Source of the DNA: Tolypothrix carrinoi HA7290-LM1
GTDB taxonomy: Bacteria > Cyanobacteriota > Cyanobacteriia > Cyanobacteriales > Nostocaceae
Length of the DNA: 64,000 nt
NCBI GenBank assembly: GCA_019358935.1
Contig: JAHHIK010000007.1
Span: 32,001 to 96,000, forward strand
Direction: 5' to 3'
Positions 1 to 64,000 of this stretch are shown one piece after another. Numbering within the stretch: position 1 is the stretch's first letter; every line of letters begins with the position of its first letter. Below the pieces are notes generated by a model, which worked only from the letters and a program-made list of their open reading frames with translations, was not told where the DNA came from and searched no databases. The position numbers were made by a program, and so were the translations under genes.

Positions 1-1333
1 TCCTAGCCAACAAGCTGCTGGGAAAACCTGTGGCTGAGGTTCCAATTAGCTCTATGGACTCGGAGGCATTCACGGTCAAATTCCCTCCATTTCCTGTAGC
101 TGGTGTAAATTGTGAATTCCGTATAAATCCACTAGAATCTGTTGATACCTCTGCCCCATCTTGAATACGCAGTCTACCAGTGTTGATCGTTATGTCACCT
201 GCCTTACCGGCAGCGCTGGTAAAACTAGACAATGCACTGGGCTGGGTTTGAGAAGTCTTTGGATCTATAAAGCTACCAATTAAGTCTACAGACCTGGAGG
301 CGTTCACTGTCAATCTTCCTCCCGCACCGAATCCAATAGTATTAGATAAAACTTGTGCGCCATCCCGAACAATTAATTTCTCACTAGTAATCGTTAAGTC
401 TCCACCATCTCCGACACCCCTAGCCTGACTTCTCAAGCGCGTATTATAACCAATTAGTTCGACATCTCTACCTTGTACCTGGATATTACCTGAGCTGCCA
501 TCTCTGTTATTGGCATCTACTTGTGATGGAATCTGAGAACTGTCAACAGCTCGCAGTCTTAATTGAATGTTTTGGAAATTCTGAACCCCAGAATAGCCCA
601 AAACCCAGCCTTGGTTTATTGGGTTAAGACTGACCAAACTATCAAGAGCGACACTTCCTATCTCAATTCGTCCCGACGGTGCTGTTAAATTTCCGCCCTC
701 AAATATCACATCACCGCCTACAAGTGCTAAGGTTTTGCCTGTTGGCACCTGTAGACCAACGGGGAATCCAAAACTATTGATTGCCCCACCTGGACTAGCT
801 TGAGATTGGTTGCGGATGGGTGCCGCAGTTGCTCCGAATTGTAAGCCAATAGGAACACTTACTGTCAGCAGGGGTGCGGTTATTGTATCTGTAGCACTAA
901 ACTTAGTACCATCGGCAAAATTCAAACTAGCGGCTGTACTTGCTACAAATGAACCACCGATGTTGAGGGAAGCATTGGAACCAAAAATAATCCCGTTGGG
1001 ATTAATCAAAAACACGTTGGCTGTGCCGTTGGCTCGGAGTATGCCATCAATATTAGAAGTAGACTGACCCGTTACCCGGCTAATAATGTTCTGAATATCG
1101 AAGGCATTGTTAAAGTAAGCCGCACTTCCAGTAGGTACGGAAAACATCTCAAAACTGTGGAAAAGATTGCCCCCAAATCGGGTTCCACCTTCAATAATTC
1201 TTATGTTGTCTTGTGTTGTAATGCGAGAATTGTTAGGTAGAGTAACATCTGGGACAATTTGGGCAATAGCACAGCTTTCCCAGAAAGCTATTGCACCAAC
1301 TATTACAATTCCTAGCCCTTTAAACCTGCCCAA
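1..1333 (-). CDS. Filamentous haemagglutinin-family (TpsA-like) exoprotein, N-terminal part; runs off the left edge of the window
   Basis: Manual minus-strand translation: signal-like MGRFKGLGIVIVGAIAFWESCAIAQ, then IVPDVTL...NLFHSF...NIISRVTG...NVFLINPNGIIFG (NPNG secretion-domain motif), followed by Gly/Asn/Thr-rich repeats. TTG start at 1333 is uncertain. Confidence 0.85.
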   Translation of the reverse strand, partial: MGRFKGLGIVIVGAIAFWESCAIAQIVPDVTLPNNSRITTQDNIRIIEGGTRFGGNLFHSFEMFSVPTGSAAYFNNAFDIQNIISRVTGQSTSNIDGILRANGTANVFLINPNGIIFGSNASLNIGGSFVASTAASLNFADGTKFSATDTITAPLLTVSVPIGLQFGATAAPIRNQSQASPGGAINSFGFPVGLQVPTGKTLALVGGDVIFEGGNLTAPSGRIEIGSVALDSLVSLNPINQGWVLGYSGVQNFQNIQLRLRAVDSSQIPSQVDANNRDGSSGNIQVQGRDVELIGYNTRLRSQARGVGDGGDLTITSEKLIVRDGAQVLSNTIGFGAGGRLTVNASRSVDLIGSFIDPKTSQTQPSALSSFTSAAGKAGDITINTGRLRIQDGAEVSTDSSGFIRNSQFTPATGNGGNLTVNASESIELIGTSATGFPSSLLAR

Positions 1334-1650
1334 AAGAATGCTGATAGTGCAACCCCTCCATGCTCTCTTCTCTGTTGCTGAATAACAGTAACTCTGTACC
1401 TATATTACTCCCTTCCCGGTGTTCAATTGAGGAACCACATTAGCTGTGTCATATTGGTCTCAAATCAACTGAAAATGATTCGACATCTCCAGAAAAGACG
1501 TAGAGACGTAGCACTTGGTAGTCTCTTGGGTTCGGGCAACGCATAATTAATTTCTACGCCTATGTCTATTGCCTACCATACAGTAGGCACGCGCTTGCCC
1601 TCTTATGCTTACTGTAATTAAGTTTTAGCAGTCGCCCTAAATTCTGTCTA

Positions 1651-1680
1651 TTCCTGTGATAAAGATTTTTATCACAGGAA
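1651..1680. repeat. Perfect 13-bp inverted repeat (terminator or operator)
   Basis: TTCCTGTGATAAA-gatt-TTTATCACAGGAA, between the small peptide ORF and the haemagglutinin gene. Confidence 0.6.
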
Positions 1681-1891
1681 AAATACGCTCAAAGCCTGAA
1701 TTCGGGCGTGAGAATGAAGCATTGAATCCGGTTGAAATTTTATCCTGATCACTTTCCATCAGTCAGAGCGCGTACATTTTGGTGACAATGCTCAAAGCAC
1801 GCGAATTATAGCTACCGTTGCGCCTTTATTCTTTCTTTTAAACTAGATTGGTAGTAAATTAGTCAATACGTCTGGTTTAATCGAGAGGTAT

Positions 1892-2047
1892 TCAGCAACT
1901 TATACAGTTTCCAAACTCATCCGCGCAGCAAGGCTTTCCTAGAAGCTCTTGCTTTTCAGGCACCTTGCCGAAGTTAGACTTCTTCTGGCTCTCACTTGTT
2001 TGCTGCTTAATCTCGTCTTTTGACTGCTGTATTTTTTGAGAATCCAT
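1892..2047 (-). CDS. 51-aa peptide with polar leader-like N-terminus and Cys-rich C-terminus (possible RiPP precursor or metal-binding peptide)
   Basis: Manual translation MDSQKIQQSKDEIKQQTSESQKKSNFGKVPEKQELLGKPCCADEFGNCISC*. AGGAG Shine-Dalgarno upstream of the ATG. Below the ORF-track size cutoff. Confidence 0.6.
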   Translation of the reverse strand: MDSQKIQQSKDEIKQQTSESQKKSNFGKVPEKQELLGKPCCADEFGNCISC

Positions 2048-2572
2048 GACTTTTTTTCTCCTAGCAATATAGTAGATTTATGGAAATGCATAGTACCAAT
2101 GATGGTGCATGGTACTGTCTGTTAACCGAGCGGAGCTTTGAGTAGCAGTCGAACTAACAATTGAGTGAAGTAAGTTCAACTTTTTCCTTCTGCATTCTTA
2201 ATAGGTTTAATTGAAATAAACTTATGCATTTAGAAAAAATGCCTTACATTGGCACGAGCGATCGCTCGATCGCTGGTGATGGTGCGACTGGGGGACACTC
2301 GTCGCAAGCTATGAGGCGCTCACTCTCCGTTACAAGTGCCTTACTTGCCGTTTCTCAAGCATATCCCCACCCACAGCACTGCCCGTCGCCAAAATCTACA
2401 CCAATTGCTTGCAAGGCATACTTGTACTTATCAAAAATACAAATGCTTGACTTCAAGTTCTTCACTGGGAGCAACTTGAATTGAGCGACAAAATTCTTCA
2501 GAAGAAAGCATTTAGCACAAAACTATTCGTTCTTCCTTAACAACTTAAATTATGATGTAGGCGCAATAAAAG

Positions 2573-5500
2573 CTAATCTTTCCCTCTTTTGTTAAGAAAG
2601 GCTAACCTTTCCCTCTCCGATTGAGAAAGCAATGCCCAAGCCACTTGCCTCTCCTGAAGTTCATAAAGTTCAAGAAAATCCACAACCAATTCCCACGAGT
2701 CGCACCCACATAGAATTTCAGGCATACTCAATTCAAATTCTACTATTTGTTGCGAGTCGCGGTTTAGCCGAATTTCCTCCAACTGTTCTTTATCCACAGC
2801 CGGTTCGACTTTTATAAGCTTATTAACCAAATGCGGATTTTCTAACGGGTCTAAATCCGGTACAAAAACTGTCCCCGACTGGCTGGAGATATAGTATTTC
2901 TTATATCTTTGGCTAGTTGGGGACAGTTTTGGGGGTTCAAAAAATCTCTTGTCAATCGCCTCTAACACAAAACGTGTCGTGTCGTCAAGTTGAGGTAAGG
3001 TGGTAGGGTCAAAGTGGTAGAAATACTTTCTTTCCCCCCCTCCAACACGATGGCGATCGCGCACTATGACAACACCAATTTTCGACAAAACTCGTCTTAG
3101 CAAGTAAACCGGATCGCTATCAGCATCAGCATTAATCGCCAACACAGCACGCAGTTTGTAAGAATTTTTTACACAAACCCGTTTAAAATCAACAATTAAT
3201 TCCTCATCAGCAGTCCAATGCCCAAGTTTTCTACTCAACTTATCAACCAAAGAAGGCACACCCAAATCACACAGCACGCTTGCTTGCATTGCACGGGAGC
3301 GCATATCCCAAATCTCATCACCGTAGTTAAGGGATTTTAGCCAGCGCTCAACATCAAACATTTTTTGTTTGTCCAGATTGGACATAGCCCAGCGTAATTC
3401 CAGCTGACTGATATAATCTGGGTCTTTAAAGTGTTTTTCGTATATAAAATCAGCATCAAAATCAAAACCTGGTAATCTATGTTTTAAAATTGCTTTTGTA
3501 GCTTTGTGTCTATCCTCTGGTGTTAGCATCATCGATTCCCAAAGCTTTAGAGCTTGCTGATAACTTATATCTTCCGCTTCATAGATAGATGAAGATTCCT
3601 CTTTTAGCCATTCGTCGCGAGCTTCATTAATCTTCTTAAAAGACTCGTAAACTTGCATAGGCATTTCTGAAGCGTTATGTCCTATATTCTGTAAATCTCG
3701 AATCAGCGATTCTCGCAAATTAGCACGACTGTGATTATCAAGTGCTGTATAGCTACAAACAGCTTTAAAATGTGGTGATTGCCACTTATTAGAAGTAAAA
3801 TTCATCAATTGTTCCAGATTGTCAATAATACTAGTAGCCTCGTTTTTGTCAGGTAAATAATTGCAGATTCCCAACAAATCTATAGCTTGTTGGTGGTTGT
3901 TAAAATAATTGCGAGCCACAACTTCTGGAAGCGGAGAGCGAGAAGCGTGATTATCCAAGAGAGAATAAGTTTTGCAGAAGACAATTCGCTCTACAGGCTG
4001 TCTGTACCGTGCCAACATCTGCATAATTTGACGGTGGTTTATCACCCCAAAAAATGTACCGTACACCCGCTCAAAATAAGGAAGAGTAATATCTAAGCTA
4101 CTTTCAGCAGTAGGAGATATCAATACTACTTGCGGTTTATTTTCTGCTAAATACTCGTTGGGTTTTTGCAGGAAACTGTTAACAGCATGGCTTGTCTCTG
4201 GGTCAGCTTTTGTCATGCTATCAACTCGTAAAACATCAAGATTAAAAGACTCTAAAACGCTTTGTAAACCAACTAAGTTGCGTTGTGCGTCACTGACAAT
4301 TAGCAATTTATTGCCAAGAGCAGCATCATAAACAAGTCCTTTCTCAAAGCCCCCACGAGCATTTTTCATTTCACGGACTTTACCACTTTTAAATACTTTC
4401 TTTTCGCCACCATATACGCTTACCTTCCATGCTGGAACTTGTCCTTTGTTCCAAATTCCAAATATGTTTTTCCCAGAAATTTCTTGTAAATATTTAGAAG
4501 AAATTGCAGTTAGGTCAGCGTCGAAACAGAAGATATAATCAGCTTCACGTATCAGGCGAACAAAACTTTCAATAATAATCTTGCGACGCTTGCGGCAGGT
4601 GCTTCCTGCTAGCATCTGCTGCAAGAGTTTATCGACTTCTTCGAGGATTAAGACTTTTCGGGATGATAATAAAAAGCAAGAATCAACACAAGCAGCAATC
4701 CAAGAACAAACCGAGCGCAACTTTTTATTTAAACGCTTGTCGTCAGTGGAAATATCATGGAGGTGAATGACTTTATCTTGAGATTTTTCACAAAATTGTT
4801 GTAGTAAAGAATTACGGTAAGATAATACGGTTCCTTGACTAAAATGTTCGACAATTTTGAGGGCAAGTGTAGATTTACCAGTTGCCATTCCCGATTTCAA
4901 AAGATAAACACCTTTGGCGAGATTATTGAGGTTTAAGTTAAGGAATCTCTCTGATTTTATCGAATCTGCCCACGGGGAGAAATCTTCTAAATATTGTTGC
5001 GCTGCTTGAACTCGTTCTTTATAATCACCAAAGTTAAGTTGTTTAGAGTCAAACCAATTATCCTCTGACTGGAGTCCACCATGCTCACGGGCATACGCTA
5101 GGAATTGCTGCCAACTGATATAATCAATTTCGGTAAAGAGCGGCAGTTCGTCGATATCCTGGTGCTGTTCCTTATCAATTTGTCCCCACCAACCAACACG
5201 GACGAATAACCCCAGGCTGTGGAAGAATTCGTATTGACGAATCCAGCGACGCATTACTTGGGGGTTTTTCACGTCCCCGGCATCTGGGCAGATGTTGATT
5301 GTGTGGATAATTTTGGTAGTGATTAGTTCTTGAAATTGCTCTCCAGATCCGCTAAAATTGCCACCGGCTGCCCCAACAAACAGTTTGTTAAAATGTATAG
5401 CAGCAATTAATGGTTTGGGCAATCCTTCAGCTACAAAAGCCTCCCCACCAAATTCCTCTCCTGTCCAGGAGCAATCGGAGCTAAAAATAGCAAAGCCAGG

Positions 5501-6175
5501 GATAATGGTAATGGGCAGCTCGCCATTTTGTAGATGTGAGGATTTATAGCCCTTGGGCCATCTGTACTTACCTCCATCTGGAGAGCCATCTAATCGATAC
5601 TGCCCGCCAGCAATTAATCCTTCGAGGGTGAAGGCAGGCATAAAGATTGCACTATCAGCAACCGCAAGGGAGCCACTACGCACGCCAGGATAATTCGAGG
5701 GAAACAAAGCTGGTAGTTTTTCGCGAGGACTTACGCTGAAAAATCCCGATAAATTAATTTGCTCATCACTTAAACCCCTTGCTCTAAGGGAATCTCTGTG
5801 ACGGCTGGATAAGCCGAAGTATTTGTGAAGCTGCCGAGCGTATTTATCAATTTCCTGTATGGAGAGCTTGCTCTTAGCCTCAGCTGCCTTCTCCTCTCGA
5901 CGGCGGCGCTCTTTCTCCTCACGCCACTCCGGATGCTGTGAAGAGTAATGGCTGCCATCAGAACGTTCCGCAACCAAAATTCCCCAAAATGCGCCACCGT
6001 TGACATCCTTAAGATAGCGCCAGCCCGGTATCGATTGATGGGTGTGCAGACACAGCACCATTGAAAAGTCGCTTTTTACTTGGCAATCGTGTTTTTGCCC
6101 ACTACAAGCAGGGCAAGAGAAAGTGCGACTCGTGCGGATAAAATCTTTTTTGTTGTAATTTGGTGATGCTACCAT
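2573..6175 (-). CDS. repA: Plasmid replication protein, CyRepA1-like (Zn finger + primase-like domain + helicase-like domain)
   Basis: 1200 aa; N-terminal CPAC...C; AEGLPKP and PDAGD Toprim-like motifs; Walker A SGMATGKS; ILEEVD Walker B; QMLARYR motif. Confidence 0.85.
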   Translation of the reverse strand: MVASPNYNKKDFIRTSRTFSCPACSGQKHDCQVKSDFSMVLCLHTHQSIPGWRYLKDVNGGAFWGILVAERSDGSHYSSQHPEWREEKERRRREEKAAEAKSKLSIQEIDKYARQLHKYFGLSSRHRDSLRARGLSDEQINLSGFFSVSPREKLPALFPSNYPGVRSGSLAVADSAIFMPAFTLEGLIAGGQYRLDGSPDGGKYRWPKGYKSSHLQNGELPITIIPGFAIFSSDCSWTGEEFGGEAFVAEGLPKPLIAAIHFNKLFVGAAGGNFSGSGEQFQELITTKIIHTINICPDAGDVKNPQVMRRWIRQYEFFHSLGLFVRVGWWGQIDKEQHQDIDELPLFTEIDYISWQQFLAYAREHGGLQSEDNWFDSKQLNFGDYKERVQAAQQYLEDFSPWADSIKSERFLNLNLNNLAKGVYLLKSGMATGKSTLALKIVEHFSQGTVLSYRNSLLQQFCEKSQDKVIHLHDISTDDKRLNKKLRSVCSWIAACVDSCFLLSSRKVLILEEVDKLLQQMLAGSTCRKRRKIIIESFVRLIREADYIFCFDADLTAISSKYLQEISGKNIFGIWNKGQVPAWKVSVYGGEKKVFKSGKVREMKNARGGFEKGLVYDAALGNKLLIVSDAQRNLVGLQSVLESFNLDVLRVDSMTKADPETSHAVNSFLQKPNEYLAENKPQVVLISPTAESSLDITLPYFERVYGTFFGVINHRQIMQMLARYRQPVERIVFCKTYSLLDNHASRSPLPEVVARNYFNNHQQAIDLLGICNYLPDKNEATSIIDNLEQLMNFTSNKWQSPHFKAVCSYTALDNHSRANLRESLIRDLQNIGHNASEMPMQVYESFKKINEARDEWLKEESSSIYEAEDISYQQALKLWESMMLTPEDRHKATKAILKHRLPGFDFDADFIYEKHFKDPDYISQLELRWAMSNLDKQKMFDVERWLKSLNYGDEIWDMRSRAMQASVLCDLGVPSLVDKLSRKLGHWTADEELIVDFKRVCVKNSYKLRAVLAINADADSDPVYLLRRVLSKIGVVIVRDRHRVGGGERKYFYHFDPTTLPQLDDTTRFVLEAIDKRFFEPPKLSPTSQRYKKYYISSQSGTVFVPDLDPLENPHLVNKLIKVEPAVDKEQLEEIRLNRDSQQIVEFELSMPEILCGCDSWELVVDFLELYELQERQVAWALLSQSERERLAFLNKRGKD

Positions 6176-6460
6176 TTTCTATCTCCAGGCAGTTGACTTG
6201 CCTCGTGGAGAGAGAACCTGCTTGCTATCTGTCAAGTATTTGTATTGGTGGGTAGAGTTCTTTCGTCGGTTGAGTTGAAATAGCTGTAACAATAATTAAG
6301 CTGTAAAGTCCTTATCCTGTATAGATATCAAAGAATCAAGCATTTTATTTGTTACAATTTTTTTATCTCAATACTGACATGGTTCAAATATTGGCAGATT
6401 GGCTTTAGTTGAGCCAAGTGAGTAAGCCAAGCCTCTCTCTTACGAGAAGGATTGTTTGCT

Positions 6461-6742
6461 CTAAGGGTTACTCACTTGGGTAAATCTAATCGAGCAAATG
6501 AAGCCCAAGCTCTTCAAGTACAGCTTGCGGCTTGGAACTTTTTCCTGCCAACCTTTAACGTATATTCGTTTTGAGCCTAGAAATGGTGCTAAAAGACTCG
6601 AAGCTGGAATATTGTTGAAAACTATTAAGTACGAATCTCTAATCCTCTGCCAGGTCTTGTGTTCTGGGGGCAGCGGTAGATTTTTCGATTGGTTTTGAGC
6701 GAAATCAATGCGAAGAAGAGTAGATGAGCGTGTTCTAGACAT
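6461..6742 (-). CDS. Hypothetical protein upstream of rep
   Basis: 93-aa ATG ORF co-oriented with rep; no recognisable motif. Confidence 0.4.
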   Translation of the reverse strand: MSRTRSSTLLRIDFAQNQSKNLPLPPEHKTWQRIRDSYLIVFNNIPASSLLAPFLGSKRIYVKGWQEKVPSRKLYLKSLGFICSIRFTQVSNP

Positions 6743-7002
6743 ATCAACCTAATTTGTTGGGAGTCAGGTCGAACAACACCACACCACTTCCGAAGCAACC
6801 CAACAAAAAAGGTGTACACTAGAGTTAGAAAAAAACATAAACATAAATGATCTGGGTTGTTGGGCAATGCTTGCTTCGTTTGTGGTGACGACTGTTATTT
6901 GTTGTTACTGTCGTTGGTGTTGTCCTCCCCTTTTTTTTACAGGTACTATCTATCCATAATAGTACATAAGCAAAAAGAATTAACTATCTTCCCGCTTTAC
7001 TT

Positions 7003-7416
7003 ATGCATTTATCCTACATGAAATTGGCATACAATGATTGCTCTCCGCTTGGGCAATTCATTTTGAAGTATATGCGAGAAGAAGATTTAACTCTTAAAGA
7101 CCTCGCCGCCAAAGCGGGACTGACACGACCAGGGCTGCGGACAATGCTGGAGAAGCACGGAAGCCCTACGGAAACAAGCTTGATAAAACTAGCAGATGCG
7201 ATGAACGTATCACCTCACTTACTTTTCAAGCTTAAGCACCAAAATGAAATAGAAAATCCAATTACACCTGACGCTATTAACTTCTTTATACAAGCTGTAG
7301 AAAAACTTGTCAAAGCTATTAGAGAAGCAACAAAAGACCTTCCAGAAGAAAAGCGTCCTGATAATGACGAAATTTTATTACTCGCGGTAAAGACAGCAAG
7401 AATGATTAACTACTAA
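7003..7416 (+). CDS. XRE/Cro-C1-type HTH transcriptional regulator
   Basis: LTLKDLAAKAGLTRPGL...PTETSLIKLADAMNVS HTH pattern; divergent from rep. Confidence 0.8.
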   Translation: MHLSYMKLAYNDCSPLGQFILKYMREEDLTLKDLAAKAGLTRPGLRTMLEKHGSPTETSLIKLADAMNVSPHLLFKLKHQNEIENPITPDAINFFIQAVEKLVKAIREATKDLPEEKRPDNDEILLLAVKTARMINY

Positions 7417-7431
7417 AAATAATACGCACTT

Positions 7432-7471
7432 AATCCCTAAAATTGTCCGTAAATTTTGGGGATTTTTATTT
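7432..7471 (+). terminator. Probable intrinsic terminator
   Basis: AATCCCTAAAATT...AATTTTGGGGATT stem followed by a T run, just after the regulator stop. Confidence 0.6.
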
Positions 7472-7702
7472 TTAATTTCAAAACCACTAACTTTATATCA
7501 ACAACATTGTGTAGCTTTTAAGGGTTTTCAAGCCCGGAATACCGGAAATTGCACGCTTATAGGCAAGGGAGCATATATGCTTTTGATGCGATCGCAATCT
7601 AAAACAAAGTAGATAGCAGAACAAGAAAGGTAGCTTGCAACGAGAATATAGCGGAAGCGATAGCAATAGACGCGGGATTGATATTAGCAGAGTTCATAAA
7701 AG

Positions 7703-7909
7703 TTAAGAATTGTCGCTACTTTTTTCTTCAGGATATTTAAGTCTGCCTTCTTTTTCAGCTATTTCAACGTCTCTACGCAACAGATAAGCAGCTAAATCGG
7801 CTAGACTGGTGCCTTCAATGTCAGCCCATCTCTGCAATTTTTCATGAGTTAAATCTGGAATAGAAACACTTACTCTCTTAGTCACTGCAAGCTTTTTATT
7901 AATTTTCAT
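7703..7909 (-). CDS. Ribbon-helix-helix (CopG/Arc-like) DNA-binding protein
   Basis: KRVSVSIPDLTHEKLQRWADIEGTSLADLAAYLL, beta-alpha-alpha pattern. Confidence 0.8.
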   Translation of the reverse strand: MKINKKLAVTKRVSVSIPDLTHEKLQRWADIEGTSLADLAAYLLRRDVEIAEKEGRLKYPEEKSSDNS

Positions 7910-7950
7910 GTTCCATACTACTTCTAACGGTGGAATTATGTTGCTGTTAA

Positions 7951-7992
7951 TTTAGCATTAAAAAGCTGCTATATAGCATCTATTATGCTAAA
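7951..7992. promoter_or_regulatory. Nested palindromes, candidate operator between the RHH gene and the divergent operon
   Basis: TTTAGCAT...TGCTATATAGCA...ATGCTAAA; repeated TAGCA/TGCTA half-sites. Confidence 0.45.
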
Positions 7993-8415
7993 GTATCAAA
8001 TATCGGCTGACTCAGTTTTCAGGCTAAAGAGAAAGCGTAATTGCCAGTGCAAGCGCCCAACCTCATACACACCAAAGCTTTCAGCAAGAAGGAGGCAAAT
8101 TTCTCAAGATGCGAAAAATCCCGACAGAAAAAATCAAATCATCCTTATGAAAAACCTCACCCTAAAAGGTGCGTAGGTAATGCAGGCTATCCCCAACCAG
8201 AAAACAACAGATTGTAAATCTTCATTTCATCGGGTGCATTTGTCAGCAGCAATGAATCATCGCTGCGGTTCGTAAAGAAATGTGACTTTCACAGCCTGCT
8301 GATATCACTCACAGAAAAATGCGTGCTTGCACCTGTGATTTATGTTTTAGGTGGCACTACACAACCGTGCAAGAAAAAGAAGTAGTTTTCAATACTTACA
8401 TGAGGACTTACTTAG

Positions 8416-8880
8416 ATGAGAAAACTAGACCAAAAAGAGGCACGAGAGTTATTTGAGGAAGTATTCGGAAAGCGAATAAGCGATGCAAGCTGGTACAGAT
8501 TAAAGCCTGTTTTTGGGAAAGATTTTCCCCTGACGAAGCAGAATGTTATTTGGCTAGCTGAAATTAAAAAACAACTTCCCAAATGCAATTTGAGACTTGT
8601 ACCAATTGTCAATTTGGTAAAGCAAGCGAACGAATTAATTGCAGGTCGTGAATCAAGAATTAGTGGGAAAGATTTACTTGAACTCTTCGAGCAACACCAA
8701 ATTACAATTCACCCTAACACGCTTACAAAATGGTTTCGTCCGCTTAATGGGTTTCGCCAAACTCGAATTTATTTATTGCAGGAATTGTACCCGGTAATTC
8801 TCGCAGCACACACTTACAAACTCCGGAGGGAGATAAACAACGTTATCCAGTATGAACGTAAAAGCAAGTTAGAAGAATAA
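8416..8880 (+). CDS. Hypothetical protein, possibly DNA-binding
   Basis: 154 aa, first gene of a tightly spaced operon; HPNTLTKWF helix-turn-helix-like segment. Confidence 0.7.
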   Translation: MRKLDQKEARELFEEVFGKRISDASWYRLKPVFGKDFPLTKQNVIWLAEIKKQLPKCNLRLVPIVNLVKQANELIAGRESRISGKDLLELFEQHQITIHPNTLTKWFRPLNGFRQTRIYLLQELYPVILAAHTYKLRREINNVIQYERKSKLEE

Positions 8881-8885
8881 GAATT

Positions 8886-9614
8886 ATGAAAGATTACATC
8901 AAGTTAATCCAAGGACGGCTAACCAGGCAAGGCATCAAACAATCACGGTCGGTTTTAAGGAATGCCGTGACAGAGTTGGGTTTTGACTATAAAAACTTAG
9001 CTGATGATGTTCATGTAACCAATTTACTACTTGAGAAATTCCAAGCCACAAAAGAAGAAGCTATTGAAGTAACTCAGACAGAACCCATCCAAGACACTGT
9101 ACTAGTCACCGAAACACATACAGTAACAGACACACAAAAGGATGCTCCCTACAATTCTGAACATGTATTCAGCCCACAATATACCACAGAAGATGTATTA
9201 ACCCCTCCAGAAACTTTACTCTCTTCGGAGGAAGTAGAAGAATCAGGAATAGTAGTAAGCGAGGGAGAGAAACACGATTTAATCACGTCTCAGGCATCGG
9301 TTTATGGAATTGAACTGTCAGAGGTAGAAATACTGGAACTAGCATCAAATGTTGGGGATAAGTTTACAGATTATGCTGATTTCGTACAGGAAACAAAGCA
9401 GGTTATTAAGTCCTATGCCGACCAACGTTACGATTCTCTTCTTCGGCAGATAGAGGATACGAGTGAGGATTTAAGGAATCATTTCGAGCATCGGGAAAGG
9501 CAATTGAACCAGAAACTTGCAACAGGATTAGAGGAAATAAATACCTTTTTTCGTGCCCAATCAGCCAAGCGAAAAGAACTATCAAAAGTTATCGCAGCAG
9601 CGTTCAAAACTTAA
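8886..9614 (+). CDS. Hypothetical protein with acidic linker and C-terminal coiled coil
   Basis: 242-aa ORF starting 5 nt after the previous stop. Confidence 0.75.
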   Translation: MKDYIKLIQGRLTRQGIKQSRSVLRNAVTELGFDYKNLADDVHVTNLLLEKFQATKEEAIEVTQTEPIQDTVLVTETHTVTDTQKDAPYNSEHVFSPQYTTEDVLTPPETLLSSEEVEESGIVVSEGEKHDLITSQASVYGIELSEVEILELASNVGDKFTDYADFVQETKQVIKSYADQRYDSLLRQIEDTSEDLRNHFEHRERQLNQKLATGLEEINTFFRAQSAKRKELSKVIAAAFKT

Positions 9615-9765
9615 CCCAAACACCTTTTACCTACTACCAATTGTACTGTTGTTTTTACCGCTATTAATTCAATTGTTGTGGAGTTCCCGACCTTTGACCC
9701 CCAGCCAGCAACGACAAAGGTTAGTCGAACAGGGTTTCATCTGTAAAGGACATTGCAAGGATTAA
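9553..9765 (+). CDS. Small single-TM hypothetical protein
   Basis: FYLLPIVLLFLPLLIQLLW hydrophobic helix; fills the gap between operon genes; start uncertain. Confidence 0.45.
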   Translation: MPNQPSEKNYQKLSQQRSKLNPNTFYLLPIVLLFLPLLIQLLWSSRPLTPSQQRQRLVEQGFICKGHCKD

Positions 9766-9767
9766 TT

Positions 9768-10424
9768 ATGAAAAACAAAGCCAAAGTTCGTGACCACATA
9801 TCAGGCTACGGTAAACAAATAACCAAAGCTACAAATCTTCATTTTGGTATCAACAATGCTTTGATTATCAAAGCCGTAAACGGAGACGAGAAAGCCCTCA
9901 AACAGATTGGCGATATGGGTAAGCTGGGGGAGAGACTAGCTACGTCTATGCCACTTATCCGGGAGAATCTTAAAGCTTATATCGAAGGCACAACCGAATA
10001 CAACACAGCCCTAGCAGATATTTATAAAAGTGGTGGTAAAGGTGCCGCTTCAATCGATAAAGCCGCAGGTGATGTAACTTTAGAGAACACCCGTTATAAC
10101 AACCTGATTTCAGAGTACAAAGCTAGTTTATTTGCCAAACTCGAATCTGAGAACCAACGTCACGATGATGCGCTAGATGTCATCGAGTTACAGGCTTGGA
10201 TAGATACTCAAATGGCTACAGTTAACGCCAAAGCTAGCCTTGAATCTATCAGCAATAAGCCATTTTTAGCGCAGATGAAAGCCGACGCGGATTATGAAGA
10301 TAAAAAGATAAAGCACCTGCTAGAGAATGGTAGTGATTCAGATTTATCACTTATCCCCAAAAAGCATTATTCCACCAACCCAGTAGTAAAACTATGGAAT
10401 GAAATCAGAGATATTTTCAGTTAA
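9768..10424 (+). CDS. Hypothetical alpha-helical/coiled-coil protein
   Basis: ATG at 9768 preceded by AAGGA; 218 aa. Confidence 0.75.
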   Translation: MKNKAKVRDHISGYGKQITKATNLHFGINNALIIKAVNGDEKALKQIGDMGKLGERLATSMPLIRENLKAYIEGTTEYNTALADIYKSGGKGAASIDKAAGDVTLENTRYNNLISEYKASLFAKLESENQRHDDALDVIELQAWIDTQMATVNAKASLESISNKPFLAQMKADADYEDKKIKHLLENGSDSDLSLIPKKHYSTNPVVKLWNEIRDIFS

Positions 10425-10506
10425 TTAAAACACCTCCAGGCATAATTGTAACTGGAGGATATTTTCAGTTAATTAAAAAACCTCCAGACACAATTGTAAC
10501 TGGAGG
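10410..10506. repeat. Tandem 48-bp duplication, each unit containing a hairpin
   Basis: GATATTTTCAGTTAATTAAAA..CCTCCAG..ATTGTAACTGGAG at 10410 and 10458. Confidence 0.85.
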
Positions 10507-10535
10507 TACAAATAAACAATTCATTGGTTATTTCT

Positions 10536-11114
10536 ATGATGCCCGAATTTGAATTAGGAGAGGATACCAGCCAAGAATCAAATTATCCAATCCAAGAAGA
10601 TACTGCATTTACCCCCGATGAAATCGAAGCTATTAAAGCCTACAAAGATAATCTCACCCGAAAACTAAGCAAAAATCGAAGTATTTTAAAGGGATTAGAA
10701 ACAAGCTTTTGGGGAATTACTTCCTACAGTTTAGCTAGATTTTTGATTCTTACCAGTGGTACTCAAGGAATAGCATTAGCAATAGCATCAATCCTCCTAA
10801 TCAATCAAATAACCAATAGAGAAGTATTTGATGAGATAAATATTAATCGCAAAGATGGACAATGGTCAGCTGACAATATGGGTAAACTTATCAAATTTGG
10901 ATTCTCAACCTTAGTCACTGCATTTGTAATGTGGAGTGCCTTGGGTAGTTTTTTGAACATTGTTAACTCATCAAAACAAACCTACAACCAATTGCAGGAT
11001 ACCGTTACAGCTTTTAATAAGCTACCCGAAGACAAGCAAAATGGATTTATTATTGTAGGTGGTTTACTCGTCTTAGCTGGTATCTACACGATTATTGACT
11101 CAAAAAGAAGATAA
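10536..11114 (+). CDS. Multi-pass membrane hypothetical protein
   Basis: Three to four hydrophobic segments (e.g. IALAIASILLI, FGFSTLVTAFVMWSALGSFL, GFIIVGGLLVLAGIYTII). Confidence 0.75.
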   Translation: MMPEFELGEDTSQESNYPIQEDTAFTPDEIEAIKAYKDNLTRKLSKNRSILKGLETSFWGITSYSLARFLILTSGTQGIALAIASILLINQITNREVFDEININRKDGQWSADNMGKLIKFGFSTLVTAFVMWSALGSFLNIVNSSKQTYNQLQDTVTAFNKLPEDKQNGFIIVGGLLVLAGIYTIIDSKRR

Positions 11115-11115
11115 G

Positions 11116-12564
11116 ATGAAAGTCTACTCAGGGTTAACAGTTATCGGGGTAACAATTGCTTTATCAAGTGCGATGTATTTAAGCCAGTCTAATCGTCCAC
11201 ATGACTTAGTAGCAATTAAATTCTGCCCGAAAACTGCCAACTTACCACCTCGCTACGGTGAAGAATTTAGTCAACGTTCCCAAGAAAGTTTAGATAAAAA
11301 GTATTGCGACTACGAGCATAAATTGCTCAAAGAGATATGGTCACAAAAGCAATTTGAATCGTCTACACCATTACCAGAATCATCATTCAGCATTCGTCAT
11401 ATCCCTGCTAGTAATAAGAATGCGATTTGGTTTTTAGTTGCTCCCATAGCTTCTGGAATCGCTTATTTAAGTTGGACTAAAAAGGCAGAAATAGACGAAC
11501 TCTCAGCACATTCTGAATTAGAAGCGTATAAAAGTTGTATTAAATTAACCACAGTCTCTAATCAAAATGAGAGAGAATTTAAGACGCTTCAAACTAATCA
11601 AACATGGGATAAACAAAAAGTTAAGCATGGTTTTATATCCATTGAAGCAATGCAAGATAAGTTAAAGCGCTCCTCTCTTATACAGGATAAAACCCACGCT
11701 TCTACGATAAAACAGTTTGACTTAGCTGATTCCGATATGGATAAAAAGATTGCTGAAAACTTGCGGGATAAACACAAAGCTGAAGCAGATACCCAAAAGA
11801 TATTAGGGAAAAAATCTGATAGTGATTCAGAAATATCAAGTAACCCAAATTCCTATATCCAAGAAAGGGTAAATCAACTATTAGAAGCCTTAAAACAATG
11901 GGAGGATGGTTGGTTATACACAATTATCAAAAATAACAAACCTTTGTGGTTAATTGGTTCCCAAGGCAGCGGTAAAACCAACACAGCAGGGTGTATTGCA
12001 ATCATCCGTAAATATTGCTTTGATGCTCCAATATACCAGCTTATCGACCGTCACGCTACTGGTGAGAATTGGCAAGTGTGGCAATTATTAGATACACAAA
12101 TTAAAGCAGAATCTGAATCCGAAATCGGACAGGCTTTAGAGGATGCTTGTGAGCGTTGGTTAATGAGAATTAAAGAAGTACCGAAACAAAAGCAACAGCT
12201 AGTTATTGATGAATTTACCAATCTCAAAAAAATCCCATCTTGTAAAGAGTCAGCTATGAAGTTTTTCTCCATGCACCTGACTGATACCAGAAAAGCGAAA
12301 GAGTTTTTTATTGGCATCAATCATTATTTTACCAATGAAAGCACAGTGGAAGGCACATTTGAAGCACGTAAGGCTGGCACGATTCAAATCAAAAAGTTTT
12401 CTGCAAATGGCGAAACACCATTATCAAGAGTACAAATTGTACATGGTTTGGTGGATAGCAATGGTAACGAATTAGAAGAAGTTGAACAAACACTCCCTAG
12501 TTGGTTTGAGGCAGTACAAATTTACAACCATTTCAACGGTAAACCAATCGATTTTGAGGGATAA
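11116..12564 (+). CDS. Membrane-anchored P-loop ATPase (FtsK/HerA/coupling-protein-like)
   Basis: Two N-terminal TM segments, coiled coil, Walker A GSQGSGKT, Walker B LVIDEF. Confidence 0.75.
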   Translation: MKVYSGLTVIGVTIALSSAMYLSQSNRPHDLVAIKFCPKTANLPPRYGEEFSQRSQESLDKKYCDYEHKLLKEIWSQKQFESSTPLPESSFSIRHIPASNKNAIWFLVAPIASGIAYLSWTKKAEIDELSAHSELEAYKSCIKLTTVSNQNEREFKTLQTNQTWDKQKVKHGFISIEAMQDKLKRSSLIQDKTHASTIKQFDLADSDMDKKIAENLRDKHKAEADTQKILGKKSDSDSEISSNPNSYIQERVNQLLEALKQWEDGWLYTIIKNNKPLWLIGSQGSGKTNTAGCIAIIRKYCFDAPIYQLIDRHATGENWQVWQLLDTQIKAESESEIGQALEDACERWLMRIKEVPKQKQQLVIDEFTNLKKIPSCKESAMKFFSMHLTDTRKAKEFFIGINHYFTNESTVEGTFEARKAGTIQIKKFSANGETPLSRVQIVHGLVDSNGNELEEVEQTLPSWFEAVQIYNHFNGKPIDFEG

Positions 12565-12609
12565 CTAATGAATAAACAACAATTATAATAAGATGATAGG
12601 GAATTAATT

Positions 12610-12831
12610 ATGCGATTAGAACCACTTTATCAACAAGACCGGGAACAAGCCAAACTCGAAGGAGAACGCCTTGTTGTCGAAAACTTACTACGAGTTCGCT
12701 TTGGTTCATTAGATAACGAATTAAGCGCAATTATTTCACCATTATTAGCTTTATTGCCAGAAGAGTTTACCCCATTACTAATGCAGTTATCGCGGTCGGA
12801 ATTAATTGCTATGTTTGGTGGACAATCTTAA
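12610..12831 (+). CDS. Small protein matching the C-terminal (DUF4351-like) tail of cyanobacterial Rpn/PD-(D/E)XK-family proteins
   Basis: MRLEPLYQQDREQA...ERLVVENLLRVRFGSLD...LMQLSRSELIAMF; AGGGA upstream of the ATG. Confidence 0.65.
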   Translation: MRLEPLYQQDREQAKLEGERLVVENLLRVRFGSLDNELSAIISPLLALLPEEFTPLLMQLSRSELIAMFGGQS

Positions 12832-12879
12832 TATTTAATTGGTCAGTTGTAACAAAAGCGAAAATTCAGAAAAATAGCC

Positions 12880-12908
12880 ATGTCGGAGATATTATCCCCG
12901 ACATTTTT
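12880..12908 (+). terminator. Probable intrinsic terminator
   Basis: ATGTCGGAGAT-att-ATCCCCGACAT followed by TTTT, between convergent genes. Confidence 0.55.
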
Positions 12909-13024
12909 AATGCACTAATAATCACCAAATACTTTAGGTAGAATAAACCCAACAAGCAACGGGTGACGATGCAGATAAGCGCTCTTGCTTATAACTAAAA
13001 ACTAAAAACTTTTTCTAATTACAA

Positions 13025-13345
13025 CTAATAATTAATTCCTAATTCTTTCCACAGAGACAATTGTCCAGGTGAAATATTCCCCTTTCTTCGACAGTGATAT
13101 AATAAATGACAACTGGTGCAGACAGCACAAAGATTTTCTAATCTGTTGTCTTCGGGCGTGAAGTTTTTGTGATGGACTGTAAGTGTTAAAGCCATTCTTT
13201 CAGAACGAGAAAGCCCCTTTGTGCTATCACCTGGACGGATGCATTGTAAGTTGCATTTAGAACATTTCCAATCTGCGGATTGTTTGACCTCTAACGCGAT
13301 ATCTGCCCAATTCTCTGGGTATCTGTTATGGGATTTTTTCAACAT
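13025..13345 (-). CDS. HNH endonuclease
   Basis: CSKC...LTVHHKNFTPEDNRLENLCAVCTSCHLLYH. Confidence 0.85.
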   Translation of the reverse strand: MLKKSHNRYPENWADIALEVKQSADWKCSKCNLQCIRPGDSTKGLSRSERMALTLTVHHKNFTPEDNRLENLCAVCTSCHLLYHCRRKGNISPGQLSLWKELGINY

Positions 13346-13347
13346 CT

Positions 13348-13956
13348 TTATGTTACTGGGTGATATAGTCCCGTCTTCTCGTTAAATTCCCACCCAATGC
13401 CTGAACTATCCTTACGCTTAGACCACCCGACAAAAAGCGGTGGTGGCTGGCTACTTCTCTCTTTGCGTACAGTTTCTACATTTACACCCAATCTTTTCGC
13501 TAAATTGTCTTCTGTTAATGGCTGAATTTTAACACTTTGCCCTTGATAATAAGAATTGTTGTACGATTTATTTCGCTTCGGTTGGTTGTTGAGTCCTGTT
13601 TGAATTTGGATAATAGCATCGGCAAATTGTGCCATTCGGGTTGTAATAAAGTCGATTTTTTGTTCTAGATCAACGAGACGTTTGGTTTCGAGCGTTTCAT
13701 TGCGAGGCTCCTCACCCAACAATTGCGACTCCAAGTTATCAAGTCGTTCGTAAATTGCCCCTACTGTTTGACTTGTGGCATTGTATGTGCTGTCACTGCT
13801 GTTATCCAACGCCAATATTAATTCATCCAAACCTTGAAGTACCTCACTTGTGCGTCCCTGTCGGTGCAACCGGGATAATTCCCTAACTGCGGGAATTAGG
13901 GGAGTGGGGACACGCACCATTGCACTTGGTTTATTATCATCGACCGTTTCGGACAT
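13348..13956 (-). CDS. Hypothetical plasmid protein with coiled coil and C-terminal HTH-like domain
   Basis: LAKRLGVNVETVRK...WSKRKDSSGIGWEF; stop 2 nt before the HNH start. Confidence 0.75.
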   Translation of the reverse strand: MSETVDDNKPSAMVRVPTPLIPAVRELSRLHRQGRTSEVLQGLDELILALDNSSDSTYNATSQTVGAIYERLDNLESQLLGEEPRNETLETKRLVDLEQKIDFITTRMAQFADAIIQIQTGLNNQPKRNKSYNNSYYQGQSVKIQPLTEDNLAKRLGVNVETVRKERSSQPPPLFVGWSKRKDSSGIGWEFNEKTGLYHPVT

Positions 13957-14109
13957 GTTGATATCGCCATTGATAGCATCGCTATCGATATCGAATCTTA
14001 TTGCATTGATATCACAATATCAGGAATTGGATGCTTAAAGCATTATTTGATTAACTGTAGGAGCGGGACTCAACCAGGGGATGGTGAGCAATTTCGCGCC
14101 TAATAAAGG

Positions 14110-14183
14110 GGCAATCTCTTCAATCATCCGGTCAGTAAATTATCTCCATCATTGCTTGCTTTCGGCTCTCTTGGCTACCCGAC
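14110..14183 (+). repeat. 74-bp degenerate direct repeat, copy 1
   Basis: GGCAATCTCTTCAATCATCC...TTGCTTGCTTTCGGCTCTCTT..., 65/74 identical to 27776-27849. Confidence 0.85.
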
Positions 14184-14519
14184 CACGGTGATATCAGTAG
14201 TAATGGATACTGTTGTCTAAGTGTTACAACTCCTCATACAGGCGTGTTGCAGTTCTAAAGGAGCAACAAGAAATTAAAAATTTCATTGTTTGTAATTAAG
14301 TAAGAATGTGTAAATTAGTCAGATTTACGTAAAAGTTTGTGTATGTAAATGTAACTTTTTCAATTTAATAGTTTAGGGCTCAAAACCGTTGTGATGGTTG
14401 TGCGAGTCCGACGTTTCTGGAACAAAACTACCCATGAAGTTCAGTTTTATTTGACTAGTTTAGACAGTGACGCGCTTATTCTGGGACGGGCTATCCGTTG
14501 ACAAATTTGCAATTACCTT

Positions 14520-14716
14520 AACCTCTCACCGATGGGATGCGGGCTGTAAACTGTTATATTTACCCCCCTATTCACCAGACTTTAACAAAATTGAGCAATG
14601 CTGGTTTTGCTTAAAGAGTCGAATCCGCAAAAAACGATTGGCAGTTCGATTGTTTACGAGATGCCCCACTCGGATGTCTTGCGTTTCGCGTCTTAACAGC
14701 CTTGGTGGTTGCTATA
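14520..14716 (+). mobile_element. IS630-family transposase remnant with right end
   Basis: KLLYLPPYSPDFNKIEQCW DDE motif; ends ...CCTTGGTGGTTGCTATA with terminal TA. Confidence 0.8.
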
Positions 14717-14754
14717 CATCCTCCAGCGCTGGAATGAAGGTTGTTTCGCTACAC

Positions 14755-15933
14755 CTAGAAAATATCTGCCGGATCTGCGGAGCGGAGTTTGTTCATAGCC
14801 AGCAACCCAGAAGTCATACACATTAAAATTGTTGATATTAAGATAATTAATATATTATTCCAGTTCATCATAATTGGTAATTTAGTGGCTTTCATGGTGA
14901 AATCATATATGCCTAAAGAAATAGCAAATCCAGGTATATAACCCAAAATTGCCAATATAAAACCCTGTTGAAATACCACATTTAATAAATAATTATCTTC
15001 ATAGCCTATAGCTTTTAAAGTAGCATAAGCAGTCATTTGAGTGGAGATATTACTATAAAGAATTTGATAGACAATGACCACACCAATTACAAAACCCATT
15101 GTGAGCATGAGGTTAAATATAAAACCAATGGGCGTTCTGGTCGCCCAATATTTTTTTTCAAAATTTTGAAATTCTTGCTTTGTAAAGATTAGGACATCAT
15201 TAACTAAATTGGTTCGCAGATTTTCTAAAATTTTTTGCGGTTCGACACCAGGAGCGAGAGTTATTGCACCCACATCTATCATTTCTGAAGTCCGGTTGTT
15301 TAGAAATATCCTGAGGAAAGTTGAGTCACTGACAATTAAATTACCATCTACTCCAAAAGAAGGACCTAAACTGAATAAACCACCAACTCTCATTCTATAA
15401 CCAGTGACTGAATTAAAGGGAAATATTTCAACTATTTGCTCAGTACTTTCCGACTCAAATCTCTCAGCGACTGGTCCAAACTCCGGTCGAGAATTTCGGT
15501 CAAACAGTACCACATCAGAAATTTTAATTTTTTCTAAATTCCCCTCAATTTCTGGTAAATTTATACCTACCTTTCCCGGTTCAATACCAATAACATATAT
15601 TGAGTATTTCTCACCGTTTACAGGATTTTTAAATTTGGCAAATCCCAAATACATAGGACTGATTGACTCTACACCATAAAATCCCAAGGCTTGATATAAA
15701 CGAGTCCGAGAAAAGCTTTGATTTGCAGTCAAAGATTTATATTGAGAACTGACTAAAAATAGATCTCCTCGGAGACTCTGATGCACCTGAGTAGCACTTG
15801 AATAGAGAGCATTTTGGATGCCAAGTTGTACAAACATTAGAATCACAATAAAACCAATGCCAGCCACAGCCATTAAAAAACGAACTTTGTCTCGGACTAG
15901 TTGTAGCCAAGCTAAGGGAATTCTAAAAACCAT
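14755..15933 (-). CDS. devC: DevC-family ABC exporter permease
   Basis: IPLAWLQL start, FtsX-type C-terminal TMs, ends KLRSADPADIF. Alternative start at 15975. Confidence 0.9.
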   Translation of the reverse strand: MVFRIPLAWLQLVRDKVRFLMAVAGIGFIVILMFVQLGIQNALYSSATQVHQSLRGDLFLVSSQYKSLTANQSFSRTRLYQALGFYGVESISPMYLGFAKFKNPVNGEKYSIYVIGIEPGKVGINLPEIEGNLEKIKISDVVLFDRNSRPEFGPVAERFESESTEQIVEIFPFNSVTGYRMRVGGLFSLGPSFGVDGNLIVSDSTFLRIFLNNRTSEMIDVGAITLAPGVEPQKILENLRTNLVNDVLIFTKQEFQNFEKKYWATRTPIGFIFNLMLTMGFVIGVVIVYQILYSNISTQMTAYATLKAIGYEDNYLLNVVFQQGFILAILGYIPGFAISLGIYDFTMKATKLPIMMNWNNILIILISTILMCMTSGLLAMNKLRSADPADIF

Positions 15934-15975
15934 GATTTCAGTCTGTGATTCTTTTAACAGTGTCTTCAATGGCAA

Positions 15976-17172
15976 TTATATTTGAATGGCAACATCCACC
16001 TGTAAGTTGGTTAAACCTGCGACCCGTTGACTATCCTCTAGATTATCGATGCGAATTTTCACCTCAATGACTCTGCGGTCTGTGTCTACTCCGGGATTAA
16101 GACTTAAAATACTCTGTTTACTAACTTGCAAACCAATCTCACTCACTGTTCCCCACAATTTTTTAGTAAACGCAGTACTAGTAATGGTGGCTTTTTGACC
16201 TAGACGCACTTTCTCTATATCAGTTTGATAAACTTCTGCAACCACATACATTTGAGATGTTTTGCCTATCTCAACAATCCCTGAATTACCAATCACTTCT
16301 CCTGTTTTGGTATGAACTTTCAAAATTTTTCCATTTATAGGAGATGTGACATAGGTTAAATCTCGTTCTGCTTTTGCTTGTGTGACTGCAGTTATGGTAC
16401 TATTAAGTTCCGCTTGTGCGACTTGGACATCTACATTACGCACCTCGCTAATGCTTGCTAGTCTGGCTTGTGCCTCCTTTATCTGGTCGCCAAGCGTGTT
16501 CACAGTCTTGTTTAGGTTTGCCTTGGCTTCTGTGAGTTGCTGTTGCACCGTCAGAAGTTGTAAACGCTTGCTATCTGCAATAGAAGCTGAAATGGCACCT
16601 TGAGAATATAACTGCTGATACCGATTGTTCTCGGTTTGAGCATTGTCTAACTCAGCTTGCAAGCGGGCGATTGTTGCTTGTTGAGTGGTCACTTCTCCTT
16701 TTAATTGAGTTTCTAAACGGGCGAGTGTTGCTTTTTGAGCCGAAATGTCTCCAGATTTTGCTCCGGCTTTGACCTGAGCTAGTCGAGCTTGAGCAACTCT
16801 AACTTTGTCTTGTGCCTGTTGCAGTGCCGCTGTCGCTCTGGCATAATCTTGGAGTAACGCCACTATTTGCCCTGCCCGAACTGTGTCTCCTTCTTTGATC
16901 AACAGTTTTTCTACTCGGTTCCCAGAGAGTGAACTGGGGGCAGATAATTGAGTCACTTCGCCTTGAGGCTCTAGGCGTCCCAAGGCAGTAATAGCAACTC
17001 TGACAGGAGCTGCTTTATGGGATTTTAATGGGTGAGTCTGAATATTAGACCGATATTGTGAAAAAATGTAGACAGATGAGACTCCTATGGCTAATGCGAT
17101 AAAAGCTGCCGATATTATTCGCCATCGACCTGAAGATTTTTCAAGTAATCGGCTTTCTTTGTCCGCTGCCAT
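15976..17172 (-). CDS. devB: DevB-family membrane fusion protein (HlyD-like)
   Basis: N-terminal TM, TALGRLEPQGEV, long coiled coil, VAEVYQTDI, DRRVIEVKIR, LTNLQVDVAI. Confidence 0.9.
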   Translation of the reverse strand: MAADKESRLLEKSSGRWRIISAAFIALAIGVSSVYIFSQYRSNIQTHPLKSHKAAPVRVAITALGRLEPQGEVTQLSAPSSLSGNRVEKLLIKEGDTVRAGQIVALLQDYARATAALQQAQDKVRVAQARLAQVKAGAKSGDISAQKATLARLETQLKGEVTTQQATIARLQAELDNAQTENNRYQQLYSQGAISASIADSKRLQLLTVQQQLTEAKANLNKTVNTLGDQIKEAQARLASISEVRNVDVQVAQAELNSTITAVTQAKAERDLTYVTSPINGKILKVHTKTGEVIGNSGIVEIGKTSQMYVVAEVYQTDIEKVRLGQKATITSTAFTKKLWGTVSEIGLQVSKQSILSLNPGVDTDRRVIEVKIRIDNLEDSQRVAGLTNLQVDVAIQI

Positions 17173-17273
17173 ATTTTCATCCCAATCTTACTACGCTAAT
17201 GTGGCTGCAACCGGGCTTATAAATGTCTCTATAAGCATTAATTCTCAAAATACCACCAACTAGTCCCGTTGCC

Positions 17274-17307
17274 AGATCCCCGACAACTTTGGCGAAGTCG
17301 GGGATCT
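17274..17307. repeat. Palindromic intergenic repeat/hairpin
   Basis: AGATCCCCGAC...GTCGGGGATCT between the dioxygenase gene and devB. Confidence 0.7.
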
Positions 17308-17328
17308 AACCACTGAAGCACTAGGAGC

Positions 17329-18396
17329 CTAAAAACTTACGAGAATTCGCCGCTGCTGACCTCGAAACGGCTTGCGTCCATGTCCAAATCGAAAATTATC
17401 AAGAAACAAAACATCTCCTTGCTGCCAGTTGAAGACAATAGTTTCAGCGATGACAGCATCCCATATTGCTTCAATATCTTTGCGTGTAAAAGGAGTACCA
17501 TTGCCAAGGGTACAATTCCAATAAATATTACCGGGAGCATACCACTTTTGGAAAAATAAAAGTACTGGAAGCATCTTGCTCCCTAATTTTAGTAGTAATG
17601 GGCTAGAAGCTGTCGCTATAAACCTAAGGATTGGAGATGCTTTCATTTTATCTGAATTGACAGATGCTACTAAATCACCAAGAAATTCCTGTGGTGTAAT
17701 CCGCAGTGAGTGTTCCTGTCTTGAGGAGTGATAGCTAGTAATTTGATTAACCCAAAGTTCTTCCCCTGTGTGTGGATGGCGACGAATACCTTCTACGGTG
17801 TTAGTAATCACCATGATTTCGCCGTTACTTTCCCAAGTACAGTTAAAACCCATTGCCTTGCACCTTTCTTCGGCAATACGGGTATTTTCAGTTTTGAAAG
17901 ATTGACTCCAACCTTTTAAGTAACTTCCACTTTCTTTCGGTAAGCGTCGGATATAGCGAACGCCGTGAGTACGTATGGCATCCACAAGTTGATTTGGTAG
18001 CCGTTGCAAAACACGCCGACAGTCGCAGATTGGTGTCTGTCCCCCTACCTCTGCTGTTTCTAAACAGAAAAAAAGTATTCGCTCGGGAGGCTTATCAGAA
18101 TACCCCATTTCATTGTGAATAGGAAAGGTGACTGCTGGAGGGAATTCACTTGAATTGTATACTAAGCCTTTCACTGGCTGGCGAACTATAGTGCCACCCA
18201 TGTAATCCGTTGGGGTAGTGATAAACTGTGCTGCGACATCTGCAAAATCTTCAGCAGTTTTTAACGGAAAACCCCGCAGTAAAACGGCTCCATGCTCTGC
18301 AAATATTGAGTTGATTTGACTGACAGCATCTTTGTTTAAGAAATGCTCGCCAATCTCCTCAAAATTTAGTTGAAATGGAATAGTGATGGTTTTCAT
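17329..18396 (-). CDS. TauD/TfdA-family Fe(II)/2-oxoglutarate dioxygenase (SyrP-like)
   Basis: HGAVLLRGF, IHNEMGY (HxE), GGQTPICD, WQQGDVLFLDN, HGRKPF. Likely ATG at 18396. Confidence 0.9.
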   Translation of the reverse strand: MKTITIPFQLNFEEIGEHFLNKDAVSQINSIFAEHGAVLLRGFPLKTAEDFADVAAQFITTPTDYMGGTIVRQPVKGLVYNSSEFPPAVTFPIHNEMGYSDKPPERILFFCLETAEVGGQTPICDCRRVLQRLPNQLVDAIRTHGVRYIRRLPKESGSYLKGWSQSFKTENTRIAEERCKAMGFNCTWESNGEIMVITNTVEGIRRHPHTGEELWVNQITSYHSSRQEHSLRITPQEFLGDLVASVNSDKMKASPILRFIATASSPLLLKLGSKMLPVLLFFQKWYAPGNIYWNCTLGNGTPFTRKDIEAIWDAVIAETIVFNWQQGDVLFLDNFRFGHGRKPFRGQQRRILVSF

Positions 18397-18456
18397 GTAT
18401 ATATATTTCTCGTTTTTGCAACACAACCGCTAATTTTAAAAACAGTCTTTCAGAAA

Positions 18457-21400
18457 CTACTTGACAAGTGAACTCATAAGTGGTGTGAGTTCTTCAGAAA
18501 TTGCTTGCAAAAGCAGCTGTTGATCGCTGTGCAGGAATAGATGATTGCCGCTGAACATTTGCAGCTTAAACGTGCTGCGAGTTTGTTCGCGCCAAGCCGA
18601 AAGGAGATCTTCGGTTATCACCTTGTCTTGCGTCCCTCCAAACACAGAAATGGGACAATCCAGTGGCTCTTCCTCTGTGTAGCTGTATCTCTCAGTCAAC
18701 AAAGTTACTTCCTTTAAAATCTGTGGTAACAATTCCACAAGTTCAGTCTTTTCCCAATACAATTGGAGTAAATCGTTGACAGATACTCCTTTGATCAACT
18801 CGAATTCAGAGAACTGCTCAACAGAAGGATGTAAATAGGGTAGCTGAGGAGCTTGTGAAGCACCAATGAACAAGTGAGCCGGAATTTTACCATTTTCGCG
18901 GCGCAACTGACGGGCGAGTTCAAAGCTGACCAATGCCCCCAAACTGTGACCATAGAAAACGAATGGTTTGTCCAGATAAGGAAGCACAACTTGTGCCAAG
19001 GTTTCCACAATAGAGGTTAGCTCGTCGAATGACTGTTCGCCCAAAAAGTCTTTATTTCCGGGAAGCTTAACGGCACAAACTTCTACATCTGATGGTAAGT
19101 CATCTGACCAAGGAAGAAATACTGAGGAACTGCCCCCAAGGTACGGGAAGCAGAACAGACGCAAGCAGGCATCCGGATTTGGTTTGGGGAAAACGAGCCA
19201 ATCGGTTGGAACTGCTGTCACTGAGGGAGGTAATTGTGTCTGGGAAGTTGTTGCGGTAGTCAAGGAAGTTTCCATCAGTTGCTCAACAAGCTCCACTGCT
19301 AGTTGGGAAATGCTTGGACCCTGCATGAGTTTCATTGTGGGTACACTCACACCCAAAACGCTCTCGATTCGGTTACTCAGTTCCACTCCCATTAAGGAGT
19401 CAAGTCCCAGATTGGTCAGCGGTTTTGATCTGTCTAGCTTGGCGGGAGAAGTTCCTAATACCCGTGCAACTTGTTTTTGCAGATGAGATTCCAAAATCTG
19501 CTGGCGCTCCGCCGGTTTTGCTACCAGAACGGTGTTGCGCAGCGAATCTCTTTCGCTATTGCGCCCGTCCGCCTTTCCTAGAACAGTTGCTTCGTTGACT
19601 AGGTGAGAAAATCGCGCTGATGCGCCAGCCGGGTAAATCTCGCCCCACCGCTGCCAGTTAACTGGCGCTACCCCTGTCTGGACTGCCTCAAGGAGGAGCA
19701 ATTGTCCCAGTATCTGTAGTGCTTCCTGCGACGGCAAAGCTTTCATTCCAATCTGCTCTAAATACTGACCTACGACGGTATTCTGAGCGACATAACCAAC
19801 ATCTGCGATCGCACCCCAGTTGACGGTCAGGGCTGGTAGTCCTTGGGCACGGCGGTGATGTGCCAGCGTATCAAGAAAAGTATTGGCAGCCACATAATTT
19901 CCCTGTCCTGCATTTCCAATAATGGAACTAAAGGAGGAAAATGACACGAAGAAATCTAAGGGTGCGTTCAAGGTGTGGGTATGTAAGTTCCAAGCTCCAA
20001 TTAGCTTGGGTGCGATCGCTTTCGCTAAGCGCTCTTGGTTGAGATCGAGCAAGGGAGCATCGTCCAGAACCATTGCCGCGTGAATAATGCCTCGCAACGG
20101 CGGCATAGACTGCTTAATGTCAGTCAGAACGCCCTTTACCTGCTCCTCCTGGGACACGTCTGCTTTAGCGACTACCACGCGAGCGCCTGCTGACTCTAAA
20201 ATTTTTACGGCTTCAGATGCTGCTGGAGAGGAAGCACCACTGCGACCCATCAGCACTAAGTGCCGCGCACCACCTTCCACCAACCACTGAGCTACTGCTA
20301 AACCAAAACCACCTAGTCCACCGGTAATTAGGTAGGTTCCGTCAGGGCGAAAAGTGACCGTTTCTTCAGATGAGGGAGCTACCGTTACATCTGGCTCTTG
20401 CAACGATACGACAATCTTGCCGATGTGCTTCGCTTGTGCCATGTAGCGGAAGGCGCTTATCACCCGAGATATTGGGAAGACCCGGTGAGGAAGCGGGTGA
20501 AAGGTTTTCGCCTCAAAATATTGCATGACTTCGCCCAATAAGGAGCCAGCTTTATCTGGGCGATCACTTAACAGCTTGTCCAAATCTACCGCAAAGAAGG
20601 ACAAATTATTTTGAAAAGGTCGCAGACCCAGTTTGTTGTTCTGCTCGATATCACGCTTGCCGATTTCTATAAAACGTCCATAGGCTCCTAGCACAGAGAG
20701 GGTCTTAGGGATAGCCTCTCCCGCCAAAGAGTTGAGGACGATATCTACACCTTTACCACCAGTGATTTCCATCACCTGGGAGGCAAACGCTAAAGACCGG
20801 GAATCCATGACATGCTGTACGCCAAGCGATCGCAAAAATTCCCGTTTTTCTGGACTACCTGCCGTCGCGAAAATCTCTGCACCCACCAAGCGGGCAATTT
20901 GGATGGCAGCAAGACCCACACCGCCAGCCGCCGCGTGGATGAGAACCCGCTCACCCTTACAGATCTGCCCCAAGTAGTGCAAGGCGTAGTAAGCAGTCAG
21001 AAAAGTCACAGGGATTGTGGCGGCTTCCTCAAAACTGAGATGCGCGGGCTTATGCACTACAGCGCGGGCATCTGTTGTTGTATGCGTACTAAAGCTGTGA
21101 GGGGCACAAGCAATAACCTCATCACCTATCTTAAACTCTTCAACACCAGAGCCAATAGCGGTAACGATTCCGGCACATTCTATACCAAGCGATCGCCCGG
21201 AGAAAGTCCCCTCTAAACTAGCATCACTTAGCAAATTTATTGCCTTAGCAACATCCTTAAAGTTCAAACCTGTGGCGCAGACTTGAATCTCAACCGAGCC
21301 GGAGGCGGGTTCTTGGCGCGCGTAAGACCGCAGTTCCAAGTTATCCAGCACTCCAGGTGTAGAGATTTCCAAACGAAAGGGTTCTTGATTTTGGACAAGG

Positions 21401-24400
21401 GATTTTGGTTTTTGGATGAAATCTGCTGGTGATAGCCGTATTAACCGATTTACATAGCGCTCCTCACCCCGTAAGGCGATTTCATCTTCCTTGTCGTCTG
21501 CCATCAACTCTGACAAAAGTGACTGAATCTCCTCTGGAGTACTGGCTCTACTCAAATCCACCCGAGTACAGCGAAGATTGGGATGTTCGTTGTTGATAAC
21601 CCGACCAAAACCCCACAAAGGAGATTGGGCAACACAGAGGGATTTCAAACCTCCTACTGTTTGGGTAGAGTTCGTCACCAAAAATAGACGCAGAGAATGC
21701 CGCCAATTGACTTTAGCCAATGCTTGAACCAAATGCAGCACGCCCAGACAGCTGTGTATCTGAGTTGATTCTAGGGTGGCTGCTGTCATTTCCTCACTTG
21801 GTGGTGTGTCTAGACTCCAGAGATAAACCACGCCGCGACAGGCTGGTTGACTGGCATTCACCGCTTCCAGGAGTTGCTGCATATCTTCTGCATGTTCCGG
21901 GCAAATTTGGAAGTTATCTGCATCAAGGCGCTTGAAGTCAATTGCAGGCTCTATCAGAATCGGGATTTCTTGGCGTTGTTTCAGTTCTTCTGCTAGCTGT
22001 TGCCCGACTCCAGAACTGTCAGCAAAAATTAACCAAGTTCCTGGATTTTCAGGCTTATGGGGAACAGCTGATGAGGGCTGAACTTCTTGCCCAAGCTTTG
22101 GGCTAGTAGCCAGAATAACGGTGTGGAGAGACTTATCTGTTTCTGGTAGTGTATCTGCAATGCTAGCAACTTCCGCAAACCCGACATCTTTTAGCAAAGA
22201 ACGCCACTGAGGCTCAGAAAGCAAAGGGTGCGATCGCCGCAGTTGGACATCAGTAAATAGCCACCAGCCGTTGAGCAATCCAAATACTAGATCCGCGAAG
22301 CGGTCAGTGGCTGTCAACTCCAGCAAAACCAGCAACCCGGAGGAAGCGAGAAGCTGTTTGACATTTTCTAGGGTCTGACGAAGGTCACGGGTCGCGTGCA
22401 GTACGTCTGATGCCAGAATCAGATCAAATGAATGCGGCTGAAATCCTTGCGCGACTATATCCGCCTCAATATCCAGAATTTGGTACTCAACAAAGGGATA
22501 ATCGCGGAACTTTTGCTCGGCAGAGACTGTAAACTGTGGTGAAATGTCAGTAAATATATATTCTGTCCGACGTGGCGTCAGCTTTGGAAGGACATAGGAT
22601 GTCAGCGAACCTGTACCTGCGCCAATTTCTAAAATCCGTACCGTTCGCTCTTTTGGTAAACCTTCCAGCGCAATAACGATCGCTTTTTCAACCAGCAGGT
22701 TATAGATCCGATAACTAGGTGAATCTTGGTACAGATGCTCAGATGTTGTCACAGAACCTTCCGGAAAAATGAGTTGCAGTGGCTCGACTTCTCCTCGCAA
22801 CACCTGACCCAACTTCTGACCGCACCGCCCTAACAACGTCAGTTCCGCTTGATAAGCGCTAAATTCCGCTAAAAGTGCTTTCCAAGTCTCAATAGGCTCC
22901 TTCATGGACGGTATGCGGCAAACTTCCCACTGGTCATCTACCCGACGCAGCACGCCTTCTTCAGCCAGGATTTCCAACAATCGACCCAAAAGTTGTCGAT
23001 GGTGAGACACTACGCCTAACTGTTCTGCAAGAGTTTCCGCGCTTATACGAGTCAGCAATTTCGGCTCCCATCCAAGTTGCTTGAAAGCTTTAAGAACGTA
23101 AGCAGCACATAAAGCATCAGTTTGTGGCTTTAACTGCTCGTAGAACTGCTTCCTTCCTAATTGCACGCTCAACCGAGTCGCTTCGGATTGGAGGTCAAAG
23201 GCGATTTGCATCGGGGAGGGCAGATAATCAGGGGTGGGGCGAACTAACTCTTGAGTGGGACGTGCCTTCATCTCCCATTGGTATTCGTAGAGGTAATCCA
23301 CTTTCTTTGAACTTTCCTGCTTGTTCTCCAAGGACTGGCAGACAAGTCCGAGAATTTCTACCAGTACGTTTCCGGCATCATCGAGCAGTTGAATATCTCC
23401 TTTGAGACGGGTGGCGGCGGTTTGCTCCATCAGGCGGGCGTAGCTCCACATTTGCAACCCTGGACGACCGTAAACTCTCACTTGTTCTATCTGTACTGGC
23501 AGGTAAGTCACTTTAACAGAGACAGTGGCGAGCGACACCTGAAAACAAGCATCAAGGATAGCCGGATGCAACTGGTATTCCCCGACTTCTGTCTGTAAAG
23601 CATTACTGATCTGAATTTGAGCCAGCGCTTCGCCTTCGCCGCTCCAAAGCTGCTCGATTCCTTGAAAACAAGGACCATATTCGAGTCCTATTTCCTGGAA
23701 TTGCCGATATAGATCTATCTTAGAAATTTCGTTGGGACAACGGCGGCGAATTTCATCCAGCACAACCTGCTTAGAGACAAAGCTATTTTGATTACGGCTC
23801 AGCTTGCCAGTTGCGTGTCGAACCCACTCCGATTGGGCACCTTTAACATTGCTGTTAATCTCGAAGAATGTTTGGCTTAGCTCTATACTTAACTGAAGTG
23901 TTGACGCACTACTTTCTGGTAAGAAGAGAGCTTTTTGAAATTCAATTTCCTCTATAATATAAGCGCCATCTTTGAAAATTTCCGATGCTGCAGCCAAAGC
24001 CATTTCCACATAAGCTGCTCCCGGATAAACCACGGCTCCTTGGACGCGATGGTCATCAAGATAACTGAGGCGATGCTTGTCAATCTCTGCATCCCAAATC
24101 GGTTGACTTGATTTCAGACGGCTTCCTAAAAGGGGGTGGACTTGTTGCCCCAACATTGAGCGCTGGGGGATTGTTCCAATCCGCACTCCCATAGATTCTT
24201 CAGACTCGTGCCAATAACGCTCTCGCTGCCAGGGATAAGAAGGCAAACGCACGAAACGCCCTTGCTGCGGATAGAGCTGATCCCAGTCAACCGGGTATCC
24301 CAAGGTGTAGAGCTTGCCAAATGACGAGAGCATCGTAGGGCGTTCCGGTTCTTTACGCCGCAGGGTTTGAAGCACTGTTCCAGATATCTCAGCTAAAGCC

Positions 24401-26943
24401 AGACACTCAGAAATTGAATTGGCGAGAACTGGATGAGCGCTTATTTCGAGGAAGGTGTTATAACGAGCTTGAATCAGGGAAGCGATCGCCGCTGCAAAAA
24501 GCACTGGCTCCCTCATGTTCAGACCCCAGTAGGTACCATCCAACTCTGAACCGTCTACCTGCTTGCTAGTAACGGTAGAGAACAGAGGAATTGTAGCCTT
24601 TTTAGGCTTGATTTTTTGCAGAGATTGTGCTAATTCTGCCTTTAATGGCTCCATGAAGGGGCTGTGATAAGGCACCTCAACTTGCAGGAACCGGCAGAAA
24701 ATTTGTTTTTGTTCTAAAGATGTGACAATTTCTGACAAGGCGGCGCTATCCCCAGCCAGGGTGACGGCACTGGGGCTGTTAACAGCTGCAATAGAAACGC
24801 AACTCTCGTATTTTAATCCTGCTAATACGCGCTGGGCTTCCTCTTGAGACAGCCCAACAGCTAGCATTTTCCCTTTGCCCGCAGCCGATGCTTGAACGCG
24901 GCTGCGGTGGAAAATGACCCGCACGGCATCTTCTAGACTCAGAACTCCGGCAACGTAGGCGGCTGCGACTTCACCGACGCTGTGACCCACGATTGCTTGG
25001 GGCGTAATGCCCCAGTCACACCACAAGGCGGCTAGAGCGATTTGCACGGCAAAGATGGAACACTGAGCGATTTGGGTAGAGTTGATGCGGCTCGTCTCTT
25101 CTGATGCTCTAAGTTCTGACAACAATGACCAATCAGCATATTGCCGCAGCAATTCGTCGCAGTGTTCGATTACCTCTCGGAATACGGGTTCGGATTCCAA
25201 CAACTGACGTCCCATTGCCCACCACTGGGGTCCCATACCAGAGAAAACGAAAGCCAGTTTGGGTTCAAAACCTGGAGCTAGGGAACCCGAAGACATAGCT
25301 GGACGGTTTTCTCCCGCTAGAAATGCTTCTAGGTTTTCTACCAGTTCTTCTTTAGTATAAGCCACCAACGCCAACCGATAGTCGTGATGACCTCGGCGAT
25401 TGCTAGCAGTGTAGCAGATGTCTGTCAATGAAACATCAGCGCCCTCTTCAAGAGCGGTTAAAAACTCATGGGTTGCTTTTGCAACAGCGATAAGTGCCTC
25501 CGGACTCTTTGCTGATAGGGGTAATAGCACTGAAAGAGAACCGCGCTCTGAATCGGCTATATTCGTTACAGCATCCGTTGCTAATCCTGATAAAAGCACA
25601 TGGGCATTCGTTCCCCCAAATCCAAAGGAATTCACGCCAGCAATGCGCGGTCCATTTTCGTTTTCCCAAGGTTCAAGGGTAGTAGGCACGCGCAACCCCA
25701 ATTCTTCAAAAGGAATTTTGGGATTCGGTGTTTGAAAATGTAGATTTGGCGGAATTTGGCAGTGCTTGAGAGCCAGCGCGACTTTGATGAGTCCAGCAAT
25801 TCCCGATGCTGTTTCCAAATGTCCAATGTTGGTTTTTACTGAACCAACTGTACAGTAGTTTCCTGGAGTCCGATTTTTACTCAGTACGTTTCCCAGAGCG
25901 ATCGCTTCTATCGGATCGCCCACGGGTGTGCCTGTGCCGTGAGCCTCAATATACTGTATTTGATGTGGCGATACCCCTGCCTGACGGCAGGCTTCCTGGA
26001 GTGCTGCTTCTTGAGACTGTCCGTTAGGAACCGTGATGCCATTGGTTTGACCGTCCTGGTTGACTGCGCTGCTAAGAATCACGGCATAAATCGGGTCTCT
26101 ATCTGCTTGCGCTTGAGATAAAGGCTTCAAAATAACAATACCGGCTCCCTCAGCGCGGACATAACCATTAGCTCGTGCATCAAAGGTAAAGCAACGCCCA
26201 TCGGGAGAGAGCATTGATGCCTGAGAAAATCCTATGGTTGCTTCTGGTCTGAGTATCGCATTCACGCCTCCTGCTATTGCCAGCACAGACTCTCCATTCC
26301 AGATACTTTGACACGCAAGATGAACTGCAACCAGCGATGAAGAGCAGGCTGTGTCAACAGTCATACTTGGTCCTTTGAGGTCAAATACGTAGGAAATGCG
26401 GTTAGCTGTGATACAGTTAACGCCGCCCAAGTTTGTATAAGCGTTAATGGAGTCGCGATCACTCCCTTGGATGTTTTGGTAATCGCTACCTGATATTCCA
26501 ACAAACACCCCTGTCTTCGAGTCAGCAAGGCGTTCTGGCATCTGCCCCCCGTCCTCCAGCGCTTCCCAGGCTACCTCCAGCATCAGTCGTTGCTGCGGGT
26601 CCATGCGAGATGCCTCTCGCGGAGAAATTCCGAAAAATTGGGCATCAAATTCGTCTATCTTATTTACAAAGCCGCCCCAGCGGGTTCGTATTTTGCCCGG
26701 TTTTGCTATATCCGGGTCGTAAAAATTATTTACGTTCCAGCGCGACTCTGGCACCTCGCTAATGGCATCCACGCCCGAAAGCAGCAGTTTCCAGAAAGCT
26801 TCTGGGCTGTTGACATTGCCTGGAAAGCGGCAGCCCATACCGATAATGGCTATGGATTCTTTTTCTCTACCACTGCCCCCACCTTCAAAGTACGTGGTTT
26901 CTTTTAAAGTTTGCTGCTTAAGATATGGCACATCCTGAGTCAT
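18457..26943 (-). CDS. Single-module type I PKS, KS-AT-DH-cMT-ER-KR-ACP-TE (2828 aa)
   Basis: KS DTACSSS/HGTGT/KTNIGH; AT GHSVGE and VPYHS; DH HRVQGAVVYP; MT ILEIGAGTG and VLHAT; ER LIHAAAGGVG; KR GGLGGFG/LDD/YVAAN; ACP GLDSL; TE GHSLG and GNHLF. Confidence 0.95.
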   Translation of the reverse strand: MTQDVPYLKQQTLKETTYFEGGGSGREKESIAIIGMGCRFPGNVNSPEAFWKLLLSGVDAISEVPESRWNVNNFYDPDIAKPGKIRTRWGGFVNKIDEFDAQFFGISPREASRMDPQQRLMLEVAWEALEDGGQMPERLADSKTGVFVGISGSDYQNIQGSDRDSINAYTNLGGVNCITANRISYVFDLKGPSMTVDTACSSSLVAVHLACQSIWNGESVLAIAGGVNAILRPEATIGFSQASMLSPDGRCFTFDARANGYVRAEGAGIVILKPLSQAQADRDPIYAVILSSAVNQDGQTNGITVPNGQSQEAALQEACRQAGVSPHQIQYIEAHGTGTPVGDPIEAIALGNVLSKNRTPGNYCTVGSVKTNIGHLETASGIAGLIKVALALKHCQIPPNLHFQTPNPKIPFEELGLRVPTTLEPWENENGPRIAGVNSFGFGGTNAHVLLSGLATDAVTNIADSERGSLSVLLPLSAKSPEALIAVAKATHEFLTALEEGADVSLTDICYTASNRRGHHDYRLALVAYTKEELVENLEAFLAGENRPAMSSGSLAPGFEPKLAFVFSGMGPQWWAMGRQLLESEPVFREVIEHCDELLRQYADWSLLSELRASEETSRINSTQIAQCSIFAVQIALAALWCDWGITPQAIVGHSVGEVAAAYVAGVLSLEDAVRVIFHRSRVQASAAGKGKMLAVGLSQEEAQRVLAGLKYESCVSIAAVNSPSAVTLAGDSAALSEIVTSLEQKQIFCRFLQVEVPYHSPFMEPLKAELAQSLQKIKPKKATIPLFSTVTSKQVDGSELDGTYWGLNMREPVLFAAAIASLIQARYNTFLEISAHPVLANSISECLALAEISGTVLQTLRRKEPERPTMLSSFGKLYTLGYPVDWDQLYPQQGRFVRLPSYPWQRERYWHESEESMGVRIGTIPQRSMLGQQVHPLLGSRLKSSQPIWDAEIDKHRLSYLDDHRVQGAVVYPGAAYVEMALAAASEIFKDGAYIIEEIEFQKALFLPESSASTLQLSIELSQTFFEINSNVKGAQSEWVRHATGKLSRNQNSFVSKQVVLDEIRRRCPNEISKIDLYRQFQEIGLEYGPCFQGIEQLWSGEGEALAQIQISNALQTEVGEYQLHPAILDACFQVSLATVSVKVTYLPVQIEQVRVYGRPGLQMWSYARLMEQTAATRLKGDIQLLDDAGNVLVEILGLVCQSLENKQESSKKVDYLYEYQWEMKARPTQELVRPTPDYLPSPMQIAFDLQSEATRLSVQLGRKQFYEQLKPQTDALCAAYVLKAFKQLGWEPKLLTRISAETLAEQLGVVSHHRQLLGRLLEILAEEGVLRRVDDQWEVCRIPSMKEPIETWKALLAEFSAYQAELTLLGRCGQKLGQVLRGEVEPLQLIFPEGSVTTSEHLYQDSPSYRIYNLLVEKAIVIALEGLPKERTVRILEIGAGTGSLTSYVLPKLTPRRTEYIFTDISPQFTVSAEQKFRDYPFVEYQILDIEADIVAQGFQPHSFDLILASDVLHATRDLRQTLENVKQLLASSGLLVLLELTATDRFADLVFGLLNGWWLFTDVQLRRSHPLLSEPQWRSLLKDVGFAEVASIADTLPETDKSLHTVILATSPKLGQEVQPSSAVPHKPENPGTWLIFADSSGVGQQLAEELKQRQEIPILIEPAIDFKRLDADNFQICPEHAEDMQQLLEAVNASQPACRGVVYLWSLDTPPSEEMTAATLESTQIHSCLGVLHLVQALAKVNWRHSLRLFLVTNSTQTVGGLKSLCVAQSPLWGFGRVINNEHPNLRCTRVDLSRASTPEEIQSLLSELMADDKEDEIALRGEERYVNRLIRLSPADFIQKPKSLVQNQEPFRLEISTPGVLDNLELRSYARQEPASGSVEIQVCATGLNFKDVAKAINLLSDASLEGTFSGRSLGIECAGIVTAIGSGVEEFKIGDEVIACAPHSFSTHTTTDARAVVHKPAHLSFEEAATIPVTFLTAYYALHYLGQICKGERVLIHAAAGGVGLAAIQIARLVGAEIFATAGSPEKREFLRSLGVQHVMDSRSLAFASQVMEITGGKGVDIVLNSLAGEAIPKTLSVLGAYGRFIEIGKRDIEQNNKLGLRPFQNNLSFFAVDLDKLLSDRPDKAGSLLGEVMQYFEAKTFHPLPHRVFPISRVISAFRYMAQAKHIGKIVVSLQEPDVTVAPSSEETVTFRPDGTYLITGGLGGFGLAVAQWLVEGGARHLVLMGRSGASSPAASEAVKILESAGARVVVAKADVSQEEQVKGVLTDIKQSMPPLRGIIHAAMVLDDAPLLDLNQERLAKAIAPKLIGAWNLHTHTLNAPLDFFVSFSSFSSIIGNAGQGNYVAANTFLDTLAHHRRAQGLPALTVNWGAIADVGYVAQNTVVGQYLEQIGMKALPSQEALQILGQLLLLEAVQTGVAPVNWQRWGEIYPAGASARFSHLVNEATVLGKADGRNSERDSLRNTVLVAKPAERQQILESHLQKQVARVLGTSPAKLDRSKPLTNLGLDSLMGVELSNRIESVLGVSVPTMKLMQGPSISQLAVELVEQLMETSLTTATTSQTQLPPSVTAVPTDWLVFPKPNPDACLRLFCFPYLGGSSSVFLPWSDDLPSDVEVCAVKLPGNKDFLGEQSFDELTSIVETLAQVVLPYLDKPFVFYGHSLGALVSFELARQLRRENGKIPAHLFIGASQAPQLPYLHPSVEQFSEFELIKGVSVNDLLQLYWEKTELVELLPQILKEVTLLTERYSYTEEEPLDCPISVFGGTQDKVITEDLLSAWREQTRSTFKLQMFSGNHLFLHSDQQLLLQAISEELTPLMSSLVK

Positions 26944-27008
26944 GACGGATTTATTCTTGAAGGGTTACTTTTATTCTTACTGTGGTGAGCATCCATAGGA
27001 GTTGATTT

Positions 27009-27054
27009 ATGCTTCCGGTAGTGAAGTCATAATACGATTCAGTACCGGAAGCAT
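27009..27054. repeat. 17-bp inverted repeat upstream of the PKS (hairpin/terminator)
   Basis: ATGCTTCCGGTAGTGAA...TTCAGTACCGGAAGCAT, one mismatch; T run follows on the + strand. Confidence 0.65.
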
Positions 27055-27118
27055 TTTTTCATACTTCTGATGATAATACAACATCTATTGAGCTAAATGA
27101 TGACGTAATCTCGTATTA

Positions 27119-27293
27119 GTAGAGATTTTGTGTAAAAAAAGTTTGTGCCAATAGAGATAATCATATCCACCGCTTGGGTGGCGATTAACTCCTCTCGAAT
27201 CTCCTTTTCCCCATGTCCCGCATCCGATGCAGAACTCGCCATCACAAACCCGGCTCTACCTCGCTCATTTAAATAACTGTAAAAATACTGTAC
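27119..27293 (-). pseudogene. hsdM: Internal fragment of a type I restriction-modification methyltransferase (HsdM)
   Basis: Manual translation VQYFYSYLNERGRAGFVMASSASDAGHGEKEIREELIATQAVDMIISIGTNFFYTKSL; both ends of the gene are missing. Confidence 0.75.
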
Positions 27294-27419
27294 TGGAGTT
27301 TAGACTAACGCTCTTTTATTACTAAACTTAAAGTATAATTAATTACTAACAGCTTAACCTACCAGGAGTGTTTGATTGGGTTCAAGAACAGCTACCTCCA
27401 CCATCACCGTGGTGAAATT

Positions 27420-27569
27420 AAAGACGATCATGTTAAATTGTGGCAGATGGGAGGATTAGATGAACTACTAGAGCGGGGTTGTCAACAGGTGCGAGGTTAT
27501 CTAGTTAATCTTGATGAGAATCACAGCGATCGCCATCTTTGTGATAGCATCAGCAATTCTCAGAGATGA
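27420..27569 (+). pseudogene. C-terminal fragment of a cyanobacterial WD40-repeat protein
   Basis: DDHVKLWQMGGLDELLERGCQQVRGYL...DRHLCD resembles the last WD blade plus typical tail. Confidence 0.6.
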
Positions 27570-27775
27570 TATTGTATTACTCACGTTCGCGTCACTACCT
27601 TTGACTAAAAGCCATTATCGGCATTTAGAAAAGTCTTCAAGCACAAATTTAGCTAATGGTACGGTGACCTTATGTTCTTAAGAAAAAAATAATAAATTTA
27701 ATCCTGGCAATCAAAAAAAGCACTGTAGCATAAGCAACAAAGGAGCTAATCATGTTACCTTCACTGCGCGGTATT

Positions 27776-27849
27776 GGCAATCTCTTCAATCATCCTCAGA
27801 GCAAATTATCTCAATCGTTGCTTGCTTTCGGCTCTCTTTGCTACTCGAC
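27776..27849 (+). repeat. 74-bp degenerate direct repeat, copy 2
   Basis: Matches 14110-14183 with 9 mismatches and no gaps. Confidence 0.85.
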
Positions 27850-27970
27850 ATTTGTCAAGTACGCATTCGTGGATGGCGTATAGATATGGGAGTGCAGTAG
27901 TTGGCTGCTGCGGTGCTTAGTGCGACTCTAATTCTTCCATTTGTTGCTTTTTCGCTTCGTTTCTGCTCTC

Positions 27971-28600
27971 AGACTAACTATTCCCCCAGAACAGCCTCCA
28001 ATTGGGCGATCGCTTAAGAGTGAATCGGTGCAACCTGTTCTTGAATGGGCGCTAACTGTGCAGCTATCTTGACAATAACGTTATTGGCAGAGTCTGGTTC
28101 CTCTGACTCAGTTTTGACAATAACGTTATTGGCAGAGTCTGGTTTCACCGTTTCACCTTTGACCATTACGTTATTAGCTACTTTGGCATCAACGAGCGAG
28201 AAGGCGTTTTAATGTAGCTCAAGATTTGGAGTGCCTGTGCCGGCAAATTTTACTCTAACTGTTTAAGTTTCTCATCAATTCTTCGCACACTTGACGCGAG
28301 TCGGCACACCCTATCACTAGACGCATCAGTTATAGACTACAAAGCGCCTGTTCTTACCAAAGACAATTGCTCGTGACCCGACATCTTCACATACAGCTAG
28401 CAGCTTTACACTTGAGAAGAAATAATAATACTTCCTACGGAATTTTCCGCGCATTACTATCAGCAAGACGCGTGGAGTGCAAGCGATCGCTCGCAGTGCT
28501 CAAATTGGTAATAAGCGGTACTAAAGAAGCGATCGCGCTTCTTGACTCTGCGGTCAATCGTAAGAACGTCATCAAGTCTTTTTATGAGACAAACACAATT
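27971..28600 (-). pseudogene. Degraded gene divergent from parA containing ANNV repeats
   Basis: Minus frame reads DAKVANNVMVKGETVKPDSANNVIVKTESEEPDSANNVIVKIAAQLAPIQEQ, then shifts to AIAQLEAVLGE*; several stops and frameshifts; 5' boundary approximate. Confidence 0.45.
28070..28179. repeat. Three variants of the 20-bp palindrome at 45-bp period (candidate parS sites)
   Basis: TGACAATAACGTTATTGGCA at 28070 and 28115; degenerate copy at 28160. Confidence 0.8.
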
Positions 28601-28658
28601 TAACAGCACTAATTGAGTTATCTTACCTCTATATGGGGCAGAGCCAATCAACTCACTT

Positions 28659-29414
28659 ATGAGCCGAATTATTGCAATATTTAATCAAGCGGGTGGTGTC
28701 GCCAAGTCAACTCTTACCCAAAACTTGGGCTATCATTTAGCACAACTCAAGCATCGTGTCCTCCTCATCGACATGGACCCTCAAGGCTCCTTAACAATCT
28801 TTATGGGTTTGGTTCCTAGAGTTTTAAGCAAAACTGTCTATGATGCCATAGTCGAAGAACAACCCCTGTCGATTCATCAGGGAATTCACGGCATGGACTT
28901 AGCCCCCACCAACACCACCCTTAGTACAGCGGAAATGCTATTGGTCAATGCCGAACTGCGCGACTTCCGTCTCAAAGAAGCTATTGAGCCAATCCAGGAC
29001 GATTACGACTTCATCTTAATAGACTGCCCTCCCAGTCTAGGACTGCTAAGTTACATTTCTCTTGTAGCTGCTACTCATGTCCTTGTCCCCATCGAAACTC
29101 ATTTCAAAGCTTTTGAAGGAACAAACGAACTCCTGAAAACCGTCGCCAGGATTCGCACCAAAGTCAACCGTCATCTTGAGATAGCTGGGTTTGTTCCCAC
29201 CAAATACGATTCCCGTAATTCCCAGGACACTCGCACCTTGGGAGCAATTACTGAACAACTCTCTCAGATGGGAAAAGTCTTTCCCCCCATTCCTCGTTCC
29301 ACTACCTTCGTTGATGCAACAGAAGACCGAATGCCCCTAGCCGTGTATGAGCCAAAGCATCCAGCTGTTGCTGTCCTTAAACAGTTAGCTAGCAGCATGG
29401 AGTCCTTAAAATGA
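28659..29414 (+). CDS. parA: ParA/Soj-family partition ATPase
   Basis: NQAGGVAKST deviant Walker A, LIDMDPQ, FILIDCPPSLG. Confidence 0.95.
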   Translation: MSRIIAIFNQAGGVAKSTLTQNLGYHLAQLKHRVLLIDMDPQGSLTIFMGLVPRVLSKTVYDAIVEEQPLSIHQGIHGMDLAPTNTTLSTAEMLLVNAELRDFRLKEAIEPIQDDYDFILIDCPPSLGLLSYISLVAATHVLVPIETHFKAFEGTNELLKTVARIRTKVNRHLEIAGFVPTKYDSRNSQDTRTLGAITEQLSQMGKVFPPIPRSTTFVDATEDRMPLAVYEPKHPAVAVLKQLASSMESLK

Positions 29415-30757
29415 TCCGCAAACGCAACCAACCTCTCAAAAGTCAAATTGAAGTGCCTTGGGACCCCAGAAGCGATTTATCTCCCAACGCTGCCGCCGAG
29501 TCCACCCAGAACGTGCCATTAGAGCAGATACGTCTCCCCCAACAGCAACCCCGGCGTTACTTTGACCCTCAAGCTCTAAACGAGTTAATCGACTCAGTCA
29601 AACAGCATGGCATCCTGCAACCCTTATTAGTGCGCCCCATTGATGAGGGTCAATACGAATTAGTGGCAGGGGAACGACGCTACCGCGCCGCAAAAGATTG
29701 TGGACTTGAAAAAGTTCCCGTCGTTGTCCGCGAGTTGAGTAACGAAGATGCTTTCCAACTCGCACTAATAGAAAACTTGCTTCGAGAAGACCTCAACCCA
29801 GTGGAGTCAACTGAAGGCATCCTACAACTGTTGGCAGTCAGGTTAAAGCGCAATGTTGAGTCAGTTCCAACCTTACTGCATCGCCTACAACGCGAATACA
29901 AAGAAGCCGCCAAAGTTGCCAATAACGTTATTGGCAACTTTGGCGCATCGGATCTAGACACTGCCAATAACGTTATTGGCAAAAGTGAAGCGGATGATGA
30001 ACCGGAATCTGCCAATAACGTTATTGGCAAAACTTCAGTATCGGATCAAGACACTGCCAATAACGTTATTGGCAAAACTTCAGTATCGGATCAAGACACT
30101 GCCAATAACGTTATTGGCAAAAGTGAAGCGGAGGAATCAGGCGCTGCCAATAACGTTACTGTCAAAAATGAATCTGATGAGGGGGAATCTGCCAATAATG
30201 TTATTGGCAAAAGTGAAGCAGATCCAGACGCTGCCAATAACGTTATTGTCAAAAATTCAGCATCGGCTCAAGACTCTGCCAATAACGTTATTGGCAAAAC
30301 TGAGTCGGATGGTTCATCACCATCCCCCAACCCGAATTTAAGTGCCAATCCAGACCTGAAGATTATTGAAGAAGTATTTATCGGCTTGGGGACAATGACC
30401 TGGGAGTCCTTTGTCAATAATCGTCTGCCCCTACTAAACCTCCCAGAAGACATCCTCAATGTGCTGCGCTCTGGACAAATTGCCTACACCAAAGCCAAAG
30501 TTATTGCCCAAATCAAAGAGGACTCAACACGGCAAACCGTTTTAGAAAAAGCCGTTGCCAATAGCTGGTCACTATCACAAATTAAAGAACACATCCAAAC
30601 CCTATCACCCACTACGCCACCACCAACGCCTCTCAAGTCTCGTCTGGATGCCACAATCCGTCAGGTGAAGAAAGCCCGGATTTGGGATGACCCCAACAAG
30701 CAAACTCGTCTATCAACACTTCTAGCAGAACTGGAAACCCTCCTGGCTGAGGATTAA
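29411..30757 (+). CDS. parB: ParB/Spo0J-family partition protein with internal ~15-aa repeats
   Basis: QPRRYFD, GILQPLLVR, LVAGERRYRAA, ENLLREDL; overlaps the parA stop (ATGA); nine ANNVIG-type repeats. Confidence 0.95.
   Translation: MIRKRNQPLKSQIEVPWDPRSDLSPNAAAESTQNVPLEQIRLPQQQPRRYFDPQALNELIDSVKQHGILQPLLVRPIDEGQYELVAGERRYRAAKDCGLEKVPVVVRELSNEDAFQLALIENLLREDLNPVESTEGILQLLAVRLKRNVESVPTLLHRLQREYKEAAKVANNVIGNFGASDLDTANNVIGKSEADDEPESANNVIGKTSVSDQDTANNVIGKTSVSDQDTANNVIGKSEAEESGAANNVTVKNESDEGESANNVIGKSEADPDAANNVIVKNSASAQDSANNVIGKTESDGSSPSPNPNLSANPDLKIIEEVFIGLGTMTWESFVNNRLPLLNLPEDILNVLRSGQIAYTKAKVIAQIKEDSTRQTVLEKAVANSWSLSQIKEHIQTLSPTTPPPTPLKSRLDATIRQVKKARIWDDPNKQTRLSTLLAELETLLAED
29908..30296. 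repeat. Array of nine 20-bp palindromes inside parB (candidate parS array)
   Basis: TGCCAATAACGTTATTGGCA at 29917, 29962, 30010, 30055, 30100 and 30277 (perfect); 30145, 30190 and 30232 have 1-2 mismatches. Confidence 0.9.
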
Positions 30758-30947
30758 ACGCCACTAAAAACAACACCCATAATCCGTAAAACCTTTGCCC
30801 TGACTGCATTGGAGAGTGTATAACCAACTACGAACCTGGCTGAACTGGAAACCCTTCTCACTCTCGATTAAACGCCACTAAAACCTACGCCTATAATCAG
30901 TAAAACCCTTATCATTACTGCATTATAGAATGTATAACAAACCACAA
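30728..30947. repeat. Diverged 114-bp tandem duplication of the parB 3' end and downstream DNA
   Basis: GAACTGGAAACCCT...GATTAAACGCCACTAAAA...ACTGCATT...TGTATAAC at 30728 and 30842. Confidence 0.8.
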
Positions 30948-31007
30948 AAGCAAAATTAATAAACTACACTAGCATTTAAATCCTTTGTTGATCGCCCTTT
31001 CCTGACA

Positions 31008-33902
31008 ATGCTAGATAAGCATAAGATTGATCAGCTACTGAACGCCTGGTTGGATTTCTTTTATCTGGAAAACCTTTCCCATGCTGAAGTTGATGCTGCC
31101 GACGATGATAACCAAATCTTGGACAAAGGCATCTCCCTGGTCGGCGACAATCTGCTTATAGAAGAATCTTTATTTAAACAACTCAAGCAACAATTCCTCG
31201 CGCTCAAGAAGAAAGGTAAAAATAATGACTTTCAAATGGCTGTAGCTTTGCCTCAAATTTGGCGGGCAATTGAAGGCAGTCGCCGATTTTATCCCCTGTT
31301 TAAGATTGATATTTCCAGCATCTTTCAAGGCAACTACCGCGCTAAAGGTTGGGATTTGAATTCTTTTGAGTTCCAACCCGTTCCCCCAAACTTGATGGAA
31401 TTGTATCAGCTTGACGAAGAAGAAATCGAAGCCTTAGTCATAAAAGAAGGTCTCAAGGTCTTCTTAGAAACCACCTTTAAGCAATCTTTCACCAGCCTGC
31501 AAGACTTTCTTGACCTTGTTGACTTGCCAGTCAAACCTTACACAACCAAACGCGCTCCCTATCTGCTGCACTTTGACTTCGTTGCTTACAATTACAATCT
31601 CAAAAAAGACTTACAGAAAATATTAGAGCAGCCGCAGTGGGAGTGGGCAGAACCAGGTCATCCCGCTTATGAGTATCTGTTTGGGCAACCCCAACCACCA
31701 CACCATGAAGTGCTGTTTCTGGGTGCTTTTCCGACTCATCCCCCCACGGACTCTCAAGCAGTGGCTCTCAAACACACCCAAGAGAACCCCATCACTGCCG
31801 TTATTGGTCCTCCAGGAAATGGCAAGACTACCTTGCTGTTGCACAAACTAGCCCAGCAAGTGGTCAAACGGGCTGTGCAGTTGGCGCAAACGGGACAAGA
31901 TGAAAGTAATTTGACCCTAGTTACCAGTACGAACAACCGGGCTGTCTCCAATGTTGAGCAACGATTAGCTCAAGACTTCCCAACCAACCGATTTTATTTA
32001 TCAGGAGGCTCTAAAGAGTTAATCACAAAACTTGTTATACCCAAACTGCAAGCCGCCATTGATTGGTTACAAAACGAGACTTTTAACGAAACCGAATGGC
32101 AGGGAGTGTCTCAAAAACTGTTAGCAGGAGTCAACCAACTGCATTCTCAACTAGAGCTTGACCAAAGACAACTTCAACAACGGGCAGAGGATGAACAACT
32201 GCTTCGAGAGCTTGTTGGGGATATTCAAGCAAAGTCTCTTGAGATAGAAACGCCCCAGATAGAGCAGCAACTTCAAGAGCAGATACCATATCCTGAACCC
32301 GACTACTCCCAATTCCCCCTAGAAGCCTACCAGATAATCAAGCCGCATTTGGACAATGCCAAGCGATCGCTCCCGCGTGTAGACCACTCCCAATTTAATG
32401 GTAAAGCTGGTAACTGGTTGGTTCGAGTCCGATATTGGCTCACGAAACTTTGGCAAAAGCTGACCAGAACCACTGAGCGACACATTCTACGAAAGTTGCA
32501 CAAACAGATTTCAGCTCCGGTTCTGGCTACCCTAGCAACACCCTTTCCCTTTCAAATTCCTCTCACCAGGGAGTCTCTGTCTGCTGCTTGCTCCTCTGTC
32601 GCGTCGCAGCTAGAAGCAGCACACCAGTGGCACACCAAATTTCAGAAATTGGCTGACACTCAAACCCATTTAGACTCGCTCCAACGCCGTCAAGATGACC
32701 TTGTTGCTCAGAAACAACAAGTTGAAAAACGGTTGGCTGGCTATCCCACTCAAGATTTTTACACTCGCTTCTACACCGAACAGCACCCGCTCGCTGTGCA
32801 ATTATTTGAGTGGTCTTGGCAGTATCTGCAACTCCAAGCACTACGACGCAAGCATGAAGTTATTGCCTCCTTAAAGACTTACATTAGTGTTTTGAGTGGC
32901 GAATGGGAGGCTTTTCGCTCCTTTGGGCGTGACTGGCGAAATATTTACTCTGACCTCAGCTTGCTGTTTCCAGTTATCACTTCAACCCTGCACTCTGTCC
33001 GTAATCTACTGCCCTATCCTGACAGTGGCTGTATTGACCAGTTGATTGTCGATGAAGCCGGGATGATTCCCGTCCATCAGCTATTTCCTGCCCTCGTCCG
33101 CTGCAAAAAGGCTCTTGTGGTGGGCGACCCCTTGCAGTTGGAGCCAGTCATTAGCTTTAGCAAACAAACTCTAGAACAATATTGCACGCAGGCTTTTTTC
33201 AAACGGGGACTGAGTGAGTCAGACTATGACCGTTACAGTCCGACAGCTTGCGACACAGCAACCGCGTATCACCGAGCAGCAGGAGCTAGTGGTCAATCGG
33301 GAGACTTGGGCAAGGGAATTATTCTTAAAGAACACCACCGCTGTGTTCCACCCATTATTACTTTTTCAGATCGCCTCTGTAACTATGGCTTAATCATCAA
33401 AACCCCAGCCAAAGCTTCTGCACTTGGTTCCAACCTAATTGCTTACCACGTCGAGGGAAAGTACGAATCCCACACAAACCCTGAAGAAACGAGAGCCGTC
33501 GAAGCGATTATTGAGGAGCTGCTTAAGTATGGTTACTGCATTGACAAGCCAGACAATGAAAAAACAATTGGGGTAATTTCGCCTTATCGTCGTCAAGCCA
33601 ACGCCCTTGGGTCTCGTTTATGCTCACGCTGGGAAGATTTTAGCAATAACAGTATTGGGACAATTCACACCTTTCAAGGGGGCGAGAAATCGGTGATTCT
33701 CCTATCTACTCGCCAGTGCCGTAAAGAAGATTCGCTGTGGTTTATTAATCGCCGTCCCAATTTACTGAATGTCGCAGTAAGTCGTGCCAAAGAATTATTC
33801 ATTTTGGTGGGGAATTTAGAGCATCTGGAGCAAGGAGGTGGCTACACCAAGATGTTAGTGGAACATATTCGGCAGCACGGAGAGATTCGGTTGTTACCGT
33901 GA
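31008..33902 (+). CDS. Superfamily 1 (Upf1/DNA2-like) helicase/ATPase
   Basis: GPPGNGKT, STNNRAV, LIVDEAG, VGDPLQLEP, EHHRC, GVISPYRRQ, GTIHTFQGGE, LLNVAVSRAK. Confidence 0.9.
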   Translation: MLDKHKIDQLLNAWLDFFYLENLSHAEVDAADDDNQILDKGISLVGDNLLIEESLFKQLKQQFLALKKKGKNNDFQMAVALPQIWRAIEGSRRFYPLFKIDISSIFQGNYRAKGWDLNSFEFQPVPPNLMELYQLDEEEIEALVIKEGLKVFLETTFKQSFTSLQDFLDLVDLPVKPYTTKRAPYLLHFDFVAYNYNLKKDLQKILEQPQWEWAEPGHPAYEYLFGQPQPPHHEVLFLGAFPTHPPTDSQAVALKHTQENPITAVIGPPGNGKTTLLLHKLAQQVVKRAVQLAQTGQDESNLTLVTSTNNRAVSNVEQRLAQDFPTNRFYLSGGSKELITKLVIPKLQAAIDWLQNETFNETEWQGVSQKLLAGVNQLHSQLELDQRQLQQRAEDEQLLRELVGDIQAKSLEIETPQIEQQLQEQIPYPEPDYSQFPLEAYQIIKPHLDNAKRSLPRVDHSQFNGKAGNWLVRVRYWLTKLWQKLTRTTERHILRKLHKQISAPVLATLATPFPFQIPLTRESLSAACSSVASQLEAAHQWHTKFQKLADTQTHLDSLQRRQDDLVAQKQQVEKRLAGYPTQDFYTRFYTEQHPLAVQLFEWSWQYLQLQALRRKHEVIASLKTYISVLSGEWEAFRSFGRDWRNIYSDLSLLFPVITSTLHSVRNLLPYPDSGCIDQLIVDEAGMIPVHQLFPALVRCKKALVVGDPLQLEPVISFSKQTLEQYCTQAFFKRGLSESDYDRYSPTACDTATAYHRAAGASGQSGDLGKGIILKEHHRCVPPIITFSDRLCNYGLIIKTPAKASALGSNLIAYHVEGKYESHTNPEETRAVEAIIEELLKYGYCIDKPDNEKTIGVISPYRRQANALGSRLCSRWEDFSNNSIGTIHTFQGGEKSVILLSTRQCRKEDSLWFINRRPNLLNVAVSRAKELFILVGNLEHLEQGGGYTKMLVEHIRQHGEIRLLP

Positions 33903-34062
33903 GCGCACTCCGGTTCTGGGAACGTGTGCAGTTAAACAAAGGCTTATCCAAGAAGCGATTAAAATATAATAAATATACTTACTATGGAATTTGTAAAATC
34001 ATTCAGCTTTTACACTCCTCCAAAGCACAATTAAACAGGAGAGATTGACAGAGGACAAGCCG

Positions 34063-35802
34063 ATGGCTTACGCAATCTTCCGCATTGAAAAACAAAAAAC
34101 TTGGGGACAAATTGCTGGCAGTGCTGGTCACGCCCAGCGTACCAGAGAAACACCTAATGCTGACCCCAATCAAGAAAATATCTGGCTGATTGGCAATTCT
34201 ACACAGGATTTAGTACAGGTTGTGCGCGATCGCATTGGCGAGCAAACGATTCGTAAAAATGCAGTGCTTTGTGTAGATATGTTACTGGCTGCCTCTCCAG
34301 AATATTTTCGTCACGACAGTATAGCGGAAGCAGGGGTGTATGAGGATGACAGACTAGAAGCTTGGGTGAAGCTGAACGAGCAGTGGTTGAGTGAGCGATT
34401 TGGCGATCGCATTGTGTCAGCTGTCCTGCACCGAGATGAAGCCACTCCCCATATTCAGGCTCACTTGGTTCCCATTGATGAAAAAGGCAAACTCAACTGT
34501 AATGGCATCTTTGGCTCTCCTAAAATTTTGAGGAAATGGCAAGATGACTATGCCTCGGCCATGCAACCACTTGGTTTAGAACGGGGGATAAGAGGTAGTA
34601 AGGCTACGCATATTGACATCCAGCAATATTACAGCAACATCAACGCTGACCATACGTTGGACATGGACGTGCTGCTCGACAAAGCCAGAGATAGGGATAG
34701 AGCCGAACGTCAGCGTAGGGAGATGGAAGCTACTGCTAAGGCAGCACAAGCGTCAGCTGACCGATTGAGGGAACAAAACCAGCGGTTGCAATTACAAATT
34801 CGCAAGCTCAAGAAGCAACTGGCACAACAATCAGAACAGCTGCAAGACATTCCTCTAGAAGATGTGGCTTATGAACTTGGGTTGTCAGGCGATAATGATT
34901 CGGAGAATCGGTGGGTTGGTGCGGGTATTGCACTGGAAATAAACGGAGCTAAGTTCTCCGACTCTGGGACACAAACCGATGGTGAGGGTGCGATAGAACT
35001 GGTGCAGCACGTTATGGACTATGACTACCCCTCAAGTGTTGCTTGGTTAGCTGATAGATTTGGGGAGACAAAAGCGATCGCTGCCACCACAGCTAAGTCC
35101 CAACGACAAGCAGAGGATATTATTGCTACCAAAAGAGTTCCACAGTTTGAACCACCAGCACCGGATGAAGATAAGTGGTTGGGGGTGAGGCGCTACCTGG
35201 TCGAGACGAAGGGATTAAGAGAAGACTTAGTGGACAAGACGCACTCTGTAGGGCGCATCTATGCTGATGCCCAAGGAAATGCTGTATTCTTGCAACAAGC
35301 TATGGACTACTCTGATGGACAACTTAGGCGGGATCGGGTTACGGGAGCCAGTATGAAGGGAAGTGGCTTTAATGGGTTAGCACTCGGTTCAAGTCGAGAA
35401 TCAGGCTGGTTCGGGGTGGGGCTAGGTCAGGGAGACGTGCAAAGAATTGCCCTAGTAGAGTCTCCTATTGAGGTTTTGTCAATAGCTTCGTTGTACCCCA
35501 ATCCCAAAGTCCCCACTCTCTACTTAGCAACAAATGGAACTGATGCCCTGCCAATGGAGCTAATGCGCTCCTTGATGTCGCGTGGCGGTGAAATTTTTGT
35601 GGCTTATAGTGCTAGTGAGTCGGGGGAAAAGCTGGCTCAACAAGTGATGGAGCAACTGCCAGAAGCAACCAGAGTTAAACCCCAACTGGGTGAAACTTGG
35701 AATGAACAGCTACGAATTAGTCAACAGCAAGTTCGAGAGCAGTCCAATAGACAAACGCAACATAAACAGAAATCTATTGATGGTGGGGGAATGGAGCTTT
35801 AA
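34063..35802 (+). CDS. mobV: MobV (Mob/Pre) relaxase fused to DUF3991/Toprim-like C-terminal domains
   Basis: MAYAIFRIEK, HAQRTRETPNADP, IRKNAVL, ASPEYF, LHRDEATPHIQAH, GLERG; C-terminal LVESPIEVLS Toprim-like motif. Confidence 0.9.
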   Translation: MAYAIFRIEKQKTWGQIAGSAGHAQRTRETPNADPNQENIWLIGNSTQDLVQVVRDRIGEQTIRKNAVLCVDMLLAASPEYFRHDSIAEAGVYEDDRLEAWVKLNEQWLSERFGDRIVSAVLHRDEATPHIQAHLVPIDEKGKLNCNGIFGSPKILRKWQDDYASAMQPLGLERGIRGSKATHIDIQQYYSNINADHTLDMDVLLDKARDRDRAERQRREMEATAKAAQASADRLREQNQRLQLQIRKLKKQLAQQSEQLQDIPLEDVAYELGLSGDNDSENRWVGAGIALEINGAKFSDSGTQTDGEGAIELVQHVMDYDYPSSVAWLADRFGETKAIAATTAKSQRQAEDIIATKRVPQFEPPAPDEDKWLGVRRYLVETKGLREDLVDKTHSVGRIYADAQGNAVFLQQAMDYSDGQLRRDRVTGASMKGSGFNGLALGSSRESGWFGVGLGQGDVQRIALVESPIEVLSIASLYPNPKVPTLYLATNGTDALPMELMRSLMSRGGEIFVAYSASESGEKLAQQVMEQLPEATRVKPQLGETWNEQLRISQQQVREQSNRQTQHKQKSIDGGGMEL

Positions 35803-36127
35803 CTGCTTGTTGGATGTTCAGGCGTCAGCAGGCGATGGTCTCTTATAGTACCGCCGTTGGCACATCAAGGAGCGTCCAGGAGAGCGCAGCGTCTCCGCGA
35901 TTGAGAAGTGAAGCCGACGCACAACTAAGGCATCGCTTCCCTTGAAGTTGGAACCTCTTAAAATCAAGAGGAGTGGAGCCTAGAAGAAGGATGCGGTTAT
36001 GGAAGAAGGCTCTCCCCAGAAAATTTCATTCCTTCCGTGAGTTCGTAATTCTTTTAGTCCACCATGTGTAGTCCACCATGTGTCCGTCCCTTGACCACCC
36101 CATCAAATCACTTCATGCATTTTCATC

Positions 36128-36202
36128 TGCCAATAACGTTATTGGCAATTATCGCCATCAAATTACTGAATGCATTTTCAGCTGCCAATAACGTTATTGG
36201 CA
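36128..36202. repeat. Two perfect intergenic copies of the 20-bp palindrome (candidate parS)
   Basis: TGCCAATAACGTTATTGGCA at 36128 and 36183. Confidence 0.85.
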
Positions 36203-36481
36203 ACGTGACTGTTGAAAAAGGAGAGAACGTAACATTTAGCAAAAATTGTACGTGCTCGAAAAACTGGAAATACGGTTAATCGCACTTCTTAAATTCAGGA
36301 TTACCGCACCTAAATTTTGACTGAATAAAAGGTAGTAACAATACGAATTTATTGGGTACGGTTTTCCCTAAAATGTCTAGCTCAAAAAGTGGGGTGATGC
36401 GGATATCGTTTTGCGATCGCCTAAGAACAACTGGTACGTTATGGATGTAAAATACCCTAACGGTACAAAAATTTATCATGA

Positions 36482-39400
36482 GTGGATGTAACGCGCCCGA
36501 TAATTACCATGACCGATTCTGAGGCTGATAACCAAAAACTACAAACGCAACTCGCCCAAACGTACCGTCAGCTACCACCACTAGAAGAAAAGATTGTTCA
36601 ATTGTTCTCGGTAATTTACGAACCGATCAACAGAACTTCGTTCTTAGACTGTTTGAATTACATCGGTGCGCGCGATCAAAATTACAAGCCTTTCACTAAC
36701 GCTACATTAAAGCCCTATATTGATGGATTGCTAGCAGCAGGCTTGCTGGTTCAAGAACAAGGACAGGGGCCTCAGTGCCATCCGTTACTGGTAGAGATTG
36801 CTACTCGCTCGGCGGTGAAAGCTGGCTGTTTTGAAGTCATGGCAAAAACGGTGCATGATAAGTTAGGAGTAAAAGCTCGTTGGCAAGATGGGCCACTGTA
36901 TTTCCAGAGCGCGAGCCAATTTATCAGAGAAGTTCGTATTGGTCTTTACAGCCAGAACCTCAGTTTCATTAACAAACAGATTGAAGATTACAACAGATAC
37001 AATAACAGCAAAGACAAGATATCCATAGAAAATATCTTCGAGCAAGTATGCACTAACCCATTCGATGCAGATTGGTTTCGCACCCTGCCACAAGAATTGT
37101 ATGACAGCTGCATATCTATCATCCTCATCAATGCAGCGCTCTTATGTTCTCCCGCAGATGTTGCCTTTGCCCTACTTCAAGAAGAATGCGCGACTTCGAG
37201 TGGACATTCCTCAGATTACTTGCACCTAATTTTGACAGAACAACTGCTGCTACGGGGTTGTATACAAGAAGCACAACAGAGTTTGGAGCGCATATCCGAC
37301 GATTATCGAGCGGAAGCCGCCGTATGCAAGGGTTGGTTGAATTTTTTACGTGGCGATAATCAGCAAGCGATCGCTGATTACACTGCTGGGATCAAATCCC
37401 TCAAGAAAGCCACAGGCAAGCGTCAGGTGTATTTTAGCACTATGGGCGGCTTGTTTTTTATTTTGGCACTGATCAAAGATGGTTCGCGGGATAGTCTCCA
37501 AGAAGCGCTTGATTACACCAGTCTGCTTGCACGTCAGTCAGACCATTGGCTGAAGTCGATTTATGCACAGTTGAAAATCCTGCTGCAAGTCCAATTAGGC
37601 GATATCGCTCAAAAAGAATTCATCATCAGCAACCGCATCCTGTTAAGAGAAGAACACAACAGCCTAGAAACCCTATTTTTCGCCCTGTGCCATTACTGGG
37701 TAGATGCAGACAGAGCCAAAAAGCACCTGCCCAGATTGTTAGAGGAATTCTACCAACAAGCCGTGGCATCTGGTTATCACTGGTTGGCGATGGAGAGTGC
37801 AGAACTCTTGTCCCGGCTCAAACCGAACAGCAGCTATGAAACTCAGGCAGAAATCCTAGGCGAAGATATCGGTATAGACAGCATTATTGACGTGATGCAG
37901 CCACAAGAACCTTGGGAGATGTGCTTAAACGCACTGGCAAATCTCCATAAGGAACCGCAAGCACCTGTAAAAGCTGAAGCAGAACTGCGCTTGGCATGGT
38001 TTATTACTTTCTACCCCAGCAAATGTATCTTGCAACCCCGCGAACAAAAGGTTAACGCCAAAGGCGAGTGGAGTAAAGGTCGCCCGATAGCCATCAAGCG
38101 TTTAAGCGCTCACCTGGGTGAGTTTGATTATCTCACGCCCCAGGATATTCGGGTATGTGGCTGCATTGAAACATTTACGAACTATGATTATGGATATCAC
38201 GGCAAAACCGAGTATACATTCAACGCCAAGGCAATCTCTGCGTTAATTGGACACCCCTTGGTATTTTGGGAAGATGCACCAACCACCCGCGTGGAAATTG
38301 TCAAGAGAGAACCGGAACTAATTGTCAAAAAAGGCAGACGAGATCGCTTAACTTTGGAATTTTCTCCCAAATTAGAGGCATCACAGAATATCCTCGCTGT
38401 CAAGGAAACCCCAACCCGCATCAAAGTGATTGAAATTAGTGCCGAACACCGACGCATTGCCGAGATTATCGGTAAAGAAAATCGGCTCAACGTACCCGCT
38501 ACTGCCTCTAAGCAAGTCTTAGCCGCCATCAATGCTGTCTCTGGAATCGTCACCGTGCATTCTGACATCGGTGGTGGAATGGAGGGAGCAGAAGTTGTAC
38601 CAGCCCAGACTATACCCCATATTCACCTGTTGCCTGCCAATGCCGGATTGAAAGTATCCCTGCTATCTCGCCCCTTTGCCCAAGGTGGCCCCTACTATCG
38701 CCCTGGTACAGGGGGTGAGACTGTGATTGCAGAGATAGATGGTAAGCGGCTGCAAACCAGACGTAATCTGCATGAAGAAAAGCAACTTGCTAATGCCGCC
38801 ATAAAAGCCTGTCCCACCTTGACTCGTGCTGAAGAACAAGATAGGGAATGGCTTATAGAAGACCCAGAAGACTGTTTAGAACTGCTGCTAGAACTGCAAG
38901 CATTAGGAGACACAGTGGTACTGGAATGGCCGGAAGGAGAAAAACTGCGTGTCAAGCACCAAGCTGACCTCAAAGATTTTCAGATGACTATTCAACGCCA
39001 GCAGGACTGGTTTGCTGCCACTGGCGAATTGAAACTGGATAAAGACCTAGTGCTGGATATGCAGCAACTACTAGAACTATTGGATAAAACCCCAAGTCGT
39101 TTTATCCCCCTTGGTGACGGTCAATTCCTGGCTTTAACCCAAGCGTTTCGCAAACGTCTTGATGAATTGCGGGCGTTTTCAGAAAAACATAGTAAAGGTA
39201 TACGCTTTCACCCCTTGGCAACATTAGGCTTAGAGGATTTGGTAGACTCCGTGGGCAAGGTGAAAGCAGACAAACACTGGAAGGCACACATCGAGCGTCT
39301 CAAGGAAGTGCAAAGCCTCCAACCGGAACTCCCCTCTACGTTCCAAGCTTCCCTGCGCGACTACCAAATGTCAGGGTTCAGTTGGCTGGCACGGCTAGCT

Positions 39401-40750
39401 CATTGGGGTGTGGGAGCCTGCTTGGCAGACCAAATGGGACTCGGTAAGACCGTGCAGGCATTGGCTGTTATCCTCAGAAACGCTCAATCAGGGCCAACCC
39501 TGATTGTTGCCCCCACTTCGGTGTGTATGAATTGGGTGAGTGAGGCGCAGAGATTTGCCCCTACTCTTAATATCGTGCAATTTGGTGGGAGCGTTCGCGA
39601 AGCGTCGCCTACGGCGAGTCGCCAGCAATTACTCAACAACTTGCAACCATTTGATATGTTGGTGTGCAGCTACGGTCTTTTGCAACAGGAAGAAGTATCC
39701 CAAATGCTCTCTATGGTGCAGTGGCAAACGATTGTGCTGGATGAAGCCCAGGCAATCAAAAATATGACCACCAAACGTTCTCAGGCTGCAATGAACCTCA
39801 AAGGTAGTTTCAAACTGATTACCACCGGGACTCCGATTGAGAACCACCTCGGCGAACTGTGGACTTTGTTCCGCTTTATTAATCCTGGGTTACTGGGTTC
39901 CTTTGAAAGCTTCAATCAACGCTTTGCTATCCCCATTGAGAAATTTCAGGATAAACTTGCACGCAACAAACTGAAAAAACTCATTCAACCATTTCTGTTG
40001 CGTCGCCTGAAAAATCAGGTGCTGGAAGAATTGCCGAATCGTACCGAAATTCTGTTACATGTGGAGTTGAGTCGGGAGGAAATGGCTTTCTATGAAGCGT
40101 TGCGCCGTGAGGCAATATCTAAACTGACGGAAAGTGAGGCAACTGCTGGCCACAAACATCTGCAAGTGCTGGCAGAAATTATGAGACTCCGCCGCGCTTG
40201 TTGTAATCCTAGTCTGGTGATGCCTGACACTGAACTATCCAGCTCGAAATTACAACTTTTTGCTGAGGTGCTGGGGGATTTACTGGAGAATCGGCATAAG
40301 GCTTTGGTGTTTAGTCAGTTTGTTGACCATTTGCACATCATCCGCGATTATCTGGATAAACAAGGTATTAGTTATCAATATTTAGATGGCAGTACCCCAG
40401 CCGCAGAACGGAAAAAACGGGTGGATGCTTTCCAGGCTGGGTCAGGTGATGTATTTTTGATTAGCCTGAAGGCGGGGGGTACGGGACTCAATCTCACCGC
40501 CGCCGATTACGTTATCCACATGGACCCTTGGTGGAATCCCGCCGTAGAAGACCAAGCCTCAGACCGTGCCCATCGCATCGGTCAACAACGCCCGGTGACT
40601 ATCTATCGCCTAGTAGCGAAAGATACTATTGAAGATAAGATTGTGGACTTGCATCAGCACAAGCGAGATTTGGCAGACAGTCTGCTGGAAGGTACTGATA
40701 TCAGTGGCAAGATATCGACAGAGGCGTTACTAGAGTTAATTGGGGTATAA
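36482..40750 (+). CDS. SNF2/SWI2-family helicase-like ATPase with long helical N-terminus
   Basis: LADQMGLGKT, LDEAQAIKN, TGTPIENH, FLLRR, LVFSQF, YLDGST, SLKAGGTGLNL, DPWWNP, RAHRIGQ. Start may be the ATG at 36509. Confidence 0.92.
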   Translation: MDVTRPIITMTDSEADNQKLQTQLAQTYRQLPPLEEKIVQLFSVIYEPINRTSFLDCLNYIGARDQNYKPFTNATLKPYIDGLLAAGLLVQEQGQGPQCHPLLVEIATRSAVKAGCFEVMAKTVHDKLGVKARWQDGPLYFQSASQFIREVRIGLYSQNLSFINKQIEDYNRYNNSKDKISIENIFEQVCTNPFDADWFRTLPQELYDSCISIILINAALLCSPADVAFALLQEECATSSGHSSDYLHLILTEQLLLRGCIQEAQQSLERISDDYRAEAAVCKGWLNFLRGDNQQAIADYTAGIKSLKKATGKRQVYFSTMGGLFFILALIKDGSRDSLQEALDYTSLLARQSDHWLKSIYAQLKILLQVQLGDIAQKEFIISNRILLREEHNSLETLFFALCHYWVDADRAKKHLPRLLEEFYQQAVASGYHWLAMESAELLSRLKPNSSYETQAEILGEDIGIDSIIDVMQPQEPWEMCLNALANLHKEPQAPVKAEAELRLAWFITFYPSKCILQPREQKVNAKGEWSKGRPIAIKRLSAHLGEFDYLTPQDIRVCGCIETFTNYDYGYHGKTEYTFNAKAISALIGHPLVFWEDAPTTRVEIVKREPELIVKKGRRDRLTLEFSPKLEASQNILAVKETPTRIKVIEISAEHRRIAEIIGKENRLNVPATASKQVLAAINAVSGIVTVHSDIGGGMEGAEVVPAQTIPHIHLLPANAGLKVSLLSRPFAQGGPYYRPGTGGETVIAEIDGKRLQTRRNLHEEKQLANAAIKACPTLTRAEEQDREWLIEDPEDCLELLLELQALGDTVVLEWPEGEKLRVKHQADLKDFQMTIQRQQDWFAATGELKLDKDLVLDMQQLLELLDKTPSRFIPLGDGQFLALTQAFRKRLDELRAFSEKHSKGIRFHPLATLGLEDLVDSVGKVKADKHWKAHIERLKEVQSLQPELPSTFQASLRDYQMSGFSWLARLAHWGVGACLADQMGLGKTVQALAVILRNAQSGPTLIVAPTSVCMNWVSEAQRFAPTLNIVQFGGSVREASPTASRQQLLNNLQPFDMLVCSYGLLQQEEVSQMLSMVQWQTIVLDEAQAIKNMTTKRSQAAMNLKGSFKLITTGTPIENHLGELWTLFRFINPGLLGSFESFNQRFAIPIEKFQDKLARNKLKKLIQPFLLRRLKNQVLEELPNRTEILLHVELSREEMAFYEALRREAISKLTESEATAGHKHLQVLAEIMRLRRACCNPSLVMPDTELSSSKLQLFAEVLGDLLENRHKALVFSQFVDHLHIIRDYLDKQGISYQYLDGSTPAAERKKRVDAFQAGSGDVFLISLKAGGTGLNLTAADYVIHMDPWWNPAVEDQASDRAHRIGQQRPVTIYRLVAKDTIEDKIVDLHQHKRDLADSLLEGTDISGKISTEALLELIGV
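39591..39617 (+). repeat. Small dispersed repeat-like insertion inside the SNF2 gene
   Basis: GCGTTCGCGAAGCGTC..., related to the reverse complement of intergenic 57676-57701. Confidence 0.55.
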
Positions 40751-41071
40751 CTGAGAGTTGATGGATGCCTTGCAGCAAGCGGGTTGTGCAAAGATTTACT
40801 CAGATCATATAAGTGGAGTGAAAGCAGCCTAACCGATACCACTTGTTTATTTTAAGTTGCCTGCTTATAAACTATCTCGTGGAGGCAAGTGCCGATTTCA
40901 CTTCTTCTTTCCAAAATTTCAGCGTGAAGCGACTTTTACCCCAAATAGGTGTTGAGAAAATGAATTCTCGCAACCTAAAATGGGTGTGGGGTGGGCGTAA
41001 AAAATCCTCGACTCGAATGAAGAGTGAATTAAGCTGGATTTAGCAGACGATATGTTTTAAAGCCTCAAAAC

Positions 41072-42067
41072 TTGAAGAAGGTGAACATCCACCACCAGAT
41101 CGCCAATTTTAATTTCAACCCGGAGTCGCTGGCGTATCCCTTACCGGTACCGCTAACTTTACACCCAGCTGAGGTTTACTTGCGATCCTTGGGTGAAGGT
41201 TCCCGACGCACGATGCGCGAAGCTCTCAATAATATAGCGAAACTCCTCACTAACGATGCTTGCGATGCAACAACTATTGATTGGTCGAAACTAAGATACC
41301 AACACACGGCTGCGGTTAGGTCGGTGTTAATGGAAAAATACAGTCCGGCAATGGCTAACAAGATGTTATGTGCGTTGCGACGGACTTTGAAGGAAGCATG
41401 GCGGTTGGGGTTAATGTCCACGGATGAGTATGGACGAGCGACTGATATTGAATCTGTGCGGGGGAAGAGTTTACTGAAAGGGCGATCCCTTGATAATGAG
41501 GAAATTACTGCATTATGGGATGATTGTATACGGGATAACTCAAATTTGGGGGCGAGGGATGCGGCGCTGCTGGGGGTTTTGACGGTTGGGTTGCGCCGTA
41601 GTGAAATCGCGCACCTTGATTTGAGCGATTTTAAGCCGCGCAGTCGATCGCTGACTATCCGCGAAGCTAAGGGGCGTTCGGAGCGAATTGTATACTTACC
41701 ATTAGCTAGTGTACGGGCTGTGCAAGATTGGTTGGTTATCAGGGGGAAAGAGGCGGGAGCGTTGTTTTATCCGTTGGATAAGGGGCATAAAGTTATACCA
41801 AGACGCATGAGCGAGCAAGGGGTGTTGCGGGCTTTGCAACGGCGTGGGGAACGTGCGGGTGTGGAGGGGTTTACGCCGCACGATTTTAGAAGAACTTTTA
41901 TTGGTAATTTATTAGATGCGGGGGCAGATATTGTCACTGTAGCTCACCTTGCAGGTCATGTGTCGCCAAACACTACGAGTAAATACGATAGGCGTGGGGA
42001 AGCTGCGAAGAAACGGGCGGTTGATTTGCTGGATGTACCTTATAGGGGGCGGGGTAAAGGTAATTAA
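41072..42067 (+). CDS. Tyrosine recombinase/integrase (probable plasmid resolvase)
   Basis: GLRRSE (R), KG (K), PHDFRR (HxxR), LAGH (H), KYDRR (Y). Confidence 0.92.
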   Translation: MKKVNIHHQIANFNFNPESLAYPLPVPLTLHPAEVYLRSLGEGSRRTMREALNNIAKLLTNDACDATTIDWSKLRYQHTAAVRSVLMEKYSPAMANKMLCALRRTLKEAWRLGLMSTDEYGRATDIESVRGKSLLKGRSLDNEEITALWDDCIRDNSNLGARDAALLGVLTVGLRRSEIAHLDLSDFKPRSRSLTIREAKGRSERIVYLPLASVRAVQDWLVIRGKEAGALFYPLDKGHKVIPRRMSEQGVLRALQRRGERAGVEGFTPHDFRRTFIGNLLDAGADIVTVAHLAGHVSPNTTSKYDRRGEAAKKRAVDLLDVPYRGRGKGN

Positions 42068-42098
42068 GCAGCAATCAAATTACAGCAATTTTCAGGTA

Positions 42099-43689
42099 AG
42101 GGACTTCCAAGGAATAAATTACTCAACAAAAATCAGAAGACGATATTTCAAGAATAATGATAATCATTATGAGTGGGAAGAGGTGGTTGCCTATGTCTTC
42201 CACCTCTTACCACTCTCAAGTATTCACTAAAAACTCTGCACTCTGTAACGAATTTCAGGCGCATGGGAATAATTAATATTGATGATTTTATAGTCAAAAC
42301 ATTTGAGTAATGGTGATTTAAATTAGGTGCTTCCACAACAGATATCAACAAACCACTTTCCTAAATTGGGAAACTTTTCATGTGTAGATCTAGTGAGACG
42401 CTCTATTTTTGTTTCGATAGCAGACATAGCTTTATTGGTAAGCTTAACCCCAGTTTCATAAGTTTGAGCTACTAACTTAACCACAGGGTGTTTACCTTTC
42501 CATGTCATGTTTTGGGCAAAGTTCAAAGCTGTTTCAACTTCATCTAAAATACTGCCATTCCAAGACTTTTCTAATATCCCCCATGTTCGCTCTATTGGAT
42601 TGTATTTGCTGTGATAGGGTGGATAGTACGCTAAACGTATGTTGAGTTGATATTGATGAGCAAACTCGATTATACGTTTCATAAACTGGCTACGGCGCGA
42701 ATTATTCTCTCCACCATTATCTTGATTAATAATAAGTGTTTTTATTTCCGAAAATCTCCAACTTTCATTATTCCAAAAATCTGATAAAACATCAACAATA
42801 AAATCACTCGTTACCTTAGACTCTGTAAAGTATAAAAATAGTTCATCTAATTATGGAAGGAAGATGCCATAAGGAGTTATGGTTGTTTTTGGATTATAAT
42901 CATGGTCGTCAGTTTTAATTGAAAGTCGGTTTCTACCACCTCGGTCAAAGGAACCAATATTGACACGACATGAGTGCATCAAGACTTAAACGTAAAATGC
43001 TCTTGTCATCCAAAGCCGATTGATTAACTATTGCTAGTTGCTCAAAGATAGCATCAGTTTCGGGTATTTTTTTTGAGGGAAAACTTTTGCTACCCGTTTG
43101 AGTCGATAACCTAAATAATTCAATTTGATGCGAATTGTTTCTTCGGTCGGTAACTGTTCATAACTATAACCGAACTTCTCAATTAATAGCTTTCTTACTT
43201 GGCTTGCAGTTAGGCGCGTATACAGTCTCTGACTTTTAAAACTGGGGTCGGTAAGACGAGTGGGAATCCACTAATTTTTTAATATCTTCTAACAGACTTG
43301 GTAAATGTTCCTCTGCCTTATAACGCCCCTTCGCCGAATAATTATCTACACAAGTAATTCCACTAGTTAATTCTTTAATCCCTTTACGAATAGTATTTCT
43401 ATCCCACCCTAACTCTTTTTGAGCTAGTAATTGTCGCAGTACCTAACTCTATTACAACTTGGGAAGAGAAAACGCCGCCTTGCTGCACCTTTGAGTTGGC
43501 TTGCTGTTTCCTTGAACAATTTTATGACTGGATCAGTTAATTCTATTGACACTTCAAAGACCCAAAATCTCAACCTCAATTAATGTACTACAAAAAGGGG
43601 AAGAAGAAGCCGCCGCCGGCGGCTTCTTCTTCCCCTCTAACAATGATTATCATTATTGTACTTGGTGATTTTATTCTTTGGAAGTCCCT
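42099..43689 (-). mobile_element. ISAzo13-family insertion sequence with disrupted transposase
   Basis: Terminal IRs AGGGACTTCCAA.GAATAAA at both ends; transposase motifs DNGGEN and YYPPYHSKYNPIERTWG. Confidence 0.85.
42323..43552 (-). pseudogene. ISAzo13-family transposase pseudogene
   Basis: Frameshifts plus an in-frame TAA near 42850; only the last 119 codons form an ORF. Confidence 0.8.
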
Positions 43690-43697
43690 AATGCTCT

Positions 43698-43858
43698 TAG
43701 GGAGATCCAAAAAATAAAATATCCAGCCCTCCGGGTTCATCAGTTCGACGGGACGTAAACCGACCCCTGAGACTGATTCACCGTCAAACCTAGATGCCCC
43801 TATCCGCAACCAACCATTTCAATACACGGCTGGATATTTTATTACTTGTAAGTGCCTA
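43698..43858. mobile_element. MITE-like element with ends resembling the adjacent IS
   Basis: TAGGGAGATCCAAAAAATAAAATATCCAGCC...GGCTGGATATTTTATTACTTGTAAGTGCCTA. Confidence 0.6.
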
Positions 43859-44756
43859 AGGTATTGAACTTTAGTATGAATTTAGATTCCAACCTTAGTT
43901 GGAGCCAACCTTACATCGATATATGGACTGATTCATCAATCATTGTATTGTACAAAAGTTTCAACTTTGAGTGGACGACAAGTTAGAGTTAATTGCATAT
44001 ATTTAATTCAGGCAAATATTGAGAGCAATTTAGTTGCAATATTTCAGTTTACTTGACACAAAGAGAGTAAGAAGAGGGTTGTATGCTCAACGCTGATGCT
44101 GAACATACAGTATCAGTGAGCTTTGACCGTGACCTGATATTTCCCAATTCCTGCCTGATATATCTAAAAAGTGTACATTGCTCGCATCAATGTTCGCGTT
44201 TTGGCAACAGCACGATCGGCTTTACGTCATCGTCAGATCAATTGTGTTATTGATTCTTATTCATGGTCTTCTGGCAACGGAATAATTTCTCAGTATTTCA
44301 AACAGCTTAGATCATCTACTAATTGAGTCAGTAATCTTAATCAATATTTCGTTGAGGATAATCTTATGACACGTATGCCATTACTAGTTGAAGATGATTT
44401 TGAGTATTCCAAAGTTCCAACTCAGAGTAACTTTTTTGGAAATTCTCCTGTTAATCATGCACTCACTGCTGTCGCCCAAGAGGTCGCTAGATTGCTTCAA
44501 CACGCAAATCCTGTTCAAGCATGGCAGCAACCACGCTGAAACAATTGCAATTCGATCCATAGAACCGGAATACAGCCAAATTCTTACTATTGAAACGTTG
44601 ACTGAGTTAGAGTCAAATCTATGTCAGACAAACACGAAGCTGTGAACATTTTTCCATCTCATGTGAAAGCAGAAACCGCCTGTGCAAATGAAGGCTTTTC
44701 CCATCTGGTAATTCGTTTGGACTAGTTTTTCTGCCTCGTTCAAGAGTGGGGTAAAT

Positions 44757-45687
44757 ATGATGTACAAAACGACAATTTTTGATGTCACAACTCATTACCA
44801 TCAAACTGCTTGGCAGATTATTCAAAGCTATATTCAGCTTACAAAGCCTCGTATCCTCTTACTGTTATTGATCACAACGACTGCTGGTATGGCAATGGCA
44901 GCAAAAGGACGTGTTGATCTCTGGCTGCTGTTGATCACTTTAGTCAGTGGTGCTTGTGCAGCAGGAGCCGCGAATACTATGAATTGTCTCTATGATCGTG
45001 ACATTGATTATGAGATGGAAGGCACACGCCATCGTCCGTTGCCATCGGGTCGGATACAGCCTCATTATGCCTTACCGTTTGCGATCGCCCTCACTCTGAT
45101 TTCGTTTACACTTCTAGCCGTTTTTGCAAATCTGTTGAGTGCAAACTTGGCAATGGTTGGGATTCTCATTTATGTGCTGGTCTACACCCATTGGTTGAAA
45201 CGGCATCACGCCCAGAACATTTTCCTGGGAGGAGCAGCAGGTGCTATTCTGCCTCTGGTCGGCTGGGCAGCAGTGACAGGCGATCTAAGTTGGGCGGCGT
45301 GGTGCTTGCTTATTTGCGCTCGTGTTTCTCTGGACACCGCCGCATTTCTGGGCATTGGCAATGATGCTGCAAGATGATTATGCCAAAGTAAACGTGCCGA
45401 TGCTGCCTGTAGTGGCAGGAAATGAAATCACAACTCGACAAATTTTTGCCTACACTTTGATTCTGGTTCCAGTTAGCTTACTGCTCACCTACCCGTTCCA
45501 AATCACCAATTGGCTGTATCTAGTTATTGCGATCGCCCTGGGAAGCATTTTTGTTCATAAAGTCTGGTTGTTAATGCAGTCTCCCTCAGATTTGGAGTTG
45601 GCCAGATCGTTATTTAAGTACTCGATCATTTACATGATGTTGCTATCGGTGGCGATCGTAGTTGATTGCTTACCCATCTTTAATTGA
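44757..45687 (+). pseudogene. ctaB: Heme O synthase (protoheme IX farnesyltransferase), frameshifted
   Basis: [29 protein letters not shown]; then [12 protein letters not shown] and [12 protein letters not shown] in another frame. Confidence 0.9.
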
Positions 45688-45755
45688 GCAAAGAGAGCGA
45701 CATTGTTAAGCCGTTGGTTAAATTGCTTGCTGCTGTTTATTAACCACTTCCTAAA

Positions 45756-47108
45756 ATGAATTCTTCTCGCCCCACAGTGATTATCGGAGCAGGCTTTGCA
45801 GGTCTTTTTACAGCTTTGCATCTGCGTCATCAGCAAGACTTGCGCTCGATCATTTTGATTGATCCACAAGAACGGTTTGTCTTCAAGCCAATGTTGTATG
45901 AACTATTGACAGGTGAATTGTCAGAAGATGCCGTTTGTCCGACTTATAAAGAGTTGCTGCAAGGCAGTGATATCAACTTTGTACAGGACAAAGTAGTGGC
46001 GATCAACCTGCAAGAAAAACGTCTTAAGTTAGCTTCTGGCTCAGATTATATCTATGATCATCTGGTCTTAGCTGTTGGCAGTATTCAGGGTTATTTAGGA
46101 ACAGAGGGCGCACAAAAAAACGCATTCGCATTTCGGACACAAGAGAATGCGATCGCTCTGGAACGCCAGTTACGAGAATGTTTGCAACGTGCTAGCCAAA
46201 CGGATGACGAAACACAACGGCGATCGCTCCTCACGTTTGCTGTCGTTGGGGCAGGCCCGACAGGGGTAGAAATGGCGGCAACCCTGGCAGATTTGTTACC
46301 CGACTGGTACGCCCAACTCGGCGGCGATATTCGTCAGATTCGCATTGTCTTAATCAATCATGGCAAGACGATTCTCGCAGGCGATGTCAACGCGGGTTTG
46401 CAGGAAGAGGCTCTCCACGCTTTCAGAACTCGAACAGTACCTGTTGAGTTGATATTAGGCGTAGGGGTGAAAGCGGTTGCTCAAGACCACCTGGAGTATC
46501 AACCTGCCAACAGCACTGAGATAAAAACGCTGTTGACTCAAACCACCATCTGGACAGCCGGGACTGCCGTGAACCCACTCATCCAAAATCTCAAGTCCCA
46601 AATTCTCGCAGATCACCTGGATAAGCATGGGCTACCGCTTGTCACTTTAACTCTGCAACTGCTGGATTTTCCAGAAGTGTTTGCCGCAGGCGATTGCGCG
46701 GACGTGCAGCCACAAACCTTACCGGCTCTAGCCCAGGTAGCATATCAGCAAGGTGCGAGCATTGCCCACAATTTGATTGCCCTTGCTAAAGGAGCATCCC
46801 CTAGCCCAGCCCATGTGAGTCTTCGGGGTACGCTAATGAAATTGGGTTTAGGAAATGGGGTAGCAAACTTGTTTGACAAAGTGCAGATAACTGGCAAACC
46901 TGGCGATCTAATTCGCAGTGCAGCGTATTTGGAAATGCTGCCCACCCCACTGCATGACTTTAAGGCAACCACAGAATGGCTGAAGGAAGAAACTTTCCAT
47001 CGCTATCACAGACCCAAGATGAAGCCAGAAACCACCGCAAAACAGCCTCTCTCTTCGGTTGAACAACGAGAGCGATCGCTCATCCAGCTGTGTATGCCAC
47101 TGGATTAG
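45756..47108 (+). CDS. Type II NADH dehydrogenase-family FAD-dependent oxidoreductase
   Basis: IIGAGFAG, FKPMLYE, VVGAGPTGVE, WTAG, FAAGD, AQVAYQQG. Confidence 0.88.
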   Translation: MNSSRPTVIIGAGFAGLFTALHLRHQQDLRSIILIDPQERFVFKPMLYELLTGELSEDAVCPTYKELLQGSDINFVQDKVVAINLQEKRLKLASGSDYIYDHLVLAVGSIQGYLGTEGAQKNAFAFRTQENAIALERQLRECLQRASQTDDETQRRSLLTFAVVGAGPTGVEMAATLADLLPDWYAQLGGDIRQIRIVLINHGKTILAGDVNAGLQEEALHAFRTRTVPVELILGVGVKAVAQDHLEYQPANSTEIKTLLTQTTIWTAGTAVNPLIQNLKSQILADHLDKHGLPLVTLTLQLLDFPEVFAAGDCADVQPQTLPALAQVAYQQGASIAHNLIALAKGASPSPAHVSLRGTLMKLGLGNGVANLFDKVQITGKPGDLIRSAAYLEMLPTPLHDFKATTEWLKEETFHRYHRPKMKPETTAKQPLSSVEQRERSLIQLCMPLD

Positions 47109-47239
47109 AGTGGACAACCTCCTCACCGCCGCCAAGCGAAAACTTTGAAGAGATTCCCACCATCACCTCAGAACCCTATGGTTACGGGGAATCTGACAGA
47201 TTGACAGTTGATCGATCATCTATTTAAAGAGAACCACTG

Positions 47240-47824
47240 ATGAAGACACGAACAACAAAACGATTGGTTGGTGGAATCTTAACAATTGGCATGATTGGAC
47301 TGCTACGCTCGCAGCCTCTCTTCGCGCTTACAGTCAGGCAAGCTCAACCAAATTCCTCTCAAGACTATGTACTTCCCTACCGGGGCAGTTGGACGGGAAC
47401 CTTCCGTACTGTCGGTTCTCAGGGGCAGATACTCGTATTTATTGATCCTGCCGGCAAACTGTACGGAAGTTTGAAGTCTAATGATGGTGAGAACTTTGCT
47501 CAAATTAGCGGTTACCATCGCGGAAGTAAGTTTCATCTGGTTTTCACCCCTCCACCCAGCAGCCTTAACCAGTTTGGCACCGCTAGTCCTTACACCGTTG
47601 ATGCAACCGCAAAGTGGGAGCAAGGGGTGAGTCGATTTGTCATCTCAGCCCCAACTAGAACGGGTCACTCACAATTATATACATTTGAGAAATCAATCGA
47701 TAAAACAATACATCGAACGGAGTTGCGATCTCCTCTGGCGAGGCTTAAGCCCATCGCCTCCCTTTTCACTAAAAGTGAATTTAACGCAACTACAAGCAAT
47801 TCGAAAAACCATTCGGGATGCTAA
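47240..47824 (+). CDS. Hypothetical secreted protein; C-terminus may be readthrough into the next remnant
   Basis: Signal-peptide-like N-terminus and beta-rich body (YRGSWTGTF). Confidence 0.55.
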   Translation: MKTRTTKRLVGGILTIGMIGLLRSQPLFALTVRQAQPNSSQDYVLPYRGSWTGTFRTVGSQGQILVFIDPAGKLYGSLKSNDGENFAQISGYHRGSKFHLVFTPPPSSLNQFGTASPYTVDATAKWEQGVSRFVISAPTRTGHSQLYTFEKSIDKTIHRTELRSPLARLKPIASLFTKSEFNATTSNSKNHSGC

Positions 47825-48112
47825 AAAAGTCGCTACCTGCCTCGGCTTTGGCCCACGCTTTTTGCATTCCACCGGACAGGCTTATAAGGGTGGAACCAAC
47901 AGAGGTGTGTTTTCCAAATCACCTGTGATGATGCCACAGACATTCCTGTGCCTCAGTAGAAATATACCTTTGGGGTTGTGAAAGCAGCTCAAGCACGGGG
48001 AGATTTTCAAGTTTTGGTAGAACGCGATCGACGGGCATTGCGACTACATCTGGAGAAAGATGTTGAAGCTGGATTGAACATTTTGAGGCAAGCGATCAAG
48101 CAAATTTTGTAA
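47775..48112 (+). pseudogene. C-terminal remnant of bifunctional transaldolase/phosphoglucose isomerase
   Basis: KVATCLGFGPRFLHSTGQAYKGG, then frameshift to QITCDD..., a TAG, and YTFGVVKAAQARGDFQVL. Confidence 0.8.
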
Positions 48113-48137
48113 GCCCTTTTGCACAGGTGATGTACTT

Positions 48138-49385
48138 CAGGACTTACGCAACTGGCACAATGCGATCGCATTTTAATAGTACATAAGTACTAATTAAATC
48201 GGATTCCGAAAGCTTTGTCTTCGCAATCTTATGTCGCTGTCTTGAAAGCACTATTGAAATATTCATGAGAAAATAGGTAGAGGGTGTATTAGATAAATTT
48301 TACTTACGGTAATGAGATTTACTAAGCTTAATTACTGCCAATATTTATTAAGTAGTCAAATTAATTATACAATCACAAATTTGGCGGAGCATTTAGAACA
48401 GATCAGTCATGATAAAATCAACCGTTATTTAAAGAACGAAAAATTAACGCCTCGGATTCTTTGGGATAACGTTAAAGATTTAATAGAAACATCGGTGAGC
48501 GCCTATGTGATTTTTGATGACACAGTAATTGATAAAAGATACGCTCTAGAAATAGAGCCTAGTAAACGACAATATAGCGGCAATGAACATGGCGTCATTC
48601 AAGGAATTGGGCTGGTAACTTGTGTATATGTTAATCATGAACTTGGGAAATATTGGGTAGTTGACTATCGGATTTATGACCCAGATAAAGATGGAAAAAT
48701 CAAGATAGATCACGTCATAGAGATGCTGCAAAACCTTGTGTACCATAAAGATTTACCATTTCAAGCTGTGTTAATGGACAGTTGGTATGCAACGAATAAA
48801 TTGATGTTATATATTGATAGTCTAAATAAATATTATTATTGTCCCTTAAAACGCAATCGACTTGTTGATGATACGCAAGGTCAAGAAAATTATAATAAAA
48901 TTGAATTACTATCTTGGAATGGACTAGAACTTAAATCAGGTAAAATAGTAAAAATAAAGAAGTTCCCTCAAGCTAAAAAAGTGAAACTGTTCCGGGTAAC
49001 TGTCTCTACCGACAGAACGGATTTTATCGCGACAAACGATTTATCTCAAGATTCTACGGACGTTGTACAAAAAGTGTGTAAGGTTCGATGGAAGATTGAG
49101 GAGTTTCATAGAGAATTAAAACAATTGACTGGTCTTGAATCATGTCAATGTCGCAAAGGTCGTATTCAAAGAAACCATATCGCCTGTGCTATTTTAGTCT
49201 GGCTTAGGCTCAAAGATTTAGCATATAAAAGTAGTCAAACAATTTATCAAATTAAGCACTCCTTGCTGTCAAATTATTTAGTTGAGCAACTAAAACGTCC
49301 AAATGTTCCCATGTTTATTATCTAGTTGTTTGGCGCTAGGCGCGGCTGCGCCGCGCCCTCGCTTGTGACAGTTGCGTAAGTCCTG
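48138..49385 (+). mobile_element. Complete IS701-family element
   Basis: 22-bp IRs CAGGACTTACGCAACTG(G/T)CACA; flanking 5-bp duplication TACTT at 48133-48137 and 49386-49390. Confidence 0.9.
48312..49325 (+). CDS. IS701-family DDE transposase
   Basis: IFDDTVIDK, LMDSWY, RWKIEEFHRELKQLTG. Confidence 0.92.
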   Translation: MRFTKLNYCQYLLSSQINYTITNLAEHLEQISHDKINRYLKNEKLTPRILWDNVKDLIETSVSAYVIFDDTVIDKRYALEIEPSKRQYSGNEHGVIQGIGLVTCVYVNHELGKYWVVDYRIYDPDKDGKIKIDHVIEMLQNLVYHKDLPFQAVLMDSWYATNKLMLYIDSLNKYYYCPLKRNRLVDDTQGQENYNKIELLSWNGLELKSGKIVKIKKFPQAKKVKLFRVTVSTDRTDFIATNDLSQDSTDVVQKVCKVRWKIEEFHRELKQLTGLESCQCRKGRIQRNHIACAILVWLRLKDLAYKSSQTIYQIKHSLLSNYLVEQLKRPNVPMFII

Positions 49386-49491
49386 TACTTGAACAGGAAG
49401 GATGAAATATTGCTGTTCTGTTAATGAACCAGAATCTTATCTCTAATCAGAACCGACTCTATGCAAACGAGAATTACATTGGAGAAAAATT

Positions 49492-50520
49492 ATGCAGATG
49501 GGAGTGATTGGTCTAGGACGTATGGGTGCGAACATTGTTCGGCGACTGCTGCAAAACAATCATGAATGTGTAGTGTTCAATCGCACACCTGACAAAGTGA
49601 AACTACTTGCATCAGAAGGGGCGATCGGCACTTACAGCTTGGATGATTTTGTCCAGAAGCTCAATAAACCTCGTGCGATTTGGTTGATGGTGCCAGCCGG
49701 AGAACCAACCGAGCAGATGGTGAAGGAACTGGCTGCAAAACTGCATTCCGGCGATATCTTAATTGATGGCGGCAACTCTTACTACATTGACGATATTCGA
49801 CGGGCAAATGATCTGATGCAAAAGGGCATTCACTACCTAGATGTGGGAACCAGTGGCGGAGTGTGGGGTTTGGAGCGGGGTTATTGCATGATGATTGGTG
49901 GATCTCAGATGGTGGTTCAGTATCTCGATCCCATTTTTAAATCATTAGCTCCCGGACGGGGTGATATTCCGCGTACTGTTGGACGGGAAAAGGTAGGCGG
50001 TACGGCTGAAGAAGGCTATCTGCACTGCGGATCGAATGGGGCGGGGCATTTTGTCAAGATGGTGCATAATGGCATCGAATATGGCTTAATGGCAGCCTAC
50101 GCAGAAGGATTGAATATCTTGCATCACGCCAATGTGGGTAAGCAGAACCGTGTGGCTAATGCTGAAACGACCCCCCTCCGCAATCCTGAACACTATCAGT
50201 ATGACTTGAATCTGCCTGATATTGCCGAAGTTTGGCGACGGGGCAGTGTAATTGCCTCCTGGCTACTGGATCTAACTGCGATCGCCCTCCTGGAACAACC
50301 AGACCTATCAGGCTTTGGGGGGCGCGTGTCTGATTCAGGCGAAGGACGCTGGACGATCGCAGCCGCCATTGACGAAGGCACTCCCGTTCCTGTACTCAGC
50401 GCAGCCCTGTATCAACGGTTTAGCTCACGCGGCGAAAATGATTTTGCGGATAAGCTGTTGTCTGCCATGCGTTTCCAGTTTGGCGGACACGTAGAACAAC
50501 AGGCGGAGATAAAATCATGA
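49492..50520 (+). CDS. gnd: 6-phosphogluconate dehydrogenase (decarboxylating, short YqeC type)
   Basis: [49 protein letters not shown]. Confidence 0.93.
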
Positions 50521-50933
50521 CGATTGCCACTGCACCTCAGTCTCAAGTTGAAAGCTCGGTTCATCCGGCTGAACCTTTTGTGATCGTCATCTTTGGTGCT
50601 GCCGGAGATTTAACCAAGCGTCTGCTGATCCCTGCCCTTTATAACTTGAAACGCAGTAATTTACTGCCACAGGAGTTTGCGATCGTTGGGATTGCTCACA
50701 CTCCCATGAGCCAAGACGACTTTCGCAGCCAACTCAATCGGGATATCCACGAATTCGCAACGGTTGCGGTTGACGATCGCCTCTGGCAGCAGATCGAGCA
50801 GCGATCGTACTATCTTCAAGGTAAATTTCAGAATGAAACAGTCTGTCTAAGAGATTCTAGTTTACTCCTGCGGCACATTCCTCACCATCAGGTGCATTGG
50901 TTTTGCCGACGCTGTTGGCAAGATATGTCGTAA
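50517..50933 (+). pseudogene. zwf: Truncated glucose-6-phosphate dehydrogenase fused to an unrelated tail
   Basis: VIFGAAGDLTKRLLIPALY N-terminus only (~105 aa); the catalytic RIDHYLGK region is absent. Confidence 0.85.
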
Positions 50934-50981
50934 GCGGAAAGGAAAGAAGTTTTACCAAACAATAATTTTAGGAGAAACACA

Positions 50982-51929
50982 ATGACTCATCGAGTAAAAG
51001 AAATTCTCAGTTGGTATGGCAGCGACAATCCCGGAACGTTGACTAATTTAGCTCGGTTGCTGAATCATGGCAAACTAGCTGGAACTGGCAAAGTCGTCAT
51101 GCTGCCTGTGGATCAAGGCTTTGAGCATGGGCCAGCTAGCAGTTTTGCGCCCAATCCACCAGCCTATGATCCTCGCTATCATTTTGAGTTAGCGATCGCA
51201 GCAGGATGCAATGCCTATGCCGCACCGTTAGGATTTTTGGAAGCGGGAGCGCGAGAATTTGCAGGTGAAATTCCCCTAATTCTGAAAGCCAATGATCACG
51301 ATGTGTTACTAGCTGAGTCAGACCCAACGCAAGCACTCACTGGCAGCGTGGAGGATGCGCTGAGGTTAGGATGTGTGGGGATCGGTTTCACTATCTATCC
51401 AGGTTCAGCCCATCGGTTTGAGATGTATCAGCAGATTCGAGCCTGTGCCGAGGTAGCAAAGCGGCATGGATTGGTCGTGATGATTTGGTCTTATGCGCGG
51501 GGATCGGGTTTAAGTAAAGTGGGTGAGACAGCGATCGATGTGATTGGCTATGCGGCTCAGATTGCGGCTCAATTGGGCGCTCACATCATCAAAGTGAAAC
51601 TGCCCAACGAACACGTTGAACAGGATGCAGCCCGCAAGGTGTATGAGCAAGAGCAAATTCCGATCGCAACATTATCTGAACGAGTGCATCATGTGGTGCA
51701 ATGTGCCTTTAACGGACGGCGGATTGTCATTTTTTCGGGTGGGCCGATCGACAGTGATAATGCTTTCCTCAATGAAGTTCGTGCCATTAATGCCGGACAT
51801 GGATTTGGTTCGATTATCGGACGCAATTCTTTCCAGCGTTCTAAGCCAGATGCACTGCGATTGCTCAACACAATCATGGATATTTACAGTGGACAGTCTG
51901 AGACCATTCGCACTCCTGCACTGACCTAA
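50982..51929 (+). CDS. fbaB: Class I fructose-bisphosphate aldolase (DhnA/FbaB type)
   Basis: LPVDQGFEHGP, AQLGAHIIKVK, VIFSGG, GSIIGRN. Confidence 0.92.
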   Translation: MTHRVKEILSWYGSDNPGTLTNLARLLNHGKLAGTGKVVMLPVDQGFEHGPASSFAPNPPAYDPRYHFELAIAAGCNAYAAPLGFLEAGAREFAGEIPLILKANDHDVLLAESDPTQALTGSVEDALRLGCVGIGFTIYPGSAHRFEMYQQIRACAEVAKRHGLVVMIWSYARGSGLSKVGETAIDVIGYAAQIAAQLGAHIIKVKLPNEHVEQDAARKVYEQEQIPIATLSERVHHVVQCAFNGRRIVIFSGGPIDSDNAFLNEVRAINAGHGFGSIIGRNSFQRSKPDALRLLNTIMDIYSGQSETIRTPALT

Positions 51930-51943
51930 TTTGTCTATCAAGA

Positions 51944-51982
51944 CTGTTTTGATGAGTTTGCGATCGAAATCGATCAAAACAG
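51944..51982. terminator. Hairpin downstream of the aldolase gene
   Basis: CTGTTTTGAT...ATCAAAACAG. Confidence 0.45.
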
Positions 51983-52109
51983 CCTAAAAATTGGGTTTGT
52001 TGTCTCTATTACGAACCGACTCCTCACCTTGAAGCAATCTTCCCCACCCCAATATGCCTGACTTTTTTCATCGCTTGCATTTCTCTACTGCTGCCAGGAA
52101 AGCTAGATC

Positions 52110-53087
52110 ATGAGAAAATCACGTCCAAAGCCTACCCTATTGAAAGATTATCGTCCCATCATTCCTGCTTCCTTTTTTGGCATGATTCTGGGTTTGGCAG
52201 GATTAGGTAGTTGCTGGCGAGTAGCTGCTAAACTTTGGCACTTGCCTACCTGGATTAGCGAAGCAATTATGTTGCTGACAATTGCAATCTGGCTCGTGTT
52301 GTTGCTGCTTTATGTGGGTAAATGGCTGTGGGCGAGAGCAGATGCCTTAGCTGAATTTGAGCATCCTGTTTTGTGTTGCTTTATCAGCTTAGTGCCTGTG
52401 TCTACGATGTTTGTGGCGCTAGCGATCGCACCCTACTCTCATGCGATCGCCATCACATTATTTGTTGTCGGTGCAATTGGTCAGTTAAGCTTTGGCGTGT
52501 ATCGTTCCGGTCAGCTATGGATGGGAGGACGTAAGCCAGAAATAATTACACCCATTCTCTACCTCTCTACAGTCGCGGGTAGTTTTGTCAGTGCGATCGT
52601 TGCTAGTACCCTCGGTTATCGAGAGTGGGGCCAGTTGTTTTTTGGAGGAGGGCTGTTTTCGTGGCTAGCACTGGAGTCCATGATTATGCAGCGCCTCTAC
52701 TTGTTAGAAGCATTGCCTAAACCACTACGTCCAACGCTGGGCATTCAACTTGCCCCCCCTGTCGTTGGCTGTGTTGCTTATTTGAGTATCACCAGTGGTC
52801 AGCCTGATGCCTTTGCTCAGTTCCTCTTCGGCTATGGACTGTTGCAAGGGCTGATTCTACTGCGGCTGCTACCGTGGTTGTTTCAACAACCCTTTACAGC
52901 TACCTACTGGGCGTTCACCCTCGGCATTGCCGCCTTGTCGCTGGCATCCTTGCGCCTTGTTGAACGCGGCATGACTGGAATGATGCAAGAATTGGCACTA
53001 CTGCTATTCATAAGCGCAAATATTGCGGTCGGCAGTATTGCTTTAGGGACAGTGTGGCTCTTGCTGCGGGGCAAATTACTAAGCTAA
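52110..53087 (+). CDS. tehA: TehA/SLAC1 (TDT-family) anion channel/transporter
   Basis: PASFFGMILGLAGLG, EFEHPV, LRPTLGIQLAPP, YWAFT; about ten TMs. Confidence 0.88.
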   Translation: MRKSRPKPTLLKDYRPIIPASFFGMILGLAGLGSCWRVAAKLWHLPTWISEAIMLLTIAIWLVLLLLYVGKWLWARADALAEFEHPVLCCFISLVPVSTMFVALAIAPYSHAIAITLFVVGAIGQLSFGVYRSGQLWMGGRKPEIITPILYLSTVAGSFVSAIVASTLGYREWGQLFFGGGLFSWLALESMIMQRLYLLEALPKPLRPTLGIQLAPPVVGCVAYLSITSGQPDAFAQFLFGYGLLQGLILLRLLPWLFQQPFTATYWAFTLGIAALSLASLRLVERGMTGMMQELALLLFISANIAVGSIALGTVWLLLRGKLLS

Positions 53088-53127
53088 CGATCATTCATTT
53101 TTCCAGAACATATTGGGAGTAGAACTT

Positions 53128-53238
53128 ATGGCTGCAACAACTAAGCAAAATAACACTAAATCGTTCGTTTACTCAACTCGAATTGATATTCCTGTAGAAA
53201 TCCGATCGCAACTAGATAACCCAAGTTGCGGGTTATAA
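53128..53238 (+). pseudogene. dps: 5' stub of a Dps-family gene
   Basis: MAATTKQNNTKSFVYSTRIDIPVEIRSQL resembles Dps N-termini; GGGAG RBS; similarity ends abruptly near 53215. Confidence 0.55.
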
Positions 53239-53542
53239 AATTCTGAATACTTCGTGACCATTGATTTAAACAAATGCACATGAAAAATTGGCGGTGGCGT
53301 TATGGCTACCGAAAATTAGAGTCAAGCTAAGATCAGAGCATTAAATTATTTTAATGTATTAAAATTAACTGATTAAATAAATGCTTTTTGGAGAGTAAAT
53401 GCCAAAATAAATACTTGAAGTTTCAGCAAAAAACTTGGCAAACTACAAGCATGAATCGATTTAGGAAAATCCCTTATTGTCTCACTAAAAACCGTTTCGA
53501 TGTAATGCCGAGTATGTTGTTTAATAGGGTTCCAATTTGATT

Positions 53543-54493
53543 TTAATTATGCAAAGAATTATGGGCTTCATTGAGTTTGTTGGCTGATTCTTCTAATAAG
53601 CGTTGTTCATAAGCATTTCTTGATAACAGCAGTTGGCGCTCAATACCTGTTGAGCCAATGATACATGGAAGTCCAAGAACAACTTCACTGCCAACTCCAT
53701 AGTTAGAATCTGCTCTGGCCGATACTGGAAATATCTGCTTTTCATCTCGCAGGATGGTATCAACTAACTGACAAACTACTGTTGATATACCATAGCTTGT
53801 ATTTCCTTTGCGTTCAAAAATGTTATAGCCTCGTTTACGAGTTAACTGTGCGTACTCTTGCTGAATTTGTTCTAGCGTTGTTCCTTGTGGTATGGGAAAT
53901 TCAGTTAACAGAATTCCCCCAATAAATGCACTAGACCAAACCACAAATTCACTGTCTCCATGCTCTCCAATCACATAAGCATGAACGTCAAGTTTTGCAA
54001 CATTCAGTCGCTTTCCAAGTTGATATCTCAGTCTAGCAGTATCAAGAACGGTTCCCGAACCGAAAATTAGGTTTTCTGCTCTGGTGGAAGTAGCGATCGC
54101 AATCCGCGTTAGTACATCCACTGGATTGCTAATGATAAGTACGATTGAATTCGGTGCAACTCGATCCAATTCTTTGATTGTCGAACGTATAATCTCTGCA
54201 TTGTCGCTCAATGTATCTAATCGGGTCTGTCCTTGTTTCGGCTGCACCCCAGCAGTCACAATAATGATATCTGAATCAGCTAAGTCTTCATACTGATTTG
54301 ATGGTATAATCTCCATTTCTTTAAGTAGGGGAATGCTGTCTTCGATATCCCATACTTGCCCTTCAGCTTTTGATAAGGTTCGGTCAAAAAGGACAACCCT
54401 TACACATCTACCGAGTAGAACTAAAGCATTTGCAACGTCTGCACCTACATTACCTGCACCAATAATACCGACTTTAGATGTTTTACTAATCAT
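53543..54493 (-). CDS. ldh: L-lactate/malate dehydrogenase-family protein
   Basis: IIGAGNVG, VTAG, QTRLD, ISNPVD, GSGTVLDTARLR, VIGEHGDS. Confidence 0.88.
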   Translation of the reverse strand: MISKTSKVGIIGAGNVGADVANALVLLGRCVRVVLFDRTLSKAEGQVWDIEDSIPLLKEMEIIPSNQYEDLADSDIIIVTAGVQPKQGQTRLDTLSDNAEIIRSTIKELDRVAPNSIVLIISNPVDVLTRIAIATSTRAENLIFGSGTVLDTARLRYQLGKRLNVAKLDVHAYVIGEHGDSEFVVWSSAFIGGILLTEFPIPQGTTLEQIQQEYAQLTRKRGYNIFERKGNTSYGISTVVCQLVDTILRDEKQIFPVSARADSNYGVGSEVVLGLPCIIGSTGIERQLLLSRNAYEQRLLEESANKLNEAHNSLHN

Positions 54494-54509
54494 GCTATAT
54501 CTACTTTTT

Positions 54510-55961
54510 TCAAGAGTGAAATGTCGTTTGTTTGGTAAATCCTTGGGTCTGCAATTGCTGTCTCCTTACAACGAGCGAAAACAATATATTTAATCCTTCG
54601 GTCATCGTGGGATGAGTCAAAATACCATCGCGTAGAACGGTGTAGGGCATCTGAGCTTGCATCACCATCTGCACCGTTGAAATCACTTCACCTGCTTCAT
54701 GACACAACAAGGAACACCCTAGAATACGATCTGTATCTGCATCCACAATCGCCTTCAAAAGTCCATCGGTTTGACCGAGTGTTCTTGCTCTAGGAACGGC
54801 TGACGCATCCACCTTCGCCACGCGGATAGCATATCCTTGTTGCTGTGCTTCAGTTTCAGTCAAACCCACATGAGCCAGTTCTGGATCGATGAACAGACAG
54901 GATGGAACCAATCGATCCCGTGTACTACAGTTGCCCCCATCAATTAAATTAGCTTTGATAATGCGATAATCATCGAGCGATATATGAGTGTATTGCGGGC
55001 CGCCGTTGATGTCGCCTAACGCCCAAATCCCCGGAATGTTCGTCTCTAAGCGATCATTGACTTGAATAAATCCGCGTGTATCGGTTGCCACACCAGCAGC
55101 AGCTAAATTTAAGCTATCGATATTGGGCGCACGACCAACGGCGACGAGCAAATGCGACCCTTGGAGCGTGATTTCACGATCGCCAACTTGGATTTGAAGG
55201 ATGGTTTCATTACCAGTGCAATCAACCCTCAACACCTTCGCCTTCAACAAGAATTCAATACCATCTTGTTCTAGCAGTGTTTGAACTGCGATCGCTATAT
55301 CTGGATCTTGCTGTGACAGGATTTGCTCACTTTGCCCAATGACAGTAACGCCAGAGCCAAAGCGCCGAAACATCTGGGCAAACTCTAAACCAATATAGCT
55401 ACTACCGAGAACGATCAGGTGTTTAGGCAGGTGTTCTAGCTCCATAATCGATTCACTCGTTAAAAACTCAACTTCTGTGAGTCCGGGAATGGATGGAATT
55501 AACGGTCGTGTGCCTGTATTAATAAATAACCGTTCGGCGGTAAGTAAGCGATTGTTCCCCTCAGTCGTCGTTACTGCGATCGTTTTGGGAGCAACAAAGC
55601 GGGCTGTACCAATGATCAGTTCGTGACCCAAAGCAGTTTCTAAATTGTGCAAGTTCATTTCACGCATCCCTTGCACAACCGATCGTTTTCGTTGGATCAC
55701 CTCTGCTAAATTAACGCTGGGTGTATTGGTTTTAACCCCATAAGCGGCACTTTTTCGCACTGTGTTTGCTACATTGGCACTCGCCACCATAGTTTTAGTA
55801 GGAATGCAGGCAATATTAATGCACCCGCCACCAATCATGTTTAAGCTGCGTTCAACCAGAGCGGTTTTACGTCCGTCAGCAACCAGCGCTGGTGCCAGTG
55901 TTTTACCCGCTTTGCCGCCGCCGATAATAATGTCGTCATAGTGTTGAGTGTCCACTTCCAT
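54510..55961 (-). CDS. Pyridine nucleotide-disulphide oxidoreductase (RclA/MerA-like clade)
   Basis: GGGKAG, GGGCINIACIPTK redox pair, WALGD, THPT; no metal-binding N-terminal domain and no C-terminal Cys pair. Confidence 0.88.
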   Translation of the reverse strand: MEVDTQHYDDIIIGGGKAGKTLAPALVADGRKTALVERSLNMIGGGCINIACIPTKTMVASANVANTVRKSAAYGVKTNTPSVNLAEVIQRKRSVVQGMREMNLHNLETALGHELIIGTARFVAPKTIAVTTTEGNNRLLTAERLFINTGTRPLIPSIPGLTEVEFLTSESIMELEHLPKHLIVLGSSYIGLEFAQMFRRFGSGVTVIGQSEQILSQQDPDIAIAVQTLLEQDGIEFLLKAKVLRVDCTGNETILQIQVGDREITLQGSHLLVAVGRAPNIDSLNLAAAGVATDTRGFIQVNDRLETNIPGIWALGDINGGPQYTHISLDDYRIIKANLIDGGNCSTRDRLVPSCLFIDPELAHVGLTETEAQQQGYAIRVAKVDASAVPRARTLGQTDGLLKAIVDADTDRILGCSLLCHEAGEVISTVQMVMQAQMPYTVLRDGILTHPTMTEGLNILFSLVVRRQQLQTQGFTKQTTFHS

Positions 55962-56128
55962 ATCCTTATGGGTTTGATCGGGTGAATACGATTTTTAGAA
56001 GTTGTTATGAATTTTAGAAAAACTGGCTGACTAAGAGGGTTTTAGCAATAACGTATTTGGCGAGTGTAACTCAAGATGCTTGCCAAACGCTGGGTTGACA
56101 AAAAGTGCATAACACCCGTGCTTAGGAT

Positions 56129-56494
56129 TCAACTTTTTCTACAAGCTTGCTTCATCAAGATACGGTTGTTTTTATACACCTCTAAAGTTCCAGACTGCGG
56201 GTTATCCAACGTGCCATCCCACACCCAATATTCATAAATTCCACTCCGAAACTTATACACTCGAACACCTTCTGTCGCTTGGCTAGTTCCTTTGCCCAAA
56301 CTTAAATTACCATTGGGACTGGTCGCGCGATAAAGCAGTTCACCGGAAGTATAATTCTGCCAAATATTGATGTTGTACCCACCCTGGCATTTTGTACTCA
56401 GGATGATGCCAGCAGTAGAATCAGCAGAAGCTCTTAAGGAAAAATTAGCTAAGATACTGATTGGCAGAGCCAGGAGTAACGCGGATGTTTTCAT
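56129..56494 (-). CDS. Hypothetical secreted protein
   Basis: MKTSALLLALPISILANFSLRASA signal peptide; likely start at the later ATG. Confidence 0.7.
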   Translation of the reverse strand: MKTSALLLALPISILANFSLRASADSTAGIILSTKCQGGYNINIWQNYTSGELLYRATSPNGNLSLGKGTSQATEGVRVYKFRSGIYEYWVWDGTLDNPQSGTLEVYKNNRILMKQACRKS

Positions 56495-56697
56495 AAGTTT
56501 TGTAAAATTAATAAGTTTGACATTACTCGATTGCTGCAACAACTTCATCTGTAGAAAGGACTGCATTGGCGATATATCCAAAGTTGATCAGTGCTGCCTT
56601 ATAGCCGTCACCCAGTTTTGGATGGGGAGGGGCTGCTGTTGCATCCTTAATGCTGTTTCAAAAACGCCAAAGTGCGAGCGCGTGCTAATTCTGCAAC

Positions 56698-57102
56698 TTA
56701 TTGGCGATCGTCGGAACTAAGTGCTTGATAGATTAAAGGTGCAATGATAGCGATATTTTTCACCAACTCATCGGAGAGAGAAAATCGCTGTTTTAAGTAA
56801 TTAGGATCGTTGTAACTCACCCACACCTTGCCGTCAGTCGCTTCCCATGCCAGTACTTTCAGGGGTAAATCCAGGGCGATCGTTGGTTCTGCCACCATGA
56901 GGGAAGTTCCGGCTTTCGGGTTGCCAAACAGCAACAACTGTGTAGGACACAGGCTTAGTCCGACTTTTTCGGCTTCAGCCTGTTGATCGATGCGGGCAAA
57001 AATGGTGATGCCTTTGACTTCAAGGACGGCTTCTAATCGATCAATGGTTACAGGCACTGAATATTGACTGAGCTGGCTAATGATGCCGTTGTTTGCATTC
57101 AT
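56698..57102 (-). CDS. DUF302-family protein
   Basis: IFARID, LLLFGNPKAGT, LDLPLKVLAWE. Confidence 0.85.
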   Translation of the reverse strand: MNANNGIISQLSQYSVPVTIDRLEAVLEVKGITIFARIDQQAEAEKVGLSLCPTQLLLFGNPKAGTSLMVAEPTIALDLPLKVLAWEATDGKVWVSYNDPNYLKQRFSLSDELVKNIAIIAPLIYQALSSDDRQ

Positions 57103-57154
57103 AGCAGTGGACTTCTTGTAGGATAAAAACTGGGTGATATGGTCGTTGGGCTTT

Positions 57155-57634
57155 TCAAAGATTGAGGTCTGACAATCCTGGATGATCGTCAGGACGACGA
57201 CCTAGTATCCAGTGGTATTTGCGTTCGCTTTGGTGAATTGGCAGGTCGTTGATGCTGGCAATACGCCATCGCATGAATCCATGTTCGTCAAACTCCCAAT
57301 TCTCATTGCCGTAAGAGCGAAACCAGTTGCCGGAATCATCATGCCATTCGTAAGCAAATCGGACAGCAATGCGGTTGTCTTGAAAAGCCCAAAGCTCTTT
57401 TATCAGACGGTAGTCCAATTCTTTAAGCCACTTACGTGTCAAGAACTGAACGATCGCCTCACGACCAGATAGAAATTCTGAGCGGTTGCGCCAAATGCTA
57501 TCCGACGTGTAAGCGAGTGATACTAGTTCAGGGTTGCGTGTGTTCCAAGCATCCTCTGCAATTCGGACTTTTTGGATAGCGGATTCATTATCAAAAGGCG
57601 GCAGGGGTAGTCGAGAATTTTCAGGGTTGTTCAT
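57155..57634 (-). CDS. DUF1348 / SnoaL-like (NTF2-fold) protein
   Basis: [35 protein letters not shown]. Confidence 0.9.
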
Positions 57635-57728
57635 AGTATGTAAGCGGTAGAATCGCGATTCTCGTTCCGAGAGGCTTCTCTACGAGACGCTCCGCGAACG
57701 CCAACGTCTCAGCATGGTTAGATTAAAA

Positions 57729-57822
57729 TTACAGCAGATTTCAAGTTGGTGGAGTACACAAACTAAGTCCCAAAGCCAGGTATGAACCCTGTTTTACTTC
57801 TGGATTCTGAATTCTGCTGTAA
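57729..57822. mobile_element. Short MITE-like inverted-repeat element
   Basis: TTACAGCAGATTTCA...TGAATTCTGCTGTAA. Confidence 0.55.
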
Positions 57823-57864
57823 GTGCGTGCCGACCGAATTACCTCAAAAGCAGTTTAATACAGA

Positions 57865-57945
57865 TCAATGACTACCACCCGCGATGTGCAGCGTTTCCCC
57901 AGATGCCCCCGTCACAACTGCGATTTTTCCCTCTAGTTTTTTCAT
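57865..57945 (-). pseudogene. Short-chain dehydrogenase collapsed by an in-frame internal deletion
   Basis: [15 protein letters not shown] joined to GETLHIAGGSH*. Confidence 0.75.
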
Positions 57946-58337
57946 GATGATTTCTTAGGATCGGGCAGCGTGAACTCTACAGTTTCGCTAGTGATTACTT
58001 TGTGCGTGGGGTCAGCTAGTTCGATCAGCACCTTGTGTACGCCAGGTTCTAGTCCGACCAGGATGATAGTTTCCCCACTGGAATCTACAAAGTGCCACGG
58101 CGCGTCGTCAACGGTGATGTGGATATGACCGATGCGCGGCGATACTTCGAGAGCACCTTTGCCAAACACTGGCAACACACGCAAATTCTCCGTCCGGTAC
58201 TGGATGAAGACGCGTCCCTGTGCTAGCGGTTCGGGAAGCGGTGGATCGACAATCAGCTTGGGTGGTGCTTCGTTTTCAATCGCAATCAACGGTGATGATC
58301 CGATAATGTCCCTAGCGCTCGGTGTGTGGCTGTTCAT
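57942..58337 (-). CDS. DUF6130-like hypothetical protein
   Basis: LIVDPPLPEPLAQG, SPRIGHIHITVDD, LIELADPTH. Confidence 0.8.
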   Translation of the reverse strand: MNSHTPSARDIIGSSPLIAIENEAPPKLIVDPPLPEPLAQGRVFIQYRTENLRVLPVFGKGALEVSPRIGHIHITVDDAPWHFVDSSGETIILVGLEPGVHKVLIELADPTHKVITSETVEFTLPDPKKSS

Positions 58338-58410
58338 AGCAGGTAATTACCTGAGAGTAGTTTGTATTACGATCGAATGGCACTAAGAAAAGCGGAAAGG
58401 CTTATCAATG

Positions 58411-58592
58411 AATGGCACTAAGATAAGCCGAAAGTCTTGTTTCACCTCGTTCCCAGCCTGTAGGCTGGGAATGTATTTCGAGAGGCTCTGCCTCTGATCA
58501 AGCCTTTGGAGGCGGAGGCTCTTAGAATTAGTTCCTAGCCTGGAGGCTGGGAACCAGTCACAGCAAGGGCTGTGTCTTAACTTAATGCCATT
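58411..58592. mobile_element. MITE-like palindromic repeat element
   Basis: AATGGCACTAAGATAAG...CTTAACTTAATGCCATT ends with internal TTCCCAGCCT..AGGCTGGGAA hairpins; related right-end remnant at ~62197-62241. Confidence 0.65.
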
Positions 58593-58682
58593 TCGCTTTA
58601 CCCTTTTCCCCTACGCTAACTCGGTAAGCAGCAAAGCGATGGAAGAGCGTCTTTTCCTTTCCCCAAAAACATCGATCGCATC

Positions 58683-59678
58683 CTATTGCAGATGTTTTTT
58701 CAATTCAGCAGCAGCTTGAACAAACAGAGAGCGGACTTCTGGCAGCTCGGCTAAACCATTGAGCAGTCCAAAGTCATGAATCATGCCGTTGTACTGCACC
58801 GTTGTCACCTCTACCCCAGCTTCATCGAGCTTGCGTCCGTAGGCTGTGCCTTCGTCATGCAAAATATCGCTCTCTGCAACCACAATTAATGCTGGAGGCA
58901 AGCCTTTCAGTTGCTCAACCGTCGCTTGTAAGGGAGATGCGTAAATGTCTTTGCGCTTTTCTGGGTCAGCGATGTACAAGTCATACATCCACTTCATCGT
59001 GGGTGCGGTTAGGTACCGTTTGTCGCCGAATTGATGATAAGAATTCGTTTCAAAATCGGCATCGACGATCGGCCACATCATGATTTGTAGCTTGATGTGT
59101 GGTCCTCCGTTTTCTTTCGCCTTCAAAGCAGTGACTGCTGTCATATTTCCGCCGACACTGTTGCCGACCACTGCCAGATTCTTGCCATCCACCCCAATCT
59201 CCTCACCATGCTCGGCAACCCATTTGGTCGCAGCATAAATCTCATTGATCGCCTGTGGGTACTGAGCATCTGGCGTGCGCGTGTAGTTGACAAAGACCCC
59301 TGCAAACCCTGAAAGCACAACCAGATCGCGAACCATGCGCTTGTGTGTTGGATAATCACCCAACACCCAACCACCACCATGAATAAAGATGAAAACAGGC
59401 AATGTGCCTTTGACGCCTTCCGGTCGCACGATATTGAGCGTAATCGAATAACCGTCAGCGATAATTTTCTTCTCAGACTCTTCAATGCCTGAAAGGTCTA
59501 CTGGAACAGAAGCCTGTGCATCCACGAGTACTTGACGTGCTTCGAGTGCAGTGAGTGTCTCCAGCGGCACACCTCCTGAATTCAGCACTTTCAAAAATTC
59601 CTTCACCCCACTGGAAAGACGTGGATCATCTGCAACTTCCAAAATTTTTGCTGCTGGCGAGTTTGTTTGAGCAACCAT
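58683..59678 (-). CDS. Alpha/beta hydrolase (HSL-family esterase/lipase)
   Basis: HGGGW, GNSVGG, DILHDEG, HDF; AAGGAG RBS before the ATG at 59678. Confidence 0.9.
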   Translation of the reverse strand: MVAQTNSPAAKILEVADDPRLSSGVKEFLKVLNSGGVPLETLTALEARQVLVDAQASVPVDLSGIEESEKKIIADGYSITLNIVRPEGVKGTLPVFIFIHGGGWVLGDYPTHKRMVRDLVVLSGFAGVFVNYTRTPDAQYPQAINEIYAATKWVAEHGEEIGVDGKNLAVVGNSVGGNMTAVTALKAKENGGPHIKLQIMMWPIVDADFETNSYHQFGDKRYLTAPTMKWMYDLYIADPEKRKDIYASPLQATVEQLKGLPPALIVVAESDILHDEGTAYGRKLDEAGVEVTTVQYNGMIHDFGLLNGLAELPEVRSLFVQAAAELKKHLQ

Positions 59679-59844
59679 GACATTCTCCTTTGATAAGTAG
59701 TAAACAATCTGTTGAAATGACACTGTTAAGTGAATTGATTTAACAGTGATACTTGATTCAGCAGTGATTGTGGAATGGCAATCACTTTCTACCGACATCG
59801 TTTCCCAGCCGGAATTATTTGTTACTGGTGAAAAGGTTGTCGAC

Positions 59845-61281
59845 CTAGCGGGTCGCTGCCTCGATCGGTTGTTTCCACACCGCAGCAGCATAGAGCGAGT
59901 TCTCAAAATCGGGGGCGATATCGCCTGTGATACGTGCCTCATGATGCGCCCAGTCCTCAAAGAACAAGTCGTGACTGATGCACGATACTATTGCAGGTAT
60001 GTCGCGGCGGATGCTAAATATGTCACCAATTGGCAAGCCAAAGCTGACGAAACCAGCAGGATTAAATACGTGAATGTCTTTCAGGTAAGGGGCAGTGCCA
60101 GGTACTTTTTCTAGGTATTCGCGGGCGCTACCGAAGTAAGGGTGCGTTCCCAAATAGTCGTCGCGCAGGTCTTCTGGTGGCTCGTAGCGATCGCGCCAGA
60201 GGGCAATGTGCTGGGCAAAGTCGGCTAGTTCGGGACGCTTTGTTGGGTCAACGAAGTAACCAGTGCCAGCGATCGCAAAATCAAACTCGAAAACCTCATC
60301 ATTCACCTGGGTGACAATGCGATCACCCATTTCCCGTGCCGATTTCCAAGGTGCAGATAGGTGTATGTGAAAGTTCGGGAAGGCGATCGCTCGCTCAATC
60401 GCGTTCCGTGATGGCGTGGAGCCTGCTTGACGAAAGCGCCAAGCTTGGAACCATCGGGCTGCATCGGGTAGTTGGGGATAGTTGCAGTAAGCACCAGGGT
60501 ATTCCCGTATCCGAATTACTGGTAGAGATGCGATCGCCGATCGCCGTGAAAACAGGTGTACTGCCTGAGCTCCCGATTCCAGCGCCACTCCTGCTGCATC
60601 GAAAGCTGAAGCCGCCGCACCCAGCACCGCCACAGTCTTACCGCGCAGTGCTTCAAAATCGATGGCATCGGCGGTATGTGCGTACAGCGTGCGTGGTAAG
60701 TCAGCCAGTACTAGAGGTATGTATGGGCCACCAGTGCCAGCCACGCCATTGGCGAAGATAATTTTGCGCGTAGTCTCTACCTGCGGGACATCGTTTACCT
60801 CAAGGTGTAGGCGGAAGAAACCTGCGGCTGGCTCAATCCGCACCAACTTCGTCCGGTAACGAACCTGGATACCGAGGAAGTGCCGATACCAACTGAGGTA
60901 CTCAGCCCATGTCACTCGCCCAATGCGATCGATCGCCGCGTAGGCTTCCGCACCGTGCCGCGCTTCATACCAGGCTTGAAAGGATAATTCTGGGATGCCT
61001 AGTTCTGGACCAGGCACATTTTTCGGCGTGCGGAGCTTTTCCATCCGCGCTCGCGTCAGCCACACGCCTGCATGAGCCTCGTCATCAGCTGCATCGATCG
61101 CCGTCACGCGACCGATCCCAGCACGCCGTAGCGCAAATACAAAGGTGCTACCACTGCCGCTGCCACCTATTATAGTGACATTGTGATCGATGCCAGGGCG
61201 ATCGGGCACCCAGTTTTCGGGATCGGGACCGAGCAGGCGTAGTGCCTCGCGGGCAGTAAAATCGGAATTGCTCGTTGTCAT
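59845..61281 (-). CDS. FAD/NAD(P)-dependent flavoprotein monooxygenase-like protein
   Basis: IIGGSGSG, LRTPK, VAVLGAAASAFD, IAGTGY. Confidence 0.85.
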   Translation of the reverse strand: MTTSNSDFTAREALRLLGPDPENWVPDRPGIDHNVTIIGGSGSGSTFVFALRRAGIGRVTAIDAADDEAHAGVWLTRARMEKLRTPKNVPGPELGIPELSFQAWYEARHGAEAYAAIDRIGRVTWAEYLSWYRHFLGIQVRYRTKLVRIEPAAGFFRLHLEVNDVPQVETTRKIIFANGVAGTGGPYIPLVLADLPRTLYAHTADAIDFEALRGKTVAVLGAAASAFDAAGVALESGAQAVHLFSRRSAIASLPVIRIREYPGAYCNYPQLPDAARWFQAWRFRQAGSTPSRNAIERAIAFPNFHIHLSAPWKSAREMGDRIVTQVNDEVFEFDFAIAGTGYFVDPTKRPELADFAQHIALWRDRYEPPEDLRDDYLGTHPYFGSAREYLEKVPGTAPYLKDIHVFNPAGFVSFGLPIGDIFSIRRDIPAIVSCISHDLFFEDWAHHEARITGDIAPDFENSLYAAAVWKQPIEAATR

Positions 61282-61341
61282 GTTGATCTCCTCATATCTC
61301 GTCGCGATGGATGGAAGAATCGGAATAGCATCTTTTGGACT

Positions 61342-62091
61342 TCAAATCTGTGCCATACCGCCATCAACAAACAACTCAATGCCATTCACAAAGCTGCTGT
61401 CGGCTGAAGCGAGAAAGACAACGGCTTTGGCAATCTCATCGGGTTTGCCGACTCGTCCCAGTGGGATGGTGCTAGCTTGGCTGTCCACGAATTCTTGCAA
61501 CTGCTGGTCATTCAGTCCCAAATGATCGTAACCAGGAGTCGGAACCACACCAGGGCTAATGGCATTCACTCGGATCTTGCGTTCTCTGAGGTCGAGTATC
61601 CAATTCCGAGCAAATGATCTCACGGCGGCTTTGGTGGCGCTGTAAACACTGAAAGCTGGCGTACCTTTTATAGAAGCAGTCGAAGCATTCAGGATAATAG
61701 AAGCGCCCTCTGGCAACAGTGGCAGCGCCTTTTGTACGGTGAACAGCAAACCTTTGACGTTTATGTTGAATGTTTTGTCAAAGTGTTCCTCAGTGATTGC
61801 TCCAAGTGGGGCAATTTGTCCACCGCCAGCATTAGCGAAGATGATATCGAGGTGTCCTTGCTCTTGCTTAATGGTGGCAAACAGACGATCGAGGTCTGCC
61901 AGATTAGAAACATCGCTCTGCACAGCCGTAACATTTTTTCCAATGGCTTCTACAGCAGCATCTAGTTCGACTTGGCGACGACCCGTGATGTAGACATAGG
62001 CACCTTCAGCAACAAACTGTTTGGCTGTGGCAAGACCGATACCACTGTTGCCACCCGTGACAAGGGCGATTTTTCCTTCTAGTTTTTTCAT
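61342..62091 (-). CDS. SDR-family oxidoreductase
   Basis: [27 protein letters not shown]. Confidence 0.93.
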
Positions 62092-62243
62092 AGGTTAATC
62101 TGATGGGGATTCTGGATTTGTGTGAACCATTGAAGTGTTATCGGTTCTGTTGCATCACAGCTTTGAGAACAGTAGATTTAACCCTTCATTCATTGTTGGA
62201 ACCAGTTGGGGCAAGGGCTGTATCTTAACAAGCGTGCCATTTC

Positions 62244-62783
62244 TTACATCTCCTTTGATTGATCTGCTTGATGACGCTGCTTGAGACCTACAACGAGGTC
62301 AGTCACTTGACGTTGAGCCTCTGCGCTCAGTGAGTCAAAGTCGTCTAAGAAGAATTGACGTTCTAGCGTTAACTTCCGGGTATTGAGTAACCCTTCGATC
62401 TGCCAACCTTCGTCGCGTTTCGTTACAACGTATAGCGGCAGCGAATCTCGTGACGGTGAAGTTTCGGTTTGTCCGGGCAGTATTACCCTGATAACTACGA
62501 GCATGAGCGCGAGTTGCGAGTTCACGAAGCGGACAAAATTCACCTCACCCTCCAGGCGTGTTCCTTTGACAACTGTGTCGAACGCTTGCTGATGAAATGC
62601 AGCGATTTCTTTTCGACCCTTGAGATGCGTGCCCTCGAACGTGATGAAATCGGCAGTTTCGCTGAACGGGGCAGCGAAGCCTTCGCCGCTACCTCGATTC
62701 CAAGCATCAATCATCTGGCGATGGAAAGCACGGATTGCCGACTCGTCAGCAGTAGTGGTGGTTTGAGCTGTTTGTAAATTCAT
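62244..62783 (-). CDS. SgcJ/EcaC-family NTF2-like protein
   Basis: DAWNRGSGEGFAAPF, GRKEIAAFH, GWQI. Confidence 0.8.
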   Translation of the reverse strand: MNLQTAQTTTTADESAIRAFHRQMIDAWNRGSGEGFAAPFSETADFITFEGTHLKGRKEIAAFHQQAFDTVVKGTRLEGEVNFVRFVNSQLALMLVVIRVILPGQTETSPSRDSLPLYVVTKRDEGWQIEGLLNTRKLTLERQFFLDDFDSLSAEAQRQVTDLVVGLKQRHQADQSKEM

Positions 62784-62829
62784 AGTTTTGAGTTTTCTTT
62801 TTAAGTGATAGACCAGTTCTCAAGCGGCA

Positions 62830-62956
62830 TAGAGGGTGTTATGAACTCTGAAAATCATCGGCTCTGTGAGCCAGTTCCAATCATTCCTCGAAAATCGCAA
62901 CGAGGGCTGAATTTCGCTTCTGGACTAGGTTATATAGAAGTTCATAACACCCTCTA
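62830..62956. mobile_element. MITE with perfect 18-bp terminal inverted repeats
   Basis: TAGAGGGTGTTATGAACT...AGTTCATAACACCCTCTA. Confidence 0.75.
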
Positions 62957-62999
62957 AGGGAGATATCCAGGTACACCCAGGATTTCGTCGCCAATTTCG

Positions 63000-64000
63000 C
63001 TAGAGATGCGATTGAACTTGGACATTAAGTTTATTGGCAATGCTTTGTGAGGTACGCTCCGCTTTAATTAAATCTGCTGCTTTTTCACCAATCATGATGG
63101 TCGGTGCGTTCGTATTTCCCGTGGTGATTGTTGGCATGATGGAAGCATCAACAACTCGCAATCCCTCAACCCCATGTACCCGCAACTCAGGATCGACCAC
63201 TGCCATTGGGTCAATGCCCATTTTGCAAGTGCCAACCGGATGCCACACAGTGCTGCAAGTGTCCCGAATGTAAGCTTCGAGTGCTGCATCACTCTGAACG
63301 TGGGAACCTGGAGCAATCTCCTCACCATGAAAATTATCAAAGGCACTGGTCTGAAACAATTGGCGGATTAATTTAACTCCCTCAACCAACTTTTGCACAT
63401 CGGCTTGACTTTGTAGATAATTCATCCGAATGGTTGGTGGATCTTTGGGGTCAGGCGATCGCAAAGTGACGCTGCCAATATTTTGGAAACGGGTAAGAGA
63501 GACTGCACCTGTAAATCCAAAATCAGCAGGAGTATAACCAGGTGACAAGAATTGAATGGGGCCGAAAAAGAACTGCAAATCGGGTGCAGACTCCACATTG
63601 CCCTTGCTATGCAAAAATAATCCGGCTTCAACTCCATTACTGGTGATGGCAGGGTGTATATCTTGAGTAACTTCTTGAACGACACAAGTGAGAATGTGAT
63701 CCTGAAGGTTTTGACCAACCCCCGGCAAATCTGCAACGACAGAAATTCCCATCGCTTGCAGATATTCTGCATCCCCAATACCAGAAAGCATTAGCAGTTT
63801 GGGCGAATCAAACGCACCCGCACTTAAAATCACTTCCTGGTTGACTCTGACCTGGTGGAGCCTACTTTCATGCAGATATTCCACTCCCACACAGCGAGTG
63901 CCTTCAAACAGCAATCGCGTCACCAATGCCCCTGTCGTTACGGTCAAATTGGGACGATGGAAAATGGGTAGAAGAAAAGCAGCAGCAGCACTGTGCCGTT
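63000..64000 (-). CDS. GMC-family oxidoreductase (choline dehydrogenase-like), C-terminal part
   Basis: ILSAGAFDSPKLLMLSGIG, VGQNLQDH, WHPVGTCKMG, LRVVDASIMP, GNTNAP; the start lies beyond the window. Confidence 0.92.
   Translation of the reverse strand, partial: RHSAAAAFLLPIFHRPNLTVTTGALVTRLLFEGTRCVGVEYLHESRLHQVRVNQEVILSAGAFDSPKLLMLSGIGDAEYLQAMGISVVADLPGVGQNLQDHILTCVVQEVTQDIHPAITSNGVEAGLFLHSKGNVESAPDLQFFFGPIQFLSPGYTPADFGFTGAVSLTRFQNIGSVTLRSPDPKDPPTIRMNYLQSQADVQKLVEGVKLIRQLFQTSAFDNFHGEEIAPGSHVQSDAALEAYIRDTCSTVWHPVGTCKMGIDPMAVVDPELRVHGVEGLRVVDASIMPTITTGNTNAPTIMIGEKAADLIKAERTSQSIANKLNVQVQSHL

Follow-up and report, generated by a model that had tools for sequence, protein, structure and literature searches.

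A palindrome array inside the parB gene of a probable cyanobacterial plasmid as a candidate parS centromere

ParB proteins with a CTP-binding motif load at their specific site, and the ParB-CTP clamp is moved by ParA. In Bacillus subtilis a parS lies inside spo0J, and in the F plasmid sopC is non-coding and placed downstream of sopB. The closest described case is that of the Thermus thermophilus HB27 megaplasmid pTT27, for which the available excerpts of two papers report parSm inside parBm and foci formed by ParBm from its own gene in E. coli (PMC4409726, PMC10085754), as well as binding of ParBm to a 14-bp palindrome in parBm by EMSA (excerpts of PMC4409726); parSm is described in these excerpts as one site, with no array and no family-wide rule. 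As far as the excerpts of PMC7205306 go, some ten units that contain a palindrome recur in F-plasmid sopC with a period of roughly 43-45 bp, and a single sopC site is reported to trigger spreading. For the chromosomal ParB and Noc proteins, the available parts of PMC7383237 give a T at -4 for both consensus parS and NBS, place N178 of Caulobacter ParB among the conserved residues contacting parS, and describe a conserved Asn with specificity switched at R173, T179, A184 and G201. Deinococcus radiodurans has direct-repeat arrays (cisII/cisMP) upstream of parAB that go with ParB2/ParB3 (PMC7671480, available excerpts). A search of the literature, mostly of non-subscription journals and with "pars" as a noisy term, returned no cyanobacterial parS sites, residue-base rule or coding arrays. 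ParABS and the location of a parS inside parB (at another gene position in the Thermus megaplasmid) are already known, and the locus presented here is not a new kind of system.

We analysed a stretch of 64,000 nucleotides from Tolypothrix carrinoi HA7290-LM1 (the window, positions 32001-96000 of contig C7), in which a parB gene carries an array of palindromes. Its relevant features are listed below in window coordinates.

2573..6175, minus strand: CyRepA1-like replication protein, 23-31% identical to plasmid proteins, several of them annotated CyRepA1
28068..28187, minus strand: non-coding trio of palindrome copies (28070, 28115 and a degenerate one at 28160) in an inverted homolog of the parB array
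28659..29414, plus strand: parA, a Walker-A ATPase of 251 aa that has no N-terminal extension; the gene overlaps the start of parB
29411..30757, plus strand: parB, 448 aa, with ParB_N CTPase (aa 32-123), two helices, palindrome-coded acidic insert, HTH_ParB (aa 333-398) and C-terminal helices
29908..29945, no strand: first copy, extended to a perfect palindrome of 38 bp and located 52 codons past the ENLxRED motif
29917..30296, no strand: nine palindromes of 20 bp arrayed in frame, each with its centre between an Asn and a Val codon (AAC/GTT), a likely parS array
30398..30427, plus strand: predicted recognition helix of ParB (T330-L339)
30419-30421, plus strand: codon of N337, the helix position whose residue varies with base ±4 of the palindrome among family members
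34045..35802, plus strand: Mob_Pre relaxase, plasmid context
36128-36147 and 36183-36202, no strand: perfect non-coding pair of palindromes between the mob and SNF2 genes

The 118-kb contig that holds the window carries the CyRepA1-like protein and the Mob relaxase and is therefore very likely a plasmid. Elsewhere on it (contig positions) we found another ParA at 6581-7372 that has no ParB, another Mob-like frame at 28216-29646, and a frame of 1169 aa at 107167-110676 that we take to resemble a second replication protein; the first 127 bases of the contig are repeated at position 42772. The contig could be a cointegrate, or two plasmids joined together. Within the window (18457-26943 and 14755-18426, both minus strand) there is also a 2828-aa single-module polyketide synthase (KS-AT-DH-MT-ER-KR-ACP-TE), accompanied by a TauD-like dioxygenase and an HlyD/FtsX exporter. 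parB is followed by an AAA_11/AAA_12 superfamily-1 helicase gene (31008-33902, plus strand), and an AAA-domain gene of similar size occupies the same place, or one near it, on several complete plasmids (L379, L380, L384, L385).

The ParA of the window matches the AAA_31 domain (profile search, E 5e-49) from residue 3 onwards, and the family median is ~255 aa if the last Met ahead of Walker A is taken as the start; parA stands directly upstream of parB in 69 of the 89 family loci having enough flank. ParB shows an N domain (PF02195, E 2e-33) with an intact GxxRxxA CTP motif in the form GERRYRA, the commonest among family ParBs, and an HTH domain (PF17762, E 8e-11) with helices 314-326 and 331-343 modelled at high pLDDT. 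Its fold matches are ParB, Spo0J and Noc, which confirms the family and offers no residue-level contact map, and the sequence alignment of its HTH with those of Spo0J and Noc is weak (E 0.01-0.05). The closest relatives come from Tolypothrix, Scytonema and other cyanobacteria. With an adjoining Walker-A ParA, a ParB_N domain bearing GxxRxxA, an HTH and a palindrome of ~16 bp specific to the par locus, the system works like ParABS by sequence-level criteria, CTP loading, spreading and segregation being candidate activities. An initial reading of the sequence alone (the sequence-only reading) had compared it to the classical type Ia system of F, a placement contradicted by a ParA that is small and has no N-terminal extension.

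The array itself withstood recounting: nine copies start at 29917, 29962, 30010, 30055, 30100, 30145, 30190, 30232 and 30277, with spacings of 45, 48, 45, 45, 45, 45, 42 and 45 bp, all in one frame, and the first copy does extend to a perfect 38-bp palindrome. The copies are less uniform than had been claimed, as six of the nine are perfect and those at 30145 (two mismatches), 30190 and 30232 (one each) are not, and seven read ANNVIG while the other two read ANNVTV and ANNVIV. The whole window holds 13 matches to the palindrome against a shuffle mean of 0.01. Units 3 and 4 (30010-30099) are identical 45-mers, and in run X1, possibly the source reads, a 123-nt contig spans one unit-3/4 copy and then the flank of unit 5, at a depth of 695 against 519-661 beside it. 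Taken together, these suggest that eight copies rather than nine are possible; since assembled contigs drop variants, the run gives only a hint. A shorter array variant lies on one contig of run X2. In RNA-labelled runs, searched as assembled contigs, at most 8% of the words were present.

The stretch of protein encoded by the array is acidic, as proposed (24 D/E against 9 K/R within 148 aa), but it does not fall cleanly between the CTPase and DNA-binding parts: it follows the ENLxRED motif and two helices and directly precedes the HTH. In the AlphaFold model residues 183-300 lie mostly at pLDDT <50, the first palindrome copy is found at the end of helix 149-175, and beyond the insert the HTH is modelled confidently. 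This first copy sits where single-copy relatives carry their only one, i.e., 49-52 codons after ENLxRED.

The sequence-only reading had also listed five copies outside parB. Two of them (36128 and 36183) are perfect and two (28070 and 28115) have one mismatch, while the one at 28160 carries five and accordingly gave no match in a window scan at up to four mismatches. The 36128/36183 pair is present too in L002, L003 and L004. The upstream trio belongs to a 120-bp inverted homolog that is 76-82% identical to the array, spacers included. We considered a small gene in this trio and rejected it, as the minus-strand frame has no Met start and the inverted homolog is frameshifted in the relatives L001 and L004. 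The simplest reading suggests that a segment of the coding array was copied to this place and retained as DNA sites, the direction of copying being our inference, and the position of this inverted piece 0.5 kb upstream of parA suggests that a coding array can seed non-coding sites.

Across the genome (7.96 Mb, 184 contigs) the palindrome occurs at 15 sites with ≤2 mismatches, 13 of them at the par locus, which, together with a search of 301 genomes, rules out a repeat scattered genome-wide. The remaining two (C79:39662 and C102:1007) fall within two homologs of a small, unrelated gene that follows an integrase-like frame, each with a perfect 18-bp palindrome core that again reads ANNVIG; chance is an unlikely source for these matches, and another element may possibly be using the plasmid ParB. 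Viral contigs had no match to the palindrome 18-mer. Such copies next to an integrase-like frame, and the inverted duplication upstream of parA, are what one would expect if the palindrome were the site of some other protein (a recombinase or host factor) or a cruciform-forming recombination hotspot. Against such an origin, the arms occur in dozens of sequences that follow the helix of their own ParB (see below), and the four family ParBs of the window genome each have a different palindrome, and we consider it very unlikely.

To place the locus in its family, we collected ParB genes by searching genomes, metagenomes and viral sequences; 306 of them span the N domain and the HTH. Family membership was set at ≥190 bits to a ten-sequence profile (156 of the 306, or 155 after one with a short linker was dropped), and 104 representatives are family genes below 80% core identity; most metagenome and viral ParB matches fell outside the family and served as controls, and 40 further parB loci stand outside the family, locus, covariation and tree counts. 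An in-frame palindrome with ≥8 of 10 arm pairs is present in 96 of the 104 representatives (10/10 in 70), with its centre between two codons, nearly always AAC/GTT (Asn-Val), and typically at the same distance from ENLxRED as given above. The alignment of cyanobacterial ParB genes that had been proposed as a check thus yields a palindrome at the same position throughout most of the family. For comparison, the first 1,200 nt of the 150 ParB-like genes with lower scores were searched for their best palindrome, which reached 10/10 in one gene and 9/10 in 16. In an earlier subset of 55 genes (one of 56 was left out, its centre being off frame) synonymous resampling gave an expectation of 5.6 of 10 arm pairs, while 49 of the 55 reached ≥9, and these genes contain 37 different palindrome 16-mers. 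A strong in-gene site is absent from eight of the 104 representatives, six of which had no substitute palindrome in the DNA examined. Family members with an in-gene palindrome were also found on contigs of 3.8-7.1 Mb (L068, L078, L098, L099), and by this sequence evidence the site appears on chromosomes too, whether native or in integrated elements.

Changes in one arm are compensated in the other: on the 96-row tree the half-site changes no fewer than 55 times, arm positions 3-9 are Watson-Crick complementary in 88-96 of the 96 with at most two G-T pairs, and the two central positions are paired in 94 and 92 of the 96. The paired centre and the few G-T pairs speak for a site in double-stranded DNA rather than an RNA hairpin. 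The array mRNA does fold strongly (z -13.4), and a hairpin or terminator was examined on these grounds and rejected, as G-U covariation is absent from the family and the centre is paired. A terminator scan gave 5 hits against 4.0 ± 2.1 in shuffles, one of them at the first copy, and a promoter scan 6 against 6.5 ± 2.4; at these counts neither scan is informative.

The palindromes are also tied to their own par loci. With parB masked, a locus's own palindrome recurs in the flanks of 18 of the 96 loci (≤1 mismatch in 16; 27 matches in 1.49 Mb), and foreign palindromes turned up in flanks in 1 of 4,362 locus-query tests. The exact 16-mer of the window occurs in 8 of 301 genomes of the order; in the seven other genomes it has 12 sites, 10 inside parB matches, one ~185 bp upstream of such a match and one unassigned. 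Of eight complete cyanobacterial plasmids, seven have the in-gene site and one has a broken site. On four of those seven there is no second copy (≤1 mismatch), so that the in-gene site is the sole candidate centromere for many plasmids, as judged from their sequences. The broken site is in L385 (NC_014503.1), where the palindrome is reduced to about a half-site, parA and parB frames are intact and no palindrome copy was found elsewhere on the complete plasmid. Genome G059 has four contigs (L051, L052, L053, L063) with ParBs sharing one two-copy palindrome, for which partition incompatibility would be expected; this argues against a strict specificity of one site per replicon.

The outside copies bear on another explanation, namely that ParB binds these sites as an operator or transcription roadblock limiting its own expression and that the centromere is some other sequence. 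In 7 of the 18 loci with outside copies, one such copy precedes the estimated start of parA by 42-196 bp, and autoregulation is common in plasmid par operons, according to the available parts of PMC7022226. However, four of the seven complete plasmids carry no copy that could be placed there, the upstream copies of the window are 542-587 bp from parA, and the CTP-binding motif characteristic of ParBs that load at a specific site is kept. We therefore regard a purely regulatory role as unlikely, and operator and centromere roles can coexist.

Covariation also links the palindrome to its ParB. Base -4 of the palindrome and position 8 of the recognition helix (N337 in the window) share 1.13 bits of corrected mutual information, with the next column at 0.26 among the 262 columns outside the insert. 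Asn is paired with T in 59 of 60 cases, His always with C (9 of 9), and Ser/Thr/Ala/Lys with A in 25 of 27; the exceptions are three copies, Asn with C once and Ser with G twice. On a tree built without insert and helix (a quick and weakly supported tree, with 22 of 93 branches starred), base -4 changes 20 times against 33 expected if shuffled, and 18 of these 20 changes coincide with helix position 8, compared with ≤12 for the 52 other columns that change 15-30 times. Independent pairs on starred branches agree for Asn-T (6/6; mean 5.8) and for Ser/Thr/Ala/Lys-A (6/6), p 0.03 each, and His-C has three, too few for significance. Two weaker pairings, helix 7 Arg with G at -5 and helix 6 Arg with G at -7, fall short of significance on the tree (p 0.125 and 0.25), and the Deinococcus loci are mixed for the former.

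The rule extends to sites outside the coding loop. Two loci lacking a strong in-gene site have non-coding upstream palindromes that obey it (L119, Asn-T; L113, His-C), and in Deinococcus, where loop-less ParBs carry the Asn, candidate palindromes near parAB have T at -4 in 11 of 13 loci, these being sites chosen by inspection and covering the Asn state only; near parAB in the other two we found no such palindrome. All seven Thermales genes carry the site within the gene, and they fit as well (four Asn-T, three His-C). Helix position 8 aligns, with the weak E-values noted above, with the Asn of Spo0J and Noc. Since site and helix are in one gene, and given the strong mRNA fold, one may ask whether an xNVx peptide contacting the HTH helix, or selection for an mRNA hairpin, produced the rule. 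The residues after NV are grouped by first base (Ile/Met/Thr versus Leu/Phe/Ser) and not by chemistry, so a peptide-helix contact does not explain it; moreover it holds at non-coding sites, G-U pairs are not enriched, and the would-be loop positions are complementary. An origin at the protein or RNA level is hardly credible on this evidence.

We next turn to the repetition itself. That it is the essential feature finds no support in the 146 palindrome-bearing family genes, of which 129 hold a single copy and the other 17 between 2 and 10. The multi-copy genes use at least five different palindromes and imply at least four changes on the tree; a further three-copy form is on a complete plasmid, and relatives with 78-85% identity have 8-10 copies with shuffled spacers. 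The array is, judging by these sequences, a lineage-specific amplification of the single family site. The core of the sequence-only reading, namely that the palindrome is a DNA site of its own ParB and is selected as DNA, is strongly supported by the comparative tests, although three of the nine window copies are degenerate. In 59 copies from nine loci the Asn codons are AAT in 59/59 and then AAC in 55/59, Val is GTT in 55/55 and Ile ATT in 56/56, and spacer third positions are mostly 36-80% conserved; because the 59 copies share ancestry, this fixity overstates their independence. The extra copies may still be neutral by-products of slippage or recombination in a tolerant loop, with the site being parS all the same. 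The single copy of most genes, numbers that differ among close relatives (8, 9, 10) and in an independent run, the degenerate copies and identical units, and expansion in several lineages with different palindromes all suit this, whereas the fixed palindrome codons beside diverging spacers speak against it, even if shared descent or gene conversion may explain part of that pattern. We regard neutrality of the extra copies as a serious possibility, somewhat short of even odds.

How, then, does the locus compare with the systems described above? Like sopC, it has tandem units of ~43 bp; the non-coding downstream array and the N-terminal DNA-binding extension of ParA that mark F-type systems are absent. 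Its units are coding, variable in length (42-48 bp) and separated by divergent spacers. Homology to sopC is not supported, given that a single site is commonest in the family and the array is lineage-specific, and the likeness is convergent. Chromosomal ParB-parS and Noc-NBS share with it the fold, a 16-bp palindrome with an AC/GT-type centre, T at -4 and the aligned Asn, and compared with consensus parS (excerpts of PMC7383237) the arms of the window palindrome differ. The window family departs from ParB/Noc in that the Asn position varies with base ±4, and that a family-specific insert of ~30 aa carries the site.

Thermus ParBm belongs to the same family, scoring 269 bits against its profile and aligning in two segments at 45% and 37% identity; the pre-HTH insert is present, and the ENL-to-helix distance is 70 aa, as in single-copy cyanobacterial members. 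Its gene contains two palindromes, the published parSm and one at the family position (L358:8414 and 8598; L374). The published 14-mer lies 111 codons after ENLxRED in frame 1, whereas the family site is at +50 in frame 0; the 14-mer is found in HB27 and HB8 only, among 20 Deinococcota parB genes examined, and does not fit the His-C rule, which the family-position palindrome (9/10) obeys. HB8 has a second exact copy of the latter outside the gene. As the published 14-mer is elsewhere in the gene, its EMSA neither confirms the family-position site nor fits the rule, and the ParBm foci in E. coli would fit either Thermus site. The Deinococcus ParB2/ParB3 proteins are related and have a similar helix, but no coded loop. 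Deinococcus secondary-replicon parAB loci (L359, L362-L368, L370-L372) have non-coding palindromes of several types, several of them repeated; we regard them as candidates for parS that differ from the direct repeats already published.

Based on the position of the palindromes, their DNA symmetry, their locus specificity and the residue-base covariation, we propose, with a probability of roughly 80%, that the nine in-frame palindromes are the parS centromere of the ParB they help encode. In this scheme a ParB dimer from the same gene would bind the palindrome through its HTH, load as a CTP clamp and spread over its own operon, and ParA would drive segregation. The single site would have been duplicated in this lineage in units of 14-16 codons, the loop ahead of the HTH accepting insertions and the in-frame units keeping the protein open, so that duplication was likely tolerated; as the copies are still kept as palindromes, they are probably extra loading sites, and one copy appears sufficient in most relatives. 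With site and reader in one gene, both would change and move as a unit. Whether a broader generalization holds we consider evenly balanced: a self-encoding centromere in cyanobacterial and Thermus plasmids, with parS in a dedicated parB loop near the helix that reads it, site and reader switching together by a simple residue-base code across dozens of natural pairs, in-frame growth to 8-10 units that shed non-coding parS, and the family-position palindrome as the main Thermus site.

If true, a centromere could be named for many cyanobacterial plasmids, a plasmid of the model strain Nostoc PCC 7120 among them, whether polyploid cyanobacteria partition their plasmids actively would become directly testable, and the sites would help toward stable, compatible vectors; the published Thermus parSm assignment could also be put to a concrete test. 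The family would then offer at least 37 ParB/parS pairs found in nature. Their candidate code consists of a single residue, whose position is conserved in the ParB and Noc systems that have been solved, and the pairs would be useful for work on protein-DNA specificity and as orthogonal locus labels. In the array, one sequence would be under DNA-level and protein-level constraint at once, such that centromere size and protein length change together.
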